Below are positions 1 to 64,000 of a stretch of DNA of 64,000 nucleotides, in pieces. Positions within the stretch are counted from its first letter, which is position 1; the number at the start of each line of letters is the position of its first letter. Location: NCBI GenBank assembly GCA_963845755.1, contig CAWJTV010000029.1, positions 352,001 through 416,000 on the forward strand, read 5' to 3'. Both the position numbers and the translations under genes were made by a program. The notes below the pieces were generated by a model. That model made no database searches. It was not told the origin of the DNA and was given only the letters and a program-made list of their open reading frames with translations. The stretch is from an uncultured Planctomycetota bacterium (GTDB taxonomy: Bacteria > Planctomycetota > Planctomycetia > Isosphaerales > Isosphaeraceae).

Positions 1-341
1 GCGTTCAGCAGGTTGACGGAAAGGGACGGGTGATCACCGAACGTATCGAAGAACTGGCACGGCCTCAGGGGGATAAGCCCAAGACCGCCGAGGTCTCGGG
101 CTTCGTCAAGAGGATCGATCCCACCAAACGTCGCGTCGAGATCTCCATCGGCTCCGACGCTCTCGTCAAACCTGGCAAGCCGATCGAGATCAAAACCGAC
201 CACCCGGTCTCGGCGAGGGTCAAGGTCCCTGTCCGCTCAGAACAACAGCGGATCGAAGAGCTGGAGAGGACACTGAAGAAACTGATTGGCGAGGTGGAGA
301 ATCTGAAGAAAGACCGGCCAAGAACCCCGGAAGACCGGTGA
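1..341 (+). CDS. 3' end of hypothetical protein (partial), with C-terminal coiled coil
   Basis: Frame open from the window edge to TGA at 339-341; ends QQRIEELERTLKKLIGEVENLKK. Confidence 0.55.
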   Translation, partial: VQQVDGKGRVITERIEELARPQGDKPKTAEVSGFVKRIDPTKRRVEISIGSDALVKPGKPIEIKTDHPVSARVKVPVRSEQQRIEELERTLKKLIGEVENLKKDRPRTPEDR

Positions 342-360
342 TCACGTCCCTCCGAGAAAC

Positions 361-1558
361 CTACTCCACGCGGCAGATCAGGCACTTGAGATATTCGGTC
401 TCCAGGCAGCTTGCCGAGACCGGGTGGTCGGGTGCCTGGCCGCGTTGTTCCAGGATCTGGATCGGCCGGCCGGACTGCTCCGCGACCTGGCCGATCAGGT
501 TGACGAACAGCTCTCGCCCCACGGATCCCGAACACGAGCACGTGGCCAGGATGCCGTCGGGTGCCAGCACGTCGAGCGCGGCGAGGTTCAGGCGAAGATA
601 GCCCTTCAGCGCGTGCTCGACGTCCTTGTCCTGCCGGGCATACTTGGGCGGATCGCAGATCACCACGTCGAAGCGCTGCCCGTCTTCTCGTAGGCCATCC
701 AGGACCTTCAGGACGTCTCCCGACTCGAACCGCGCCCGATCGATTCCATTGATCGTGGCGTGTTCGCGGGCACGCTCGATGGCCGAATACGAGCTGTCGA
801 TGCCGAGCGTTTCCGATGCACCGCCGTGATGGATCGCCCCGAGCGAGAAGGCCCCGGTGAAACAGCAGAGATCGAGCACTCGCTTGCCCTGGCAGTAGGC
901 GGCGACGGCCCTACGGTTCTCGCGCTGATCCAGGTAGAAGCCCGTCTTCTGACCCGAGCGCAAGTTCGACGCGAAACCTCAGGCCATTCTCGACGATCTC
1001 GACCGGCCCCTCGGGGACCGCACCGACGATCGTTTCCTCACCGGCCTGCAACCCTTCGCGGGGCGCGATGCCGCGCTCCGTCCGGGCGATGATCCCTTCC
1101 GCGCCGGTCCGATCGACCAGCAGGCGGAGGAACCGCTCGCGACGATGGTAGAGGGCCAGGCTGGTGAACTGGGCGACGAGCCAGCGATCGTATCGATCGA
1201 CCGTCAGGCCGGAGAGGCCGTCGCCTTCGCTAAAGACGACCCGATACGCCGTTCCGACCGCCTCGAGACGCAAGACCTCGCTCCGAAGCCGGATGGCCGA
1301 TTCGAGCCGATGCGCCCAGAACGAGTCGTCGAGCGGTCCGTCATCCCAGCGGTAGAGTCGCACCCGGATCGCGCTACCGGGGTTGTACAGCCCGCGCGCG
1401 ATGAACTTTCCCTCCGAACTGACCACGGCGACCTCGTCGCCGACCTCGGGATTCTCCTCGACGCGCTCGATCGAGGACTCGAACACCCAGGGATGGCGGG
1501 CGAAGAACGGCCGAGCCCGGCGCGACTTGAGGACGACACGACCGGGGTTTTTGGACAC
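361..1558 (-). CDS. rlmI: RlmI-like class I SAM-dependent rRNA methyltransferase (frameshift ~960)
   Basis: PUA-like N-terminus (HPWVF), FSEGDGLSGLTVDRY, GQKTGFYLDQRENR, VLDLCCFTGAF, DPPKY, LATCSCS; split across ORFs 911-1636 and 361-963. Confidence 0.85.
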
Positions 1559-1559
1559 G

Positions 1560-1624
1560 GGATTTTCGATTTTGGATTGGCTCCGGAGTTTCAGGTCTCG
1601 ATGGCCATCCAAAATCGCGAATCC
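1560..1624. repeat. Intergenic inverted repeat built of GATTTT(C/G) heptamers
   Basis: GGATTTTCGATTTTGGAT ... ATCCAAAATCGCGAATCC. Confidence 0.7.
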
Positions 1625-1632
1625 GGAGGCGT

Positions 1633-2099
1633 TCACGCCTCGGGGGTGGCGGCCCGGCTGGCGGCTTCGAACTCGGACAAGTAAGCGAGGGTCCGATCCA
1701 ACTGGGTCTTCAGGTGGCGGACGCGGAGCAGGCTGCGGATCCGGCAGAGCAGCTCGACCTTGTTGACCGGCTTGGTCAGAAAATCATCGGTCCCCGCCTG
1801 GACGCCGCGTTCGAAATCCGCCGCCTCGTTCAGGGCCGTGACCATCAAGATCAGCAATTCCTTGGTCTCGGGATTCGCCCGGATCTTGCGACAGACCTCG
1901 AAGCCGGAGAGCCGGGGCATCATCACGTCGAGCAGGAGCAGATCGGCGCGAACTCCTCCACGGCTTTGAGGGTTTCCTCGCCGTCGTGCGCGGTCCGGAT
2001 CACACAATCGAAGTCGCTCAGGTAGGCCTCCAGCAACTCGACGTTCTGGGGATTATCGTCCGCGATGAGGATTTTCGCGGGTGCCGAGGATTGATCCAA
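1633..2099 (-). CDS. Single-domain response regulator (receiver), frameshift ~1947
   Basis: TTG start after GAGGAGG; KILIADDNPQNVELLEAYL...DLLLLDVMMPRLSGFEVC...MVTA...DDFLTKP. Confidence 0.9.
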
Positions 2100-2805
2100 C
2101 GTCCGACCTCCTCAAGGGAGCGAACAGGCGCCCGAGTTGTTCGGTGAGACCCGGCGTAGGATCCGAGACCCGGGAGCACCGGATTGCCGGGGACATCGGG
2201 GAAGACCTTGAGCGTCGGGTTGGTGCCGCTTTCTCACCACGTCTCACCCGAGGATCGCTGTCGAGCCCGATCCGGGGCGCGGTTATTGCATCAATCCCAT
2301 CCGCCCAGTCTTCCGCCGAGATGCTGAACTCCCTGCATGCTTGATGCCTTCACTAGCGAGCGACCGGGAATTCCGCGCCCGAAACCGCGAGGGCGCGGCT
2401 CCGTTTGGTGCGAGGACCCGAAACGCATCGGACGGAGCCTCGCCCGTTGTGGGGACTTCCGCGCCCGTGCTCGGCGGCATCGCGATATTCTACCACCGCC
2501 GCCGAAGGACGAGAACCAGGAAATCGTTGGAGTGGCTCATCCAACCCCCGACGATCGCGGCCCCGGGATGGCTCCCCACACCGCCGGTTCGGGGTCGAGC
2601 GCGTCCGCTTGGAGAGGGACCGTGACGATTCCGAGGCGAACGAGCCGTCTCCGTTCCTGTTCGGGCGAACATCGCGCGAAAACGTCGCGAAGTGCCGGTT
2701 GCCGTCTGGCGGAGTTATGATAGAATTCAAGAGTTTATGGCGGAATCCCAGGATGGGGAACGCCTCACCCCATTGACGCCTTCTTCGATGAGAGGAGGCA
2801 GCCCC

Positions 2806-3390
2806 GTGCCTTTGCGAGATATTGACCGGAATCTGATCGAACGGTGTCTGCGGAAGGAGCCGGGCGCCTGGAATGACTTTGTCGATCGCTACATGGGCCT
2901 CATCTACCACGTGATCCAGCACGCCGCCTATGCGCGGAGTCGCGTGCTCTCGTCGGAAGATGTCGAGGACATCGCCGCCGAAATCCTGCTGCGCATCGTG
3001 GATGACGATTACGCCGTCCTCAAGAAATTCAAGGGGATCAGCTCGCTCCCGACGTATCTGACGGTCATCACCCGGCGGATCTGCGTCAAGGAGATGATCA
3101 AGCGCAAGCGGGAACAAGCGCTGGGGCATACCAACGCCCACCGGGCCAACGTCGAGGACGTGAGCCCGGACGAGGTCGAGGCCATCGTGACGGCCGAGGA
3201 AGTCGAGCGGATGCTGGAAGATCTGCCCGACCGCGAGGCGGAGGTGATCCGACTCTATCATCTGAAGTATCAGAATTATCGCCAGATTGGTAAGAGGCTG
3301 GGCATCCCGGAAAACTCGGTCGGTCCGATCCTGGCCAAGGCGCGCAAGCGTTTACGCGAAGCCGCCGAGGAACAGCGAACTCCCAGTTGA
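2806..3390 (+). CDS. ECF RNA polymerase sigma-70 factor
   Basis: GTG start after GAGGAGG; AWNDFVDRY, EDVEDIAAEI, LPDREAEVIRL...YRQIGKRLGIPENSVGPILAKARKRLR. Confidence 0.9.
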   Translation: MPLRDIDRNLIERCLRKEPGAWNDFVDRYMGLIYHVIQHAAYARSRVLSSEDVEDIAAEILLRIVDDDYAVLKKFKGISSLPTYLTVITRRICVKEMIKRKREQALGHTNAHRANVEDVSPDEVEAIVTAEEVERMLEDLPDREAEVIRLYHLKYQNYRQIGKRLGIPENSVGPILAKARKRLREAAEEQRTPS

Positions 3391-3534
3391 CCCGCTTGTG
3401 TGGCCCTCCGTATCCCCCTCCGACTTCGCTGTTCGCGACCGACGCAGCCTTGCTCCTGAGCTCATTGATCTTCAAGCCGAGGTCCGCACCTCGCGCGCGG
3501 GCACCGACTGGTCGCGGGACCTTGACCGGATGGT

Positions 3535-4700
3535 CGTTCAGCGCCTCGATCGTAAACCCAAAGGGGGATCCGGTATCCGCCATGGCCGCCTGGGCACCCG
3601 GCGAGATCGGCGGTGACGGCAAGGGTGCTTTCACCAGCGACTCGATCGGTGGGACCGGGGCGACGGGCGGCGGAGAGCCCTGCTGACGTTCCGCCGCTTC
3701 ACCGACGTGGGGGACGACGAGGTCGTCGTCCGCCATCGGAGCCGGCCGGCCCAATCGGACGCCATTGGCCGGCGGGGGCATCGTCTGCCGGGTGTTCGTA
3801 CGCGGCCTCGACCCACGGCCCAACTCCGCCAGGTTCCTCCGCTTGTAGCCCTCGAGCTCGGGTTCGACGAAGAGGGCCGCTCCCCGTGCGGGATCGAACT
3901 GGTTCAGGGTGACTTCCCGTAGCGTGACGTCCAGTTTGAACTGATCGCGCTTCCAGTCCAGCAGCAGTCGTTCCGGAAGATAGCACGTTTCCTTCGCCGG
4001 ATCGGGCGCCTCGGATCGGGCGGGATACTCTTTGTACTGGCTGGGCTCAGCCTGTGCGATCAAGGTCTTGGGTTCGGCCGCCGAATGAATCCGGAGCTGC
4101 TTGATCCGCCTCTCCCGATTCGAAACGATCAGGACGCGCGTGTAATTCTCCTTGCGATTCCGAGTTGCCGGGAAGACGAGGGCGGTCGTTCCCGGGTCCG
4201 GTCCGCGTTGCACCTGGATCCGCTGGGCCTCCTCCGGGGAGATCGGCTTCAGGCCCATCGCCTCGATGATCCAGTCCGGCTGGTAGGTCACGGCCAGCGC
4301 GGCTGGATTCGAGGTCCGCATACTTGCACCAGTAGATGGACGGGTCGTCCCGGTTGGAGACCCAGAACCAGAATTCGTCGTCGTTGGAACCCAGGTCCGC
4401 CTTGGAAGTGCCGAGCGAGGAGAGTTCCAGCCGGAAGTTGCGCGGTCGCTCCAGGGCCATCCGCCCATCCACGGGGACCTTATTGAGCCGGGACGCGACC
4501 TTGATCGACGGCTTCGCCTCCAGGCTCTGGATCCGCTCGGCGTTGCGATTATGCTCGGCGATGAACGTCTCGACGTCCAGGGCCCCTGGCTGGAGGAGCG
4601 GACGAGGATGCAGGGACAACGAGCCCGTGCCGGCCGCCCGACAGCCGACCGAGCCGAGCGCCAGCGCGATCGCCAGAATGAAGCGTCGCCCGACTCTCAT
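3535..4700 (-). CDS. Putative lipoprotein, hypothetical (frameshift ~4300; 3' end approximate)
   Basis: Signal peptide with lipobox-like GSVGC; DLGSNDDEFWFWV; continues in ORF 3098-4468 (YQPDWIIEAMGL). Confidence 0.6.
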
Positions 4701-4837
4701 GAGCCCTTCTCCCCGGGAAACTTCCCATGATCGGCGCGGTTCGCGCCCGTGGTTCCATCTATCATCGAAATAATACGGCCCGGAGATGATCTGTCGAAGG
4801 GGATATCACCTTATCCGAATCCCCGAAGTTCAACAAG

Positions 4838-4990
4838 CTGTCATTGGTCATTCGCCATTAGTCATTGGTCATTGGACCTTTGCGACCGTGCGAAGTTGCA
4901 CGGAGTGCCGAGGACGCGGGAACTCGCGATGCATCGAAGACGACGGCAGAACCTCGATGCATCCCCCCATCGGGCAATGACTCATGACCA
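4838..4990. repeat. GTCATTG heptamer tandem with inverted CAATGAC copy
   Basis: GTCATTGGTCATTCGCCATTAGTCATTGGTCATTGG at ~4840-4875; CAATGACTCATGACCA at ~4975-4990. Confidence 0.65.
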
Positions 4991-4994
4991 GGAA

Positions 4995-6185
4995 CTAACG
5001 AAGAAATGACTCGATGGCGTCGAAGCCCCGTTCCAGGGTCTTCAGATCGGTCGCGAAGGAGAGCCGGGCATAGCCTTCCGCGCCAAACGCCGAGCCCATC
5101 ACGAGAGCCACCTTCGCCTCACTGAGTGCAGCCATGCAGAAGCTGGTCGAATCCGTGACCGGCTTGCCGCGAAGGGTTCGGCCGAAGTGATCCGACACGT
5201 TCATGAAGGCATAGAAGGCTCCTCCCGGAGCGAGACAGCCCACGCCGGATAATCGGCTGATCCGGTCGAGCACGTAATCGCGTCGTTTCTGGAACGCCAG
5301 CTTCATCGACGCCACGGAATCCTGGGGGCCGGTGACTGCCTCGAGGGCCGCCCACTGACTGATGGAACAGGGGTTGCTCGTCTCCTGGCTCTGGAGGTCC
5401 CCCATGAACTTGGCCACCGGAACCGGTCCGACGGCCCATCCCATCCGCCAGCCGGTCATGGCGTAAGTCTTGCTGACCCCCGAGATCGTGATGGTCCGTT
5501 CGGGCAGCGCGGGCCGCAAGGTCGCGAAACAGGTGGGCCGCGCGTCGCCGTAGGTCAGTTGTTCGTAGATTTCGTCGGAGAGGACCGCGACGTCGGTCTG
5601 GAGCACGGCATCCGCCAGGGCGGTCAACTCCGCCCGATCGTACACCACGCCCGTCGGATTGGATGGGCTGTTGATCATGAGTAACTTGGTCCGCGGCGTC
5701 ACGGCGGCCAGGAACTGCTCCGGTGTTAGTTTGAAGCCCTGTTCCTCGGTCGTCGCGATCACGATCGGCGTGGCGCCCGTGAGCTTCACGAGGTCCGAGT
5801 AGCTGACCCAGTAAGGGGCCGGGATGATCACCTCGTCTCCCGGACCACACACCGCCATGAGTGCGTTGTGAATCGAGTGCTTTGCACCGTTGGAGATGAC
5901 CACCTGGGCGGCCTCGGTGGGCAGCCCGTGGTGACCGGTGTAGAGATCGGCGACCGCCTGACGCAGTTCGGGGATCCCGGCTGGTGGCGTATAGTGGGTC
6001 TGACCCGACCGCATCGCCCGGATCGCCGCCTCCTGGATGTTGGCCGGGGTCTGAAAGTCCGGCTCACCCAGCGCGAAATCGAGGACTTCGATCCCCTTGG
6101 CCTTCAGTTTCTTGGCCTCGGCCCCCATCGCGAGGGTTGCGGACGGAGCAATCAAACCGGAACGCGACGCCAGAGCTAGCGGCAT
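4995..6185 (-). CDS. PLP-dependent class I/II aminotransferase (aspartate aminotransferase-like)
   Basis: GEPDF, NSPSNPTG, DEIY, SKTYAMTGWRMG motifs; intact 396 aa. Confidence 0.95.
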   Translation of the reverse strand: MPLALASRSGLIAPSATLAMGAEAKKLKAKGIEVLDFALGEPDFQTPANIQEAAIRAMRSGQTHYTPPAGIPELRQAVADLYTGHHGLPTEAAQVVISNGAKHSIHNALMAVCGPGDEVIIPAPYWVSYSDLVKLTGATPIVIATTEEQGFKLTPEQFLAAVTPRTKLLMINSPSNPTGVVYDRAELTALADAVLQTDVAVLSDEIYEQLTYGDARPTCFATLRPALPERTITISGVSKTYAMTGWRMGWAVGPVPVAKFMGDLQSQETSNPCSISQWAALEAVTGPQDSVASMKLAFQKRRDYVLDRISRLSGVGCLAPGGAFYAFMNVSDHFGRTLRGKPVTDSTSFCMAALSEAKVALVMGSAFGAEGYARLSFATDLKTLERGFDAIESFLR

Positions 6186-6750
6186 GACTCGCCCTTTCTC
6201 GATTCAGGTAGCAACCAAACCCGTGGCTCCTCAACCTCTGAACAATACACGAATGGGATGCGGAAATAATCCACCTGGTTCGGCGGCCTGGCCCGATTCC
6301 CGCTCATAATTTGGACAATCTTTCGCAACGTCCCTTCGCCTCATTACCCCCGGAAATCTCTTCTGGATTCGCTTCGCAGCCAAGCTTGCCATTTTGCCGC
6401 AAGCTACCCAAACTCCTTAAAGTCATTTGCTGAAGGGGCCAAAACGTGATAAAATATACTGACAGGGCAACCTCTGAGGATCACTGTACGGGAACTTTGC
6501 TGATCTGGACCCAGTTTTGCTGACTTTGAGAAGCCAAGACGCGACCCCAAGGAATCGATCGGCAAACCTCAATCGCACGTCTTGCGACGAGGCAATCTCG
6601 CAGCCAGGGGGCGAGCGCTGAGCGGGTAATGGCATCGAGAGCGAAGCGGGTTCTGCTCGGCAATTCAGGACACGGAAGGATGGGAATCAGGGTACGGAGC
6701 CGGCCCACAAAGCATCCGTGATACAGCGACGATAGAGCGTGGGGGAAGCA

Positions 6751-8030
6751 ATGTACCGCGTGGTCGTGACCGGAATTGGTATTGTCGCGCCCAACGGAAT
6801 CGGCCGTCGCGAGTTCTGCGAGGCCATCTTTGAGGGGCGCTCCGGAGTCAACTTCATCGAGAGCTTCGACACCGCCGGCCTCAGTATCAAGATCGCGGGC
6901 GAAGTCAAAGATTTCGATGTGATGCCGTATCTGGGCGAGCATAAGAAGAACCTGAAGCTGATGAGCCGGGCGGTCCGATTCGCGGTGGGCGCGGCCGGGA
7001 TGGCGGTCACCGATTCCGGCCTGGAGCCCGAAGAGCTGGACCCGGCGCGCATCGGGGTCTGCATGGGAGCCGGGATCACGCCCGTAGACGTCGGTGAGCT
7101 GGTCCCTCCGATCTTGCGGAGTGTCGGCTCGGACGGGAGCTTCGACGTAGCGCGATTCACCCAGGCCCGCTCGGAATCGATCTTCCCGCTCTGGCTGCTC
7201 CAGCATCTGCCGAACATGGCCGCCGCGCACATCTCCATCTTGCACCGCGCCATGGGCCCGAACAACACGATCGTGACCGCCTGTGCGGCCGGGACCCAGG
7301 CGGTGGGCGAGGCGTTCCGCCTGATCGCGCGTGGCGATGCCGACGTGATGCTGGCCGGCGGTTGCGACAGCCGGCTCGACCCGCAGCTCCTCGTGGCCTA
7401 TTCGGCGATGAAAGCGGTCAGCCAGTCGTTGCGGCCCCCGGCCGAGGTCTCGCGGCCGTTCGATGCCGAGCGCGACGGCTTCGTGCTGGGAGAAGGGGCC
7501 GCCGTCGTCGTACTCGAAGAATTCGAGCGCGCCGGCGGCGCGGGGCGACGATCTATGCCGAGGTGACCGGCTACGGCTCGTCGTTCGACGCCTTCGGGAT
7601 CACCCGGCCCGAGCCCGAGGGCCGCGGTGCCGCGCTGTCCATGTCGGCCGCCCTCCGCGAGGCGCGCGTCGATGCCGGCGATGTCGACTACGTCAACGCC
7701 CACGGCACGAGCACGAAGCTCAACGACCTGATGGAGACGGTCGCCATCAAACGCGTCTTCGGCCATCGGGCCGCCTCGATCCCGATCAGCTCGCAGAAGT
7801 CGATGATTGGGCACCTGATCGGTGCCTCCGGCGCCGTCGAGGCCGCGGCGACTGCACTGTCCCTCCAGCGCGGGGTCATCCCCCCCACCATCAACCTGGC
7901 GACTCCCGACCCGGAATGCGACCTCGACTACGTCCCCAACACCTCCCGCGAGATCCCCGTCCAGACCGCCATCTCCAACAGTTTCGGCTTCGGCGGCCAG
8001 AACGCCTCCCTGGTCATGTGCCGCGTTTGA
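6751..8030 (+). CDS. fabF: Beta-ketoacyl-ACP synthase II family (frameshift ~7535)
   Basis: [14 protein letters not shown] (catalytic Cys), [31 protein letters not shown]. Confidence 0.9.
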
Positions 8031-8432
8031 TGACGCGGTTCTCCGGAGACTCCTCGTACGCCGTATTCCCGTTCTGAACGCATCTCGGCAATCGGTGCTC
8101 CAACGCCAATTCCCGGATCGCCTCCGGGATCGCGCCGGTGCGATCCCGCTCTCCCACGACGGTCCCGCCGGGCATGACGGCGATCCGGTCGTTCCCGCTG
8201 GAGATCTCGGGCCGCTCGGACGAGATCCTCACGATGGCCAGCCCCTCGCGGATTCCCACCTCGGCCATGGACCCGCGAGATTCCGATTCCCGGCTGCGGA
8301 TCTCCGAGGTCCGAAGCCCAGGAAGAGAACCCAAGCTGGCGGGAACTGGCCGTCAAGGGAGTGGTCGCATATCATCATGCCGGGGCGATCCGGCTCGATT
8401 TGCCCGGACGGAGGCATCACGCGAGGACGACC

Positions 8433-10275
8433 ATGCCTTACCAACCGATCGAGAACTACGGGGTCATCGGCAACCTGCGGACGGCGGCACTGGTCGGGAT
8501 GGACGGGTCCGTAGACTGGCTGTGCCTGCCGAACTTCGACTCGCCGAGCATCTTCGCCGCCATCCTCGACGACGGCAAGGGCGGCCGGTTCCGCATCGCC
8601 CCGCCGCCTGATGAGGTGCGGCACAAGCAATTCTACTGGCCCGACACGAACGTCCTGATCACCCGGTTCCTCCATCCTGACGGGATCGGCGAGATCGAGG
8701 ACTACATGCCGGTCGGCGGGGCGGGCGGGGCCGCCGCCGACCAGCTCGTCCGTCGGGTGCGGGTCGTCCGGGGGCGGATGCCGTTCCGCCTGGAGTGCCG
8801 GCCCGCCTTCGACTATGCCCGCGGTCGCCATGAGACGCACCTGAGCGAGCACGGCGCCCGCTTCGACGGCCCGGGCCTGAGCCTCGGCCTCGCCTCCTCG
8901 CGGCCGCTCGCCCGCGACGGGGCGGGTGTCACCTCCGACTTCACACTTGGCGAGGGCGAGAGCGCCGCGTTCGTCCTCCGACTCCTCGACCCGGACCACT
9001 CCCCCGGCCACTGCCCGGGGACCGGCGAGGCGGAGGATCGCTTTCGGGAGACGGTTGCCTTCTGGCGGCGCTGGCTCGCCCGATGCACGTACCGGGGGCG
9101 ATGGCGGGAGGCCGTTCAGCGCTCGGCCCTGGCACTCAAGCTGCTGACCTTCGAGCCGACCGGGGCCATCGTCGCCGCGCCGACGACCAGCCTGCCCGAA
9201 GGCATCGGCGGCCGACGGAACTGGGACTATCGCTACACCTGGATCCGAGACGCCGCTTTCACCCTCTACGCGTTCTTGCGGATCGGCTTCACCGAGGAGG
9301 CGACGCGGTTCATGGACTGGCTGGAGGCCCGATGGCGGGAGGGCGAGTCGTCGTGCGCCGGGCCGCTCCAGCTCATGTACGGCATCGACGGGCGGTCGGA
9401 ACTCGTCGAAGAGGAGCTCTCGCACCTGGAGGGCTACCGGGGGTCCCGGCCGGTCCGGATCGGCAACGGCGCCCACTCGCAGCTCCAGCTCGACATCTAC
9501 GGCGAGCTCATGGACTCGGTCTATCTCCACAACAAGTACGCCGCCCCAGTCGGGTACGACGCGTGGTGCCACCTCCGGAAGCTCGTCGACTGGGTGTGCG
9601 ACAACTGGGGGCGGGAAGACGAGGGGGTGTGGGAGGTCCGCGGCGGTCGTCGGCACTTCGTCTACTCGAAGTTCATGTCGTGGGTCGCGATCGACCGCGG
9701 GCTGCGGCTCGCCGACAAGCGGTCCTTCCCGGCCAACCGCGCGAAGTGGCTCGCGACCCGCGACGCGATCTACGAAGACGTGATGGAGAAGGGATGGGAC
9801 GCGAAGCGGCCGCGCGTTCGTCCAGGCCTACGGGTCGGATGCGCTCGACGCCTCGTCCCTCCTGATGCCGCTCGTCTTTTTCACGGCCCCGAACGACCCG
9901 CGAACGCTCGCCACCGTGGACGCCATCCGGAAGCCCTTCGCACACGGGGGCCTCGCCGCCGACGGCCTGGTCTATCGCTACGACTGGCGGACGACTGCGG
10001 ACGGATTCGACTCGGATGAGGGAACGTTCAATATGTGCAGCTTCTGGCTGGTCGAGGCGCTCGACGCGCGCGGGGCGCACCGACGCCGGGCGACTCGACG
10101 ACTGCGCGGCTGCGGTTCGAGCAGGTGCTCGGCTACGCGAACCACCTGGGGCTCTACGCCGAACAGACGGGCGCGAGCGGGGAGGCGCTGGGGAATTTCC
10201 CGCAGGCCTTCACGCACCTCGCGCTCGATCAGCGCCGCCTTCAACCTCGACCGCGTGTTGGGCGGGGCGGACTGA
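8433..10275 (+). CDS. Glycoside hydrolase family 15 (trehalase/glucoamylase-like), frameshifts near the 3' end
   Basis: [56 protein letters not shown]. Confidence 0.9.
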
Positions 10276-10375
10276 CCTGATGGCCGACATCGCCGCACTC
10301 ATCGGCCTGGAGGGCGGTGGCGTCGGGACGAGAACCGATCACATCCTAACGCGGCCTTAGGCCACAACCGAATTC

Positions 10376-10497
10376 AGAGTCTGTCCCAGAAGGGGCCGGT
10401 CCGGGCGAGCGGGGGGCGTCAGGCCCCGTGTCTTGGAGGTCCGTCGCTCACCGGACAGGGGGCTGACGCCCCCGCTCGCCCTTCTGGGACAGACTCT
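10376..10497. mobile_element. 122-bp MITE with perfect 19-bp terminal inverted repeats enclosing a REP-like palindrome
   Basis: AGAGTCTGTCCCAGAAGGG (10376-10394) / CCCTTCTGGGACAGACTCT (10479-10497); internal GGCGAGCGGGGGGCGTCAG..CTGACGCCCCCGCTCGCC. Confidence 0.75.
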
Positions 10498-10787
10498 AGA
10501 CGCAGGCAGGCCTCGTGCACCGTTCTCGGACGAAGGCATGGGGGTTCTGGCCTTGCAACACGGCGTCCAGCCCGAGGCGCGGGCATCGTTAGGAAAGCGC
10601 TTCCGCGGAGCCGGAGATCTGCCTGGAGCGCCCTGACGAAGGTCGGCGTGAGGGGCCGTCTGTGGAGAAGTCACGGAATGCCCCCGTGCCGGACGAGGCG
10701 GGATCAAGGGTGTGGCGTGCGAGGTCGTTCCGAGCGACAATCGTCCTTCCGCGATTCTTTCTGAAAACTCAGCACCGAAAGCAGACA

Positions 10788-12137
10788 ATGCTGAAACGCC
10801 GGTTGGGACTGCTCCAGGCGATCAGCCTGAACATGTCGATGATGGTGGGGATCGGTCCATTCATCACGATCCCGGCCCTCGTGGGCACGCTCGGCGGTCC
10901 TCAGGCGATGATTGGCTGGATCCTGGGGGCCCTGGTGGCCCTGAGCGACGGCATGGTCTGGAGCGAGCTGGCCTCGACGTTCCCGGGCTCCGGCGGTACG
11001 TACCATTTCTTTGATGCCGCTTATGGGGAGACGAAGGTCGGCCGGCTGCTGAAGTTCTTGTTCGTCTGGCAGTTCGTCTTCAGCGGGCCGCTCGAGGTGG
11101 CCACCGGAGCCATCGGCCTGTGCAATACCTCGGTTTTTTCCTCCCCGCCCTCGCCCTGCCCGCCTGGAACTGGGGATGGATCGTGCCCGGAGCCGACCTG
11201 GCGGTCGCCTGGGGCCAGGTGGCCGCGATGGGAGTCATGGCCCTGGTGACGCTCCTGGCCTACCGGCGCATCGACGCGGCGGGCCGGCTGATGGTCGTCT
11301 TCTGGGTGGGCATGCTGATCACCGTGGCCTGGGTGATCCTGACGGGATTGACCCACTTCGATGCGGCCCGAGCGTTCGACTTCCCCGAGGATGCCTGGCG
11401 TGCGGATCGTCGCTGGATGATCGGATTGGCGCGGTGCTGGCGATCGCGATGTACGACTTCCTGGGCTACTACCAGGTCTGCTATCTCGGCGATGAAGTCG
11501 CCGACGCGGCCCGGACGATCCCCCGTTCGATCCTCATTTCCACGATCGCCATCAGCCTGGTCTACCTGGTGATGAATGTCGGAATCCTCGGCGTCCTTCC
11601 CTGCGCGAGGTGGTCCGGTCGAAGCATGTGGCGAGCGACCTGATGCTGAGCGTCTATGGAGCCTCGGCGGCGCGCGTCGCCACGGTCCTGATCATCTGGA
11701 CGGCGCTGGCATCGACATTCGCCGCGCTGCTGGGTTACAGCCGGATACCCTATGCGTCGGCCCGCGCCGGCCATTTCTTCCGATTCTTCGCGGGGACCCA
11801 CCCGCGCGGGGAGTTTCCGCATCGCTCGCTGCTGCTGGTCAGCGGGATGGCAACGCTCGCGTGCCTGGCCGATCTGCCCACCGTCATCGCCGCGCTGCTG
11901 ACCTCGCGCATCGTGATCCAGTTCGTCGGCCAGATTGCGACTGTCGCTTATCTGAGGGCCCGGCCTGGCGGCTGGCAGCCGTCGTTCCGGATGCCGTTGT
12001 ACCCGCTGCCCGCGGTCATCGCCCTGGCCGGCTGGTCGTTCGTCTTCGCGACCTCGGAGTGGCACGTCGTGGAATATGGCGTCGGCTCGCTCGGGATCGG
12101 CGTCCTGGCCTTCTGGCTCTGGGATGCTTCGTCGTAA
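10788..12137 (+). CDS. APC-family amino acid permease (several frameshifts)
   Basis: LKRRLGLLQAISLNMSMMVGIGPF, WSELASTFPGSGG, multiple hydrophobic segments, FRMPLYPLP. Confidence 0.85.
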
Positions 12138-12214
12138 CTCAGGTTTTCCAGCCTGATGCGACCGGAGTTGTCAGGCTGGAAAGCCGGACCTACGACTGTC
12201 GAGTCGGTCCGCGA

Positions 12215-14511
12215 TCACGGGGGTGGGAACTGGTCGTGGCGTGGCCCGGGGCCACCCTGTCGGGGAGGGCGCCCTTCACGGCGACCGGGACCGTCGCCCG
12301 GACGCTTGGGACGGAATCTCTGGGCCTGTTCCTCGCACTCGCCAGCGCGTCCGGTGTCACCGAGCTTGTAGTAGGTCTCGGCAAGCGAGTCAAGGCGATC
12401 GGCGAGGTGTCCGTCCGCACCGGGCTTGTGGCGATCGTGCCCGCGGATCGAGAGCAGCCGGTCGGCCGCCTGATCGAGCAGTTCCTTCGCTTGGGTTCGT
12501 TGGCCGCGTGCCAGCAGGATAAGGGCCAGGGCTTCGCGATTGGTCGCGAGGACCATCTGCACCCCCCCGGCGAACGGGACTTGATCGACTAGAGACTCAT
12601 CGTGGGCAATCGACTCTCGATAAGCCGTCTCCGCTTCGGTGAGACGATTCTGCCTCTGAAGCGCATCGCCGAGCCGCGCCTTCCACCGCGCCAGCGCCAT
12701 GATATACATGATCGACCCGTCCTGCTTCGAGGACTCATCGGCCAGGCGTTGGACCAGGAGCAGCGCCTTGCGGATCCCCTGCTCGGTCCGGACCGGCTCG
12801 ATCGGGTCCTCACGGTGCTGGTCGTCCATGGCGTACACTCGGGCCAACTCAAATCGATAGAGGGGAACGTCGGGTTCCGAGGCGATCAGCGTTTCGAAGC
12901 GCTGGGCGGCGTGGGCGAGGGCCTTATCGGCCTCTTCGTAGCGGCCCAGCATCCCATAGAGTGCGGCGACCTTTCGGAGTGAGCGAGCGGCCTCGAGCTG
13001 GAGCCGGGAGTTCGTCTCATTGCGCTCGGCGAAGCGGTCGTAGAACACCAGGATACTTTGCAGCAACGCGGCGTCCTTCTCCTCGTTGAGGTCATCGCGA
13101 AAACCGCCGGGCCGCCCAGATGGCGGCGGACGATCTCCGGACGGCGGCCCGAGACCGAGTCCGACCATGACCGGCCCGAACTCATCCCGATCGGCGAGCT
13201 GGTCGAACAGGCTATTGAGCGCTTCGAGTGAGAGCGCAACATTGGCTTCAGAGCGCTCGAGGGCACGCGTCCGTTCCGCATACATCGCCCAACCGACGAC
13301 TGTGGCGGCCAGGAGCGAGACCGCGGCGATGGCCGTCATGGCGGCGACCAGCTTGTTGCGGCGGCACCACCGGTTGAGCCGTTCGACCGGCGTCGCGCGG
13401 CGGGCCAGGATCGGGCGATCGTCGAGGAACGCGCGCAGGTCGTCGGCCAATGCGGCGGCCGTCGCATAGCGGTTGACCGGCTCGCGGGCCGTCGCCTTCA
13501 GGACGATCGTCTCCAGGTCGAGCGGGATGTTCCGATCGAGCGTCCGCGGTCGTGCCGGCTGTTCCTCGGTTACACAACGCAAGAGTTCGCTGGGACTCAG
13601 GTCGCCGAAGGGGGAATGGAGCGTCAGCACCTCGTAAAGGGTCAGCCCCAGGCTGTAGAGATCGCTCCGGTGATCGGTCTGGCCGCGCAGGGCCTCGGGG
13701 GCGAGGTAACGCAACGTCCCGATCACGTCGCCGGAGTGGGTCAAATCGTCGCGGCCGATCAGCTTGGCCAGGCCGAAATCGGTGATCCACGCGACCTGGT
13801 CCTCATCGATCAGCAGGTTCGCCGGTTTGATGTCGCGGTGCAGGATCCCCTGGTCGTGGCGCATACTGGAGGGCGTCGGCAGCCTGGATCCCGATCCGCG
13901 CGACGAATCGCCAATGATCCTCGCCCCGGTGCAGGCTCTTCTCCCGCCAGGTTTCCAGCAGGTGATCGAGCCCGCTCCCGCGGATGTACTGCATCGCGTA
14001 GAACGGCAGGCCGTCGTGCTCGCCGACCGCGAAGATCGGCACGATGTTGGTATGATGGAGCCGGGCAACGGCCTGGGCCTCGCGCTGGAACCGCTCGCGG
14101 CGCCTGGCATCGAGCACGCCATGCCGCGGGATGACCTTCAATGCGACATGCCGGGCCAGCGATTCCTGGACGGCCTCGTAGACGATCCCCATGCCGCCGC
14201 GGCCCAGCTCACGGATCAGTCGATACTCGCCCAGCCGTTCCGGCATCGACGCCGACCACTCGGACTCCGATTGCCGCGTCGAGCGGATCCGTGCGCTTGA
14301 GCTGTTCCATCATCGCGACGGATGGCAGCAGCTCGCGAATCCGCTGCGCGTGATCGGGGAAACGACCTTCGTACTCGCCGACCGACGGGGACTCGCCCCG
14401 CCGACAGCGCTCGAGGAACTCCTCGGCCACCCGGTCGAATGGGTCGGGAACCGTGTCGGCGGGGAGGTCGGGGGTGAGGTCGACATCGTCCGGCGATGCT
14501 GAGTCGATCAT
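12215..14511 (-). CDS. Hanks-type Ser/Thr protein kinase with TM segment and TPR-like C-terminus (frameshifts)
   Basis: ELGRGGMGIVY, VALK, HRDIKPAN, TDFGLAK, GTLRYLAPE, SDLYSLG. Confidence 0.9.
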
Positions 14512-15146
14512 GGGGCCTCCCCATCGAACCCGGTAAGCTGGGACAAGGCGTTCTTCAGACGCTCGAGGGCGCGGACATAGCGTTTGCTGGCGGCGGCGGG
14601 CTGGATCTCGAGCACGGTGGCGGCCTCCTGATTGCTCAGCTCCTCGAAATGGCGCAAGGCCAGCACCTCGCGGTCGATCGGATCGAGGCCATCCAGCGCC
14701 TGCTGGAGTTGACTCATGGTCTCGGCCCGTTGCGCCGCCTGGCTGGGCGAGGTGAGATCGCCGATGAGCTCGATCATCCGGGCCGAGCTCGCCGAGGGAC
14801 CTCCTCCGCGACCGATCGACACCTCCCGTCCCACGTCCCGGATCCGGGCCCCCAGATGCTGACGATGAACCTCGACCAGCCGCTGAACCGTGATCCAGCG
14901 CAGCCAGAGGAAAAACGGCATGCCCGGGTCCGCCTGGTAATGCGGCAGTCGCTTCAGGGCGTCGATGTACGCCTCTTGCAAGACGTCGGAGGCCGCCACC
15001 CGGCCCTTCAACCGGCCGTCGAGACGGAATTCCACCATCCGGCCGAGCCGATCCCGATGCCTCGAGAACAACTCGGCCAGCGCATCCTGATCGCCGTGCC
15101 GGATCCGGTCGAGCAGGCCCTCAACATCGTCGCTCTCATCCAACAT
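14508..15146 (-). CDS. ECF sigma-70 factor coupled to the Ser/Thr kinase
   Basis: GDQDALAELFSRHRDRL, VAASDVLQEAY, DREVLALRHFEELSNQEAA; stop overlaps kinase start (ATGA). Confidence 0.9.
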   Translation of the reverse strand: MLDESDDVEGLLDRIRHGDQDALAELFSRHRDRLGRMVEFRLDGRLKGRVAASDVLQEAYIDALKRLPHYQADPGMPFFLWLRWITVQRLVEVHRQHLGARIRDVGREVSIGRGGGPSASSARMIELIGDLTSPSQAAQRAETMSQLQQALDGLDPIDREVLALRHFEELSNQEAATVLEIQPAAASKRYVRALERLKNALSQLTGFDGEAP

Positions 15147-15462
15147 CGCGGTCTCGTCTCCGCGCCGGGGGCAAGGCCCTGACTTTAATGAACGTAGATG
15201 GGTGTATTTCGGAGACGTCCTTTTGATTATTATCGATGGCGACCGTCGGGCGGGAAAGGTGGTGTCGGTCGGTGACGGATCCCTCTCCGCCATGGTCTTG
15301 GGCCGGCAGGGCCTTGTTGAGAAGGGATCGGCCGGCCGGTCCTCGGGCCGTGGGTGGCCCGAAGATTTCCGAATGTCTCCGAGCCAGGCTGCCGCACGTT
15401 ATTCGTGCGTAGACGCGTTGTCCTCAGGCCCCATTCGTTTCCTGACAAGAGGCGAGCCTCCC

Positions 15463-16125
15463 ATGAACCTGATCCAATCGGTCTCCAACCGCCGCAAGTT
15501 TTTGAGAGCAACAACATTCGGCGCCGCGGCCTTCACCGTTCGAGGTGCGTTCGCCGACGAATTGACGCGAACGCCCCGACAGACCGAGGGGCCTTTCTAC
15601 CCCAACAAGCTCCCCCTGGACACGGACAATGACCTGATCGTGGTCAACGACGCGCTGACCCCCGCGGTCGGCCAGATCACGCACCTCTCCGGCCGGATCC
15701 TGGACCACAAGGGAGATCCGATCCGCAACTGCCTGATCGAGATCTGGCAGGTGGACAACCAGGGTGCCTATATCCACACCGGGGACCCACACGGCGAGAA
15801 CCACGACAAGAACTTCCAGGGTTACGGCCGCTTCTTCACAGGCTCGAGCGGAGAGTATTACTTCCGGACCATCAAGCCCGTCCCCTACACCGGGCGGTCG
15901 CCGCACATCCACCTGAAGGTCCGCAAGAACGGCAAGGAGTTGCTGACCAGCCAGTTTTATGTCAAGGGCCACCCGGGTAACGCCCGCGATGGCATCTACC
16001 GCGCGATTCGCGACGCGAAAGCACGGGAATCGGTCACGCTGGACTTCACCCCGATGCGCGACTCGAAGATCGGCGAACTGGTCGCGCGGGGCGACGTCGT
16101 CCTTGGCTTCACGCCCGAGGCTTGA
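15463..16125 (+). CDS. Intradiol ring-cleavage dioxygenase-like protein with Tat signal
   Basis: NRRKFLR Tat motif; EGPFYP, EIWQVDNQGAY, FRTIKPVPY, RSPHIH. Confidence 0.85.
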   Translation: MNLIQSVSNRRKFLRATTFGAAAFTVRGAFADELTRTPRQTEGPFYPNKLPLDTDNDLIVVNDALTPAVGQITHLSGRILDHKGDPIRNCLIEIWQVDNQGAYIHTGDPHGENHDKNFQGYGRFFTGSSGEYYFRTIKPVPYTGRSPHIHLKVRKNGKELLTSQFYVKGHPGNARDGIYRAIRDAKARESVTLDFTPMRDSKIGELVARGDVVLGFTPEA

Positions 16126-16333
16126 GCCTCTCAACGCACGATTTCCCGACGAACTCCTGTCTTCGTGAACCGGCCCCTCACGTTCCAGGAGTTTGGCCGG
16201 ACAGGCGCGGGAATCGATCGGGTCTTTTGACCGCGAGGTGATACGGGTGTAACCACCGGCGGATCCCGAGGCACCTGGTAAAGTAGGAACGTTTTCGTCG
16301 GTTTCGAAGATCAGCCGGATCCTGAATAGGGGA

Positions 16334-16970
16334 ATGCTCTTGATGAATCTCAAGTCGATGCGGACATTCGGCCTTTCGACGGTCCTCTCGGCCGGGCTGC
16401 TCATGGGGATCGGATGCGAGGGTGGCCCGGATTTCGAACACACCCCCGGCCGGAGACGCGGGACCGGGCGGTGCGCCTGGCCCGGGGCCCGGTGGTCCGG
16501 GACGGTCCTCGCCGATCGGGACGATCATGAGGAAACTGGATCGCGGGCCGACTGCCTTGAACAAGGCCGTTGGCAAGGGGCTGGAGGCCGACCCGCCGGA
16601 CTGGGGAACGCTCCAGAAGCAGTCGAGTGAATACGCCAGCCTCGTGGCCGGGCTGGGAAAGCTGGAGCCACCCAAGGGGAGCCCGGAATCCTGGGCCAAA
16701 TTGACCGCGACGTTCTCGGCCTCCGCCACGGACCTCGACCACGCCGCCCAGGCCAAGGACCACGACGCCGCCTTGAAAGCCCACGAACAGCTCGCTGGCT
16801 CATGCATGGCTTGCCATCGCGAACACCGTCGCATGCCCGGCCGAGGATTCGGCATGCCCGGGGGTGGCCCTCCCGGCGGCGGTCCTCCTGGCGGCGGTCC
16901 TCCTGGCGGCGGTGGCCCCCCGCCCCAAGGCGGGCCCCAACCTCCGCCACCGGAACCCAAGCCCCAGTGA
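16334..16970 (+). CDS. Cytochrome c'-like lipoprotein with Gly/Pro-rich tail (frameshift ~16445)
   Basis: Signal peptide ending GIGC; helical region; C-terminal CMACH heme motif; GGPP repeats. Confidence 0.7.
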
Positions 16971-17806
16971 GCGGAGAACCTCAATTCCCCTTCTCGATCG
17001 AGCCTCCGCACAAAGCTTGCATGCCCGATTGGTGTTGAATTGCTAGCTTCGAGAATCACGCGTCCGGTCTCCTTCGCCCCATTCGGGGGGAAAGAGGCCG
17101 GATGTTCCTTTCCCAATTCTACGGCAATCTTCCGCCTCGTCGGTCGCTCCCCTTCCGCCATGCGCGATCTCATCAAAGTCCTCTCTGCCTCCTGTCCGAC
17201 GGCTCCACGCCAGGCGCAGTTGCGCATCGAGTGGATCATCGATTGCGCGATTCACGCATGATCGCGAGGCGTTCGCATCGCCATCCTTGCCGGACACGCC
17301 GCGTGAAACGACACTCCGGACGCGGACGTGTTAAGCTTGGGTGAGATGGCGGATCGTGCGAGTGGCATCGATCGACTCATCCTGACAGTCGTGGTCCTCA
17401 CGACGGAGACCGTGAAGGATTTGAGTGAGGGTCGAGGAACTTTCTCGCTGGAGAGTCATCAAAGGGGAAGAAGCGCGGGAAGTTAGAGCAATGGTCAGCG
17501 ACGGCTGCCACGTTCATGCCCTTCGATCACCCGCGCAAGAGGTTGATCTCCGACGGACTTTGCCTGGGAGTGATCTCCCGAAGGGTGCTATCGACGCAAC
17601 ACGTTGGAGCGCCCGGGATTCATTCTTTTTCGATAGTGACTCGCCGACCGTGACCCGCGATTGGTACAATCGGCCCGTTTTTTCTGGGATCCTTGACTCG
17701 ACTCCGGCCGATTCGGGCCATTCGAACCGATTTTGACTGGAACTGACACGTCGTCCCGGGCCCGCGCGTCTTGTCTGCCGCGGCCGCCCCCAAGGAGTCT
17801 GACCGC

Positions 17807-20248
17807 ATGGCTAAGATTCAGGCTATCTGGGCAATCGACATCGGCCAGGCCGCACTCAAGGCGGTGAAGGTCGTCCCGGGCGAGACCCCCGAGCAGGTGG
17901 TGGCCGAGGCCTTCGATTTCATCGAGTATCCCAAGATCCTCAGCCAGCCCGATGCCGATCCCGACGAGCTGGTGCGGGAAGCCCTGGCCACGTTCACGGA
18001 TCGCAACGACCTCAAGGGCTGCACGGTGGCCATCGCCGTGCCGGGCCAGTCGGGCCTGGTGAAGTTCATCAAGCTGCCGCCGGTCGAGAAGAAGCGGATC
18101 CCCGACATCGTGAAGTTCGAGGCCAAACAGCAGATCCCCTTCGCCCTGGACGAAGTGGTCTGGGCCTACCAGCAGATCGGCGGCGAGGATGAGGTGAACG
18201 AGGAGGAATTCACGATGGCCGAGGTCGGCCTGTTCGCGATGAAGCGCGACCAGATCAACCGGGCCATCCTGCCGTTCACCGTGGCGGGCATCGAGGTCGA
18301 TGTGGTCCAGATGAGCCCGATCGCCCTGTACAACTACATCAGCTTCGACCAGATCAAGGGGAGCGGCTCCAAGGACTCGGTCGTCCTCCTGGACATCGGG
18401 GCCGACAATACCGACCTGATCATCACCGACGGCAACCGGATCTGGCAGCGGAACGTGCCGATCGGCGGCAATCATTTCACCCGGGCCCTGACCAAGGAGC
18501 TGAAGCTCACCTTCGCCAAGGCCGAACACCTGAAGCGCAACGCCACCAAGGCCCCCGATCCCCGGGCGATCTTCACGGCCATGCGCGGCGTCTTCAACGA
18601 CTTCGCCAGCGAGGTCAATCGCTCGATCGGTTTCTACTCGAGCATCAATCGGACCGCCAAGATCAAGAAGGTCGTGGGGATGGGCAACGGCTTCAAGCTG
18701 CCGGGCCTGCAGAAGTTCCTCCAGCAGAACCTCAACCAGGAGGTCGAACGGCTCGAGACCTTCGAGAAACTGGTGGGCGACGAGGTGAAAGGGGCGCCCC
18801 AGTTCCAGGACAACCTCGCCTCGTTCGCCGTGGCCTACGGGCTGGGGATCCAGGGCCTCAACCGGGGCGGCCTGGGCACGAACCTGCTGCCGCCGGAGAT
18901 CGAGCGGATCCGGCTGGTCCGCGCGAAGAAGCCGTGGCGCTGGCCGCCTCGGCGCTGATCATGCTGGGCCTGACCTTCCTGTTCACGCTGGGCGACTACC
19001 GCGTGCTCGCCACGGTCACCTCCATTCCGTTCCAGCAAGCCGTCACGCGGGCCAAGGACGTCACCAAGCGCGGGGATAACATCAAAGCGGCGTTCGAGAA
19101 GGCCACGAAGGATTGGAAGGACAAGAACGAGGAGGGCAACGCCCTGATCATCGATCCGACCAACCGGGCGCTCTGGCCCCAGTTCTTCCAGATGATCAGC
19201 GGGTTCTTCCCCGATCCCGAGCAGGAATACCAGCTCGATCCGGCCGACCCGAAGTCCGTGAACACGCTGGAGATGCTCCGGGTCCACATCGATGCGATCA
19301 AGCCGGTGTATCGGAAGGATGTCTCCGAATGGTTCACCGGGCTGGACCCGAAGTTCAAGATGCTCATGCATCCCCTGGACGCCGAGACGCCTCCCAGCGG
19401 CGAGGGCTGGATCATCCAGCTCATCTGCCACCACTACAACCCCTATCCCCGGAATCGAGAGCAGTTCTCCTACCCGCCGGGCGATCCCAGGCGGACCGAC
19501 TTCGGACCGGTCGAGTTCCTGACCGAGAAAGTGCTGCGGAAACTCAATGATCCCCGGCTCCGCCTCTTCGGCATCAACCACGTCGCCGTGGCCTGGATGA
19601 CCAGCGAGAAAGAATGGACCAGCGAGAAGGGACAGAGCAGCAACAATCTCGCCAGCAACACGATCCCCTTGCTGGACCGCGCCGTGGCGGCGGCTCCGGC
19701 CGCCGAGGGCGGCGGCGGCGGCGGCAATGGGCGGCCCCGGCATGGGCATGGCCGGTGCGATGATGCAACAGATGAGAGGCATGTCCGGCGGAATGGCCGG
19801 TGGCATGGGAGGAGCCCAGGGTCCCGGGATGATGCAGCAGCAGATGAGAGGCATGGCCGGTGGCATGGGAGGCATGTATGCCGGCGCCGGCGGCGCCTCG
19901 GCCGATCTGAAGAAGGAGATGACGACCCTGACCCGCACCGACTTCCTGATTCAATTCGTCTGGCAGTACAAGCCCGAGGAGAATCCCAAGACCGACGAGG
20001 AGCGTAACGAGAAACTGAAGAAGATCATCACCGACTTTACCGAGGCCCAGAAGAAGAACCCCGCGGTCAAGATCTCGGAGGACATTCAGAAGGAGCTGGA
20101 TGCGGCCTCGCGGAAGAAGTCGGAGCAGTTCGATGCCAAGCTCAAGGCCCCGGGCCCGGACAACGCGGCGGCCGCGGTGCCCGGTGGCGCGGTCTTGCCG
20201 GGGGCCAATGCTCCCGGCGCCGCGGTTCCCAAGACCGGTGGTCCCTGA
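17807..20248 (+). CDS. pilM: Type IV pilus assembly protein PilM fused to a membrane/periplasmic PilN-like region (frameshifts)
   Basis: WAIDIGQAALK, VKFEAKQQIPF, LDIGADNTDL, IGGNHFT, TNLLP followed by a TM segment. Confidence 0.85.
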
Positions 20249-20450
20249 CGGCGTGTCACGGTGCCCCGAGGAAGCCCTTTCCGCCGGCTTGCGGGAGACC
20301 TCGTCGCCGGCCTGGCGATCGTCTCTCGAGCCGGAATGCCACGAGCTTGAAACCATTCTCCCCCGATCCGGCCCGATCGCGGCCGGGCACTCGTAGGGGG
20401 ATCCGATTCCACTGACACCATCCGGTCTTTTCTTGAAGGTGCGAGCGACC

Positions 20451-22315
20451 ATGGCCCAACAAGACGCAGCGGAAACAGCCAAGGAAGTCCTCAGACAGGT
20501 CATCAAGTACCGCTTCTGGATCGCCGTGAGCTTTGCCGCGTTGTTCGCGGTCATCGCGTATTTCATGGGCTCAGGTCCCGTGAAAGCCAAGGCGGCGACC
20601 GAGACCACCAACATCATCAATGCCGAGAAGGGCGTGGAGAAATACAAGTCGCCCACGGTGCCGACCGATCAGTACAAGCCGCTCGTCGACGAGCGGACCC
20701 AGCTCGAGGACAAGGACGTGACCAAGGCCTGGAAAGAGCTCTACGACCGCCAGGCCCCCCTCCTGACATGGCCCGACACCGTCCAGAATCGCTTCCCCAA
20801 GTGGGGTCGCAAGTGGCCCGAGACCGAAGACGCCGGCAAGGTCCAACTGGCGTTCGTCAACTACACGTACGCCTACAAGGATTACGTCGACCTGGTCTTC
20901 AAGACCTTCCATCCCTTCAATTACGAGTCCGGCGAGGGAATCGTCGCCTCGCCGCCGAAGGAGATCCTCCTCCGGCCCGTCCAGTTCGCCGCGGAAGAAC
21001 GCCCGGACCTGGGTAAGGTCTGGGCGGCCCAGGAGCGGCTCTGGCTCCAGCGCACCATGCTGGAGGTCGTCGCCGCGGTCAACCAGGCCGCCAAAGCCAA
21101 GGATTGGGATACGGCGATCATCAAGGAGGTCGAGTCCATCGAGGTGGGCAACCCGACCGCCCAGGACCAGCGCTCGCTCGCCGATAACGAAGAGCTCAAG
21201 AAGGCCGAGGAGATCCTCGCACCGGGTCAGGAATCGGCCGCGGCCGCGGCCGAGGCTGGCGGAGGAGGCATGGGAGGAGGCATGTCCATGCCTGGCGGGG
21301 GCATGGGACAAGCGATGGGGAGGCGAATGGGTGGAATGGGTCCCGGTTCAATGGGTCCCGGTGCAACGGGTCCCGGTTCCGGTGGATCGGGTGGGCCCGC
21401 CGGCGGCTCCGAGTACGACGATACGATCTACTCCATCACCCCGGCCAACGACAAGGGTCAGTATCGGGTCCTGCCGGTCCGCATGACCGTCCTGATCGAC
21501 CAGGATCGTGTCCAGGATTTGCTGGTCGCGCTGGAGAACTCGCCGATGTCCATCGAGGTGAAGGAGGTCGAGCTGGGCCGGCCGCAATCCCGTGTCACCA
21601 AGCCCGAGAAAGGCAAGCGCCCGCCGGCGCCAACATGATGGGCGGTATGATGAGCATGATGCGCATGATGTCCGGCGGACAGTCTGGCTATGGCGGCATG
21701 GTGAGCCAGATGGATCAGCAGATGAGGATGCAAATGTCCCAATATGGCATGTCAGCCGGTCGAGGCGCCATGATGGGCGGAGGCTATGGGGGCGGAATGG
21801 GAGCGGCCACGACACAGCGGAAAGGGACCGACGTCCGCAACGTCGATCGGGAAAAGAAGCGCAATGAGGCCGCGAAGGCCGTGGAGGAGAAGAAAGGCCC
21901 CTCGTTCGTCGATGCCCATTTCTCGATCGTCCAGGTCACCATCTATGGTCGGGCGCGGTTCTTCAACGCGCCTCCGGCGGAGCCTGCGGCGGAGCCGAGC
22001 CTGGGTGGAACCCCGGCCGCGGGTACCCCGGCCGTAGCCGCACCGGGCGGAGCAGCGGGCTCTCCGGCGGAGAAAGCCCCGGCGGGCAAGGCGGCCGCCA
22101 CGACTCCGGCTGATGGAGCCGAAGCGTCCCAGAAGCCCGCCGGCGCCGCAGCGGAGGGGAATGCTCCCGCCAAGGCGGCTCCCGAGAAGCCGGCAGACAA
22201 ACCGGCCGATACCACCACGCCCGATGCCAAGGCGGCGGTTCCCGCCAAGGCCGGTTCCGAGAAGCCGGCCGATACCACCAAGCCCGACGGCAAGGCGGCG
22301 GTTCCCAAGTCGTAG
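20451..22315 (+). CDS. Putative PilO-like pilus assembly membrane protein (frameshift ~21615)
   Basis: N-terminal TM; YRVLPVRMTVLIDQDRVQDLLVALENSPM; position after pilM; Met/Gly-rich and Ala/Pro/Lys-rich tails. Confidence 0.6.
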
Positions 22316-22399
22316 CCGGCTCCGGTCGGCTCGTGTCAGCGATCACCAATCCAGTGGTTCAGGGATTCCTTCAGATTCACGCGACGAGGAGACGCCGGT

Positions 22400-24467
22400 A
22401 TGGCTAACGTCAATGCAATCGGGGAGCAACTGATGAGGCTGGGCTTACGTCACGGCGAGAAGGCCGGGATTGCCATTGCCTCGATGGTCTTCTTCTTCTG
22501 CGTGGCGGGTGCGGTGACCCGTCCCACGATCGAGACGTCGCCCGAAAAGGTCAAGAAAGCGGCCGATGCGTCCGACCAGAACCTCAACCGTCGCGAGGAG
22601 CGCGAGACGATCATCAAGAACCTCGAGGAACGCGAGAAGATCACCAAGACCGACTTCGCGGGGGCGGTCGAGGAGCAGATCAAGCTGACGTTGCTCGCGG
22701 ACAATTACAAGGCGGCCCGCCCGTGGGTCACGCCGGAACCCGGCGCCGGACTGATCCGCGATCAGCCCAAGCTAATCGCGCCGAGCGAGGTCTACGCATA
22801 CCCCGGCCGTGGGGGCCTGCTGGTCTTCGCGCTGGATAAGGAGGGGGAAAAGATCGCGCTGAAGGACGGCGATGAGAAGGAGGAGCAGAAGCAGAAATAC
22901 GGCCGGGTGAAGAAGAAGAAGAGAGGCGGCGGCATGGGCGGCGGCATGGGCGGCGGCATGATGGGCGGCGGCCAGCGCAAGAAGAAGAAAGGCAAGAGCA
23001 AGGCCGAGATCGCACGCGAAGACGCGGAGGAAGCGGCCCGCGAGGCGAAACGGAAAGCGATCACGCTCCAAGGGGGCACGGTGGCCGACACCAAGGAGAC
23101 GAAAGCCGCGGACGCCGCGGAGAACACGCACGACTTCAAGGAGATCACCAAGGGTTACCGCTGGGTGGCCATCACCGGCATCCTCGACCACGGTCAGATG
23201 CTGGAGAATTACCGCGCCGCCCTGAAGAACCCCGCGGTGGCTCATCCGAATTACGCGCGGCTTGACGTTCAGCGAAAGATCCTCCAGGTCGACGGGACCT
23301 GGACCGAATGGCAGGACGTTCGACGCGGGTAAGAACATGGATATCCTCGACAACATCCCGGAGACCGATGAGGAGTTTGCTCCGACTACGGTCCTGCCCG
23401 AGGGTCTGGTCGATCCTCTCCCCTTCCTCCAGCAAGGCTTGTGGGAAAAGGTGCACATCGCCAGCCTCGTGCCCAAGGAGAAGGTCGAAGCACCCGAACC
23501 GACATCGCCCGCGGGCGGCATGGGTTCCATGGGTAGCATGGGTGGTATGAACCAGAGTGGGAGTAACATGCCTGGGATGAACGCCATGCGCCGGCAGCAG
23601 GGCATGATGAACCAGATGATGAATCGTGGTGGCATGGGTGGACCAGGTGGCATGGGTGCCATGGGTGGACCAGGCGGCATGGGTGCCATGGGTGGAATGA
23701 TGGGCATGGGCGGCTCTTCGGAGTCGGCCGGGAACTACTGGAAATCGGACGAGAAGAAAGTGATGATCCGGTCGCTCGACTTCACCGTCGAACGCGATAC
23801 CACCTATCGTTTCCGGGTGCGGATCGTGGTATGGAACCCCAACTACCAGCGCGATGACGTCAGCGCCGGCACGGATAAGACATCCAAGACGCTCAAGGGG
23901 CCCTGGAGCAAGGAAACCGACGAGGTGACCATGCCGCCCGATGTGATGCCCTATGCGATGGATACCCTGCTGCCAGGCGCACTCCCCATCAGCGACACCA
24001 AGGTCCGCTTCCAGGTCGTCCGATTCAATCCCTCCGACGGCGCGACGGTCCCGCACACGTTCGAGTCCACCGTGGGTGAACTCATCGGCGATTTCCGAAA
24101 GGATGAGGTGCCCGTCTCGGACGGCTCGGGGAAGAAGTCCGAACCGATCGACTTCACCACACACCAGGTCGTCCTGGATGTCTCCGGGGGTGGAAAGCCA
24201 CTGCTCTTACCCTCGGGTATCGTCGGGCCACCGATCACTCGTCCCACGCTGGCGACCCTGCTCCGGCCGGACGGCTCCATCGCCGTTCACGGTCAGCCGG
24301 ACGACGTCGCTAACGAAGTCCGTAAGGACATCGAGGCCAACTACCGGCATGAGATCGAACAGTCCGACAAGAAGCGCGAACACTCGTCGGGTTCGGGCAT
24401 GTCAGGCATGATGCAAAGCATGATGGGCAGCATGATGAGTGGTGGCCGTGGTGGCGGCAGGAGGTAA
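22400..24467 (+). CDS. Hypothetical membrane-anchored protein of the pilM operon (frameshift ~23320)
   Basis: HGEK followed by a TM segment; DFTVERDTTYRFRVRIVVWNPNY; Met/Gly-rich inserts. Confidence 0.65.
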
Positions 24468-24559
24468 GCGGTCTCCGTCGGGCGCGGGTCTCACGACCTG
24501 GCCCCTCGAGTTGGTCTGACCTCATGCGGCCTTCGCTCCGGTCGCAACCCAGGAGATAT

Positions 24560-24635
24560 TTCCGATTCCCGATTCAAGATCCAGGAATCCTATCGTTGGA
24601 ATTCTTGGATCTTGAATCGGGAATCTCGAATCGAG
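24560..24635. repeat. Long intergenic hairpin built of GATTC-type heptamers; possible terminator
   Basis: GATTCCCGATTCAAGATCCAGGAAT ... ATTCTTGGATCTTGAATCGGGAATC. Confidence 0.7.
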
Positions 24636-24927
24636 GATTCCCCCGATGAGCGCAAGTCACAGGGCTCGGACCGACGAGGTTCCCCGGCGGTAGAATCGAC
24701 GTTGCGATCCGCGCGCCCCCGCTCATCGATCGTCACATCGCCCGTGCCAACCCCCTCGCAGTCATTTCGTCGGCGCACGGGCTATCGCCGTCTGGCGGAC
24801 GGCGCTCCCACTCCCGATCGCCTGAGGCCGGCAACCCCTCGAACGAGAAGGCGATCTTCTCCAAGACCTTGACCGGTCGAGGGATCCGATATTACGATTG
24901 TCCGAATCGGAGGCCGGGAGGTGGTGC

Positions 24928-25425
24928 ATGCTCCTCTACGTGATCTGCGAGGCGTGTGGGATCGCCGGGAACGTCCTGGTCGCGGATGAGGCGAATCTTC
25001 CGCGATGCCCGCGATGCGAGGGGCGACTCTCGGTCGGGGCGAAGGGGGGCGCGGGGCGAGGCCATGAGGAACGGGGCTTCGACGAGGAGATCGTCGCGTG
25101 GGTCTCCCAGCCCTCCGAATTGGCGGCCTCGCACCCGGACAGTGATGTGGTCTGTCGTTCGTGCGGTTGGGCCGGCGTGATGCCGTTCGATTCGGATCGG
25201 GGAGATTCCATCTGCCCGGCGTGTCTGGCGGTCTACTGGATGAAGCCGCCGCCCGGCCATCACAGCGTGGCCTGCCCGGGCTGCGGACAGCCCGTCGAGT
25301 ACTCGGATCTCGATCGCGGCAAGACCATCCTCTGTGGCGCATGCAACTACTTCCTGGGATGCCTCGTCGCGCCCGAGAAGCACGCCTATCGAAATCGTCG
25401 GCGCAGGCCTGCGGTGACCCGGTAA
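24928..25425 (+). CDS. Multi zinc-ribbon protein
   Basis: Six CxxC motifs (CEAC, CPRC, CRSC, CPAC, CPGC, CGAC). Confidence 0.7.
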   Translation: MLLYVICEACGIAGNVLVADEANLPRCPRCEGRLSVGAKGGAGRGHEERGFDEEIVAWVSQPSELAASHPDSDVVCRSCGWAGVMPFDSDRGDSICPACLAVYWMKPPPGHHSVACPGCGQPVEYSDLDRGKTILCGACNYFLGCLVAPEKHAYRNRRRRPAVTR

Positions 25426-25479
25426 GCCCAGCCGATCCGCGTTGACGCCGATCGAGCGACCGTGAACCTCGCGACGCGA

Positions 25480-26343
25480 TCAGCGCGGGGAGAGTGCCAG
25501 GATCACGACCCAGTACGGGATGCCGTCTTCATCCACGGCCACGGCGATCCCGACCCGATCGTAGTGGGCCAGCAGGGTCTCGCGATCCTCGCGGCGTTCG
25601 AGCGAGGACTTGACGACCTGAGCCGGATCGCTCTCGCCGGAGGAGAGACTCATGCCGAACGTTCGCGCGCGGTAACCCTGCTCCTTGAGGAGATCGAAGG
25701 GAGACTGCCCGTCGCGATTCTTACCGTCGACGGTATGTCGCGCGGCGAGGTCGCGTGCGAACTCGTCGGCGACTCGAGTGAGTTTCGGGTCCGCTTTCAC
25801 GCTCGATCGCTTGGCCTCGGACCGCGTCCGGTTCAAGGCCGCGATCATCGCGGCGGAGGCCTTGGTGGTATCGACCGTGGGCCTCGGCCGAGCGAAGTTG
25901 ACACACCAGTACTGGTGGCCTTCTGAGTCCGGGACCATCGCCACGCCGATCTCGGAGAATAGCTTGTCCAGGATATTCTTGAGATGCGGCGGGCTGTCCA
26001 ACCACAATTGCATCGCCTGGTCGCTCGTCTCGGCTGTCGCGATGTTCTCACCGACTTCCTGATAGTGATAACCCCGTTGTTTCACCCGCTTGGAGACGGT
26101 CGAGCCGTCGCTCCCATCATGGCTCATCTTCTGATGTTCGGCCATGTCTCGGGCGTGCGCGCGCGCGGCCTCGGTGAGCTGGGCATTGACCTTCAGCGGC
26201 GGCAGTTTGGCCTCGGCGCGCACGCGATTGTGCGCCTCGATCACAGTCGTCACGTCGCGAGACTCGGGCTTCTCCTGGCCGATCGTCGCGAGCGCCGTGA
26301 ACACGACGGTTGGCCACCAGACGTTTGCGGAAAAAAGTCGCAT
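25480..26343 (-). CDS. Secreted protein with two CAP/SCP domains
   Basis: HNRVRAEAKLPPL, HARDMA, GENIA, WLDSPPHLKNIL, second degenerate repeat. Confidence 0.9.
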   Translation of the reverse strand: MRLFSANVWWPTVVFTALATIGQEKPESRDVTTVIEAHNRVRAEAKLPPLKVNAQLTEAARAHARDMAEHQKMSHDGSDGSTVSKRVKQRGYHYQEVGENIATAETSDQAMQLWLDSPPHLKNILDKLFSEIGVAMVPDSEGHQYWCVNFARPRPTVDTTKASAAMIAALNRTRSEAKRSSVKADPKLTRVADEFARDLAARHTVDGKNRDGQSPFDLLKEQGYRARTFGMSLSSGESDPAQVVKSSLERREDRETLLAHYDRVGIAVAVDEDGIPYWVVILALSPR

Positions 26344-26622
26344 AGTCCACCCCCTGAAGGATTTGACCGAACCACCCGTTGAAGTCTATGGTCGCCCGAG
26401 ACCATCTTCAAGGTTCGGCCGGACTCTGGTTGCACCGCCCCGACCGGGATGACCGCTACACGCCTGACTGCCCTCTGGCGACCGACGTGGGATTTGATGA
26501 TAATCCAGCGACGAACCCCGCCTGGACGCCATCCATCCCAAGACCATCCCTCACGACTCGGACGATCTGGCGACCTCGGTCGAGAGCCGTGAGTGGAATT
26601 TCCAACCCATCGAGGAGAACTC

Positions 26623-27945
26623 ATGGAGCGAATCATGACCCCCGCGGTCCGCAATGCTCGCGAAGCGACCGGACCGGGACGGATCGCGCCGCGGACCGGG
26701 ATGATGGTCCTCCTGGCCTCGTTCGTGATCCTGGGCTTCGAGGCGCCGGCCCGCGCGGAAGGCGCGTTTGCGATCCGGGATGGCGATCGCGTCGTCTTCT
26801 ACGGGGACAGCATCACCGATCAGCGGCTCTACACAACGTTCGTCGAGACTTTCATCGTGACGCGGTTCCCGTCGATGAACGTCGCGTTCGTGCACTCGGG
26901 TTGGGGTGGCGACCGGGTCACCGGCGGAGGCGGCGGCCCGATCGACCGCCGGCTGGAACGGGACGTGTTCGCCTACAAGCCCAGCGTCGTCACCGTCATG
27001 CTGGGCATGAACGACGCCAGTTATCAGCCATTCAAGCAATCGATCTTCGATGTCTACACCAATGGCTATCAACACCTGGTGCACTCGCTCAAGGGCCACT
27101 TGCCGCAGGCGCGGATCACCCTGATCCAGCCGTCTCCGTTCGACGACGTGACGCGAAAGCCGGCCTTCGAGGGAGGATACAACCAGGTGCTCATCCGCTA
27201 TGGCGAGTTCGTCCGTTCCCTGGCCGAGAAAGAGGGGGCGATGGTGGCCGACCTGAATACCTCGGTCGTGGCGGCGCTGAAGAAGGCCCAGGAGATCGAT
27301 CCGACTCATGCCCAGGACCTCATCCACGACCGGGTCCATCCCGGCCCGTCGGGCCAGTTGCTGATGGCCGAGGCCCTCCTCAAAGCCTGGAACGCCCCCG
27401 CCGTCGTCTCCGTCGTGGAAATCGACGCCGCGACGATGAAGGTCCTGAAGAAGGAGAACACCCGGATCGACGGCCTCACGACCCATGGGACGATCTCCTG
27501 GACGCAGCGCGATTCGGCTTTGCCCATGCCGATCGACCTCAAAGACCGGATGATCGAGCTGGCCGTCAAGGCATCCGATGTCGAGCAGGCGCTGAATCAA
27601 GAGATCCTGAAGGTCGACGGCCTCGAGGCAGCGCGCTATCGGCTCAAGATCGACGGCCAGGACCTGGGCGATCTGACCAGGGATCAGCTCGCCGCGGGGG
27701 TGAACCTCGCGGAGCACGCCACCCCGATGTTTCGACAGGCCGCCGCTGTACACGAGCTGACATTAGAACATAACACCATCCATTTTCAGCGATGGCGCAT
27801 GCTCCAGGTGCCGTTCGCGGGGCAGACTTATCCGAACTTGCACAAGGCGGAGGACGACCTCGATGCCCTCGAGGCCGACCTTGTCCTCGACCAGCGGGCC
27901 AAGGCCAGGCCGGTCCCGCATCGATTCGAGCTGGTTCCCCGGTGA
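26623..27945 (+). CDS. SGNH/GDSL hydrolase
   Basis: FYGDSIT, GWGGD, LGMND, DRVHP. Confidence 0.9.
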   Translation: MERIMTPAVRNAREATGPGRIAPRTGMMVLLASFVILGFEAPARAEGAFAIRDGDRVVFYGDSITDQRLYTTFVETFIVTRFPSMNVAFVHSGWGGDRVTGGGGGPIDRRLERDVFAYKPSVVTVMLGMNDASYQPFKQSIFDVYTNGYQHLVHSLKGHLPQARITLIQPSPFDDVTRKPAFEGGYNQVLIRYGEFVRSLAEKEGAMVADLNTSVVAALKKAQEIDPTHAQDLIHDRVHPGPSGQLLMAEALLKAWNAPAVVSVVEIDAATMKVLKKENTRIDGLTTHGTISWTQRDSALPMPIDLKDRMIELAVKASDVEQALNQEILKVDGLEAARYRLKIDGQDLGDLTRDQLAAGVNLAEHATPMFRQAAAVHELTLEHNTIHFQRWRMLQVPFAGQTYPNLHKAEDDLDALEADLVLDQRAKARPVPHRFELVPR

Positions 27946-28004
27946 TCGACGAGCCGGCCCGTCGCCTCCGATCGGATCGGCGATGCGCCGTTGGAGTTCA
28001 CGCC

Positions 28005-29539
28005 ATGATGCACCGTGCCCGAGCATTCGGACTGACGATCGCGCTGCTGGCCGCTTCCGGCGCGTTCGCGAGAGTTCAAGGCCAGCCAGCAGCTCCAACC
28101 AGGGCCGGTTTCGCCGAGCGCGACATCACGCCCGAGATCGGCATGGAGGCGCCCGGCGGTTATGGCAAGGCGTACCATCGCACGATCCACGACCCCTGCA
28201 AGGTGCGCGCGGCCGTCTTCGACGACGGCCGATCGCGGGTCGCGCTGGTGGGCATCGATGCACTCGGCATCCGTCGGGACACGGTCCAGAAGGTCCGTCG
28301 TGCCGTCCAGGACAAGACCGGGATCCCGGGAGAATCGATCCTGATCGGCGCCTCGCACTCGCATTCCTCCGGGCCGCTCGTCTGGACCCTTCGCGGCGAG
28401 TACGACCATGTCTCTCCGTTCGTCCAGCGGCTGGCTTATGAAGAGTCCACGATCGCCGACCCGAAGTACGTGGCCAGGGTCGAGCAAGCCCTGATCGACG
28501 CGATCGTCCAGGCCAACGATCGCCGGATGGAGGCGCGTGCAGGCGTCGGCAAGGGCGTGGAGGGGACGGTCGCCTTCAACCGCCGATTCGTCATGCGCGA
28601 CGGGCGGACGGTGACTCATCCCGGCCTGGGTAACCCCGACATCGTCGAGCCGGCCGGACCGGTCGATCCGGAAGTCGGCGTGATCGGTGCCTGGGACGCC
28701 AAGGATCCCCATCATCTGCTCGGCTGCATCGTCAATTTCGCCTGCCACGCCACCACGAGTCCGGGCGGGATCTCGGCCAATTACATTTATTACCTGGAGA
28801 AGGTGATCCAGGGTTATTACGGCAAGGATGCCGTGGTCGTCTTCCTGGCCGGCGCCTCGGGCGACATCACCCAGGTCGACAACCGGAGCCCCCACGCGTA
28901 TCCCGACGGCGAGCGCTGGGCCCAGCTCGTCGGCGGCAAGGTCGGTGCCGAGGCGCTCAAGGTCCTGCTCACGATCCAGCCCGGCACGCTCGCGCCGGTG
29001 GCGGCCCGCAGCCGGGTCTGGGAGATCCCGCGAAGGCCCCCGTCCCCCGAGCGCGTGCAGGCTGCCTCCGAGATTGTCCGAGGGAAAAGGGAAGCCGTGG
29101 ACGCGACGACCCGGACGTTCGCCAAGGAGACCCTTGTGCTCAATGCCCTCCTGAAGAAGAGCCCGACGGCCGAGGTCGAGGTGCAGGCTGTCCAGGTCGG
29201 GCCGGCGGTCTTCGTGACGACCCCCGCCGAATACTTCTGTCGCTTCGGCCTCGAGATCAAGGCGGCCAGCGGCTTCCCGTTCACATTCCCGGTCTCGCTG
29301 GCCAACGGCTGCGTGGGCTACGTGCCGACCGAGGACGCCTTCGGCCCGAATGGCGGCGGCTACGAGACCCGCCTGACGAGCTACAGCAACCTCGAGATCA
29401 CGGCCGGCACCCAGATGCGCGATGCCGGGATTTCCCTCGCGCGACAGCTCACTCCCGGCCCGGTGCCCGAGGCGCCCAGCGGCCTCCGTTCCGGGGCGAG
29501 CCGTGGTCATACGGGAATGTTCCTCCCGAGCGGCAATAG
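28005..29539 (+). CDS. Neutral/alkaline ceramidase-like secreted hydrolase (3' frameshift ~29478)
   Basis: AGFAERDITP, HDPCKVRA, ASHSHSSG, FACHAT, GASGDI, GYVPT; shifted frame ends RGEPWSYGNVPPERQ*. Confidence 0.7.
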
Positions 29540-29603
29540 ATTCGTCCTCCGTTTGCCACAGGGCGTATGCGTTCCCGGACGACAACCGCAGTCGGGCTCG
29601 AAC

Positions 29604-29755
29604 TCATCGCGCCGGCGAGAGATCGAGGAAGACAATGCTCGATGGGTTGCCGACGGCGGCGTAATGGCCGGTGAACTGGAGGCCGCCGGTGTTGCGATCG
29701 ACCCGGAAGACCGCGATATTGTCGCCGCGCTGATTGCAGCAGTAGAGGAACCGGG
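29604..29755 (-). pseudogene. 3' remnant of 6-phosphogluconolactonase-like (lactonase beta-propeller) gene
   Basis: RFLYCCNQRGDNIAVFRVDRNTGGLQFTGHYAAVGNPSSIVFLDL; no 5' part upstream. Confidence 0.7.
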
Positions 29756-29782
29756 CGGGGCCCGGCGTCGCCAGGGAGCAAT

Positions 29783-29975
29783 GATTCCCCGTTCGTGCTT
29801 GGCAAACGTCCCCAGCCATGGTAATCTGTACGTTAATAATAACGAACTGATAATGAGTAGCGCCCCTGACGCATAGCGACTTCAACCACCTGCTGAGCAG
29901 CATCAAGGCCCTGTCGCCGGAACAGCTGCGCCAGTTCCGCCGGCAGCTCGACCGCCAGCTCGCCCAGCCGAAGAA
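29783..29975 (+). repeat. Direct repeat copy 1 (promoter plus antitoxin 5' end); copy 2 at 32563-32750
   Basis: CTTGGCAAACGTCCCCAGCCATGGTAATCTGTACGTTAAT...GACGCATAGCGACTTCAACCACCT...CAGCTCGACCGCCAGCTCGCCCAGCCG shared by both copies. Confidence 0.9.
29799..29827 (+). promoter_or_regulatory. Sigma70-like promoter TTGGCA-N17-TAATCT
   Basis: Identical copy at 32580-32608; variant TTGGCA-N17-TAGTCT at 33178-33206; each precedes an antitoxin gene. Confidence 0.65.
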
Positions 29976-30131
29976 ACGCCCCGCTTCGGTCAAGGCCGCC
30001 GCTGACGTTGAGGAAACCGCCTACGACGTGGCCAGCCGCGCGGGCTGATCGGCTGCTTCAAGGGCGCGCCGCGCTCACCCACCGACCTCGCCACCAACCC
30101 GAAGCACATGGAAGGCTTTGGACGTGATTAG
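29866..30131 (+). CDS. Putative VapB-like antitoxin (frameshifted; start codon damaged)
   Basis: THSDFNHLLSSIKALSPEQLRQ...AGLIGCFKGAPRSPTDLATNPKHMEGFGRD*; overlaps the PIN gene start. Confidence 0.6.
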
Positions 30132-30210
30132 CCGGACGCTGGCCGACACCGGCCCGCTGGTCGCCATCATCCGCACCCACAAGAAATGCACCGCCGCCTT
30201 GAAGGGTCAC
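30124..30210 (+). pseudogene. Truncated PIN-domain toxin N-terminus
   Basis: VISRTLADTGPLVAII...HKKCTAALK, then similarity stops. Confidence 0.55.
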
Positions 30211-30304
30211 ACCGACAATGCGGCGCGCAGATCGTGTCCAATCTCATTTCTGCGGAACGTCGGCTCAAGCGATTCTGAAGAACCTGGGGTGGAGATTTTG
30301 TACC

Positions 30305-30835
30305 ATGGCCAAGCTCGTCTATGGAATGAACCAGTCCTTGGATGGCTACGTCAACCATCTGGAATTTAGGCCAAGCCCGGCGCTCTTTCGTCACTTCATA
30401 GAGCAAGTGCGCGACGTGACGGGCAGTGTGTACGGTCGCCGCATGTACGAGGTCATGCGTTATTGGGACGAAGACAGCCCGGATTGGGGCGCGGAGGAAC
30501 ACGACTTCGCGGCGGCGTGGCGGAGCCAGCCGAAGTGGGTTGTGTCGCGCACGTTGAAGTCGGTCGGACCCAACGCCACACTGGTCGAGGATGACATCGA
30601 GGCGGTGATACGTGGGCTGAAGGCACAGTCTGTTGGGGAGATTGAAGTTGCCGGACCAGACTTGGCAGGAAGCCTAACCAACCTTGGTCTTATTGATGAG
30701 TATCGACTTTACCTCCACCCCATCGTACTGGGTCGTGGCAAGCCATTCTTCTCCGGCCCTCGGCCGCCGCTCCGCCTTGTGACCAGCGATCTCGTTGGCG
30801 AGGACGTGATTAGGTTGACGTACGTTCCCGCTTAA
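30305..30835 (+). CDS. Dihydrofolate reductase-like (RibD C-terminal domain) protein
   Basis: MNQSLDGY, YGRRMYE, PKWVVSRTL, GLIDEYRLYLHPIVLGRGKPFF. Confidence 0.9.
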   Translation: MAKLVYGMNQSLDGYVNHLEFRPSPALFRHFIEQVRDVTGSVYGRRMYEVMRYWDEDSPDWGAEEHDFAAAWRSQPKWVVSRTLKSVGPNATLVEDDIEAVIRGLKAQSVGEIEVAGPDLAGSLTNLGLIDEYRLYLHPIVLGRGKPFFSGPRPPLRLVTSDLVGEDVIRLTYVPA

Positions 30836-31258
30836 TCGCGCGACTCGCCCGACGGATTGCGCCGGGGCGTCAGGTCCACTTTGGGTCATCACGGTAGAAA
30901 AGTCCCGGTGGCGCAGCGGCGCAGCATTCGACCAAAACTGACGCTGCCCGTCAGATCGAATGCCTGCCAGGACAGCTCCTTACCCTAGTTTTACCCTTTC
31001 GAGGGGTTGGGCATTAATAGGGTTCATCCGGATCCGCGCGTGCCGGTCTTGAAAACGGTGGAGTTGTGATCTGGCCTCGCCCACGGCGAATCCTTGGCCC
31101 GAAGGGGCCGCAACCTAACCGCCCGGGGCAACGCCCCGGGAACGGAGCCCCCAACGGGAAAATGCCCTGAAAGGGCGACACAGGTGCAGGCCGCCGGCCC
31201 GGTTTGTCTGGCGCCTTCAGGGCAGGGATTGGGGTGGGCGACGCGTCCCCGGGGCGTT

Positions 31259-32247
31259 CAACTTATTCCATTTGGAACGTAAGTCCTTGTCGATTCACGA
31301 TCCGCACAGCATTGATCAGCAGTTTGGCCCAGACCCAACGCCACACCCGCCACGACCGGCGCACCCAGGCCGGCAGCGGACCCAGGCCGCCACCGAAGGA
31401 GGTCGCCTGGCCGAAGGATCGCTCGATCGCGCCGCGCATCGCGTAGAGGCTCTTCCCGAAATCTCCCTGCAACAGCTCGATGCAGCGGAGGCGGTACGGG
31501 CTTTGGCGGCGGTGTCCCAGTCCGGCCTTGGGGTCCTCGCGCGGGGCTACCAACTGGTAGCCCGCGGCGCCCGCCGCGTCGAAGACCGGGTTGGCGTCGT
31601 ACTCGCCATCGCCCAGCACGTAGCCACCGCCGCCGCAGTCGGCCAATTCCGGCAGCAACTGCTCGGCGGCCTTGGTCTCGGCGACATTCAGCGGTGTGAT
31701 CGAACACACCTCGGGCATCGGACGGTTGCTCCAGACGGCGTGCAATTTGTAGCCCTTGGCGATCTTGCCGGCGCCGTGGCCATTGCGGGCATCCGGATCG
31801 TGACTGGCACCACCAACCGGCAAGGGCTTACCGTCGAGGATCTGTACCAACCGCGGGGGGACTACATCGCGGAGCCGCGTCGCCAAAGTCCGCATGAGGA
31901 CGCCCACGGCCAAGCTCCGGAGTCGTCGGCTCAGAGTCGAGGGCGCGGGCAAACGACCCGGCTGGAGCGTCGTGGTCTTCCAGTGCCGAGGATCACAAGC
32001 CCAGCAGGCCGGTCGATCGTGAAGGGCGGCCCACAGGTGGACCAGGACCAAGATGTGGGGCTGGTAGGAGACGTTGACCTGGCGGATCGAGCCACCCACC
32101 GCCATGACGAGGTGATACAGTTGCGGCCAGAGTTCCAGTTCCATAGTTGCCCTCCTCTGAGGATTGTCTCTACTTCCATACATAGATACGATCCTGGGAG
32201 GGAAATTGTTCTGACATAAAGACTTGCGACCTAAATGGAATAAGTTG
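31259..32247 (-). mobile_element. 989-bp IS (DDE, IS4/IS5/IS982-like) inserted into the MITE hairpin
   Basis: TIR CAACTTATTCCATTT / AAATGGAATAAGTTG; GTT duplicated at 31256-58 and 32248-50. Confidence 0.9.
31263..32144 (-). CDS. DDE transposase
   Basis: PSTLSRRLR, ILDGKP, GYKLH, LGDGEYD, YAMRGAIERSFG. Confidence 0.9.
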   Translation of the reverse strand: MELELWPQLYHLVMAVGGSIRQVNVSYQPHILVLVHLWAALHDRPACWACDPRHWKTTTLQPGRLPAPSTLSRRLRSLAVGVLMRTLATRLRDVVPPRLVQILDGKPLPVGGASHDPDARNGHGAGKIAKGYKLHAVWSNRPMPEVCSITPLNVAETKAAEQLLPELADCGGGGYVLGDGEYDANPVFDAAGAAGYQLVAPREDPKAGLGHRRQSPYRLRCIELLQGDFGKSLYAMRGAIERSFGQATSFGGGLGPLPAWVRRSWRVWRWVWAKLLINAVRIVNRQGLTFQME

Positions 32248-32487
32248 GTTGCCCCGGGCTGGTTTGTCGGGGCCCCTTCGGGGCGATTCGTGGCGGCTTC
32301 GTGGTCACCAATTCGCGGCTTCCTGATCGGTCGGCGCGCGAAATCCGGATGAACCATTAATAGCCAAAAGCCTCCCACACGAAGCAGGCGGCACCGCCCA
32401 CCTCGGCCACGACCGCCGGAATCACCTCTGCACCGCCTGACCGGATCACCGCCGGCAACACCCCGCCGTCCATCTGTCCGTCCCTCC

Positions 32488-32536
32488 CTCGCCGGTTATC
32501 CTTGATAACGTCCTTTATCAAGGACGACCCGGCGAG
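32488..32536. other. dif-like tyrosine recombinase core site 1
   Basis: TCCTTGATAA CGTCCT TTATCAAGGA within a longer CTCGCCGG..CCGGCGAG palindrome. Confidence 0.65.
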
Positions 32537-32647
32537 ACAAGCAGCGATGCTTGACCTGCCGCGATTCCCCCGCCCCGGCTTGGCAAACGTCCCCAGCCAT
32601 GGTAATCTGTACGTTAATGATAACGAACTGATGATGAGTACCGCCCC

Positions 32648-32967
32648 GTGACGCATAGCGACTTCAACCACCTCCTAAGCAGCATCAAGGGCCTGTCGCC
32701 GGAGCAGCTCCGCCAGCAGCTCGACCGCCAGCTCGCCCAGCCGGAGAAGCCCGCGCCCCGGCAGCCACCAAGACCGCCAAGCGCGTCAAGGCCGCAACGC
32801 CGCCCAAAAAGACGCTGACGCCTGCCGAGATAGATCAATACATGCTGAGCATCGGCTTGTTGAGTCAGTTGCCAGATACCGCCGCCGACTATGACGATCC
32901 CGACGATGAGCCGATCACCATCAAGGGCGAGCCGCTGTCGGAAACCATCATCCGCGAGCGGCGCTGA
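32648..32967 (+). CDS. Putative orphan VapB-like antitoxin (one frameshift ~32758)
   Basis: GTG start; THSDFNHLLSSIKGLSPEQLRQ...ITIKGEPLSETIIRERR*. Confidence 0.6.
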
Positions 32968-33230
32968 CGGTGGCCGCCGCCGATGAGGACAACATGCCGC
33001 TGAACAAACCAAACCGGTGAGCAGCTTGCCCCGGAACAACTCGCCCGGGCGAGAAGGGAACAGACGGCCTCCGGTGCGGGTAATATGGTCAATCCTTCCC
33101 ATGTCGCCGCGTCCAACGTCGGCCTGCATGACGCGTGCATGATCTTCGAGCGGCCGTAACCAACGGTGCCGCTTCGCTTGGCAACCGGCGGCGGTTGTGC
33201 TAGTCTGCAAATCATAGGAGCAAAACCTCT

Positions 33231-33485
33231 ATGACCATCCATTTATCGGGACAACGGGAGCGGATCGTTCTTTCCCTGCTGGCCGCCGGAAAATTCGCAT
33301 CGGCGGATGAGGTGATCGACGAAGCCTTGCGGCTGGTCGGGCAGCGGTATCAGGATGCGGATGCGGCGGCACAGCAGCTTGACAATCTCAGGCAATTGGG
33401 ACGCAAGCTGGACGCCATGCCGGTGGAATCCGCCGCCGATGGGCTGACCAACCGCGACCATGACCGGCTGCTCTACGGCAAATGA
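33231..33485 (+). CDS. Ribbon-helix-helix (ParD/CopG-like) antitoxin
   Basis: MTIHLS...AGKFASADEVIDEALRLV; C-terminal NRDHDRLLYGK; ATGA overlap with the PIN gene. Confidence 0.8.
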   Translation: MTIHLSGQRERIVLSLLAAGKFASADEVIDEALRLVGQRYQDADAAAQQLDNLRQLGRKLDAMPVESAADGLTNRDHDRLLYGK

Positions 33486-33883
33486 CGCCGATCTTCGTTG
33501 ATACCGGTGCATGGTTCGCCCGGTTCGTGCCGTCCGATCCCGACCATCCGGCCGCCCGCGAGTGGTTCGAGCACAATACGCATCCCTTGCTGACCACGGA
33601 TTACATCGTCGATGAATTGCTGACCGTGCTCAAGGTACGCGGCGAGTTTCAGCGTGCCCTGGAAGTCGGCCCCGCCTTGCTCAACGGCGATGTGTGCCAC
33701 CTCGAATGGGTGAGCCGGGCCGATGTGGCGAACGCCTGGAAGGTATTTTCCGCCTATCGGGAGAAAGGCTGGAGCTTCACCGATTGCATCAGCCGGGCCG
33801 TGATGGAACGGCTTGGCATCGCCACGGCGGTGGCGTTCGATGAGCATTTCCGCCAGTTCGGGACCGTCACCGTCCTGCCGTGA
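33482..33883 (+). CDS. vapC: VapC/PIN-domain toxin
   Basis: IFVDTGAW, TTDYIVDE, SFTDCIS, AFDEHFRQFG. Confidence 0.9.
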   Translation: MTPIFVDTGAWFARFVPSDPDHPAAREWFEHNTHPLLTTDYIVDELLTVLKVRGEFQRALEVGPALLNGDVCHLEWVSRADVANAWKVFSAYREKGWSFTDCISRAVMERLGIATAVAFDEHFRQFGTVTVLP

Positions 33884-34004
33884 CGGCAACCGGCCTGCCC
33901 GGTCGGAACCGTTATCCCCTCACCCTCGCCAACTGGCGCATCTGACGCCCGCCGCTGGTCGATCCTTCGTTTGCTGGACGCCGGACAGAGGACCCTGTGG
34001 GTGG

Positions 34005-34030
34005 TATCCGATAAAGGGCGTTATTGGATG
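34005..34030. other. dif-like tyrosine recombinase core site 2
   Basis: ATCCGATAA AGGGCG TTATTGGAT. Confidence 0.6.
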
Positions 34031-34047
34031 GACTGTCCACAATCCAC

Positions 34048-35139
34048 TTATGATTCTGGAAGCTTGTCAGCCTCTAGGTAGTTGGCGAGTTTGGCGACAA
34101 GCTTAGTTCGCTCCGAACTTGTGGCCAACTCCAGACCTGGCAAAAAATTCTCGTTTGTCTTTACGAATCGAGCAGTTCGGATGAGTATAGAACGAACATT
34201 ATCAATTGACCGATCTATAAAATTTTTGGCGATAATTGTTTGTTCCACCGGAATCTTGGTTCCGACAGCGTGAGCACCGTCGAAGTTACTTCTGATCACA
34301 ATAATTGGGATGATCTGACTCTCTATCTGAGCATCCGTGTATCCAAGAAGCCTGCACGTAGCCCTGATTTTATCATTTGTCTGACCAGGTGCCGCCTTAT
34401 TTACCAGTAATATTTCAAGACATTTTGCCAGATTTATAATAACTTCTGAATACATTTGGTATGGAGCTGAAATAACCTCATGAGGAGATAAAAAACGTAA
34501 CGCGTGCTGAAAATACACAGACGCCGTAATCAGACGCGGGCATGATTGAATCCACTGTTTTTGAAGATCAATTGCCTCAAATATTAACTTATCTCTGGTA
34601 TCCCTTGACAAAGGCAGGAGCCTGGCCATAAAAGCTTCTGGCGCTACCACTAACGTGAACTTAATTTGGTCGGCTATCTCTCCCTGAATCGCAACAACAT
34701 CAACAAATATACCAAATATTATTGATAACGAAGATGTTAAGGTTGAAACAATAAAATCAGTCGCTGCATGCAAATCATTCTGATTATTAATTATCAATTT
34801 ATACGTAAACTCACTGCCATTGACAGAGATCGTACGATCTGGCAACGTGTCCCAGTTGCCTGTCCCAGTTGCTGCAGGCAGAAATTCTGATGATTCTGAT
34901 GATAATACACCTGTATTTCTATCAATAGTTATCCGAGTGGGGCTGCCTACGATTCCCGTAACACGAGGTGACGTGGTTTCCGATGGTTCAAATAATTCCT
35001 TAGGTGCCAGTCTGCCTACAAGGGTAAGCACCGCCGGATATGTAAGGTGGTCCAAAGACCGAAGCGGTGGCGTCGAATCAATGGAAAGGTTTCGTTGTCG
35101 TACAAGAAAACATGGCATAGAATCACCTGCAGATCGCAT
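34048..35139 (-). CDS. Low-GC hypothetical protein with a putative C-terminal HEPN domain
   Basis: Visibly AT-rich; helical C-terminus with NLAKCLEILL and RSNFDGAH (Rx6H). Confidence 0.6.
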   Translation of the reverse strand: MRSAGDSMPCFLVRQRNLSIDSTPPLRSLDHLTYPAVLTLVGRLAPKELFEPSETTSPRVTGIVGSPTRITIDRNTGVLSSESSEFLPAATGTGNWDTLPDRTISVNGSEFTYKLIINNQNDLHAATDFIVSTLTSSLSIIFGIFVDVVAIQGEIADQIKFTLVVAPEAFMARLLPLSRDTRDKLIFEAIDLQKQWIQSCPRLITASVYFQHALRFLSPHEVISAPYQMYSEVIINLAKCLEILLVNKAAPGQTNDKIRATCRLLGYTDAQIESQIIPIIVIRSNFDGAHAVGTKIPVEQTIIAKNFIDRSIDNVRSILIRTARFVKTNENFLPGLELATSSERTKLVAKLANYLEADKLPES

Positions 35140-35192
35140 GACGAGGACTGTGAGACATCGAAGATGCTTCAGTTGCAGTCAGCGTACGTCCC

Positions 35193-36185
35193 TCAAATCG
35201 GAATCCGCTCGACGATGTTCCGCGTCACCCGCTTCTTCCTCCGGTCATAGAGCGTCGTCGTTCGCGGCTCCGCATGCCCGGCCAGATATTGCACGGCCTC
35301 CATCGGCACCCCCTGCTCCAGCAGCGAGGTGATCGCCGTCACCCGGAAGGAATGCGGCGACAGCCGCGACGGCAGCCCGGCATCCTTCAGCCGCCGCTTG
35401 ACCAGCTCGCAAATCCGCTCCGTGCCCAGCGGCTTGGCCGCCAGCTTCCGGCTCCGGCCGTTCGACGCCCTAAACAGCGGCGAATCCTTGGCCTCACCGG
35501 CGATGCCCGCCGCCTCGACATATGCCAGTATAAATTCCTCCAGGTCGTGCCGCACCGGGATTTCCCGGCTCTTGCCGCCTTTTTCCTGGAACCGCAGCAT
35601 GTATTGCTGGCCTGTCATGCTGAAAGTCGCCCAGCCGGAGCTTGGCCACCGCCCCGGCCCGGCAGGCGGTATAGGCCAGCGTGGCGAGGATCGCCCGGTC
35701 CCGCAGCCCGACCACATGGCCGGTCTATCTGACCGACCGCAGCAGCGTCGCGTCGGCCTGCTCGATGGTGATCTCCGGCGTCTTGCCCTCGATCACCTGA
35801 TCCTTGACGCCCCGCACCGACGACGCCGGGTTGAGGATGCAGACGTGCCGGTTCACCAGCCGGTCGAAGAAGCCACGAACGCCGCCAGATGCTGATTCCG
35901 CTTGGCGGGCGATCCGCCCAAGCCCACGAGGTACTGGCCGACCATGCCCGGCGTAATGGCCGCCAATGCCACCCCCTGCCCCTCGGCCCAGCCCAGGAAC
36001 GCCTTGACCGCCCGCAGATAGGCTTTCTGCGTGTGCGGGTTATGGTGCTCGGCATAGAAGAATTCCTCCCAGGCGAAGCGGCCGCCCCCCCGGCCCGCTC
36101 GACCAGATCCGGCAGCGTCGCCGCCGCACCCGTTGCTGGTACGCTCACCGCCGACGCTGTGACCAGTTCCGTGCTCATCACTCAT
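35193..36185 (-). CDS. Tyrosine recombinase with N-terminal SAM-like domain (several frameshifts)
   Basis: NPHTQKAYLRAV, GLRDRAILATLAYTACR, EKGGK, SPHSFR, LAGH, TTTLYDR (R-K-H-R-H-Y catalytic set). Confidence 0.9.
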
Positions 36186-36555
36186 CGCCCCGCTTCGCGC
36201 ACACCATCTCCTCGACCATCAGCCGGGACAGCTTGACCGTGGGATACATGTCATCTTCGAAGAGTCCATTATCCCGCCCCTCCCGCTTCACGACCTTGTC
36301 CATCAGCTTGCCCATCCTGGCCGCGGGATACCAGTCTCGCGTGACCGGATCGATCCGGATGGTCAACGTCCGGTCCGTCGGATGCATCAGCCTCTGACCC
36401 TCCCAATACCAGCCCGCATCAAGATAAACTTGAATGCTCGCTTCCTCATCGACCCCTCGGCGTTCCCGCCCCGCCCGTTCTTCCAGTGTGAGTCCATCGC
36501 CCCCGCTTTGATCGCCGCGCATGTATGCCGCCCCCTTTCTGATTCCATCATCCAT
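36178..36555 (-). CDS. Small hypothetical protein co-oriented with and overlapping the recombinase start
   Basis: 125-aa ORF whose stop overlaps the recombinase ATG region. Confidence 0.55.
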   Translation of the reverse strand: MDDGIRKGAAYMRGDQSGGDGLTLEERAGRERRGVDEEASIQVYLDAGWYWEGQRLMHPTDRTLTIRIDPVTRDWYPAARMGKLMDKVVKREGRDNGLFEDDMYPTVKLSRLMVEEMVCAKRGDE

Positions 36556-36577
36556 CCCGGCACTGCGTTGTCAATCC

Positions 36578-36611
36578 CTAGCTGTAGATAAAGGGGATTA
36601 TCTACGCCTAG
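36578..36611. other. dif-like tyrosine recombinase core site 3, upstream of the recombinase operon
   Basis: CTAG-CT-GTAGATAA AGGGGA TTATCTAC-GC-CTAG. Confidence 0.7.
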
Positions 36612-36916
36612 TGCCTCCGCTCACCAGGATGCACGTTGTTAACTTCCCCGGTATTTGTCACCCTCTTGCCCCGGTATTTGTCACCCTGCCTGGAAGAACC
36701 TGGCCATGACTTTTCCGGGCAACCAAGATGAGGCGTCGATCCCGGCGCGGCCGTGAGGGCACTTCGGCGGTAAGCGAAAATGGGTCTGCACAGACGGGTA
36801 ACCACCGGCCGCAGCAGACCCGGCGTTCCGGGATAGCCGGGGCGATTACTTTCGGGTGCAACGGCTGATCCATACTTGACCCGTTGCAGATACTTTGTTG
36901 GCCTTTCATTGATCGA

Positions 36917-37492
36917 TCACGCCTCGACGGTTTCCTCGTAGACGCGCCGGCCCGTAGGAGACCAATACCGGTAGGCGGTACACGTCCATTTCGTCATGAG
37001 CCGCCGAAACCCGTAGAACTGCATCACCTCCACCCGAGGAAAAGGTGGCGCGCCAGGCCGCCAAACGGTATGGACTGACGCTTGGCGGTGTCGCCGTGTC
37101 CGTGAGGGAATAGCCATACGAAAGATGAGGTCCCGAGACGATGGTCGGCCATCTGTCGCAATCCAGCTTTGTGACCCTGGACACCAGGCCCACTGCCCGA
37201 ACCAGTCGAACTCCGGAAGGCCCGTGAAACTGAAACCGTTGGCCCCGTAGCCCGATGGCCAGGCGAAGCTTCCGTCCGCAGTCCATCGGGCTTTATTCGG
37301 CGCCATCCAGTGAGAGCACCGACCAATCTGCGTGAGGACGCGGTGGGGGCCAGCCACTAGCCGGGCCAACGCTTCGGCATCGGCGTAGATAGTGTCGAGC
37401 ACGACCGGCCACAGCGTGGGATCATCCTCTTCGCCAAGCAGCGGGGCGATTACCGGCTCGAACAAAGGCCAGAATTCGAGATGCTCTGCCAT
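36917..37492 (-). CDS. Hypothetical cargo protein (Trp-rich)
   Basis: ATG after GGAGG; 191-aa ORF inside transposon 1. Confidence 0.55.
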   Translation of the reverse strand: MAEHLEFWPLFEPVIAPLLGEEDDPTLWPVVLDTIYADAEALARLVAGPHRVLTQIGRCSHWMAPNKARWTADGSFAWPSGYGANGFSFTGLPEFDWFGQWAWCPGSQSWIATDGRPSSRDLIFRMAIPSRTRRHRQASVHTVWRPGAPPFPRVEVMQFYGFRRLMTKWTCTAYRYWSPTGRRVYEETVEA

Positions 37493-38311
37493 GTAGCCTC
37501 CCCTGCCAAGAATTCCAGTCAACCGGCGCAAGCCTTGGCGTGTGTTAATCCTCGACTCTAATCTACCCGTTACCCTTCCTCGCCGCGCCCAGGACCGAGT
37601 GTCAAGTTTCGATTATCGATCACTGTTTGTGCTCGGTCTGCGTCTATTCACCCTTTACACCTGGGACATTTGTGGGACATCCCTTGGGCGATCGCCTGCT
37701 GGCCGGAGATTCGGCGCGGTCAATCCCCAAATGATAACAGTCCGCACCGCTCCTTGCGTCTGACAAGCACTCGCATGACGACGTATCCGCGACGCGGAGT
37801 CGCAAGGGTCAAACCACCTCCGCCAGGAATCAAGAGCCGATTGCGTCATCCATTATCGAAAGGCGCAACAATTACGCCTTTCATAGGCATCCTCCGATCA
37901 TCCGGTTTTCGCTGCAGCCTGTTTTTGGCCGCTCAGCAGCTTCTTACCGTCCGGCCTGAGCTTCCCTTGGGATCGACATGGCGGTAGAGCGTCTGGCGGG
38001 TGATTCCCAGCTCGGCACATAGCTCGCCCACTTTCGTCTCCGGCTCCCCCATCGACGCCATTGCCAGGCGGAGCTTGGCGGCGGTCATCTTATAGGGTCG
38101 GCCGCCGTTCCTCCCCCGGCGCGGGCGGCGGCCATGCCCGCCTTGGTCCGCTCGACGATCAATTCGCGCTCGAAATCGGCCAGGGCGGCGAAGATGCCGA
38201 AGACCAGCTTGCCGCTCGGGGATGTGGTGTCGATGCTCGCCCCGTGGCCGCTCAGGACCTTGAAGCCGATGCCGCGCACGGTCAGATCGTGCACGGTGTT
38301 GACCAAGTGTC

Positions 38312-39220
38312 TCAGAGGGGATTTGGAAAATTAAGCGGCCTGGAAATCTCGACCCCCTCATTTTGTGAAACTAGGGAATATTGGTGCGTCGGTTCCAAAC
38401 GTCGGAGCATAATATGAATCATTGCCATCTGAATCATAGCCTCACTCGTCTCGGTCAATCCCTCGTAGTCCTTACTCAGTCGGCGATATCGTCCCAGCCA
38501 GCCGAACGTCCGCTCCACCACCCACCGCTTCGGCAGCAGCTTGAACCCTTTGGTATCGTCCGTCCGCTTGATCACCTGCAACTCCCAACCGCATTCGCTC
38601 TCGACCCAGGCGATCAGCCATCCCTTCTCATAGATGCCATCGGCCCAGATGACCTTCAACCGCGGACAGCGACCCTTGACCTTCTCCAGCACCGGCTTGG
38701 CCCCGTGGTAGTCCTGCACCCCTGCGGACGTCACGACCACCGCGATCAGCAGGCCCAGGGTGTCCACCAAGATATGCCGCTTCCGGCCCTTCACCTTCTT
38801 CCCCGCATCGAAGCCCTGGATCCCGCCCACCTCGGTTGTCTTGACCGACTGGCTGTCCAGGCTGGCTGCCGACGGTTCGGGATCGCGTTCCGACGCCTCC
38901 CGTACCATCGGCCGCAACGCGTCATGAATCCGCGCGATCGTCCCGGTGCGCCGCCACTGACTGAAGTAGTCGTAGGCGGTCCCGGGCGGGGGAAAGTCAT
39001 GAGGCAGCAGGTCCCAGGCACAGCCGGTGCGGAGCACGTAGAGGATGGCGTTGAGGACCTCTCGCATGTCGGTCGGTGCGCGGTCGTCCGCCGCCCGGCG
39101 GCGGGGGCAACAGGAGTGGATCATTTCCCATTGGGCATCGGTGAGGTCGGTCTCGTAGGGGGTTCGCGATTGCGTGGTCGGGGTCCGCGGAGGTCGCTGA
39201 GGCTTGTGGGCTCGTGGCAT
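38312..39220 (-). CDS. IS5-family transposase
   Basis: YETDLTDAQW, LRTGCAW, DSQSVK, KGRKRHILVDTLG, RWVVERTFGWL; stop codon formed by the TSD. Confidence 0.9.
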   Translation of the reverse strand: MPRAHKPQRPPRTPTTQSRTPYETDLTDAQWEMIHSCCPRRRAADDRAPTDMREVLNAILYVLRTGCAWDLLPHDFPPPGTAYDYFSQWRRTGTIARIHDALRPMVREASERDPEPSAASLDSQSVKTTEVGGIQGFDAGKKVKGRKRHILVDTLGLLIAVVVTSAGVQDYHGAKPVLEKVKGRCPRLKVIWADGIYEKGWLIAWVESECGWELQVIKRTDDTKGFKLLPKRWVVERTFGWLGRYRRLSKDYEGLTETSEAMIQMAMIHIMLRRLEPTHQYSLVSQNEGVEISRPLNFPNPL

Positions 39221-39329
39221 GGCGTCATCAGAGGAAAAGGATGTCGGAGTTCAAGGAGGCCAACGACCCGTTTCTACGTCAATGCACACCGAAGGTTCGC
39301 CTAATCCCTGTAAGTTCCCAGATCCCCTC
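38315..39329 (-). mobile_element. IS5-family (IS1031-like) insertion sequence
   Basis: TIR GAGGGGATTTGGAAAATTA / TAAGTTCCCAGATCCCCTC; TCA duplicated (38312-14, 39330-32). Confidence 0.9.
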
Positions 39330-39584
39330 TCAGATCGCGGCCCAGCCGATCGAGCTTCCAGACGACCAGCGTGTCGCCCTGCCGCAACGCCTTCAGGCAG
39401 GCCGCCAGGCCGGGCCGGTCATCCCGCTTGCCGGAGGCGGCATCTTCATAGAGGTGTCGGGCATCAACCCCGGCTGCCAGCAGGGCATCGCGTTGCAGGT
39501 CGGTCACCTGGCTGCCGTCCGCCTTGCTCACCCGCATGTAGCCGACCAGCATGTCCCCTCCCTCCCATTGACGGATCAACCGAT

Positions 39585-39700
39585 TTTCCATGTCACTTAA
39601 ACGTTCGGTTGCGTGACGAACGGCTTTGGGCGGCATCATCGCCGCAAATCCGTCACGTAACCTGTCACATTTTCTAAGTTGCATAAACCATCGCCATAGT
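39585..39700. promoter_or_regulatory. Probable res site of the TniR-like resolvase
   Basis: TGTCACTTAAACGTTCGGTTGCGTGACG and CGTCACGTAACCTGTCACAT motifs directly upstream of the resolvase. Confidence 0.55.
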
Positions 39701-39805
39701 TGATTGAGTGACAGGCCATTCCGGGGGGGTGACAAATAGCAGGGAAAGAAGGATGACAAATAGCGAGTCACTTAACACATGCGTGCTGTTAACTTCCCCG
39801 AAATG

Positions 39806-39926
39806 GGTTCTCCCGCACTTTTGATGATCCACGACCGCCAACTCACACCGAAATCCCCATCTTGACGCGATTCTCGGTCGTTTCGGCCCGGAGTGGCACC
39901 ATCCTCATCAAGAGTGCGGAAGAACC
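39806..39926. mobile_element. 121-bp MITE inserted inside the left end of transposon 2
   Basis: TIR GGTTCTCCCGCACTTTTGATGA / TCATCAAGAGTGCGGAAGAACC (2 mismatches); flanks ..GAAATG / AGTAAATG. Confidence 0.8.
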
Positions 39927-39996
39927 AGTAAATGTCACCCTTTTTGTCCCGCTATTTGTCACCCTGCTTCAAAGAAGCCAGCCATGAGGTTTCCTT

Positions 39997-40568
39997 TCAA
40001 GATGCGTTGATGCCGGCCTCGCGCACATAGGCATAGAGCGTCGGCTTGCTGATGCCGACCGTGTGGCAGATTTCGGCGACGGTGTGCTTCCGCTGCCGGT
40101 ACAGATCGACTGCCAATGATTTCTGCCTGGCATCGAGCGACTTCGGCCTGCCACCGGTACGCCCCCTGGCCCTGGCGGCGGTCAGGCCGGCGTGGGTGCG
40201 TTCGCGGATCAGGTTGCGTTCAAATTCGGCCAGTGCCCCGAAGACATGAAATACCAGCTTGCCGCCCGGTGTGGTGGTGTCGATGGCCTCTTGCACGCTC
40301 TGGAAGCCGATGCCCTGCCGTTCCAGCTCCGACATCAGCTCGATGAGATGTTTGAGTGACCGGCCCAGCCGGTCGAGCCGCCACACCACCAGCACGTCAC
40401 CTTGCCGCAGCAGCTCCGCGCCCGTTCCAGGCCGGAGCGTTGTTGCTTGCTGCCGCTGGCGGTGTCCTCGATGATCTTTTCGCATCCGGCTTTGGTCAGG
40501 GCGTCTTTCTGCAAATCGGGGTTCTGTTCGGAGGTGGAAACGCGGGCATATCCTATACGCATGGCCAT
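39997..40568 (-). CDS. Serine resolvase/invertase (frameshift ~40420)
   Basis: RIGYARVST, WRLDRLGRS, FERNLIRERT, GGRP, ISKPTLY helix-turn-helix. Confidence 0.9.
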
Positions 40569-40581
40569 ATTTTCCACGATT

Positions 40582-40717
40582 GGTAAAGAAACTCGCCGAG
40601 TTGCGGCGACTTCTTACGTTGATTTCTTTACCGAGTTTTCTTACTCCAAAACTCGGGAGAAAGCAAGCGCGACCAAATCCGGCGCGGGAAGTAAGAAAAA
40701 CGAGGGTTTTCTTTACC
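40582..40717. promoter_or_regulatory. res site with repeated GTAAAGAAA/TTTCTTTAC half-sites
   Basis: GGTAAAGAAACTC, TTTCTTTACCGAGTTTTCTTAC, GTAAGAAAAACGAGGGTTTTCTTTACC. Confidence 0.65.
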
Positions 40718-40825
40718 AGGCGTTGGGTAGCGGCAAACGCGAGATAGTGTGCTTAGCATTGAGTTCGTGCGACAAATGTCAGATAATGCCCTCGTCCTGA
40801 GCATCGCACTCGCGAGGGCCGCCAC

Positions 40826-42139
40826 ATGTCCGACCAGACATCACCAGAGACCAAGCCTTCCAGCCGACCATCGACAGGATGCGGACGGCGATGGCATCGC
40901 GTCGTCCTGAGCGTCCGCACCCTGATGCTGCTCGTCCTGGTGCTCGGCGGCGGCCTAGGGTGGGTAGCCCACCGCGCCGCCGTCCAGCGCCGGGCCGTGG
41001 CCGCCATCGAGGCCGCCGGCGGCCGGGTCTTCTACGACTGGGACCTCTCCGGCGGCGTGGCTAAGCCGCCGGGCACACGGCGGCCCTGGCTGAAATGGCT
41101 CTGCGATCGACTCGGGCCCGATTACTTCGGCGACGTGACCTCGGTCTTCCTGGATGGCCGAGGCGGTGTCAGGGCCGACGACGTCCTTATGACCCACGTC
41201 GGCCGCCTCGCACACCTCGAAGATCTGCACATGCCCGACAACGCCTCGGTGACCGACGCAGGACTCGTTCATCTCCGGGGCCTGGATCGGCTCAGGAGCC
41301 TAGACCTGAAGGCGTCGGGGGTCAGGGGGCCGGGGCTGGCCCATCTGAAGGGCCTGACCCGGCTGACCACCCTCCGGCTCGAAGGTCTGCCGGTCTCCGA
41401 CGACGATCTCGCCCACATCTCCGGGCTGAGCCAGCTTATCGCCCTGGGCCTTTCCAGTGACCGGGTCTCCGACGCCGCCCTGGAGCACCTGAAGGGCCTC
41501 ACGTCGCTAGAATCGCTCTACCTGGCCTGCCCCGGCATCACCTCCGGTGGCCTGGTGCATCTCCGGGATAAGGTACGACTCAGGACCCTGGCCCTGATCT
41601 CAACCCGGGTCGATACCTTGGTGCCGATCGAGGGGCTGACCGGGATCACGTACCTGGCGCTGGTCTCCAATCGGATCGACGACTCGGGCCTGGGCCCGGT
41701 CGCGGGTTACTATCGCCTGGAGACTTTGGTTCTGAGCGAGCCTCGGGTCAGCGATGCTGGATTGAGACACATCGCCGGCCTGGTACGGCTGACCCGGTTA
41801 CGCCTGGATGGGCCGGTGTTGACCGGCGTGGGGCCGCCCCGCCCCCCGGGAAGTGCGGGCATCACCGACGCCGGGCTTGATTCGCTGCGTGGCCTCGCCA
41901 ATCTGAAGGAGCTGTGGTTGGACGATTCGGCGGTCACCGATGCGGGTCTCATGCACCTGTCCGGTTTGAAGGAATTAGGCACGCTCTCGCTCAAGAATAC
42001 GGGAGTCAGCAATGTCGGCTTGGCGTGGCTGACCGGGCTTTCGAAGTTAGGTAGATTCCACGTGACAGGTACGAAAGTGACCCCGGCAGGAGTCGCCGGC
42101 GTGCAGTCGAAGTTGCCCGGGGTGAAGATCATCCCTTGA
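40826..42139 (+). CDS. Membrane-anchored leucine-rich repeat protein
   Basis: LSVRTLMLLVLVLGGGLGW TM; repeated VTDAGLxHLxGLxxLxxLxL units. Confidence 0.9.
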   Translation: MSDQTSPETKPSSRPSTGCGRRWHRVVLSVRTLMLLVLVLGGGLGWVAHRAAVQRRAVAAIEAAGGRVFYDWDLSGGVAKPPGTRRPWLKWLCDRLGPDYFGDVTSVFLDGRGGVRADDVLMTHVGRLAHLEDLHMPDNASVTDAGLVHLRGLDRLRSLDLKASGVRGPGLAHLKGLTRLTTLRLEGLPVSDDDLAHISGLSQLIALGLSSDRVSDAALEHLKGLTSLESLYLACPGITSGGLVHLRDKVRLRTLALISTRVDTLVPIEGLTGITYLALVSNRIDDSGLGPVAGYYRLETLVLSEPRVSDAGLRHIAGLVRLTRLRLDGPVLTGVGPPRPPGSAGITDAGLDSLRGLANLKELWLDDSAVTDAGLMHLSGLKELGTLSLKNTGVSNVGLAWLTGLSKLGRFHVTGTKVTPAGVAGVQSKLPGVKIIP

Positions 42140-42241
42140 GTCGCGGAGCTTTACCCGAAATCCGATTCTCGTCTAGCCAGCGAGCCCCCGTCGGATCGAC
42201 AGCCTGAAAGGTAAAGAAAACGGTGGGTATCTTTACTGTCT

Positions 42242-43196
42242 TTATGCCGTCCCGATCACCAGGCTTTCACGTGCCGCTTCCACCACCGGAAGTGCGACCT
42301 TCTCCAGCTTGTTGATCTCCAGGACGCGGCCGATCTGCGTCAGCAGGCGGTGGAGCAGCCGGAAATTCCCGCCCGTGATGCGGATGATCGCGGCGATGCT
42401 CTCCTCATCGGCGATGCCGCCGTCGGGCATGGGCGCGAGGGCAGGCCACCATCGCTCCTGGAGCAGTTGCCGCACTTCCTCGCGGGACAGGGGCTTGAAC
42501 TCATGAACGAACCCGATCCGGGAATAGAGCTGCGGGTAGCGGGCGAGCTGTTTTTCAAGCCCCGGCATGCCGATCAGCACCATCCCGATGCCGCCCTGGT
42601 CGAAGATGGCGCATCTGCTCCAGCCCGGTCATCTTCAGGCGGTCGGCCTCGTCGATCAGGATCAGGGCCGTGGGATCGGGCTGGGCACGCTCCGCTCCTT
42701 CATGGCTGTCGAAGATTCGCCGCCACGCATCCTGCCGGCGGGCGACCTCCTCGGGAGGCTCGTCGAAGCCATTCAGGCCGGTGCGGCGGTGGTACTCATA
42801 CAGGGCCTCGACCTCTCGATTCGCGGATTCCAAGCGGGGCCGTTCCTCGCGGCGGATTTCCTCCAGGAAGAAGCCTCGCAGCTTGCCCCGCAACCGCTCG
42901 ATATCGTTCGGCAGCCGGCCGGGAGACGTGACGACCACCGGCGGCGTGTAGAAGACGACGGCGCTGCCCTTGACTTGCTCCAGCGTGACCGTGCCGCCCG
43001 GCGCATCGGGCCGGTAGCGTTCGATCGTATCCCAGTTGGCATAATGCCGGGCGGACAGCGTCTTGCCGACGCCCGGCGGCCCGTAGCACAGGCCGATGTA
43101 TTGATAGCGGCGGCAGGCGTCGCAGAATTCCCGGAAGCGACGGTGTTGCTTCGTCTCGATGAATCCTTGGCCCGTGACGCTACTCGTCACAGGCAT
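42242..43196 (-). CDS. tniB: TniB/TnsC-like AAA+ ATPase (frameshift ~42610)
   Basis: Walker [10 protein letters not shown], Walker [30 protein letters not shown]. Confidence 0.85.
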
Positions 43197-44561
43197 ACCG
43201 CTTCAGCTTGACCGGCGACGGCACGGGTTGCGGCGGCTCAACCGCCGGAGTCTTCTCGCCGGCATCCCACCGTTTGGCTTCGATCAGGGAATCCACCACG
43301 CGGCGGCGATCTACCAGCGTCTGGCGGAGTTCGCGGCGGCGGCGGTTCCGGGCGCTGACGATGTCGCGGAGGGGGACGGTCGCGCCCGCCAGTTCCTGGC
43401 ACACCGCCCGGCAGAGGAATCGGCCCTGGTGGAACACCCGGACCTCCGCCACGTCGCGCGGATCGTAACGCAGCATGACCTCCTCGCCGACATAGGCGGC
43501 GAGCGTCGGGTCGATGTAACGCATGCCCATGAAGCGGATGCCATCCTGCTGCACCCGCCGCGTCCTGGCGACGGTGAGCAGCAACAAATCGAGCCGCTCC
43601 AGCGAATCCGGCATCTGGGGCAGGAAGCCGCCCGCATCCCAGCGGGCCTGCGGTGCCTGGCCGGTCGTGCTGTGCGGCGTGACCAGGTATTCCCCGATCA
43701 GGTAGGTTTCGATCTCGCCGGCCAGGTCCGCTGCGTCAGCACGGCGGCCCGGTCCGCCTGCGTCCGGGAATAGCCGGGCAGCCGCGAAAGGAGCACCTGG
43801 GAGAGCGAGTCGAAGAACCGCTCGATCTTTCCCCGCCCGCGTGGCCGCGCGACGCTGGAGAAGATCAGCCGGATTTTCAGGTCGGCCGCCACCTGCTCGA
43901 TATGCCGCGAGGTGAAATCGCTGCCGTGATCGGTATAGAGCACCTGCGGGATGCCGCAGACGTGCCAGCCCGGTTGCGGCTTCCGCCAGATCGCCTGCCG
44001 CAACGCCAGGGCCGTCTGGATCGCCGAGGGGGCCGACAACGAGAGGAAATAGCCCGCCACCGCCCGGCTGTAGTCGTCGAGGATGATCGTCAGCCAGGGC
44101 CGGCGGGCGGTGCCGTCGCCGTCCTTGACGAGGATGTCGAGTTCGGTGTGATCGGCCTGCCAGATGGCATTGGGAGCGTCCGCCTCGCGGCGATGGACCA
44201 GGTCGAAGGATTCGCTATACGCTTTCGACCCCTCATGGGCCAGCGTCAGCAGGGCCGGTTCCAGCTTGCCGATCACGGCATGGACCACCTTGTAGCTCGG
44301 CGGCTCCTGCCCCAGCTTCTTCGCCGCCTCGGCCACCTCGCGATGGATGGTAGCCGTCGGCAGCCTGGGCTTTCGCAACGCCAGCCCCTCGATGAGTTGC
44401 TGGAGGGCAGGCGTCAGCTTCCGCTTGTCCTTGTCGTCCCGCTCCTTGCGGGCCAGGCCGGTCAATCCTTCCCGGCGGTAGCGATCGACCCAGCGGCGGG
44501 CGGTGCGGAGGACGATGCCTTGTTCCCGGGCGATTTGAGTCAGAGGGACGCCATCTTCCAG

Positions 44562-46209
44562 GAGCCTGTCTGAGAACTCTGACCCGCATTGTCGCGGATG
44601 AGCCAGGTGTACGGACGGAGTCGGTTCGGGCACAATGCGGGTTTCCGACCTTTCCTCTACCTTGGTGCCTGATCGGGGAGCCGAATCATGGAGGGCCGAC
44701 GCAAGACCTACCGAGCCTGGGACCCTCGACAGAATGGTCACGACGCCATCTCGCCGCCGGAGGCGCTCCCCGAAGACGATCTGGTGTTCTTCCTCATCGA
44801 TCTCATCCCGCAGCTTGACCTCACTCCGTTCCACAAGCATTATGCCCAGGAACTGCGCGGCCAACCCCCCTTCGACGTGACCATGATGGTGACGCTGCTG
44901 GTCTATGCCTACTGCATCGGTGTCCGCTCCAGCCGGAAGATCGCCGCCGCCTGTGAGCGCAATCTGGCGTTCCGAGCCATTGTCGGTATCGATCGGCCCG
45001 ACTTCCGCACTATCAGCGATTTTCGCAAGATCCACCTGGCGGCACTGCGGCCCCTGTTCCTTGAGGTGCTGCGCATCGCGGGCGAGTTGGGGATGGTCAA
45101 GTTGGGGAACCTGTCCACCGACGGGACCAAGATGGGGGCCAACGCCTCGCGGCACAAGGCGATGAGCTACGGCTACATGGGGAAGGAAATCGAACGGCTG
45201 AAGGCCGAGATCGAGCAAATGCTCCAGGAAGCTGAGCAGCTCGACGCCGAGCAAGATGCGGCGTTGGGGAGCCGTCGCGGCGACGAACTGCCGGCGGAAT
45301 TGAAGCGGCGTGACGATCGGTTGGCCAAGATTCGCGAGGCGAAAGCGCGGCTGGAAGCCGAGGCGGCTGCCCGGGCGGACGAAGAACAACGCCGCCGGGA
45401 TCAGGCCCAAGCCCAGCGGGAAGCGGACGGCCGCAAACGCCGGGGCAAGCCACCGGCTCCGATCGATCCGAGTCCCGAGGAGAAGGTGCAAATGAACTTC
45501 ACCGACCCCGAAGCGAAGATCATGAAGCAGAGCAACAAGGGGTTCGATTATTCGTACAACGCCCAGGCGGTGGTGGATGGCGCGCACCAGATCATCGTCG
45601 CCCCGGACGTGACCTCAGCGCCCAACGACAAGGAACAGGCGGTGCCGATGGCGCAAGCAGCCTTAAACAATCTGGAGGCGGCTGGGATCCCGCGGCCGAT
45701 GGCCAGCGACGGGACCCCGACGCCGATTCCGAACACGGCGGACACGGGCTATTTCAGCGCGAAAGCGGTGGCGGGACTGGAGCAGCTCGGCATGGACCCG
45801 TATGTGGCTGTTGAGCGTCAGAAGCACCACGTGGCTGCGGTGACGTCGGCGACGACGGCTCCCGCACCGGAAGCGAGTGTGAACGAGAAGATGCAGCACA
45901 AACTGCGTACGGCGGCCGGCAAAGCCCTGTACGCGGCGCGGAAGCAGATCGTCGAACCGGTCTTCGGCCAGATCAAATTCGCGCGGGGGATTCGCCAGTT
46001 TCTGCTCCGTGGCTTGGAGAAAGTCTCCGCCGAGTGGCAACTGATCGGCCTGACCCACAATCTACTGAAGATTTGGCGCCACACCTGCGCCGCCGCCGAG
46101 AGTTGAGTGGGATAGTGCGCGCCGAGGGCGGGGCCGAGGCCGAAATGGCCAAGGCCCGGTGGGAACCCAGGGGCCAAGGCGAGACACGGGCGAATTCTCG
46201 GACAGGCTC
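44562..46209 (+). mobile_element. IS1182-family insertion sequence
   Basis: TIR GAGCCTGTCTGAGAACTC / GAATTCTCGGACAGGCTC; flanks CCAG / CTAG. Confidence 0.9.
44688..46106 (+). CDS. IS1182-family transposase
   Basis: RSSRKIA, PDFRTISDFRK, DGTKMGANAS, NFTDPEAKIM, YNAQAVVD, ADTGYFS, VEPVFGQIK. Confidence 0.95.
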   Translation: MEGRRKTYRAWDPRQNGHDAISPPEALPEDDLVFFLIDLIPQLDLTPFHKHYAQELRGQPPFDVTMMVTLLVYAYCIGVRSSRKIAAACERNLAFRAIVGIDRPDFRTISDFRKIHLAALRPLFLEVLRIAGELGMVKLGNLSTDGTKMGANASRHKAMSYGYMGKEIERLKAEIEQMLQEAEQLDAEQDAALGSRRGDELPAELKRRDDRLAKIREAKARLEAEAAARADEEQRRRDQAQAQREADGRKRRGKPPAPIDPSPEEKVQMNFTDPEAKIMKQSNKGFDYSYNAQAVVDGAHQIIVAPDVTSAPNDKEQAVPMAQAALNNLEAAGIPRPMASDGTPTPIPNTADTGYFSAKAVAGLEQLGMDPYVAVERQKHHVAAVTSATTAPAPEASVNEKMQHKLRTAAGKALYAARKQIVEPVFGQIKFARGIRQFLLRGLEKVSAEWQLIGLTHNLLKIWRHTCAAAES

Positions 46210-46474
46210 CTAGGAAGGGGCGTATGATCTGAAATCGGGCGAGAGCACGCGACCGGGCCTCTTCGGGCAGGTTGCTCAATGAGACGGCGAGGGCTTCCAC
46301 TGGCTTGGGTGGATGACTCATGGATGAACACGATACGGCCGTGCATTTCCGCCGTCAACGACCCGGGGTGACAAATAGCGGGGCAAAAAAGGTGACATTT
46401 ACCGGGCAAGTTAACATACAGGGGGGTGAATTCGCAGCGACCCAAGGGTGTGCGCAACGCAATCGTTACGCGCT

Positions 46475-46879
46475 CTATGGGGAGTCAAATCGATCGCTGT
46501 CGGTCTTGTGCGCGGACACGTCACCCAGAATGTCGCAGAGGAGGTCGAGTCCCGTGTCTTCGGCGGGCGGTCTTGACCGCCAGAACTCCTGCTGCCGAGA
46601 CATTTCGTCGGCGGACTCACCAAGCCTCGGGGCCTCGAAGTACAGGATCGTCTCGCCCTCGTGACCCCCGTCGATGCCAACGAACCGAATATCCGATGCA
46701 GAAACGAGCCAGGCCGGCCGACGGCCCGGCGGGCGGCTGCGGCCGAGAAATCCCATCAGGATCGATCGCCGCACGGCCGGCCCGATCAGGCGCAGCAGGT
46801 TGCCGACTGGGACGGGCGGCGCTTCACTTCCGTACTCGGCGCGTCCCATGAGCCGGATCGTGTGATGGATTCGATGCAT
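46475..46879 (-). pseudogene. Hypothetical protein, probably truncated near the transposon end
   Basis: ATG after AGGAGG; ORF ends ~60 bp from the right end of transposon 2. Confidence 0.45.
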
Positions 46880-47089
46880 GACGGGCCTCCTGGACCGATC
46901 ATCGGCCGGCGCTCCTGCCAATAGCTACTGAACGCCTGATCCAATTCTGTCCGGTCGATCCTGCCCAGACAAGGCGGGAATTTCCCGGGATGAGTTGCCA
47001 GACCCGAAAAAGTGTCCGATAGTAAGGTTGTCGGGATTTCCCAATTGGCGTTCGGGGTGCGCGAAGAGATAAAAAGGCAGGGGATCCGA

Positions 47090-47515
47090 TGGGAAACGAA
47101 CGGGAAACGCGCATCGATGCACTCGGCGATCGTCGGCAAACGAAATCGTCGAAACGAAGCCAGCGGGCCGGCGTGGTGGGGGGTGGGGGGTACGTGGCGG
47201 GACAAAGCCCATCGCGATTTGGACGAAAGGAAGCCAACGCCATCCCCAACCACCGCGATTTCGAGAAAAACGAAGCCACGATTATAGCGATCAGGCAAAC
47301 TTTACGGCTAATGATGAATGGTAGGATCGTCAGGACTGGCGCGATCTGCACGAATAGGCGGATCGGACCGATTTCGAGGGCTGGGGTCCGATGGAAGACT
47401 ACCGCAATTTCGACGAAACGAAGCCAACTCAGCCCCCGACCACCGCGATTTCGAGGAAAACGAAGCCATCGGGGCCGCGCCGTGCCCCGAAACCCTCAAA
47501 ACGAAGCCACGACGA
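47090..47515 (+). repeat. Degenerate array of (CGATTTCGA)CGAAACGAAGCCA motifs
   Basis: AAACGAAGCCA or AAGGAAGCCA near 47153, 47226, 47268, 47416, 47458 and 47499; two ~65-bp doublets. Confidence 0.7.
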
Positions 47516-48266
47516 TCGGGGCGGCAGCGAGGATGCGGTTGGTACGGGCCTTGACGGACGATCCCAATTGGGGACGTCGAATCGATGGTGGGAAGGAAAC
47601 GGGAGATGGCGGCTGTGGGGAATCACGCGAACGGCGCGAGGAGGCGATTGTTGCCGGTTTTGCCAGCGACAGGGGAGAGGCCCCGGATCCCCACCCGACC
47701 CCATCCCGCCAGCGGAGGTCCGCGCTCCGGTCGGCCATCACCATTCTTCCCGCAAGAGCCACCCTGGGTCATCCATCCACAACCTTGAGTGGCCCGGATT
47801 TTCCACTGACTTCTGAGACGCTCACCCGTGCGAACGGCTGTACACGCTTTTCAACAGGACTCTGGTCCCCGTATAGTAGGAATGAGGTCGGCCAGAGACC
47901 CGCATGCCGTCCGCATGAGCCGGTTCGCTTGGCCCCTACCCTCTGCGGATCGGGTTGCGACAGCCTGATCCCCCGTCCAGCCATGGCGGCACAGCACCCC
48001 CAGATCCAGGCGAGCGCGATCGATCGTGCGATCCGGCGACTCGCCTCGGCCAGCAACGGCGTACCCTCTTTTCAACACACCCCGAGTCCTGGATGATGAA
48101 CCTTCGCCTCTTAGTCGAGAAGGGTGCGGCTACACCCAGACCGCGACGACACTCGTCCTATCGACGTGGCGTGAGACCGATCGGGGAAAACATCGTGGCA
48201 CGACGAAAGCGAAACAACGCGAAGCGTCCGAAGCGGTTCGATCGCAACCGACAGGGGAAAGTCCTC

Positions 48267-51200
48267 ATGGCGACTGCTGAGGAACGGATCGGCTCCAAGG
48301 ACTCTGGCCCTGACAAGGATGGCCGCGCTGACCATCTGCGAATCGCGCTCGCGTGGGGCATCACGGGGCTCGTGCCCTGGCTCGTCCTCGCCGGTATCGG
48401 CGCGCTCCTCTTTTTCCTGGTCAAGCGATTCGGGCCCGTGCCCTGGCTCGTCATCGGCGGCATCGCCGTCCCGAGCCTTTTCGTGGCCCAGTTGGTTTGG
48501 CGGGCCATCTTCCGGCAACGCGTCGGAATGCTGGTCCTGTTCCTGGCTGTCGTTGCGGTCGGGACAACCCACGGTTACGCCGATTCGAAGGATTCGCCCC
48601 CCGCGACCACGCCGCGCCCGGTGGGGTTCGCGCGGGATATCCGGCCGCTGCTCTCGGACAATTGCTTTGCCTGCCACGGGCCGGACGAGAAGGCACGCAA
48701 GGCCCAATTCCGGCTCGACACCCAGGAAGGTGCCTTCGCCGACCTCAAGGACGGCGGCCGAGCGATTGTGCCGGGCAAGCCCGACGATAGCGACCTGATC
48801 TTCCGGATCGAGAGCGACGACCCCGAGCTGCAAATGCCGCCGAAGAAGAGCGGCAAGCATTTGACCCCCGAGCAAATCGCGTTGATCCGGCGATGGGTCG
48901 AGCAAGGGGCATCCTGGACCAAACACTGGGCGTTCAAGCCTCCCCGGAAGCCCGATCTGCCGGCCATCAAGGATTCCCGATGGCCGGTCAACGAAATCGA
49001 CCGCTTCCTCCTCGCCCGCCTCGAGGCCGATGGGCTCGCGCCGGAATCCGAAGCGAGCAAGACCGCTCTCATCCGTCGCGTCACCCTCGACTTGACCGGC
49101 TTACCCCCCACCCTCCCGGCGGTCAACGCGTTCCTGAACGATCGCTCCGAGGGTGCCTATGAGCGGGTCGTCAACCGGCTCCTGGAATCCCCCCAATACG
49201 GCGAGCACCTGGCGCGGTTCTGGCTCGACGCCGCCCGGTACGGCGACACCCACGGCCTGCACCTCGACAACTACCGCGAGATCTGGCCCTATCGCGACTG
49301 GGTCATCCGCGCCTTCAACAGGAACAAGCCGTTCGACCAGTTCGTCATCGAGCAACTTGCCGGCGATTTGCTCCCCAAGCCGACCCTCGACCAGATCGTC
49401 GCCACCGGATTCAATCGCTGCCACGTCTCGACCAATGAAGGCGGATCGATCGAGGAAGAGGTCTACGTCCGCAATATCGTGGACCAGGTCGACACCAATG
49501 GAACGGTCTTCATGGGACTCTCCACGGGCTGGCGCGGTGCCACGACCACAAGTACGACCCGATCCGTGCGAAGGACTACTACCAGCTCTTCGCGTTCTTC
49601 AACAACATCGATGGCCCCCCGATGGACGGCAATGCGGCCAGATGGGAACCAATCCTCCCCGTGCCGACCGCGGCCCAGCGCAAGACCCTCGCGGCCGTCA
49701 ACGGCGAGATCGCGGCGATCCAGAAGTCCATCACCGCCGAGGCCGCGCGGGTGGCCGACGAGTATGATCCCGGCGACGACTGCGAATGTTGCGAGGAATC
49801 CGCCCGCGCCGACTTCGTCTGGATCGACGACGCCCTGCCCCCCGGTGCCCGTCGCGAAGGCGACAGCGCGTGGGAATTCGTCGGCAAGCCAGACCACCCC
49901 GTCAAGAACGGCCGCCTCTCCCTCCGAGCCACTGCCAGGGGCCTCGACCAGCGCGTCTTCCTGACCGACGCAGAAACGCTCAAGACCGGCGAAGGAGATA
50001 CGCTCTTCGCTCACATCTACATCGATCCGAAAAAACGTCCGAGGGAAGTGATGCTCCAGTGGCACACGAAGGCGGGGTGGTCTCACCGCGCCTACTGGGG
50101 CGAGAACGCGATCGACTGGGGCAAGGACGGCACGCCGGAGCGATTGCGCATGGGGAATCTGCCGGAGACCGGCAAGTGGGTGCGGCTGGAGGTGCCGACC
50201 GCCAGCTTGAAGCTTGCGCCGGGGACCGTAATCGACGGCTGGGCGTTCACCCAGCATGGGGGCACGGTCCACTGGGACCAGGCCGGCCTCACGACCATGA
50301 CCCCGCAGCCGGGGCAGTTCTATGACTCGCTCACGGCCTGGGCCAAGGCCCAGCGCACCCTGGGCGCCGTGGGACTGCCGGAAAACCTCAAGCCGATCGT
50401 CCGGAACGATCGATCGAAGTGGACCGAGGCCCAAACCCGGGAACTTCGCGGCTACTTCGTCGCGCATTCGTATGCCCGGACCAGAGACGCCACGGCCCCG
50501 TTGCGAGCGAAGCTGACGGCGACGCAGGAGAAGCGGAAGGCGATCGAGCAGCAGTCCCCCACGACGCTGGTCTTCCGCGAGAAGGGCGGCGAGCCCAAGC
50601 CGGCGTTCTTGCTCAAGCGGGGCGAGTACGACCAGCGGGGCGAGAAGGTCGGCCGGGGCGTGCCGGCGTTCCTGCCGCCGCTGCCGCCGGGCGAGCCGGT
50701 CAACCGGTTGGGACTGGCGCGCTGGCTGGTCGCGCCCGATCATCCGCTGACCGCACGCGTGACGGTCAATCGCCTCTGGCTCCAGGTGTTCGGGACGGGA
50801 ATCGTCAAGACGGCGGAGGACTTCGGGCGCAGGGCGAGCCGCCCAGCCATCCCGAGCTCCTGGACTGGCTGGCGGTGCGGTTCCGCGAGGACGGCTGGGA
50901 CGTCAAGCGGTCCCTGAAGCGGCTGGTGATGTCGGCCGCATACCGGCAGTCGTCGCGGGTCACGGCCGAGAAGCTGGCGAAGGACCCGGCCAACCGCCTG
51001 CTCTCGCGGGGGCCGCGGTACCGGCTCGACGCCGAGATGCTTCGTGACCAGGCGATGTTCATCAGCGGGCTGCTGGTCGAGGAGGTGGGCGGACCGAGCG
51101 TCAAGCCACCCCAGCCGGCCGGGCTCTGGGAGGCCGTCGGCTACACCGGGAGCAACACCGTCAAGTTCGTCGCCGACCACGGCGCAGGAGAAAGTCCATC

Positions 51201-51655
51201 GCCGCAGTCTCTACACCTTCTGGAAGCGCACCTCGGCGCCCCCGCAGATGACCACCCTCGACGCCCCCTCGCGCGAGGCGTGCACCGTGCGCCGCGAGCG
51301 GACGAATACCCCCCTCCAGGCCCTGTTGCTCATGAACGAGCCGCAGCTCGTCGAGGCCTCGCGCGCCCTGGCCGAGCGGACCCTCCGCGAAGCCGGACCG
51401 ACGAACCCGGACCGCCTGACGCACATGTTCCGGCTGGTCACCGCCCGATGCCCCGGCGCCGGGGAAATCGCCGAGCTCGAGGCGGCCCTCAAGGACCTGA
51501 CCGCTCATTACACCGGCCAGCCCGAGGCCGCCCGGCAATTGATCGCCATCGGCGAGACCAAGCCCGACCCCCGTTTCAAGGCCGGTGAGCTGGCCGCCTG
51601 GACCATGATCGGAAACATTGTTCTGAACCTGGATGAGGTGATCACGAAGGGATGA
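48267..51655 (+). CDS. Planctomycete cytochrome c / DUF1549 / DUF1553 protein (frameshifts)
   Basis: [68 protein letters not shown]. Confidence 0.9.
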
Positions 51656-51726
51656 ATCTCATCCGGTAGAAGAAGAACCTCCGCGCCTCCGCGTGAAGCT
51701 CTCACCGTGACCATCAGGAGCCCGCC

Positions 51727-53216
51727 ATGGACCCCATTCGCGAACAGATCGACGTCCTGACGCGCCGGCATTTCTTCGGCCGGGCGGGCATCAGCTTGGG
51801 CAGTGCCGCGCTGGCCAGCCTGCTGGCCGAGGGGAATGCGCGGGCGCGGACACATCGCCGAAGGGAACGGACGGGGCGACCCTGTCCGCCGCCGGCGGAC
51901 TTCCCGGGTTGCCTCATTTCGCGCCCAAGGCGAAGCGGGCGATCTACCTGTTCATGAACGGCGGCCCGTCGCAGATGGACCTGTTCGACTACAAGCCGGC
52001 CATGGGCCCGATGTTCGACAAGGACCTGCCCGACTCGATCCGGATGGGTCAACGTCTGACCACGATGACCAGCGGCCAGTCCCGCTTCCCGATCGCGCCT
52101 TCCAAATACAAGTTCGCCCGGCACGGACAGGCGGGGACCTTGGTCAGCGAGCTGTTGCCCTGGACGGCCAAGATCGTCAACGAGATCGCACTGATCAAGT
52201 CGGTCTGGACGGAAGCGATCAACCACGACCCGGCCGTCACGTATATTTGCACGGGTAACCAGCTACCGGGGCGCCCCAGCCTGGGTTCCTGGCTGAGCTA
52301 CGGCCTGGGCACGACGAACCGGGACTTACCCGCCTTCGTCGTGATGACGGCGACCTGGACCGGCCGCAAGGAGGCCCAGGCGATCTACAACCGGCTCTGG
52401 GGCTCGGGCTACTTGCCGAGCAAGCACCAGGGCGTCGCGTTGCGCTCCAGCGGCGACCCGGTCCTCTTCCTGTCGAATCCCGCGGGGGTCGATCCCGCGA
52501 TCCGCCGGCGCGCCCTCGACGCGATCAGCCGGATCAACCAGGAGGAGTACCGCCAGTTCGCCGACCCCGAGACCCAGACGCGGATCGCCCAGTACGAGAT
52601 GGCCTTCCGCATGCAGACCTCGGTCCCCGAGCTGACCGACATCTCCAACGAGCCGAAGCACGTGCTGGACATGTACGGGCCGGACGTGCACACACCGGGC
52701 ACGTTCGCGCGTTGCGCACTCCTGGCCCGTCGGCTGGCCGAGCGCGACGTGCGGTTCGTCCAGATCTTCCATCGCGGCTGGGACCAGCACGGGAACCTCC
52801 CCGGCGACCTGCCCCACCAGTGCCACGACGTCGATCAACCCTGCCACGCGCTCATCACCGACTTGAAACAGCGCGGGTTACTCGACGACACGCTGGTCAT
52901 CTGGGGCGGCGAGTTCGGCCGGACGGTGTATTGCCAGGGCCGGCTGACCCGCAACGACTACGGCCGCGACCACCATCCCAAGTGCTTCCCGACCTGGATG
53001 GCCGGCGGCGGCATCAAGCCCGGAGTCTCGTATGGCGAGACCGACGACTTCAGCTACAATATCGTCTCCAACCCGGTGCACATCCACGACCTGAACGCCA
53101 CGATCCTCCACTGCCTGGGCATCGATCACCGCCGGCTGAGCTTCCGGTTCCAGGGCCTCGACGTCCGCCTCACCGGCGTCGAGGAGCATCACCCGGTCAA
53201 GGGGGTCCTGGCGTGA
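51727..53216 (+). CDS. DUF1501 family protein with Tat signal (frameshift ~51860-51900)
   Basis: [47 protein letters not shown]. Confidence 0.9.
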
Positions 53217-53274
53217 TTCCAATCACCTGACTCGAATCGGACCGCTCTCAGGGTCCGCGAGGGCGCCCCCATCG

Positions 53275-54280
53275 ATGAAGACGGTCCACGTTGCCGTCGT
53301 GCAGGCGGCACCGGTCGCGTTCGACCGGGAAAGAACCCTGGAAACGGTCCGCGGCCTGGCCATTGAGGCGGCCGACCGGGGGGCGCGTCTGATCGTCTTC
53401 CCCGAGGCGTTCGTCTCGGGCTACCCGCGCGGGCTCGATTTCGGAGTCCGGATCGGCTCCCGCACTCCCGAAGGCCGCGAGTTGTTCCGCCGCTACTGGG
53501 ACAGCGCCGTGGACGTACCCGGCCCGGCCGTCGACTCCCTCGGCAACACGGCCCGAGATACCGGCGCAGTACCTGGTCATCGGCGTCGTGGAGCGCGCAG
53601 GGCGGCACGCTCTACTGCTCGGTCCTGTTCTTCGATCCCGACGGCGCCCTGCTGGGCAAGCATCGCAAGCTGATGCCCACCGCCGCCGAGCGCCTGGTCT
53701 GGGGCTATGGCGACGGCTCGACCATGCCCGTCTTCGACACCCCCATCGGTAAGCTCGGCGCCGTGATCTGCTGGGAGAATTACATGCCGATGCTGCGGAT
53801 GCACATGTACGCCCAGGGGATCCAGATCTATTGCGCCCGACGGCCGACGACCGCGAGACCTGGCTGTCAACCCTGCGTCACATCGCCCTGGAGGGGCGTT
53901 GCTTCGTCCTGGGCTGCAACCAGTTTGCCCGCCGCTCCGACTACCCGGCCGACTATCCCGCCATCCAGGGGGACGACCCGTCAACCGTCATGTCGCGGGG
54001 CGGTAGCTGCATCGTCAACCCGCTGGGCCGGCTGCTGGCCGGGCCGGTCTTCGACGGACCGACGACCCTCTCGGCCGAGCTGGACCTCGAGGAGATCCCC
54101 CGCGCCAAGTTCGACTTCGATGTCGCCGGCCACTACGCGCGTCCCGACGTCTTCCGGCTGGTCGTCAACGAGTCACCGACGCCGCCGGTTGTACGACAGA
54201 CCGGATCTCCTGCACCCTCCTGTCCCGAACCCGCCCGGCCTCCCGAATCGGTAAAGCCGGTCGAGGAACCGCTGCGATGA
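53275..54280 (+). CDS. Nitrilase (carbon-nitrogen hydrolase), frameshifts
   Basis: [30 protein letters not shown]. Confidence 0.9.
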
Positions 54281-54297
54281 CCCGTTCGCCTCGCGAT

Positions 54298-54564
54298 TCA
54301 CGGATGTTCCGGTGAAGCCCCGAGCCGCTCGAGCTCGGATCGGAGGCGGTTTCTGGCCCGCTGTTCGGCGGTGAGCTGCGACTTCGATATGTAACCGCGC
54401 TGATGCATCCGCCCCGCCCACTCAAATCGATCCTCCGCCCTCTGGAGATCGACTCTGATCGCCGCGATGCGCCTCCTCCGCTCCCACGTCAGGACGATGG
54501 CGATCACGGCCACGAGGACCATCAGCCACAGCAAGGTCAGCCGGGGCCGGAAGAAGCGTCTCAT
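54298..54564 (-). CDS. Small membrane-anchored hypothetical protein
   Basis: RPRLTLLWLMVLVAVIAIVL TM, then RGYISKSQL coiled region. Confidence 0.6.
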   Translation of the reverse strand: MRRFFRPRLTLLWLMVLVAVIAIVLTWERRRRIAAIRVDLQRAEDRFEWAGRMHQRGYISKSQLTAEQRARNRLRSELERLGASPEHP

Positions 54565-54676
54565 CAGGATCGTCCTCGGCGAGTCAGGACCCGCTGCGGA
54601 TGGTACCCGGCAACTCGGAATGGCCCAAAACGACGATTGTCGGTGATCTCGGCCCAACACACAACCGGGACGCGGG

Positions 54677-55144
54677 CTAGATCCGCTCCTCGATCAGGAC
54701 GGGCATGCGGTTCGAGCGAGTCATGACCTGGTAATAATGGCTCGCGGGCTCGCAGATCATGTAGACCACGGCCTTGCCGCGCTCGTCCGGGACGAGTAGG
54801 CCGCGGATCCCTTGCCGGATGCGGTACCAGACCCCGCGATCCAGCCCGAGCGTGGCGGGGATGTCCACGAGGATCGGGTTGAGTCCGCGCCAGTACCCCT
54901 CCTGGACGGTCAACAGCCACGTCCAGCCGGTGCGCGGCAGGAAACGGCTCTCGCCCCGACCGTTGCCCCAGCGCACGACCAGGATTTGACCGTCGCGCCA
55001 GACCGGCAGCCGGGGTTGGCGGTCGCGATAGAGGAAACGCACCTCCCGCTCGCCCCCACGATCGTGGACGCGACGCTCCAGCCCCTGCCGCTCGATCAGC
55101 TCCTTGGGCAGCTCACTCCATGCCAGAGATATTCCAACGCACAT
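54677..55144 (-). CDS. Divergent SRAP (YedK/HMCES-like) protein
   Basis: N-terminal MC, RWG, C-terminal RMPVLI; downstream of a Y-family polymerase. Confidence 0.6.
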   Translation of the reverse strand: MCVGISLAWSELPKELIERQGLERRVHDRGGEREVRFLYRDRQPRLPVWRDGQILVVRWGNGRGESRFLPRTGWTWLLTVQEGYWRGLNPILVDIPATLGLDRGVWYRIRQGIRGLLVPDERGKAVVYMICEPASHYYQVMTRSNRMPVLIEERI

Positions 55145-55159
55145 GGGATTAGTAGCGTC

Positions 55160-55238
55160 GTGAGTGGCAAGTGGCAAGTGAATCCGAGAGGACGGACCGG
55201 TTCGTATCTCTTGCCACTCGCCACTTGCCACTTGCCAC
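55160..55238. repeat. Intergenic inverted array of GTGGCAA heptamers
   Basis: GTGAGTGGCAAGTGGCAAGTG ... CTTGCCACTCGCCACTTGCCACTTGCCAC. Confidence 0.8.
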
Positions 55239-55240
55239 GA

Positions 55241-56487
55241 TCAGAAACATAACTTCCCCCGGATGTCACAGATATCGTATTCGTTGGCGGTATCGCGATA
55301 GATGGACGCCAGGGGCAGTGTGGCGGCACTGCGGAGGACGAACCGACCGTGGCGCCCGTTGATCTCGCGCTTGAGGCGTGCGACGGCCAGGGCCTGGCTG
55401 CGTTGCCCGGGCGGGTCGAACAGGTCGAGGGGACAGTCCTGCCGGGCGGTCAGCTCCTCGGCGATCAGGTGCATGTGGGTGGCCAGTGCGGGGGACCCAG
55501 GCCCTGCGGAGACAGGGCCGGGCCGCATCCAGGAGGATGTCGAACCGGTCGCTGGGCACGGCGAGGGTCATCTGGCCGACGCCCGACTGGCCGTTCTTGT
55601 AGACGACCCAGACGGTGATCCGGCCGGCGGCCACGCCGTGATACTCGAGCTCCTCGATCAGCCGTTCGAGGTTGCGGATCAGCCAGGCATAGAGGACGAC
55701 CGGCTCGGTGGTCGAACTCGCCGAAGCTGCCACCGCGCGACAGGGCCTTGTGCGCGGGCCGCCGCAGGTGGATCGGCTGGACGGCCTCGCCGTTGAGCTC
55801 CCACCACAGCGTCTCGCCGGAGGCCGTCAACAACGCCCGGACCAGCCGGCGGTCGGTCTGCGCCAGGTCGAGGCAGGTGTGGATCCCCCAGGGCGAGAGC
55901 CGGGCCGCGCGCCGGCCCGCGATCCCGGTGATCTCGGTCACCGGCAGGTCGGCCATCAGCTCTTCCTCGGCCCGGCGATCGACCACCGCCCGCGCACCGT
56001 CCGGCTTGGCCGCGTCCGAGATCAGCTTGGCGAGCGTCCGCGTCCGGGCGATGCCCACCGTCACCGGCACGCCCACACGCTCCCGGATCTCGTCCCGGAT
56101 CGACACCGCCAGGTCCTGTAACGTCTGGCCCGGCACCGGAATCGCCGCGAAGAAGAACTCGTCGATCGAGTAATACTCCACCCGCGGCGACCATTCCCGC
56201 ATCACCCCCAGCATCAGCCGGCTCAAGACCTCGTACCACCGGAAATCCCGTTTGACGTACACCCCCGTCGGACACTTCACCAGCGCATCCCAGATCGGCA
56301 TCCCCGTCGCGACGCCCGCCGCCTTCATCTCGTAACTCTTGGCGATCACGCACGCGCCCTGGTTGCCCAGCACCCCCACCGGCTTCTGGCGCAGGAACTC
56401 GTCACGCACCCGCTCCGCCGACACGTAGAAGCAGTCGGCGTCGAGATGACCCACCGCACTCGCACTCGCACTTATTCGCGCCCACAT
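55241..56487 (-). CDS. Y-family DNA polymerase (DinB/UmuC-like), frameshifts
   Basis: HLDADCFYVSAE, AKSYE, YSIDEFF, TLAKLISD, ITGIAGR. Confidence 0.9.
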
Positions 56488-57004
56488 GGACAGAAGTTTA
56501 TTCTGTACGGACGAATCGGTCAAGGAGACCTGCGGCAGGATGTGCGCACTTGGAGGTATTGCGAGGATTTGCGAGGTTTTTTCGGAACGGAGCGGCAGGT
56601 GGTCGAAATTGGCCAGGTGGAGGATCGCGACTGGCGGAGAGCGGGGCCTGGAAAAAGAGGCGCCTCAACAAGACTCGAATTTAAACTTATTATAAGATTC
56701 ATATGAATTTCGACATAATTACTACCAATCAGGTAACAGTAACCGCCGAGGCGGGCCTCCCTTAGCGGAGACTTCGCAGATGTCGCAAGGTCAACGCCAG
56801 CTCGGCCAGGTCGTTGTAGTGACCTGGGCACTGGTTAAAGTTCGTATCGTGGCCGTTATCTTATGAAAAACTTCCCAGCAGAATCTGCGGAGGTAAGCAA
56901 TCTCCTGTTCGGTGAGGGTCATCTCAGATATTGCTCCCCTCGGTGTAATCGCGCTCGAGGAAATCGCGTTGGAGACTGATGGGAACGATCATCAAAGGAC
57001 TGGC

Positions 57005-57292
57005 TCACTCTGAATGAACCAAGGACTCCAATTCGGCTATACGAGCCTCGAATTCTTCCTTGGAAGCCCAGGGACAAGGGAGGTTGGGATCATCCGGGAG
57101 AGGAGGATAGGGACCACCCCAGTTACCAGCCCCGCCCCAGTATTCCATGTACGCGGGTTCGAGTTGGAGATAGTGGTTGTAGGTGATGCCGCGTTCGGCA
57201 GAAAGACGATGAGCACGACCCTCGTTCTGCCCGAGGTGCATCTCTCGTATGAAGAGATCCATGAACTGACGTTCTTGGGGAAGTAGGGCCAC
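57005..57292 (-). CDS. Small hypothetical protein
   Basis: 95-aa ORF in a lower-GC islet, 8 bp downstream of the next ORF. Confidence 0.5.
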   Translation of the reverse strand: MALLPQERQFMDLFIREMHLGQNEGRAHRLSAERGITYNHYLQLEPAYMEYWGGAGNWGGPYPPLPDDPNLPCPWASKEEFEARIAELESLVHSE

Positions 57293-57300
57293 AGATCCTC

Positions 57301-57615
57301 CTAGGGGTCAAAAGAGTAATTGGCGTACCGTTGTCCGGCAGACACGTTCTTGAGGTAGTTTTCTAGGAGTTCCTCGGATCCCGCCCAAGTCTTGGCTTGT
57401 TCCCAAGATCGGCGGAGGACGGGAAGGCTTGGCTCGGCGGACGGAACCGTGTGGGTAGAAGCATACAAATCTACCCCTCCCCCGCAATCCGGGTTTGGGC
57501 AGTCAGCGGCAGCTTTGTGTTGGAACAACAGAGCCTGGTTTACTCGAGCGTACCACTCTCGGTGCCAATCTTCCACAAGGAGGCCACAGTGAGGACATGA
57601 CTTTAAACCTGGCAT
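57301..57615 (-). CDS. Small Cys-containing hypothetical protein
   Basis: CPHC and CPNPDC motifs. Confidence 0.5.
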   Translation of the reverse strand: MPGLKSCPHCGLLVEDWHREWYARVNQALLFQHKAAADCPNPDCGGGVDLYASTHTVPSAEPSLPVLRRSWEQAKTWAGSEELLENYLKNVSAGQRYANYSFDP

Positions 57616-57824
57616 AGCCACCCTTGAGTATTCGATGGTGAATTCCATCGGAAAGGCGAGGAGCCACAACCACCCGTTCGAGTTGGAGCCGCATACATTC
57701 CCCACGCCTTCACCGTCTCACCCTATCCGACGGGACGATATTGATCAACGCCCGGCGGAAGACGAACAAATTTAAAAAATCGTCATATATTCCATCGAAT
57801 ACGGCCGAGACCCGCTCGTTTCCA

Positions 57825-59995
57825 TCACGCCCGGGCGCCCATCTGGGCCGGGCTTTCGGCCGACAAAGAGTCCTCGGGCTTCGTCGGCGCGATCCACCGC
57901 AGCACGGCCGAGACGACAATCACCAGGACGCAGGTCAGCACCATGGCAGTCAGCCCGATATTCAACCAGCCGTGGACCATGGTGCGGCTCTGATGGGCCA
58001 TCCGCCAGAACCTGCCGGTGATCTCGTAATAGGCGGTGGTCGATGTGGTGGTCGCCACGAAGAGCATGGGCAAGATCGTGATGGGTGCGTATCGGCCGCG
58101 GCCGGAGTTCACGATCACCGTCGTCACCACGGATAGGGCGATGACGGCCAGGAGCTGGTTGGCCATGCCGAACATCGGCCAGATCGTCTCGACGCTCCCG
58201 GTGTAGATGAAGTAGCCCCATCCGAAGACGACCAGGCCCGTCGCGAGGAGCGAGGCCGGCAGCCAGTTGAGGTCGCCCAGCGGCTTCCAGAGCTTGCCCA
58301 GGAACTCCTGCACGAGGAATCGCGCGATCCGGGTGCCGGCATCGATCGTCGTGAGGATGAACAGGGCCTCGAACATAATCGCGAAATGATACCAGTACTT
58401 GATCAGCCAGCTCATTCCGGGAATCGCGTCGGAGAAGATCCGCGCCATGCCGACGGCCAGCGTCACGGCGCCGCCGGTCCGGCCGTGCAGCGATTCCTGG
58501 ACGTCCCGCTCCATCGCGACCAGCTCGCTGCCGGCCGGTGCGGCCGGGTCGAGGCCACCCCCGGCATGCTGTCCTACCTCCGAGGCCTCGAGGAACCGCG
58601 CAAATCGGGGTGCTTGGCCAGGAAGTCGGGGCGCTTGGCCAGGTCGATGTTGATGTCGTAGTACATCGAGTTGGGCAATGCCGCCGCCGCGATCAGGGCC
58701 ACGATCCCCACCAGGCCCTCCATCAACATCGCGCCATAACCGATCATCCGGACGTCGCTTTCCTTGTCCACCATCTTGGGCGTCGTCCCGGATGAGACCA
58801 GCGCGTGGAACCCGGAGATTGCCCCGCACATGATGCAGATGAAGACATAGGGGAAGATGGGACCATCGAAATACGGCCCGCCTCCCGAGGCGAAATGCGG
58901 GCTGACTGCCGGCGCGTGGAGCTTGGGGTTGGCGATCACGACTCCGACGACCAGAAGCGCGATGGTCCCGATCTTGAGGAACGTCGAGAGGTAGTCGCGC
59001 GGGCAGAGCAACAGCCAGACCGGTAGCACAGCCGCGATGAATCCGTAAGCGGCCAGGGTAAAGACCGTCATGTCGCGCGACATCAAGAAATAGCTCTCGA
59101 TCGGCGAGCCGGGAATCCAGGCCCCGCCGATCGTCGCCGCCAGCACGGCCGCCGCGCCGATCAGCGACGCCTCCAGGATCTTCCCTTTGCGGAAGCGATA
59201 CATGTACCAGCCAACGAACAGCGCGATCGGGATCGTCGCGGCGATCGTGAATGTTCCCCAAGAGCTGCCCGGCACGAGCCGCTTGGCCCCTTCGGGCAGG
59301 ATGAAGCCGGATCCCTTGCCATCCGTTTTCAAGAAGGTCCCGTGGGGCACGGCCAGATTGAACTTCTCGTGGAAGACCATGGTCTGGTCGGGCCCCGCGC
59401 CGAACCGATAGGTTGAGCCCGGGGGAACCTTATAGATCATCGGGCCGGTCGGGGTCCCGCCACGCTCGACCCCACTTTGGGGTGGATAAATCAGCTCGGA
59501 GCCAAACTTCATCGGCACTTCCTCGCCGCCCAGGGCCTTGACCACCACGATCCCCAGACCGGCCAGTGCGATGATCACGATATAGAGAATCGCGATCGCC
59601 GCGGCCATGCCGGCGGGCCGGCCGATCTCCTGGCGAGCCAGACCGGCCAGGCTCAACCCGGCCCGACGCGTCGAGGCGGCCAGGACCAGCATGTCCTGAA
59701 CGGCGCCCGCCAGGCAGACGCCGACGACCAGCCAGACCAGCCCCGGCAGGTAGCCGAACTGGATCGCCAGCACCGGGCCGATCAGTGGCCCGGCACCCGA
59801 GATCGCCGCGAAGTGATGGCCGAAGAGCACCCAGCGATTCGTCGGGTCGAAGTTCTGGCCGTCGTTGAACCGGTGGGCCGGGGTGACCTGCGAATCATCC
59901 AGTGCGGCCACCTTGGCGGCGAGGAAGGCGCTGTAGTATCGGTAGGCGACCGCGAGGATCGCCAGGACGCCCAGCATCACCGGCATCGCGTGCAT
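57825..59995 (-). CDS. cstA: Carbon starvation protein A family transporter (frameshift ~58600)
   Basis: VLFGHHFAAISGAGPLIGP, PRDYLSTF, CGAISGFH, FEALFILTTIDAGTR, IWPMFGMANQLLA. Confidence 0.95.
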
Positions 59996-60144
59996 GGTTA
60001 TCGGCCTCTGGTCCAGGGCGGGAGGCACGCGTCCGCGCCGATCGTCATCGCGGGCGTGCTCGTACATGCGGCAAAGAGCCTGAATCCACCAACTTCCAGT
60101 CTACGGCCGATGGTCTGCCCGTCAAGGAAGCGATCCGCTCCATC

Positions 60145-60648
60145 TTATTCCGAGGGCGAATCGCTCGCATTCCGGCGCCAGATCGCCAGACTCGGCGAAT
60201 GATACTCCACGAACCAGATCTCCTCCTCGACGCCCAGCTCATGCGCGAATCGATGCGCCACCAGGTGGTTGACCACCTCGAGCGATGCGGCGAGGAAATC
60301 GGTGCGGGAATCCTGGGGTTGCTCGGGGTTGTGGAAGATGAACCGAATGACCAGGACTCGCTCGTCGACCGGCCCCGTCGGCGAGAGGTATCGGCCATCC
60401 ATCTCGTAGATCGAGTAGCCGCGCGACGCCTGGCAGAGGGTCTTGATCCATTCCTCCTCGTCAAATGCCCGATCCTGCCGCCGCTGCCGCGCAATCGACT
60501 GTTTCACGAAGGGGACCTTCCGAATGGCCTGCTCGTTGAACAGGTCTTCGAGGACCTCCTGGATCTTGCCGAAGTATCCGAGCTTCTTCGGCAGGATCAC
60601 CTCGTAGATGCGAGCCGGTTTCGGGCCTTCCAGGCGATAATCGGCCAT
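60145..60648 (-). CDS. Conserved-looking hypothetical protein
   Basis: 167-aa ORF with normal composition, in line with neighbouring genes. Confidence 0.7.
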   Translation of the reverse strand: MADYRLEGPKPARIYEVILPKKLGYFGKIQEVLEDLFNEQAIRKVPFVKQSIARQRRQDRAFDEEEWIKTLCQASRGYSIYEMDGRYLSPTGPVDERVLVIRFIFHNPEQPQDSRTDFLAASLEVVNHLVAHRFAHELGVEEEIWFVEYHSPSLAIWRRNASDSPSE

Positions 60649-60690
60649 GGGTGATGATCCCGGGTCACGGCGAGGGGAAAGGAAAAGGCC

Positions 60691-61420
60691 TCAATCTTCG
60701 GCTCCGCGGGGTCCGCCCTCGGGGAGCAGGGTCTCCAGCGGGCATTCCTCGCAATCGGTGGCCGTGGCGCGGCAGAATTGGTGGCCGATCTGTTCCATGC
60801 CATGAGCCAACTGGGCGAGAACTTCCACTCGATCTTGCTGGTCTTCAAGCGCACGTCGCCTGCTCGACGGCTCGATCCACCAGCAGGTCGCGGGCTTCGT
60901 CGTAAGTCGCGGTCGCATCAAGCCAGCCATGCCGCACGAGAATCCGATAGGTCGCGCGATCGAGGGGATAAGACGGGCGTTTCAAGGCGTAGAGGAGGAT
61001 GGCATCGGCCCCCGGCGTCCCGACGCCCTTGATGGCCGCCAGCTCCCCGCGGAGCCAGCCGATCGATCGATCCGGGTTGAACAGCGAGTCGACCCGGCCC
61101 CATGACGTTCGACGAGCCAACGCGCGAGATGCTTCAGGGGGACCAACGTCTTGGTGGAAAGCGGATCGGCCTTTCTCGCACACGGCGTCGCGGAGCGAGA
61201 TGCAGTTCGACTTCCGCCAACCGTTCGGGCGTCAGGAGTCCCGCCTGGGCCAGACCGTCCAGGGCAGTCCGCCAGCGCGACTCGCCCAGGGTCCGGGCCA
61301 GGAGGACCGCAATCATCGCCTCGAACGGGTCGAGGCCCTCGAACTCGGATTCGATCCGCCCGAAGGCCCGCCCGAAGGCACCGAAGAAACCTCCCAGAAG
61401 GCGTCGTCGAAGGTCGGCAT
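60691..61420 (-). CDS. Endonuclease III-related HhH-GPD protein (several frameshifts)
   Basis: PFEAMIAVLL, LAAIKGVG..ADAILLYALKRPSYPLD, C-terminal FCRA..CEECPL Fe-S-type motif. Confidence 0.75.
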
Positions 61421-61424
61421 CGTG

Positions 61425-61515
61425 CGAGTCCTTGAGTGCTCAAGTCCTCGAGTCCTTGAGATCCGAGCAGCTCGGACGGACCGTCATGACTCAAGGACTT
61501 GACGACTCGAGGACT
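61425..61515. repeat. Intergenic inverted array of GAGTCCTT-like octamers
   Basis: GAGTCCTT GAGTGCTC AAGTCCTC GAGTCCTT ... AAGGACTT GACGACTC GAGGACT. Confidence 0.7.
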
Positions 61516-61795
61516 AGCCTTGCTGAGCCTTGGCCATCGCCGCGGCGTACGCACGCGCCAGGCTGCTCTTGCGCCGGGCCGCCGTGTTGGGATGGAGGAC
61601 GCGGCGCCGCACCGCCTTGTCGATCTTGGCGGTGGCGAGCTTCAGGTCGGCCGCGGCCTTCTCGAAGTCCTTGGCGGCGACCGACGCCAGCGTCCGCTTC
61701 GTCATGGTCTTGATGACCTTCTTCGTGACCCGATTATGCATGCGGCGCTTCACGCTCTGTCGCATGCGCTTGGCCGCTGAGGGTGAGTTTGGCAT
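61514..61795 (-). CDS. rpsT: 30S ribosomal protein S20
   Basis: MPNSPSAAKRMRQS...IDKAVRRRVLHPNTAARRKS. Confidence 0.97.
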   Translation of the reverse strand: MPNSPSAAKRMRQSVKRRMHNRVTKKVIKTMTKRTLASVAAKDFEKAAADLKLATAKIDKAVRRRVLHPNTAARRKSSLARAYAAAMAKAQQG

Positions 61796-61963
61796 AGCTC
61801 CGTGAATCGTCAGGGAAGGCGGATACGGTTGATTGACACCAGGTTACGTTCGAGCCGGCAATCCCGTCCGTGTCGGTCGAGCCGCGACGGCCTCGGCCGG
61901 CGGACGACCCGGCCCCGTGACCCGCGGATCGGGAGACCCAGGAGGATACCACGAATGCCGCGG

Positions 61964-63367
61964 TCAGATCAAGCGGCGCAGCCGCTCGGCGACGTCGAGG
62001 TAGGTGTAGTCGAGGGCGGCGACCTCGTTGTAGTGCTCCTCAGCGGCCTCGTTGTTGCCGAGCGTCTCGGAGACCCGACCGAGGCGGTAGTGGAGCGCCT
62101 TGAAGTTCTCCTTGTCCTCGGCCTCGAGCATTTTCAGGGCCTCCTTGTAGTTGCGTTCCGAGAGTTTGGGGGCACCGTTGGCCTCGAAGCTCAGGCCTGT
62201 CTGAAGGAGGGCCTGGATCTTCAGGATGGGCTCGGTGCTGGACCGCGCCTGCTGGAACTCGGCGATCGCCTCGTCGTGCTTGCCGATCTGTGCCAGGATC
62301 AGGCCGAACTGGTAATGGAGATTGGCATCCTCCGGGTGCAGGGTGACCCGCCGGCGATACGCCTGGACCTGATACTTGTTGAGCATCTCGGTCAGCTCGT
62401 CGAGCTTGACCTTGGCACCGGTATCTTCGGGGTTTTCCTGGACTTTATGCGTCTGGTGCTCCTTGGCCCGCTTCAAGCGACTGATCTGGGTGTCCTCGTA
62501 GATGGACTTCAGCCCCGCATCGTTGGGATTGGCCTTGATGCCCTTGGCCAGGACCTTCTCCGCCGTGTCCAGGTCGCCGCGCTGGCGATAGATATCGGCC
62601 AGATTGACATAGGCATGGATGGACGTCGGGTCCTTCTTGATCTCCTCGAGCAGCCGCTGTTGGGGAGTGAGTTGCTCCTGCTTGAGCCGCTCGAGTTTGG
62701 CCTCCATGGACTCGGCGACGGGCGTGGCGGCGTCCTTCTGGGCCTGCGCCCGCTGGTCCAGGGCCTCGTCGAGCCCTGATCGCTTGATCGTCGAGGCCGC
62801 CGACAGGGCGTTGATCTTGCGGCTGACGTCCTGGTCGTTCGGGTTGAGTTTCTTGACCTGCTCCCAGCAGGCGATGGCCTTCGCCCAGCTCTCATTCGTC
62901 TCGTAGATACCGGCGGCGAATCGGAAGAAATCGGCGTCCTTGGCCACGGCCTGCACCGAATCGAGGAGCCACTGGGACAGGGCTCCCAATCCGAGCCCTT
63001 CGGCCGCCTCCGCCGCCACCCGCGCCGCCCCCACATCCCAGGGATTATTGGCGAAGGCATCCTCGCAGCGATCCAGCGCATCGTGGTGCTTACCTTTCGA
63101 GCGCGCCGACTTGGCATGCATCAGGATCGGCTGATTCTTGACCCCGACCAGCTTGCTGACCGACTTGGGATCGCCATTGAATTTCTTCCGCTCGATCCCT
63201 CGCAACGACTGACGATACAACATGGAGTCCGGCACAAGCTTGCAACATTGACGGTACATATCGATGGCGTAGTCGAAGTTCCCCTTCATCGCGGCGTCAT
63301 TGCCGTACTGGAAGAACGTTTTTGCCTTTTGCACCTCGGGCGAATCCGACCCCGAATCCTGAGACAT
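61964..63367 (-). CDS. Tetratricopeptide repeat protein
   Basis: Multiple TPR motifs; C-terminal LDYTYLDVAERL. Confidence 0.9.
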   Translation of the reverse strand: MSQDSGSDSPEVQKAKTFFQYGNDAAMKGNFDYAIDMYRQCCKLVPDSMLYRQSLRGIERKKFNGDPKSVSKLVGVKNQPILMHAKSARSKGKHHDALDRCEDAFANNPWDVGAARVAAEAAEGLGLGALSQWLLDSVQAVAKDADFFRFAAGIYETNESWAKAIACWEQVKKLNPNDQDVSRKINALSAASTIKRSGLDEALDQRAQAQKDAATPVAESMEAKLERLKQEQLTPQQRLLEEIKKDPTSIHAYVNLADIYRQRGDLDTAEKVLAKGIKANPNDAGLKSIYEDTQISRLKRAKEHQTHKVQENPEDTGAKVKLDELTEMLNKYQVQAYRRRVTLHPEDANLHYQFGLILAQIGKHDEAIAEFQQARSSTEPILKIQALLQTGLSFEANGAPKLSERNYKEALKMLEAEDKENFKALHYRLGRVSETLGNNEAAEEHYNEVAALDYTYLDVAERLRRLI

Positions 63368-63685
63368 CGGCGGAGCTCCTCCCAAACAGAGCCAGAACAG
63401 GCGGACTGATTCGAGGAATTCGTGTCCGCGACGGAGTCTGGAGGATCGAGATGCGACAGATGTCGGGATCCACCTCTCGTGCTCACTCTCCAGGCGTGGC
63501 ACGACCGACAGGCCCCAGCAATCGTCGCCACTTGCCCGCGACGCGGCACCACTCGAACTTTATTCTAAACCATCATGGTCACAGCTTCCACTCCATGACC
63601 AGTGGGAGATTGAGATAACCCATGGCATGGCCTTCGCTGGTTCGGAGGAAGGCCGGGAATTCACGCGAATGCGGAGGACCGAGCG

Positions 63686-64000
63686 ATGGCGGAGATTCTC
63701 AGAGATGCGGGGTTGTCCGAACTGGTCGAGAGCCCGGCCGTGGAATGCCTGGCGCGGGGCTTCGAGTTCACGGAGGGGCCGCTCTGGTGCCCGGACGGCT
63801 CGCTGCTGTTCCAGGACAACAAGGCGGAGAAGACCTACCGGCTCGCTGCCGATCGATCGGTCGAGTTGGTGAGGGATCGGACCGGGGCGGCCAACGGCCA
63901 GACATTCGGCGCCGACGGCCGGATTATCTTCTGCGAGCAGAACGGCCGGTGCGTCTCGCGGATGGCGGCCGACGGCAGCGGCGTGGAGACGCTGGTCGAG
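63686..64000 (+). CDS. SMP-30/gluconolactonase family protein (partial, runs off the window)
   Basis: GFEFTEGPLWCPDGSLLFQD, ANGQTFGADGRIIFCEQ. Confidence 0.85.
   Translation, partial: MAEILRDAGLSELVESPAVECLARGFEFTEGPLWCPDGSLLFQDNKAEKTYRLAADRSVELVRDRTGAANGQTFGADGRIIFCEQNGRCVSRMAADGSGVETLVE

Follow-up and report, generated by a model that had tools for sequence, protein, structure and literature searches.

Tyrosine recombinase lineages and their palindromic sites in a planctomycete mobile-DNA island: probable resolvase modules with cross-reacting sites

Main finding

In the window (the whole stretch of 64,000 nucleotides that was analysed, from an uncultured soil Planctomycetota bacterium), what are probably resolvase modules have piled up in a chromosomal mobile-DNA island and have decayed in part. 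By comparison with related loci, its three palindromic sites are assigned to three lineages of tyrosine recombinases, i.e. B (gene cut by an insertion sequence), E (gene absent) and A (gene frameshifted), which does not support the preliminary description of this DNA, in which one local enzyme owned all sites and built modules between them. That the units are resolvase modules with cross-reacting, lineage-specific sites, three of which have become stacked and decayed here, seems reasonably probable and is the preferred reading.

Sites and genes in the window

Three palindromic cores with 6-bp spacers had been reported and are present where they were placed, with GATAA at 32504 (site 1), 34010 (site 2) and 36587 (site 3) and the spacers CGTCCT, AGGGCG and AGGGGA, respectively; the orientations (sites 1 and 2 inverted, sites 2 and 3 direct) and the spacer readings were also correct (Table 1). 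With at most one mismatch to the motif, the window holds 8 strand-matches against 1.58 expected, a number reached in 1 of 100 shuffles, while the whole 14.27-Mb genome has the exact 15-mer GATAA-N6-TTAT at no more than 20 places (25 strand-matches), of which 3 fall in the 4.1 kb considered here. The letters of a proposed degenerate fourth site exist, but since the TTAT right arm is missing, half-sites of this type (GATAA-Y-S-CCCT) recur in the genome (14, site 3 among them) and it sits 4 kb off, inside a separate Tn5053-like element, this site is not confirmed.

Table 1. Features of the recombinase region, in window coordinates
Feature	Position	Strand	Remarks
IS4/IS5-type DDE transposase	31263..32378	-	Pfam DDE_Tnp_1; truncates lineage-B recombinase
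Lineage-B recombinase 5' stump	32371..32473	-	~34 codons; homology to C40 locus
Site 1 (lineage B)	32496..32527	.	arms TCCTTGATAA/TTATCAAGGA, spacer CGTCCT; between recombinase stump and divergent antitoxin
Antitoxin-like ORF, frameshifted	32648..32967	+	role inferred from position before PIN gene at C40
ParD-like antitoxin	33231..33485	+	weak Pfam ParD and TIGR02606 matches, both below cut-off
PIN (VapC-type) toxin	33482..33883	+	Pfam PIN, E 3.6e-13
Site 2 (lineage E)	34002..34033	.	TGGTATCCGATAA-AGGGCG over left arm and spacer; divergent right arm
363-aa AT-rich cargo gene	34048..35139	-	C-terminal HEPN fold (moderate support); GC 0.42; R-x6-H
Lineage-A tyrosine recombinase	35193..36185	-	SAM-like N-terminus and Phage_integrase; catalytic motifs kept
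125-aa ORF	36178..36555	-	family without name; between site 3 and recombinase
Sigma-70-like promoter (TTGACA)	36547..36574	-	adjoins site 3, faces recombinase operon
Site 3 (lineage A)	36579..36610	.	minus strand reads TAGGCGTAGATAA-TCCCCT-TTATCTACAGCTA
Tn5053/Tn7-like element end	36637..36690	+	43 bp from site 3 centre
'Site 4'	40778..40800	+	left half only; not counted as site

Each site has its counterpart elsewhere. Positions 32371-32974 match G000:C40:102746-102134 at 83% identity; at that locus a 328-aa recombinase comes after the same site, with the core of site 1 recurring 21 bp upstream of that gene. The transposase that cuts the lineage-B gene in the window is itself part of a short repeat that ends near 32357 and is dispersed in the genome in multiple copies of 98.6-99.7% identity. 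Site 2 has neither a cognate recombinase gene nor a -35 box in the window, and its left arm and spacer occur, identical, 45 bp upstream of a 340-aa recombinase at a metagenome locus (L128). Close homologues of the lineage-A recombinase also have the sequence of site 3 upstream. Compared with its closest relative, the lineage-A gene as assembled has 7 small indels that disrupt it, and an intact paralogue (P0001) exists at G000:C33. Site 3 does lie directly upstream of the recombinase operon, as had been described, being a lineage-A site with a TTGACA promoter beside it, although promoter matches of this type (3 found versus 2.0 expected) are weak evidence alone.

The block between sites 1 and 2 contains, as claimed, antitoxin and toxin-antitoxin (TA) genes, i.e. 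an orphan antitoxin-like ORF, whose PIN partner is present at C40 and missing here (the C40 copy gave no Pfam match), and a ParD-like/PIN pair. The claim of a HEPN cargo gene is likewise supported by structural matches in the C-terminal half of the 363-aa product and by its R-x6-H, which falls within the R-x4-6-H pattern and whose R276 and H283 are invariant in 6/6 sequences (5 homologues were found). In VIA-align, the top 7 matches of that half were HEPN or related nucleotidyltransferase-partner domains (Z 9.2-7.9), the best being 1ylm (Z 9.2, rmsd 3.9, 127 aligned), followed by the HEPN toxins 8xdj and 7ae2; the domain being helical and the model having a pLDDT of 65, this gives the predicted HEPN fold moderate support. 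The protein had no Pfam, NCBIfam or PADLOC match, and Foldseek against the PDB returned nothing at E<=0.001. A MauJ-like lead also emerged for it. The gene ends 19 bp from site 2.

The 125-aa ORF has 32 homologues, none with a Pfam match, and among the compared loci it is common only to L063; its presence varies between loci, which rules out a TnpT-like helper and makes it variable cargo. The region is crowded with insertion sequences and transposon ends, and tniA/tniB-like genes lie at 42242-45587.

Linkage of sites and recombinases across the family

Among 30 loci chosen by protein match alone, 16 have an upstream site, compared to a background of 0.006 sites per 1.9 kb by the same rule; 12 of the 14 site-less loci form one subclade and the other 2 have no upstream sequence. 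Enrichment of the motif near homologous recombinases, an expectation of the preliminary description, was thus found well above background, and so the sites appear to be, beyond chance, tyrosine recombinase cores of the local recombinase's family, in the form of lineage-specific sites upstream of homologues. The sites are 13-6-13 palindromes overlapping the promoter, with upstream-site spacers ending in CT in 33 of 38 cases. The more alike two proteins are, the more similar are their outer arms (0.82, 0.58, 0.38 and 0.34 by identity band, 38 loci), a correlation that is expected from linkage alone. Sites of lineages E and D stand ahead of the recombinase at some loci and ahead of cargo at others.

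For each plasmid homologue fetched (8 Pseudomonadota, 1 Planctomycetota), the stretch obtained holds a single site, and this lies upstream in every case (9/9); the spacer ends in CCT in 8/9, and annotated TA genes lie within 4 kb in 6/9. The combination of resolvase, upstream site and adjacent TA pair is found in the C40 copy and at L056, L058, L059, L164 and L169. The closest plasmid matches are planctomycete plasmids (66-75% identity), and the family also occurs on proteobacterial plasmids. A DNA search with a Sphingobium site matched E. coli/Salmonella plasmids as well, which were rejected as members because the adjoining ORF is no recombinase and the core is imperfect. P0001 scores 93 and 89 bits against NCBIfam TIGR02224 and TIGR02225, below the cut-offs of 335 and 330. 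Judged by these sequence comparisons, the family is a widespread one of Xer-like, plasmid-type tyrosine recombinases, each lineage with its own site. Given the single upstream site of all nine plasmid homologues, its almost invariant spacer and the TA genes that frequently adjoin it, the basic job of the family is probably multimer or cointegrate resolution.

Exchange at the sites

Synteny breaks at the sites, which had been proposed as a check, are indeed seen in relatives. The homology between the window and L063 stops at 36611, at site 3; L042 and L056 have 611 bp in common (95.6%), ending 2 bases into the spacer; the L010 site shares one flank with L043 and the other with L082/L083; and at L155 a lineage-E arm and flank are joined to a lineage-D arm and flank. 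Strict chimeras make up only 4 of 36 imperfect sites, where random double changes would give ~1; that spacer positions 5-6 do not vary in this tally is due to the filter and is not evidence. It is improbable that the palindromes are only autoregulatory operators and that rearrangement is due to insertion sequences and homologous recombination: the sites do overlap promoter-like boxes, and insertion sequence and transposon ends are abundant, but this explanation gives no reason for a conserved, oriented spacer (the CT endings given above), for breaks within the spacer or for chimeric arms.

Alternatively, in line with the preliminary description, the lineage-A enzyme might use sites 2 and 3 as attL and attR to excise and insert a unit of recombinase plus cargo, and shuffle TA and defence modules among all sites. 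A site lies upstream at 20 of the 28 lineage-A loci, and at 14 another one is present within 6 kb downstream, in direct orientation in 12 cases; among adjacent sites at most 6 kb apart, 21 of 32 pairs are direct (counts inflated by the many multi-site loci that were picked for holding sites). Segments without a recombinase lie between direct sites at L081, L091 and L184, and TA and defence-type genes abound among the cargo, all of which would fit such a unit. Against it, the two spacers agree fully in only 2 of the 21 direct pairs; sites 1 and 2 differ at 1 of 6 spacer positions, and sites 2 and 3 at 2, which are the two bases adjoining one cleavage position. Paired sites are mostly intact palindromes of differing lineages rather than reciprocal attL/attR hybrids, a second site nearby is absent from 14/28 lineage-A and 9/9 plasmid loci, and no cluster exceeds 5 sites, so that we regard this explanation as unlikely. 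The building of modules between the sites, part of the preliminary description, is disfavoured by the spacer mismatches, the usually single-site plasmid relatives and the lack of an empty allele or long array.

As for an empty allele, synteny of the left flank with a same-genus chromosome extends to ~29550, the right flank maps to other contigs, and the two flanks are not neighbours in that genome; a DNA search of 121 genomes with 32360-35190 gave TA-gene matches only, none crossing sites 1 or 2 outside this genome. No circle or inversion was found in the source-read runs, of which the best contained 0.09 of the words and 4 gave only short contig pieces, none bridging a site. Inversion of a site-recombinase-site unit was considered and rejected, the three G052 copies keeping one orientation to their common flank. 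Because homology ends at or in sites, chimeric sites exist and direct pairs surround recombinase and cargo, cargo does sometimes reassort at the sites. Cargo also switches exactly at the recombinase stop codon, where there is no site, which means that other processes contribute.

Host XerC/XerD

It is also conceivable, though very improbable, that the host XerC/XerD use the sites as pdif-like targets, with the recombinase as a passenger. Candidates for both enzymes exist in the genome, at 331 and 327 bits just under the cut-offs of TIGR02224 and TIGR02225 (335 and 330), several host-type dif copies lie near mobile DNA, and the sites resemble dif in their 6-bp spacer and ATAA/TTAT, the site 2 arm also resembling the host XerC-side arm. 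However, the dif-type site in five complete or near-complete relatives is asymmetric (GTCTGATAA-N6-TTATGTTC in 4/5), whereas the arms of sites 1-3 are symmetric and lack TTATGTT (the XerD arm). The host dif/pdif copies read GTCYGATAA-N6-TTATGTTCG, from which sites 1-3 differ; plasmids hold host-dif-type and family-type sites separately; and the sites track the family recombinase across phyla, while the host candidates group apart from the family and lack a site. The description of a pdif-like system with its own integrase thus stands as to outcome (cargo exchange at sites) and fails as to the sites, which have no XerD arm. They would be pdif-like in outcome without being members of the pdif class.

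Proposed mechanism and significance

Under the preferred reading of resolvase modules, each palindrome would serve one lineage of these small recombinases, which move with plasmids and islands, as its core recombination site and probably as its operator too, with TA genes beside it, under or opposite its promoter. A homotetramer of the recombinase would bind and synapse two sites through their 13-bp symmetric arms, the 6-bp spacer being asymmetric, and, by recombination there, would resolve multimers or cointegrates of the replicon on which they lie. Because the inner arms (ATAA/TTAT) and the nearly always CT-ending spacer are common across lineages, sites of different lineages may sometimes cross-react, through which replicons would fuse and genes on either side of a site be exchanged. 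The window would then be a chromosomal hotspot where B, E and A modules gathered and partly decayed. As a decayed example, it is not the best model locus.

A bolder version, possible but rather doubtful, is that the family forms an element-encoded, cross-phylum counterpart of Xer/pdif, in which shared inner arms and CT spacers let any plasmid or island with such a site dock with another, swap cargo by forming and resolving cointegrates, and bring the incoming gene under the site-overlapping promoter; private outer arms would then serve own resolution and autoregulation, and exchange would tolerate partial spacer mismatch.

Tyrosine recombinases are described as hub genes of planctomycete plasmids (10.1101/2024.01.22.576637). 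The site family appears to be cross-compatible and undescribed: the literature searched, with figures, supplements and most subscription papers outside its scope, gave no account of the family's target site, and six exact 14-base core strings gave 0 matches. Since the gene allows its site to be predicted, dozens of natural pairs of enzyme and site that differ in their arms are open to testing, both as loxP-like tools and for studying the evolution of arm specificity. Should recombination between lineages prove efficient, TA and defence genes would have a route from one replicon to another that needs neither host Xer nor transposases.

Comparison with known systems

Cre/loxP and ResD/rfsF-type plasmid resolution involve one enzyme, symmetric arms and an asymmetric spacer, typically with one site per replicon. 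The family differs from both in having a spacer conserved across phyla together with lineage-specific arms that permit chimeras. It does not resemble integrons, there being no integrase-level score (P0001 reaches 37 bits against TIGR02249, cut-off 265) and no attC-like array, with clusters of at most 5 sites.

In Acinetobacter, as described in the available text of PMC13141974, pdif sites with a 6-bp spacer lie amid TA and accessory genes and exchange modules via identical or near-identical spacers, probably through cointegrates; they are asymmetric XerC/XerD sites on which host enzymes act, and stand in inverse orientation around each module. The sites here share the 6-bp spacer and the TA content, but are symmetric, so that XerC and XerD arms are not told apart, are mostly direct and go with recombinases that the elements encode, and instead of C/D alternation with inverse sites the window has one inverted and one direct pair.

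IntA of Rhizobium etli p42a/pSym is a plasmid tyrosine recombinase that forms and resolves cointegrates via attA/attD (PMC4928290, passages available). Like the family here, it has a short palindromic att just upstream of its own gene (108 bp), with arms (TCCGATAA/TTATCGGA) nearly equal to those of site 2. The centre between ATAA and TTAT is 7 bp there and 6 bp here, and the protein is no close homologue (26% over 58 aa), so that membership was rejected, the 23-bp att layout with its 7-bp centre not being matched either; those passages describe no multi-lineage site family such as that found here.

No Tn3 transposase was found among the 24 window ORFs scanned, and at one plasmid locus a Tn3 transposase lies 3.8 kb away. 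In the Tn3-family transposons Tn5401 and TnBth4, TnpI/irs occurs with TA pairs (PMC7157771, in the part available), and the likeness to the family here extends to a tyrosine resolvase, an upstream site overlapping the promoter, and TA genes divergent from or beside the resolvase.

Sites and their recombinases

The three palindromes of the preliminary description (sites 1-3; GATAA-N6-TTAT, 6-bp spacer) are present in the sequence exactly as written, symmetric across 8-10 inner bases and with related spacers. Its degenerate fourth site (40778..40800) was dropped, because it consists of a left half only, of which the genome holds 14, and lies inside a separate Tn5053-like element. The 14.27-Mb genome has the exact core at 20 positions, of which three are in the window and five on contig C40. 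Many other matches in the genome follow an asymmetric pattern with free spacers, GTCYGATAA-N6-TTATGTTCG, a type that is likely also the chromosomal dif of complete relatives; for Planctomycetes, dif is not predicted in the accessible part of PMC3025954. Complete plasmids of relatives carry both site classes, at separate places. Genes for candidate XerC and XerD proteins lie in the genome outside the window, whose own recombinase scores far under the XerC/XerD cut-offs. This genome carries no fewer than seven copies of the host-type dif, differing in their spacers. Some of them adjoin TA genes or recombinase fragments, possibly as true pdif modules in a planctomycete.

Sequence comparison assigns each of sites 1-3 to its own recombinase lineage (B, E and A, respectively). 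The segment around site 1 duplicates, at 83%, a locus on C40. There, the gene for a 328-aa recombinase begins 21 bp after the site 1 core, with an antitoxin-PIN pair opposite; in the window, all that is left of this recombinase gene is a 5' stump, truncated by an IS. Close homologues of the window recombinase likewise have site 3 upstream, at 64-1100 bp. The left arm and spacer of site 2 recur unchanged in a metagenome contig, in a perfect 13-6-13 palindrome 45 bp before a third recombinase type. Upstream arms track the clades in a tree of 60 proteins, and arm similarity increases with protein identity, a correlation that linkage alone could produce. The family is presumably CDD INT_C_like_6. 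Elsewhere in the genome lies a lineage-D site accompanied by a broken recombinase of its own, and at the island's left edge the start of the site-1 antitoxin-like gene is present again in a shorter, site-less copy (88%).

A homologue is found in 65 of the 121 genomes of the order. Among 30 loci picked from these 121 genomes by protein match only, 16 have an upstream site; the remainder comprises one site-less subclade (12) and two loci without upstream sequence. One member of this subclade, which comes after tniA/tniB-like genes, is possibly the tyrosine resolvase of a Tn5053-like element. Over all loci, 55 proteins have 1 kb or more of context, and 37 of these have a site within 1.9 kb, against a background of 0.006 per 1.9 kb; the set was fetched in part because sites were present. 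Removing the site-less subclade and two host Xer candidates gives 37 of 41. The pattern built from observed sites matches 239 times in 86 of the 121 genomes, against ~40 with the reversed control (hand count). Nine of the 136 plasmid records with a homologue were fetched, and all nine have one site, upstream, with the spacer TGTCCT, CGTCCT, CCTCCT or TGCCTT. A single site per locus, at the promoter and beside TA genes, looks like a resolution module; the available part of PMC7157771 describes a TA-res-resolvase arrangement in Tn3-family elements.

At three independent loci, a distance of 30-50 bp separates the end of a Tn5053/Tn7-like element (TGTTAACTTCCCC type) from the lineage-A site position, which suggests, with small n, res-site hunting at a tyrosine-recombinase site. 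Two serine resolvase genes are also present in the window, one interrupted by an IS5-type element, the other frameshifted.

Positions of the features discussed (G000, the window's own genome, with contigs as C-numbers; L-numbers, compared loci)
Feature	Position
Site 1; site 2; site 3	window 32496..32527; 34002..34033; 36579..36610
Recombinase; 125-aa ORF; 363-aa ORF	window 35193..36185 (-); 36178..36555 (-); 34048..35139 (-)
Copy of C40 site 1 locus	window 32371-32974
Second antitoxin-like gene start	window 29783-29999
Serine resolvase genes	window 37933-40577
Tn5053-like ends around serine resolvases	window 36637, about 39776, 39787, 46416
Tn5053/Tn7-like ends near lineage-A sites	window 36637; L063 about 9018 (L038:998); G000:C33:210671
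Host-type dif copies	G000:C24:7806, C39:272952, C40:96676, C40:108008, C40:123503, C41:370858, C5:428055; L010:15982
Lineage-D site, broken recombinase	G000:C26:165862-167333 (L010)
Site-less recombinase after tniA/tniB-like genes	L080:7835-11363
Recombinase alone between inverted sites	G000:C40:102602-103685; L070, L071, L074-L076
Helicase, recombinase and PIWI genes	L091:3863-10284
Split recombinase genes	L073:10240-15080; L085:7632-10339; L069

Layouts and evidence for crossovers

Lineage-A loci have an upstream site in 20 of 28 cases and a downstream site within 6 kb in 14 of 28, the latter direct in 12, inverted in one and unclassifiable in one; the window unit (site 3, recombinase, cargo, site 2) is therefore typical. 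Several observations speak against a tidy cassette model: most direct pairs are mismatched at spacer position 1, 2 or 4, paired sites are mostly intact palindromes of different lineages, and cargo also switches at the stop codon of the recombinase, a position without a site. The proposed checks for circles and for gene gain or loss exactly at the sites gave no circle and no empty allele, nor was a long array found. By the rule that Acinetobacter pdif sites recombine with 5/6 spacer matches (in the accessible part of PMC13141974), inversion between sites 1 and 2 would be allowed, excision between sites 2 and 3 not clearly so.

The 32 adjacent site pairs (21 direct, 11 inverted) include six with identical spacers, four of which are inverted and closely flank the recombinase gene alone. 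Such units could be self-inverting switches; no flipped copy was seen among the loci compared. On one small plasmid-sized contig (L091), a DEAD-box helicase gene is enclosed by two direct sites, beyond which come a recombinase and a PIWI-domain (Argonaute-like) gene. Three family recombinase genes are split by insertions near the same codon (about 283-290), the insertion in L073 encoding a large serine recombinase.

Synteny breaks at the sites, as had been predicted, are seen in relatives. The window and L063, a locus of the same genus, have site 3, the 125-aa ORF and the recombinase in common at 86%, and homology stops at 36611. L042 and L056 agree over 611 bp at 95.6%, the final 70 bp being identical, up to two bases into the spacer, beyond which the arms are of different types. 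In L010, from the window's genome, the two flanks of the site have different counterparts: the gene on one side is shared with L043, and the recombinase on the other is shared with L082/L083. L155 joins a lineage-E arm and its promoter flank to a lineage-D arm and its flank; L050 and L042:7511 each retain only half a site, interrupted within the spacer. Strict chimeras make up 4 of 36 imperfect sites where ~1 is expected by chance, a modest statistic, so that the flank evidence weighs more. E and D sites lie on a promoter-like stretch, and the next gene is a recombinase in some loci and cargo in others.

State of the local enzyme and cargo

The window recombinase shows seven gap openings over 925 bp relative to its closest relative. 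Its catalytic motifs are all retained, and no substitution creates a stop codon; six intact relatives set a range into which its private changes (9 non-synonymous, 11 synonymous) fall. Between near-identical repeat copies in the assembly, gap openings number 1.8 per kb (866 pairs), and one 78-base contig matches the recombinase with one other letter and without three of the inserted bases. Assembly error seems the somewhat likelier origin of the indels. An intact paralogue lies on contig C33.

The 363-aa cargo ORF is AT-rich and has five homologues, with R276 and H283 invariant; the best structural alignment of residues 189-324 is with HEPN-type domains, and Foldseek returned no match for the ORF. 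It may have a role in defence.

Comparison with known systems

Membership of the window system among pdif, IntA and integron systems was rejected, as the membership tests failed, and the family is not placed in the accessible part of the recombinase classification PMC8138268. No description of the site was found in a search of the main text of open papers, exact core strings included, which is a weak negative. The pdif-like system with its own integrase of the preliminary description holds for the outcome, which resembles pdif shuffling, but not for membership; the spacer mismatches also speak against tidy cassettes. The window holds a decayed chromosomal stack of enzyme-site modules. The family to which they belong appears to be widespread, its enzyme-site pairs are open to testing and there are signs of exchange between lineages; it would work like IntA/att of Rhizobium etli, as far as the accessible part of PMC4928290 describes it, and like TnpI-type resolution modules.

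What the first reader, a model, noticed from the sequence alone, without database searches (positions are those of the whole stretch)
36637..46416. Two tandem Tn552/Tn5053-like transposons without tniQ, inserted 31 bp from the recombinase core site
Seen: four related TGT..ACA ends with repeated ATTTGTCACCC motifs define element 1 (36637-39777) and element 2 (39787-46416). They have the same orientation and are only 9 bp apart. Element 1 starts 31 bp after dif-like site 3. Element 2 has a Mu-like transposase and an AAA ATPase but no TniQ; element 1 has only a resolvase and cargo. No matching 5-6 bp target duplications are visible. Known: Tn5053 and Tn552 families preferentially insert at serine-resolvase res sites. 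Inference: this family may target tyrosine recombinase sites instead, without TniQ, which would make this an insertion hotspot.
Basis: partly seen in the sequence, partly recalled or inferred. Interest (0 to 1): 0.72.

Follow-up and report, generated by a model that had tools for sequence, protein, structure and literature searches.

The report
Transposon that hunts tyrosine-recombinase sites
Two decayed jumping genes of the Tn552 family sit 28 bases from a tyrosine-recombinase cutting site, and their relatives in several bacterial phyla land at the same distance from such sites, a target preference this family was not known to have.

Summary
Observation largely confirmed. Two same-orientation Tn552-family elements lie 9 bp apart, the first 28 bp from an 11-6-11 tyrosine-recombinase (YR) site. 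Both are broken by insertion sequences. Lack of TniQ is ordinary: Tn552 also has only a transposase and an ATPase.

The targeting idea held up. In three sets of homologous ends, 11 of 155, 6 of 68 and 5 of 24 had such a site 25-33 bp outside the end; 0.3 were expected in all. Of 132 ends, 33 had a recombinase gene pointing away within 420 bp and none pointing towards.

Target type follows the transposase lineage. In the window's lineage, whose ATPase carries a ~45-aa helical insertion, 20 of 51 elements abut YR sites or genes and none a serine resolvase. Other lineages gave 5 and 8 of 53. The YRs tested are not XerC/XerD.

Most ends sit elsewhere, so this is a preference. The mechanism (ATPase loading beside the bound recombinase) is inferred, untested. 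Nine literature searches showed no report. Earlier scan notes cover only serine-res targeting.

Verdict: new variant of a known kind.

The parts
35193..36185 (-). Tyrosine recombinase gene, frameshifted in this assembly; presumed owner of the target site
   Evidence: Pfam Phage_int_SAM_1 and Phage_integrase in two frames; an intact 340-aa orthologue with the same upstream ORF and site lies in G001:C26
36178..36555 (-). 125-aa ORF between recombinase gene and site, no family
   Evidence: conserved in G001
36581..36608 (.). 11-6-11 palindromic core site (GATAA-N6-TTATC), the inferred target; 28 bp from element 1
   Evidence: this site type lies within 420 bp upstream of 32 of 62 tyrosine recombinase genes examined
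36637..36686 (+). Element 1 left end: TGT plus two transposase-binding repeats
36917..37531 (-). Element 1 cargo ORF, 204 aa, no Pfam family
37963..39558 (-). Element 1 serine resolvase, split by an IS5-type element
   Evidence: about 80% DNA identity to resolvases of full elements L096, L209, L030
38316..39328 (-). IS5-type insertion sequence with a short duplication
39727..39777 (-). Element 1 right end (transposase-proximal type); transposase and ATPase are missing from this element
39778..39786 (.). 9-bp spacer; not a duplication of either flank
39787..39964 (+). Element 2 left end, interrupted by a 121-bp MITE at 39806-39926
39997..40577 (-). Element 2 serine resolvase, frameshifted
40826..42139 (+). 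Leucine-rich-repeat cargo gene
42242..43196 (-). MuB/TnsC-like AAA+ ATPase, frameshifted, of the long type (131 aa between Walker A and B)
   Evidence: relatives match MuB and TnsC by profile and fold
43180..46321 (-). Tn552 p480-type DDE transposase, split by IS1182 and a frameshift
44562..46209 (+). IS1182-type insertion sequence inside the transposase gene
46366..46416 (-). Element 2 right end
46417..46477 (+). Dispersed genomic repeat whose left half is missing exactly at the transposon end (probable adjacent deletion)

Best explanation
These are two decayed members of a Tn552-family lineage that hunts tyrosine-recombinase sites. Element 2 was a full element (transposase, ATPase, serine resolvase, cargo); element 1 is a deletion derivative that needed the two proteins in trans. 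Shown by sequence comparison: ends of this lineage lie preferentially 25-33 bp from the edge of 11-6-11 sites of mobile, non-XerCD tyrosine recombinases, on either side of the site and with either end facing it. They make 5-10-bp duplications and share no third gene. Inferred: the MuB/TnsC-like ATPase loads on DNA beside the recombinase-occupied site, covers about 20-25 bp and recruits the transposase; the cointegrate is resolved by the element's own serine or tyrosine resolvase. Inferred more weakly: the extra helical hairpin in this lineage's ATPase is the part that senses the recombinase. In the window, the pair probably arrived or was rearranged as a unit, and a deletion at the right end removed the duplication.
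For: Sites at offset 25-33: 11 of 155 ends besides the window; then, with the rule fixed, 6 of 68 and 5 of 24, with 0 hits at 42,880 other positions in those two sets. Half-sites: 31 of 214 against 2.1 expected. Recombinase gene pointing away within 420 bp: 24 tyrosine, 9 serine, 0 pointing towards, of 132 ends. Among elements that carry a serine resolvase, the window's lineage has 6 of 18 at tyrosine targets and 0 at serine genes; other lineages have 1 and 8 of 27. Three copies in Methylomicrobium lacus each lie 29 bp from a site, two of them in opposite orientations. Homologous targets were hit at offsets 30, 30, 26 and 27. L052 is a 2.5-kb element with only transposase and ATPase, a 7-bp duplication, a palindrome at offset 28 and a recombinase gene on the other side. 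The same-genus genome G001 has an end remnant 36 bp from the orthologous site, with different DNA in between. ATPase model: pLDDT 94, MuB/TnsC fold, long helix 88-135 plus helix 154-166 between the Walker motifs.
Against: No experiment. About 90% of ends have no full site, and the closest relatives (L011, L030, L091, L092, L096) and the mini-element on C34 show none. Only 1 of 14 homologous sites elsewhere was occupied. The site rule also matches upstream of 16 of 76 serine resolvase genes, so some sites without a nearby tyrosine recombinase gene may be misassigned. Five of 53 elements outside the long-ATPase lineage also abut tyrosine targets, and the lineage's root has support 0.55, so the insertion-target link rests on about one evolutionary event. 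Loci are related, so P-values overstate. Neither element in the window has a duplication, so a direct insertion at this site is not proven.
Confidence: 0.65

Rival explanations
1. The transposase or ATPase reads the DNA of the site directly (ATAA-N6-TTAT or its bend); the recombinase protein is not needed.
For: The ATAA core is shared by nearly all hits; many hits have only the proximal half-site; several sites have no recombinase gene within the fetched flank.
Against: The outer arms vary freely, and palindromes with other cores sit at the same offset (L046, L052). The known serine-res hunters need the cognate resolvase (title of Minakhina 1999, seen in reference lists).
Confidence: 0.17
2. 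The ATPase senses any tight, bent protein-DNA complex (a roadblock). Tyrosine and serine sites are both hit, and the lineage split only reflects which recombinases occur in each host.
For: Both site types are used within the family; spacing and duplication length are loose; 5 of 53 short-ATPase elements abut tyrosine targets; most ends are at neither type.
Against: No lineage was seen to mix both types. The long-ATPase lineage has 0 of 51 at serine resolvase genes although 18 of them carry one. Host and lineage were not separated, so this rival stays open.
Confidence: 0.12
3. No targeting: recombinase modules and transposons simply co-occur in mobile islands, or a few ancient junctions were spread by recombinase-driven cassette shuffling.
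For: The window's recombinase family is itself carried inside related elements (L017, L018, L022, L025). The window is an island full of insertion sequences. Loci are not independent.
Against: Narrow offset peak, 0 hits elsewhere in two replication sets, 33 to 0 orientation bias, different offsets in homologous targets, opposite orientations in one genome, and hits in at least five phyla with different flanks.
Confidence: 0.04
4. Element 2 targeted the serine res site of element 1 (classical res hunting), and only element 1 relates to the tyrosine site.
For: Element 2's left end lies within about 230 bp of the region upstream of element 1's resolvase; nesting at transposon res sites is known (PMC7765201 passages).
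Against: Element 2 lies outside element 1, not in its res region, and its lineage shows 0 of 51 elements at serine resolvase genes. This concerns only the order of events here.
Confidence: 0.1

Closest known systems
Tn552 of Staphylococcus aureus (p480, p271, Bin)
   Same: Two transposition genes plus a resolvase, no TniQ, arrays of end repeats, 6- or 10-bp duplications, deletion derivatives that keep only resolvase and cargo, insertion next to recombination sites (PMC3276174 passages). A close homologue is 48-49% identical to staphylococcal plasmid transposases.
   Different: Tn552 targets serine (Sin/Res) res sites. This lineage sits beside tyrosine-recombinase sites, has a longer ATPase (121-134 aa between the Walker motifs in nearly all, against 72-107), and often uses a tyrosine resolvase itself.
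Tn5053/Tn402 res-site hunters
   Same: TnsB/TnsC-like pair, replicative transposition, targeting of recombination sites.
   Different: They encode TniQ, thought to be the selector (PMC11406308 passages), make 5-bp duplications and target serine res sites.
ISAba32 subgroup of the IS1202 family
   Same: DDE elements that insert beside tyrosine-recombinase sites, with tandem stacking (bioRxiv 10.1101/2022.12.17.520857 passages).
   Different: Single gene, no ATPase, 5-6 bp from host XerCD sites, fixed orientation. Here the gap is 25-33 bp, both orientations occur, and the recombinases tested are not XerC/XerD.
Tn6022 TnsF and Tsy
   Same: A link between tyrosine-recombinase folds and target choice (PMC10293859 passages).
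   Different: There the element encodes the recombinase-like selector and targets comM; here the recombinase site is the target.

Membership tests
Tn552 family | p480-type DDE transposase with Mu-type C-terminal domain | tested here: met
   Pfam rve and Mu-transpos_C; homologue P0001 48-49% identical to staphylococcal plasmid copies
Tn552 family | MuB/TnsC-like ATPase directly downstream, no TniQ or TnsA | tested here: met
   only transposase, ATPase and a resolvase are shared among 17 elements and the window
Tn552 family | TGT...ACA ends with repeated transposase-binding sites | tested here: met
Tn552 family | Resolvase for cointegrate resolution | tested here: met
   serine resolvase in both elements, broken; serine or tyrosine in relatives
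Tn552 family | Target duplication of 6-10 bp | tested here: inconclusive
   absent in the window; 5-10 bp in relatives
Tn552 family | Preference for serine res sites (behaviour of the type element) | tested here: not met
   0 of 51 in the window's lineage, 8 of 53 in other lineages; this difference is the variant described
Tn5053/Tn402 family | TniQ gene | tested here: not met
   (weak control)
Tn5053/Tn402 family | 5-bp duplication | tested here: not met
   1 of 17 duplications in related elements was 5 bp, the rest 6-10
XerCD/dif system (as the target) | Recombinase passes the XerC or XerD equivalog cut-off | tested here: not met
   27 recombinases from related loci scored at most 188 bits against cut-offs of 330-335; sites with no gene nearby could still be Xer sites
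Recombination-site hunters (works-like) | Targeting needs the site to be occupied by its recombinase | not testable with these tools
   needs a transposition assay

The most novel reading that the evidence does not exclude
The helical hairpin added to the ATPase is a built-in target selector. A two-protein transposon with no TniQ would then find its target by direct contact between the ATPase and a tyrosine recombinase bound to its site, and it could be redirected by moving or re-specifying that recombinase.
Probability: 0.3. Interest if true: 0.85.

Novelty: new variant of a known kind. Interest (0 to 1): 0.7.

Why it matters
How Tn552, with no TniQ, finds resolvase sites is not explained in the passages I read. 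A sister lineage that uses tyrosine-recombinase sites, keeps a 25-33-bp spacing and differs by one visible insertion in the ATPase gives a natural swap experiment for that question. It also extends 'res-site hunting' to the other recombinase superfamily, offers a reason why transposons pile up at tyrosine-recombinase cassette arrays in soil bacteria, and points to a minimal two-gene targeted integration system.

Tried and rejected
No target duplication of 4-12 bp in the window, in any pairing. No second transposase or ATPase copy in the genome, which is 88% complete. TniQ search of the genome was negative, but its controls were silent too. No third conserved gene in 17 elements. PLSDB plasmids: the 40 of 620 ATPase hits listed all spanned about 800 bp (short type), so they added no long-type test set. 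No public run held more than 11% of the region's words, so no reads were laid and the empty allele was not seen. The maximum-likelihood tree did not finish; FastTree was used. A fixed orientation, as in ISAba32, was rejected: both end types face sites. XerC/XerD as the adjacent recombinases was rejected. PMC8138268 and PMC5704250 matched only Tn5520. Petrovski and Stanisich 2010 was not held. Whether the 1-bp frameshifts are real or assembly errors was not settled.
Full report
OBSERVATION. The window lies on contig C29 of a 14.3-Mb, 88%-complete genome. The nearest named transposase relatives are Planctomycetota. The four ends exist at the stated coordinates, in the same orientation and 9 bp apart. 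An 11-6-11 palindrome with a GATAA-N6-TTATC core occupies 36581-36608, 28 bp from element 1. It lies about 400 bp upstream of a frameshifted tyrosine recombinase (YR) gene. No duplication of 4-12 bp exists in any pairing. The right flank is a dispersed repeat whose left half, present in the other 20 copies listed, is missing exactly at the end. I read this as an adjacent deletion (inference). No other transposase copy is in the assembly.

FAMILY. A close homologue (P0001, 94% identical) is 48-49% identical to staphylococcal plasmid transposases. The ATPase matches MuB and TnsC by profile and fold. Tn552 encodes two transposition genes, p480 and p271, and a resolvase, inserts at sin res sites, and has deletion derivatives that keep only resolvase and cargo (PMC3276174, passages). 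So these are Tn552-family elements, element 1 is such a derivative, and the lack of TniQ is ordinary.

TEST OF TARGETING. I fetched the best 80 of 546 genome loci and the best 80 of at least 554 metagenome loci, plus five stretches from relatives. Ends were called with a profile; 13 duplicate loci were dropped first. Set 1: 12 of 156 distinct ends, the window's own included, had a site in that window, at offsets 25-33, against 0.33 expected; 12 hits fell at 69,080 other positions. With the rule fixed, set 2 (ends found by pattern in 121 genomes of the own family) gave 6 of 68 new ends and 0 at 31,168 other positions. Set 3 (ends in five further genomes) gave 5 of 24 and 0 at 11,712; five new matches not starting with TGT were left out. 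Pooled without the window: 22 against 0.32. The proximal half-site alone was found in 31 of 214 flanks against 2.1 expected (a few near-duplicates included). Of 132 ends with at least 450 bp of flank, 24 had a tyrosine and 9 a serine recombinase gene pointing away within 420 bp, and none had one pointing towards the element.

INDEPENDENCE. Hits come from Planctomycetota, Armatimonadota, Chloroflexota, Gammaproteobacteria and Verrucomicrobia (record titles). Methylomicrobium lacus has three copies, each 29 bp from a site; two face it with opposite ends and have duplications of 9 and 10 bp. Homologous targets were hit at offsets 30, 30, 26 and 27. In L022, L158 and L052 the site is on one side of the element and the YR gene on the other, with duplications of 6, 6 and 7 bp, so both sides of a site are used. 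The same-genus genome G001 carries the intact orthologous gene and site, different DNA beyond it, and an end remnant 36 bp away, seen by eye. Kin are still not independent, so I give no weight to P-values.

ARE THE PALINDROMES YR SITES? The same type of palindrome lies within 420 bp upstream of 32 of 62 YR genes, mostly 70-130 bp upstream, many of them resolvases inside these elements. Two such sites flank a paralogous YR gene on contig C40. Against this, the loose rule also hits upstream of 16 of 76 serine resolvase genes. None of 27 YRs tested reaches the XerC/XerD cut-offs, and most target YRs fall in one clade that includes the window's enzyme.

LINEAGE. On a transposase tree of 162 sequences, serine-adjacent elements fall in two clades and tyrosine-adjacent ones in others. 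In the 70-leaf lineage that holds the window, all 47 intact ATPases are long; outside it 1 of 60 is. Among elements with at least one scored end, 20 of 51 in this lineage abut a YR site or gene and none a serine gene; elsewhere the counts are 5 and 8 of 53. The contrast holds among elements that carry a serine resolvase (6 and 0 of 18; 1 and 8 of 27), so the target does not follow the element's own resolvase. The lineage root has support 0.55, with two subclades at 0.97 and 1.00, and host phylum was not controlled.

MECHANISM. Only transposase, ATPase and a resolvase are shared by 17 bounded elements and the window; L052 has just the first two. The AlphaFold model of the L076 ATPase (pLDDT 94) shows a 48-residue helix and a second helix between the Walker motifs. 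From memory, this is where MuB and TnsC carry their DNA-contacting initiator-specific motif, and a two-turn TnsC filament covers about 25 bp; both are recalled, not from a call. The gap between site edge and duplication is about 19-27 bp in the cases with a duplication, which fits an ATPase ring or short filament loaded beside the bound recombinase. That step and the role of the hairpin are inference. Direct reading of the DNA, or a general roadblock effect, remain open.

AGAINST. About nine in ten ends have no full site. The five closest relatives with a called end, and an 8-bp-duplicated mini-element on C34, show none. Of 14 homologous sites in other genomes, 1 is occupied. The window's own junction lacks a duplication, so it is consistent with the rule but does not prove it.

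LITERATURE. Nine searches showed no report of Tn552-family insertion at tyrosine-recombinase sites; for I saw the top 20 of 304 listings. The library lacks most subscription journals and transposon databases, and I read no supplements. Seen as passages: PMC3276174, PMC7765201, PMC11406308, PMC10293859, PMC8138268, PMC5704250 and bioRxiv 10.1101/2022.12.17.520857. PMC8649781 was seen as passages and section 11, which notes tyrosine resolvases inside Tn7-like elements. Rowland 2002 and Minakhina 1999 were seen as titles only. The nearest precedent for the target class is the ISAba32 subgroup at XerCD sites. Earlier scan notes describe serine-res targeting by Tn552-like elements on other DNA, and none of those returned describes tyrosine sites.

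VERDICT. The locus is a decayed example of a real and apparently undescribed behaviour: a Tn552-family lineage that prefers tyrosine-recombinase sites at a set distance. New variant of a known kind; interest 0.7.

Noticed in passing
window 29780-36610: Array of three 11-6-11 sites (32498, 34004, 36581) with a PIN toxin-antitoxin-like pair, a RibD-like gene, a low-GC 363-aa ORF and a truncated second recombinase start; looks like a tyrosine-recombinase cassette array. A paralogous recombinase on contig C40 is flanked by two such sites.
   Followed up: partly
G000:C34:736547-737521: 975-bp non-autonomous element with related ends and an 8-bp duplication at the end of a MoxR-like ATPase gene, not near any site.
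   Followed up: partly
window 39806-39926: 121-bp MITE with at least five more copies in the genome; the same inverted repeats also bound 1.8-2.5-kb stretches on C13 and C6, possibly the parent insertion sequence.
   Followed up: no
window 46417-46477: Member of an abundant dispersed repeat family (dozens of copies, G-rich hairpin), truncated here.
   Followed up: partly
L031, L033, L035, L039, L042, L044-L047, L051, L114, L115: Many Tn552-family elements carry a tyrosine recombinase with a single 11-6-11 site 70-130 bp upstream in place of a serine resolvase, from several unrelated recombinase clades.
   Followed up: partly
L218 2722-6957: Two mini-elements flank a recombinase and IS91-like transposase module, each 28-30 bp from a half-site like the window's sites at 36581 and 34004.
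   Followed up: partly
L075 889-9423; L076 6264-14798: Stacked, partly duplicated ends 54-70 bp apart suggest repeated insertion at the same spot.
   Followed up: no
L311 6990-7100: Long 9-bp tandem repeat just beyond the recombinase site.
   Followed up: no
G149 (20 matches): One Verrucomicrobia genome holds 20 end-like sequences, several beside related half-sites at offsets 26-31.
   Followed up: partly
window 31248-32378: Another insertion sequence (DDE_Tnp_1) with 41-bp inverted repeats interrupts the truncated recombinase gene.
   Followed up: no
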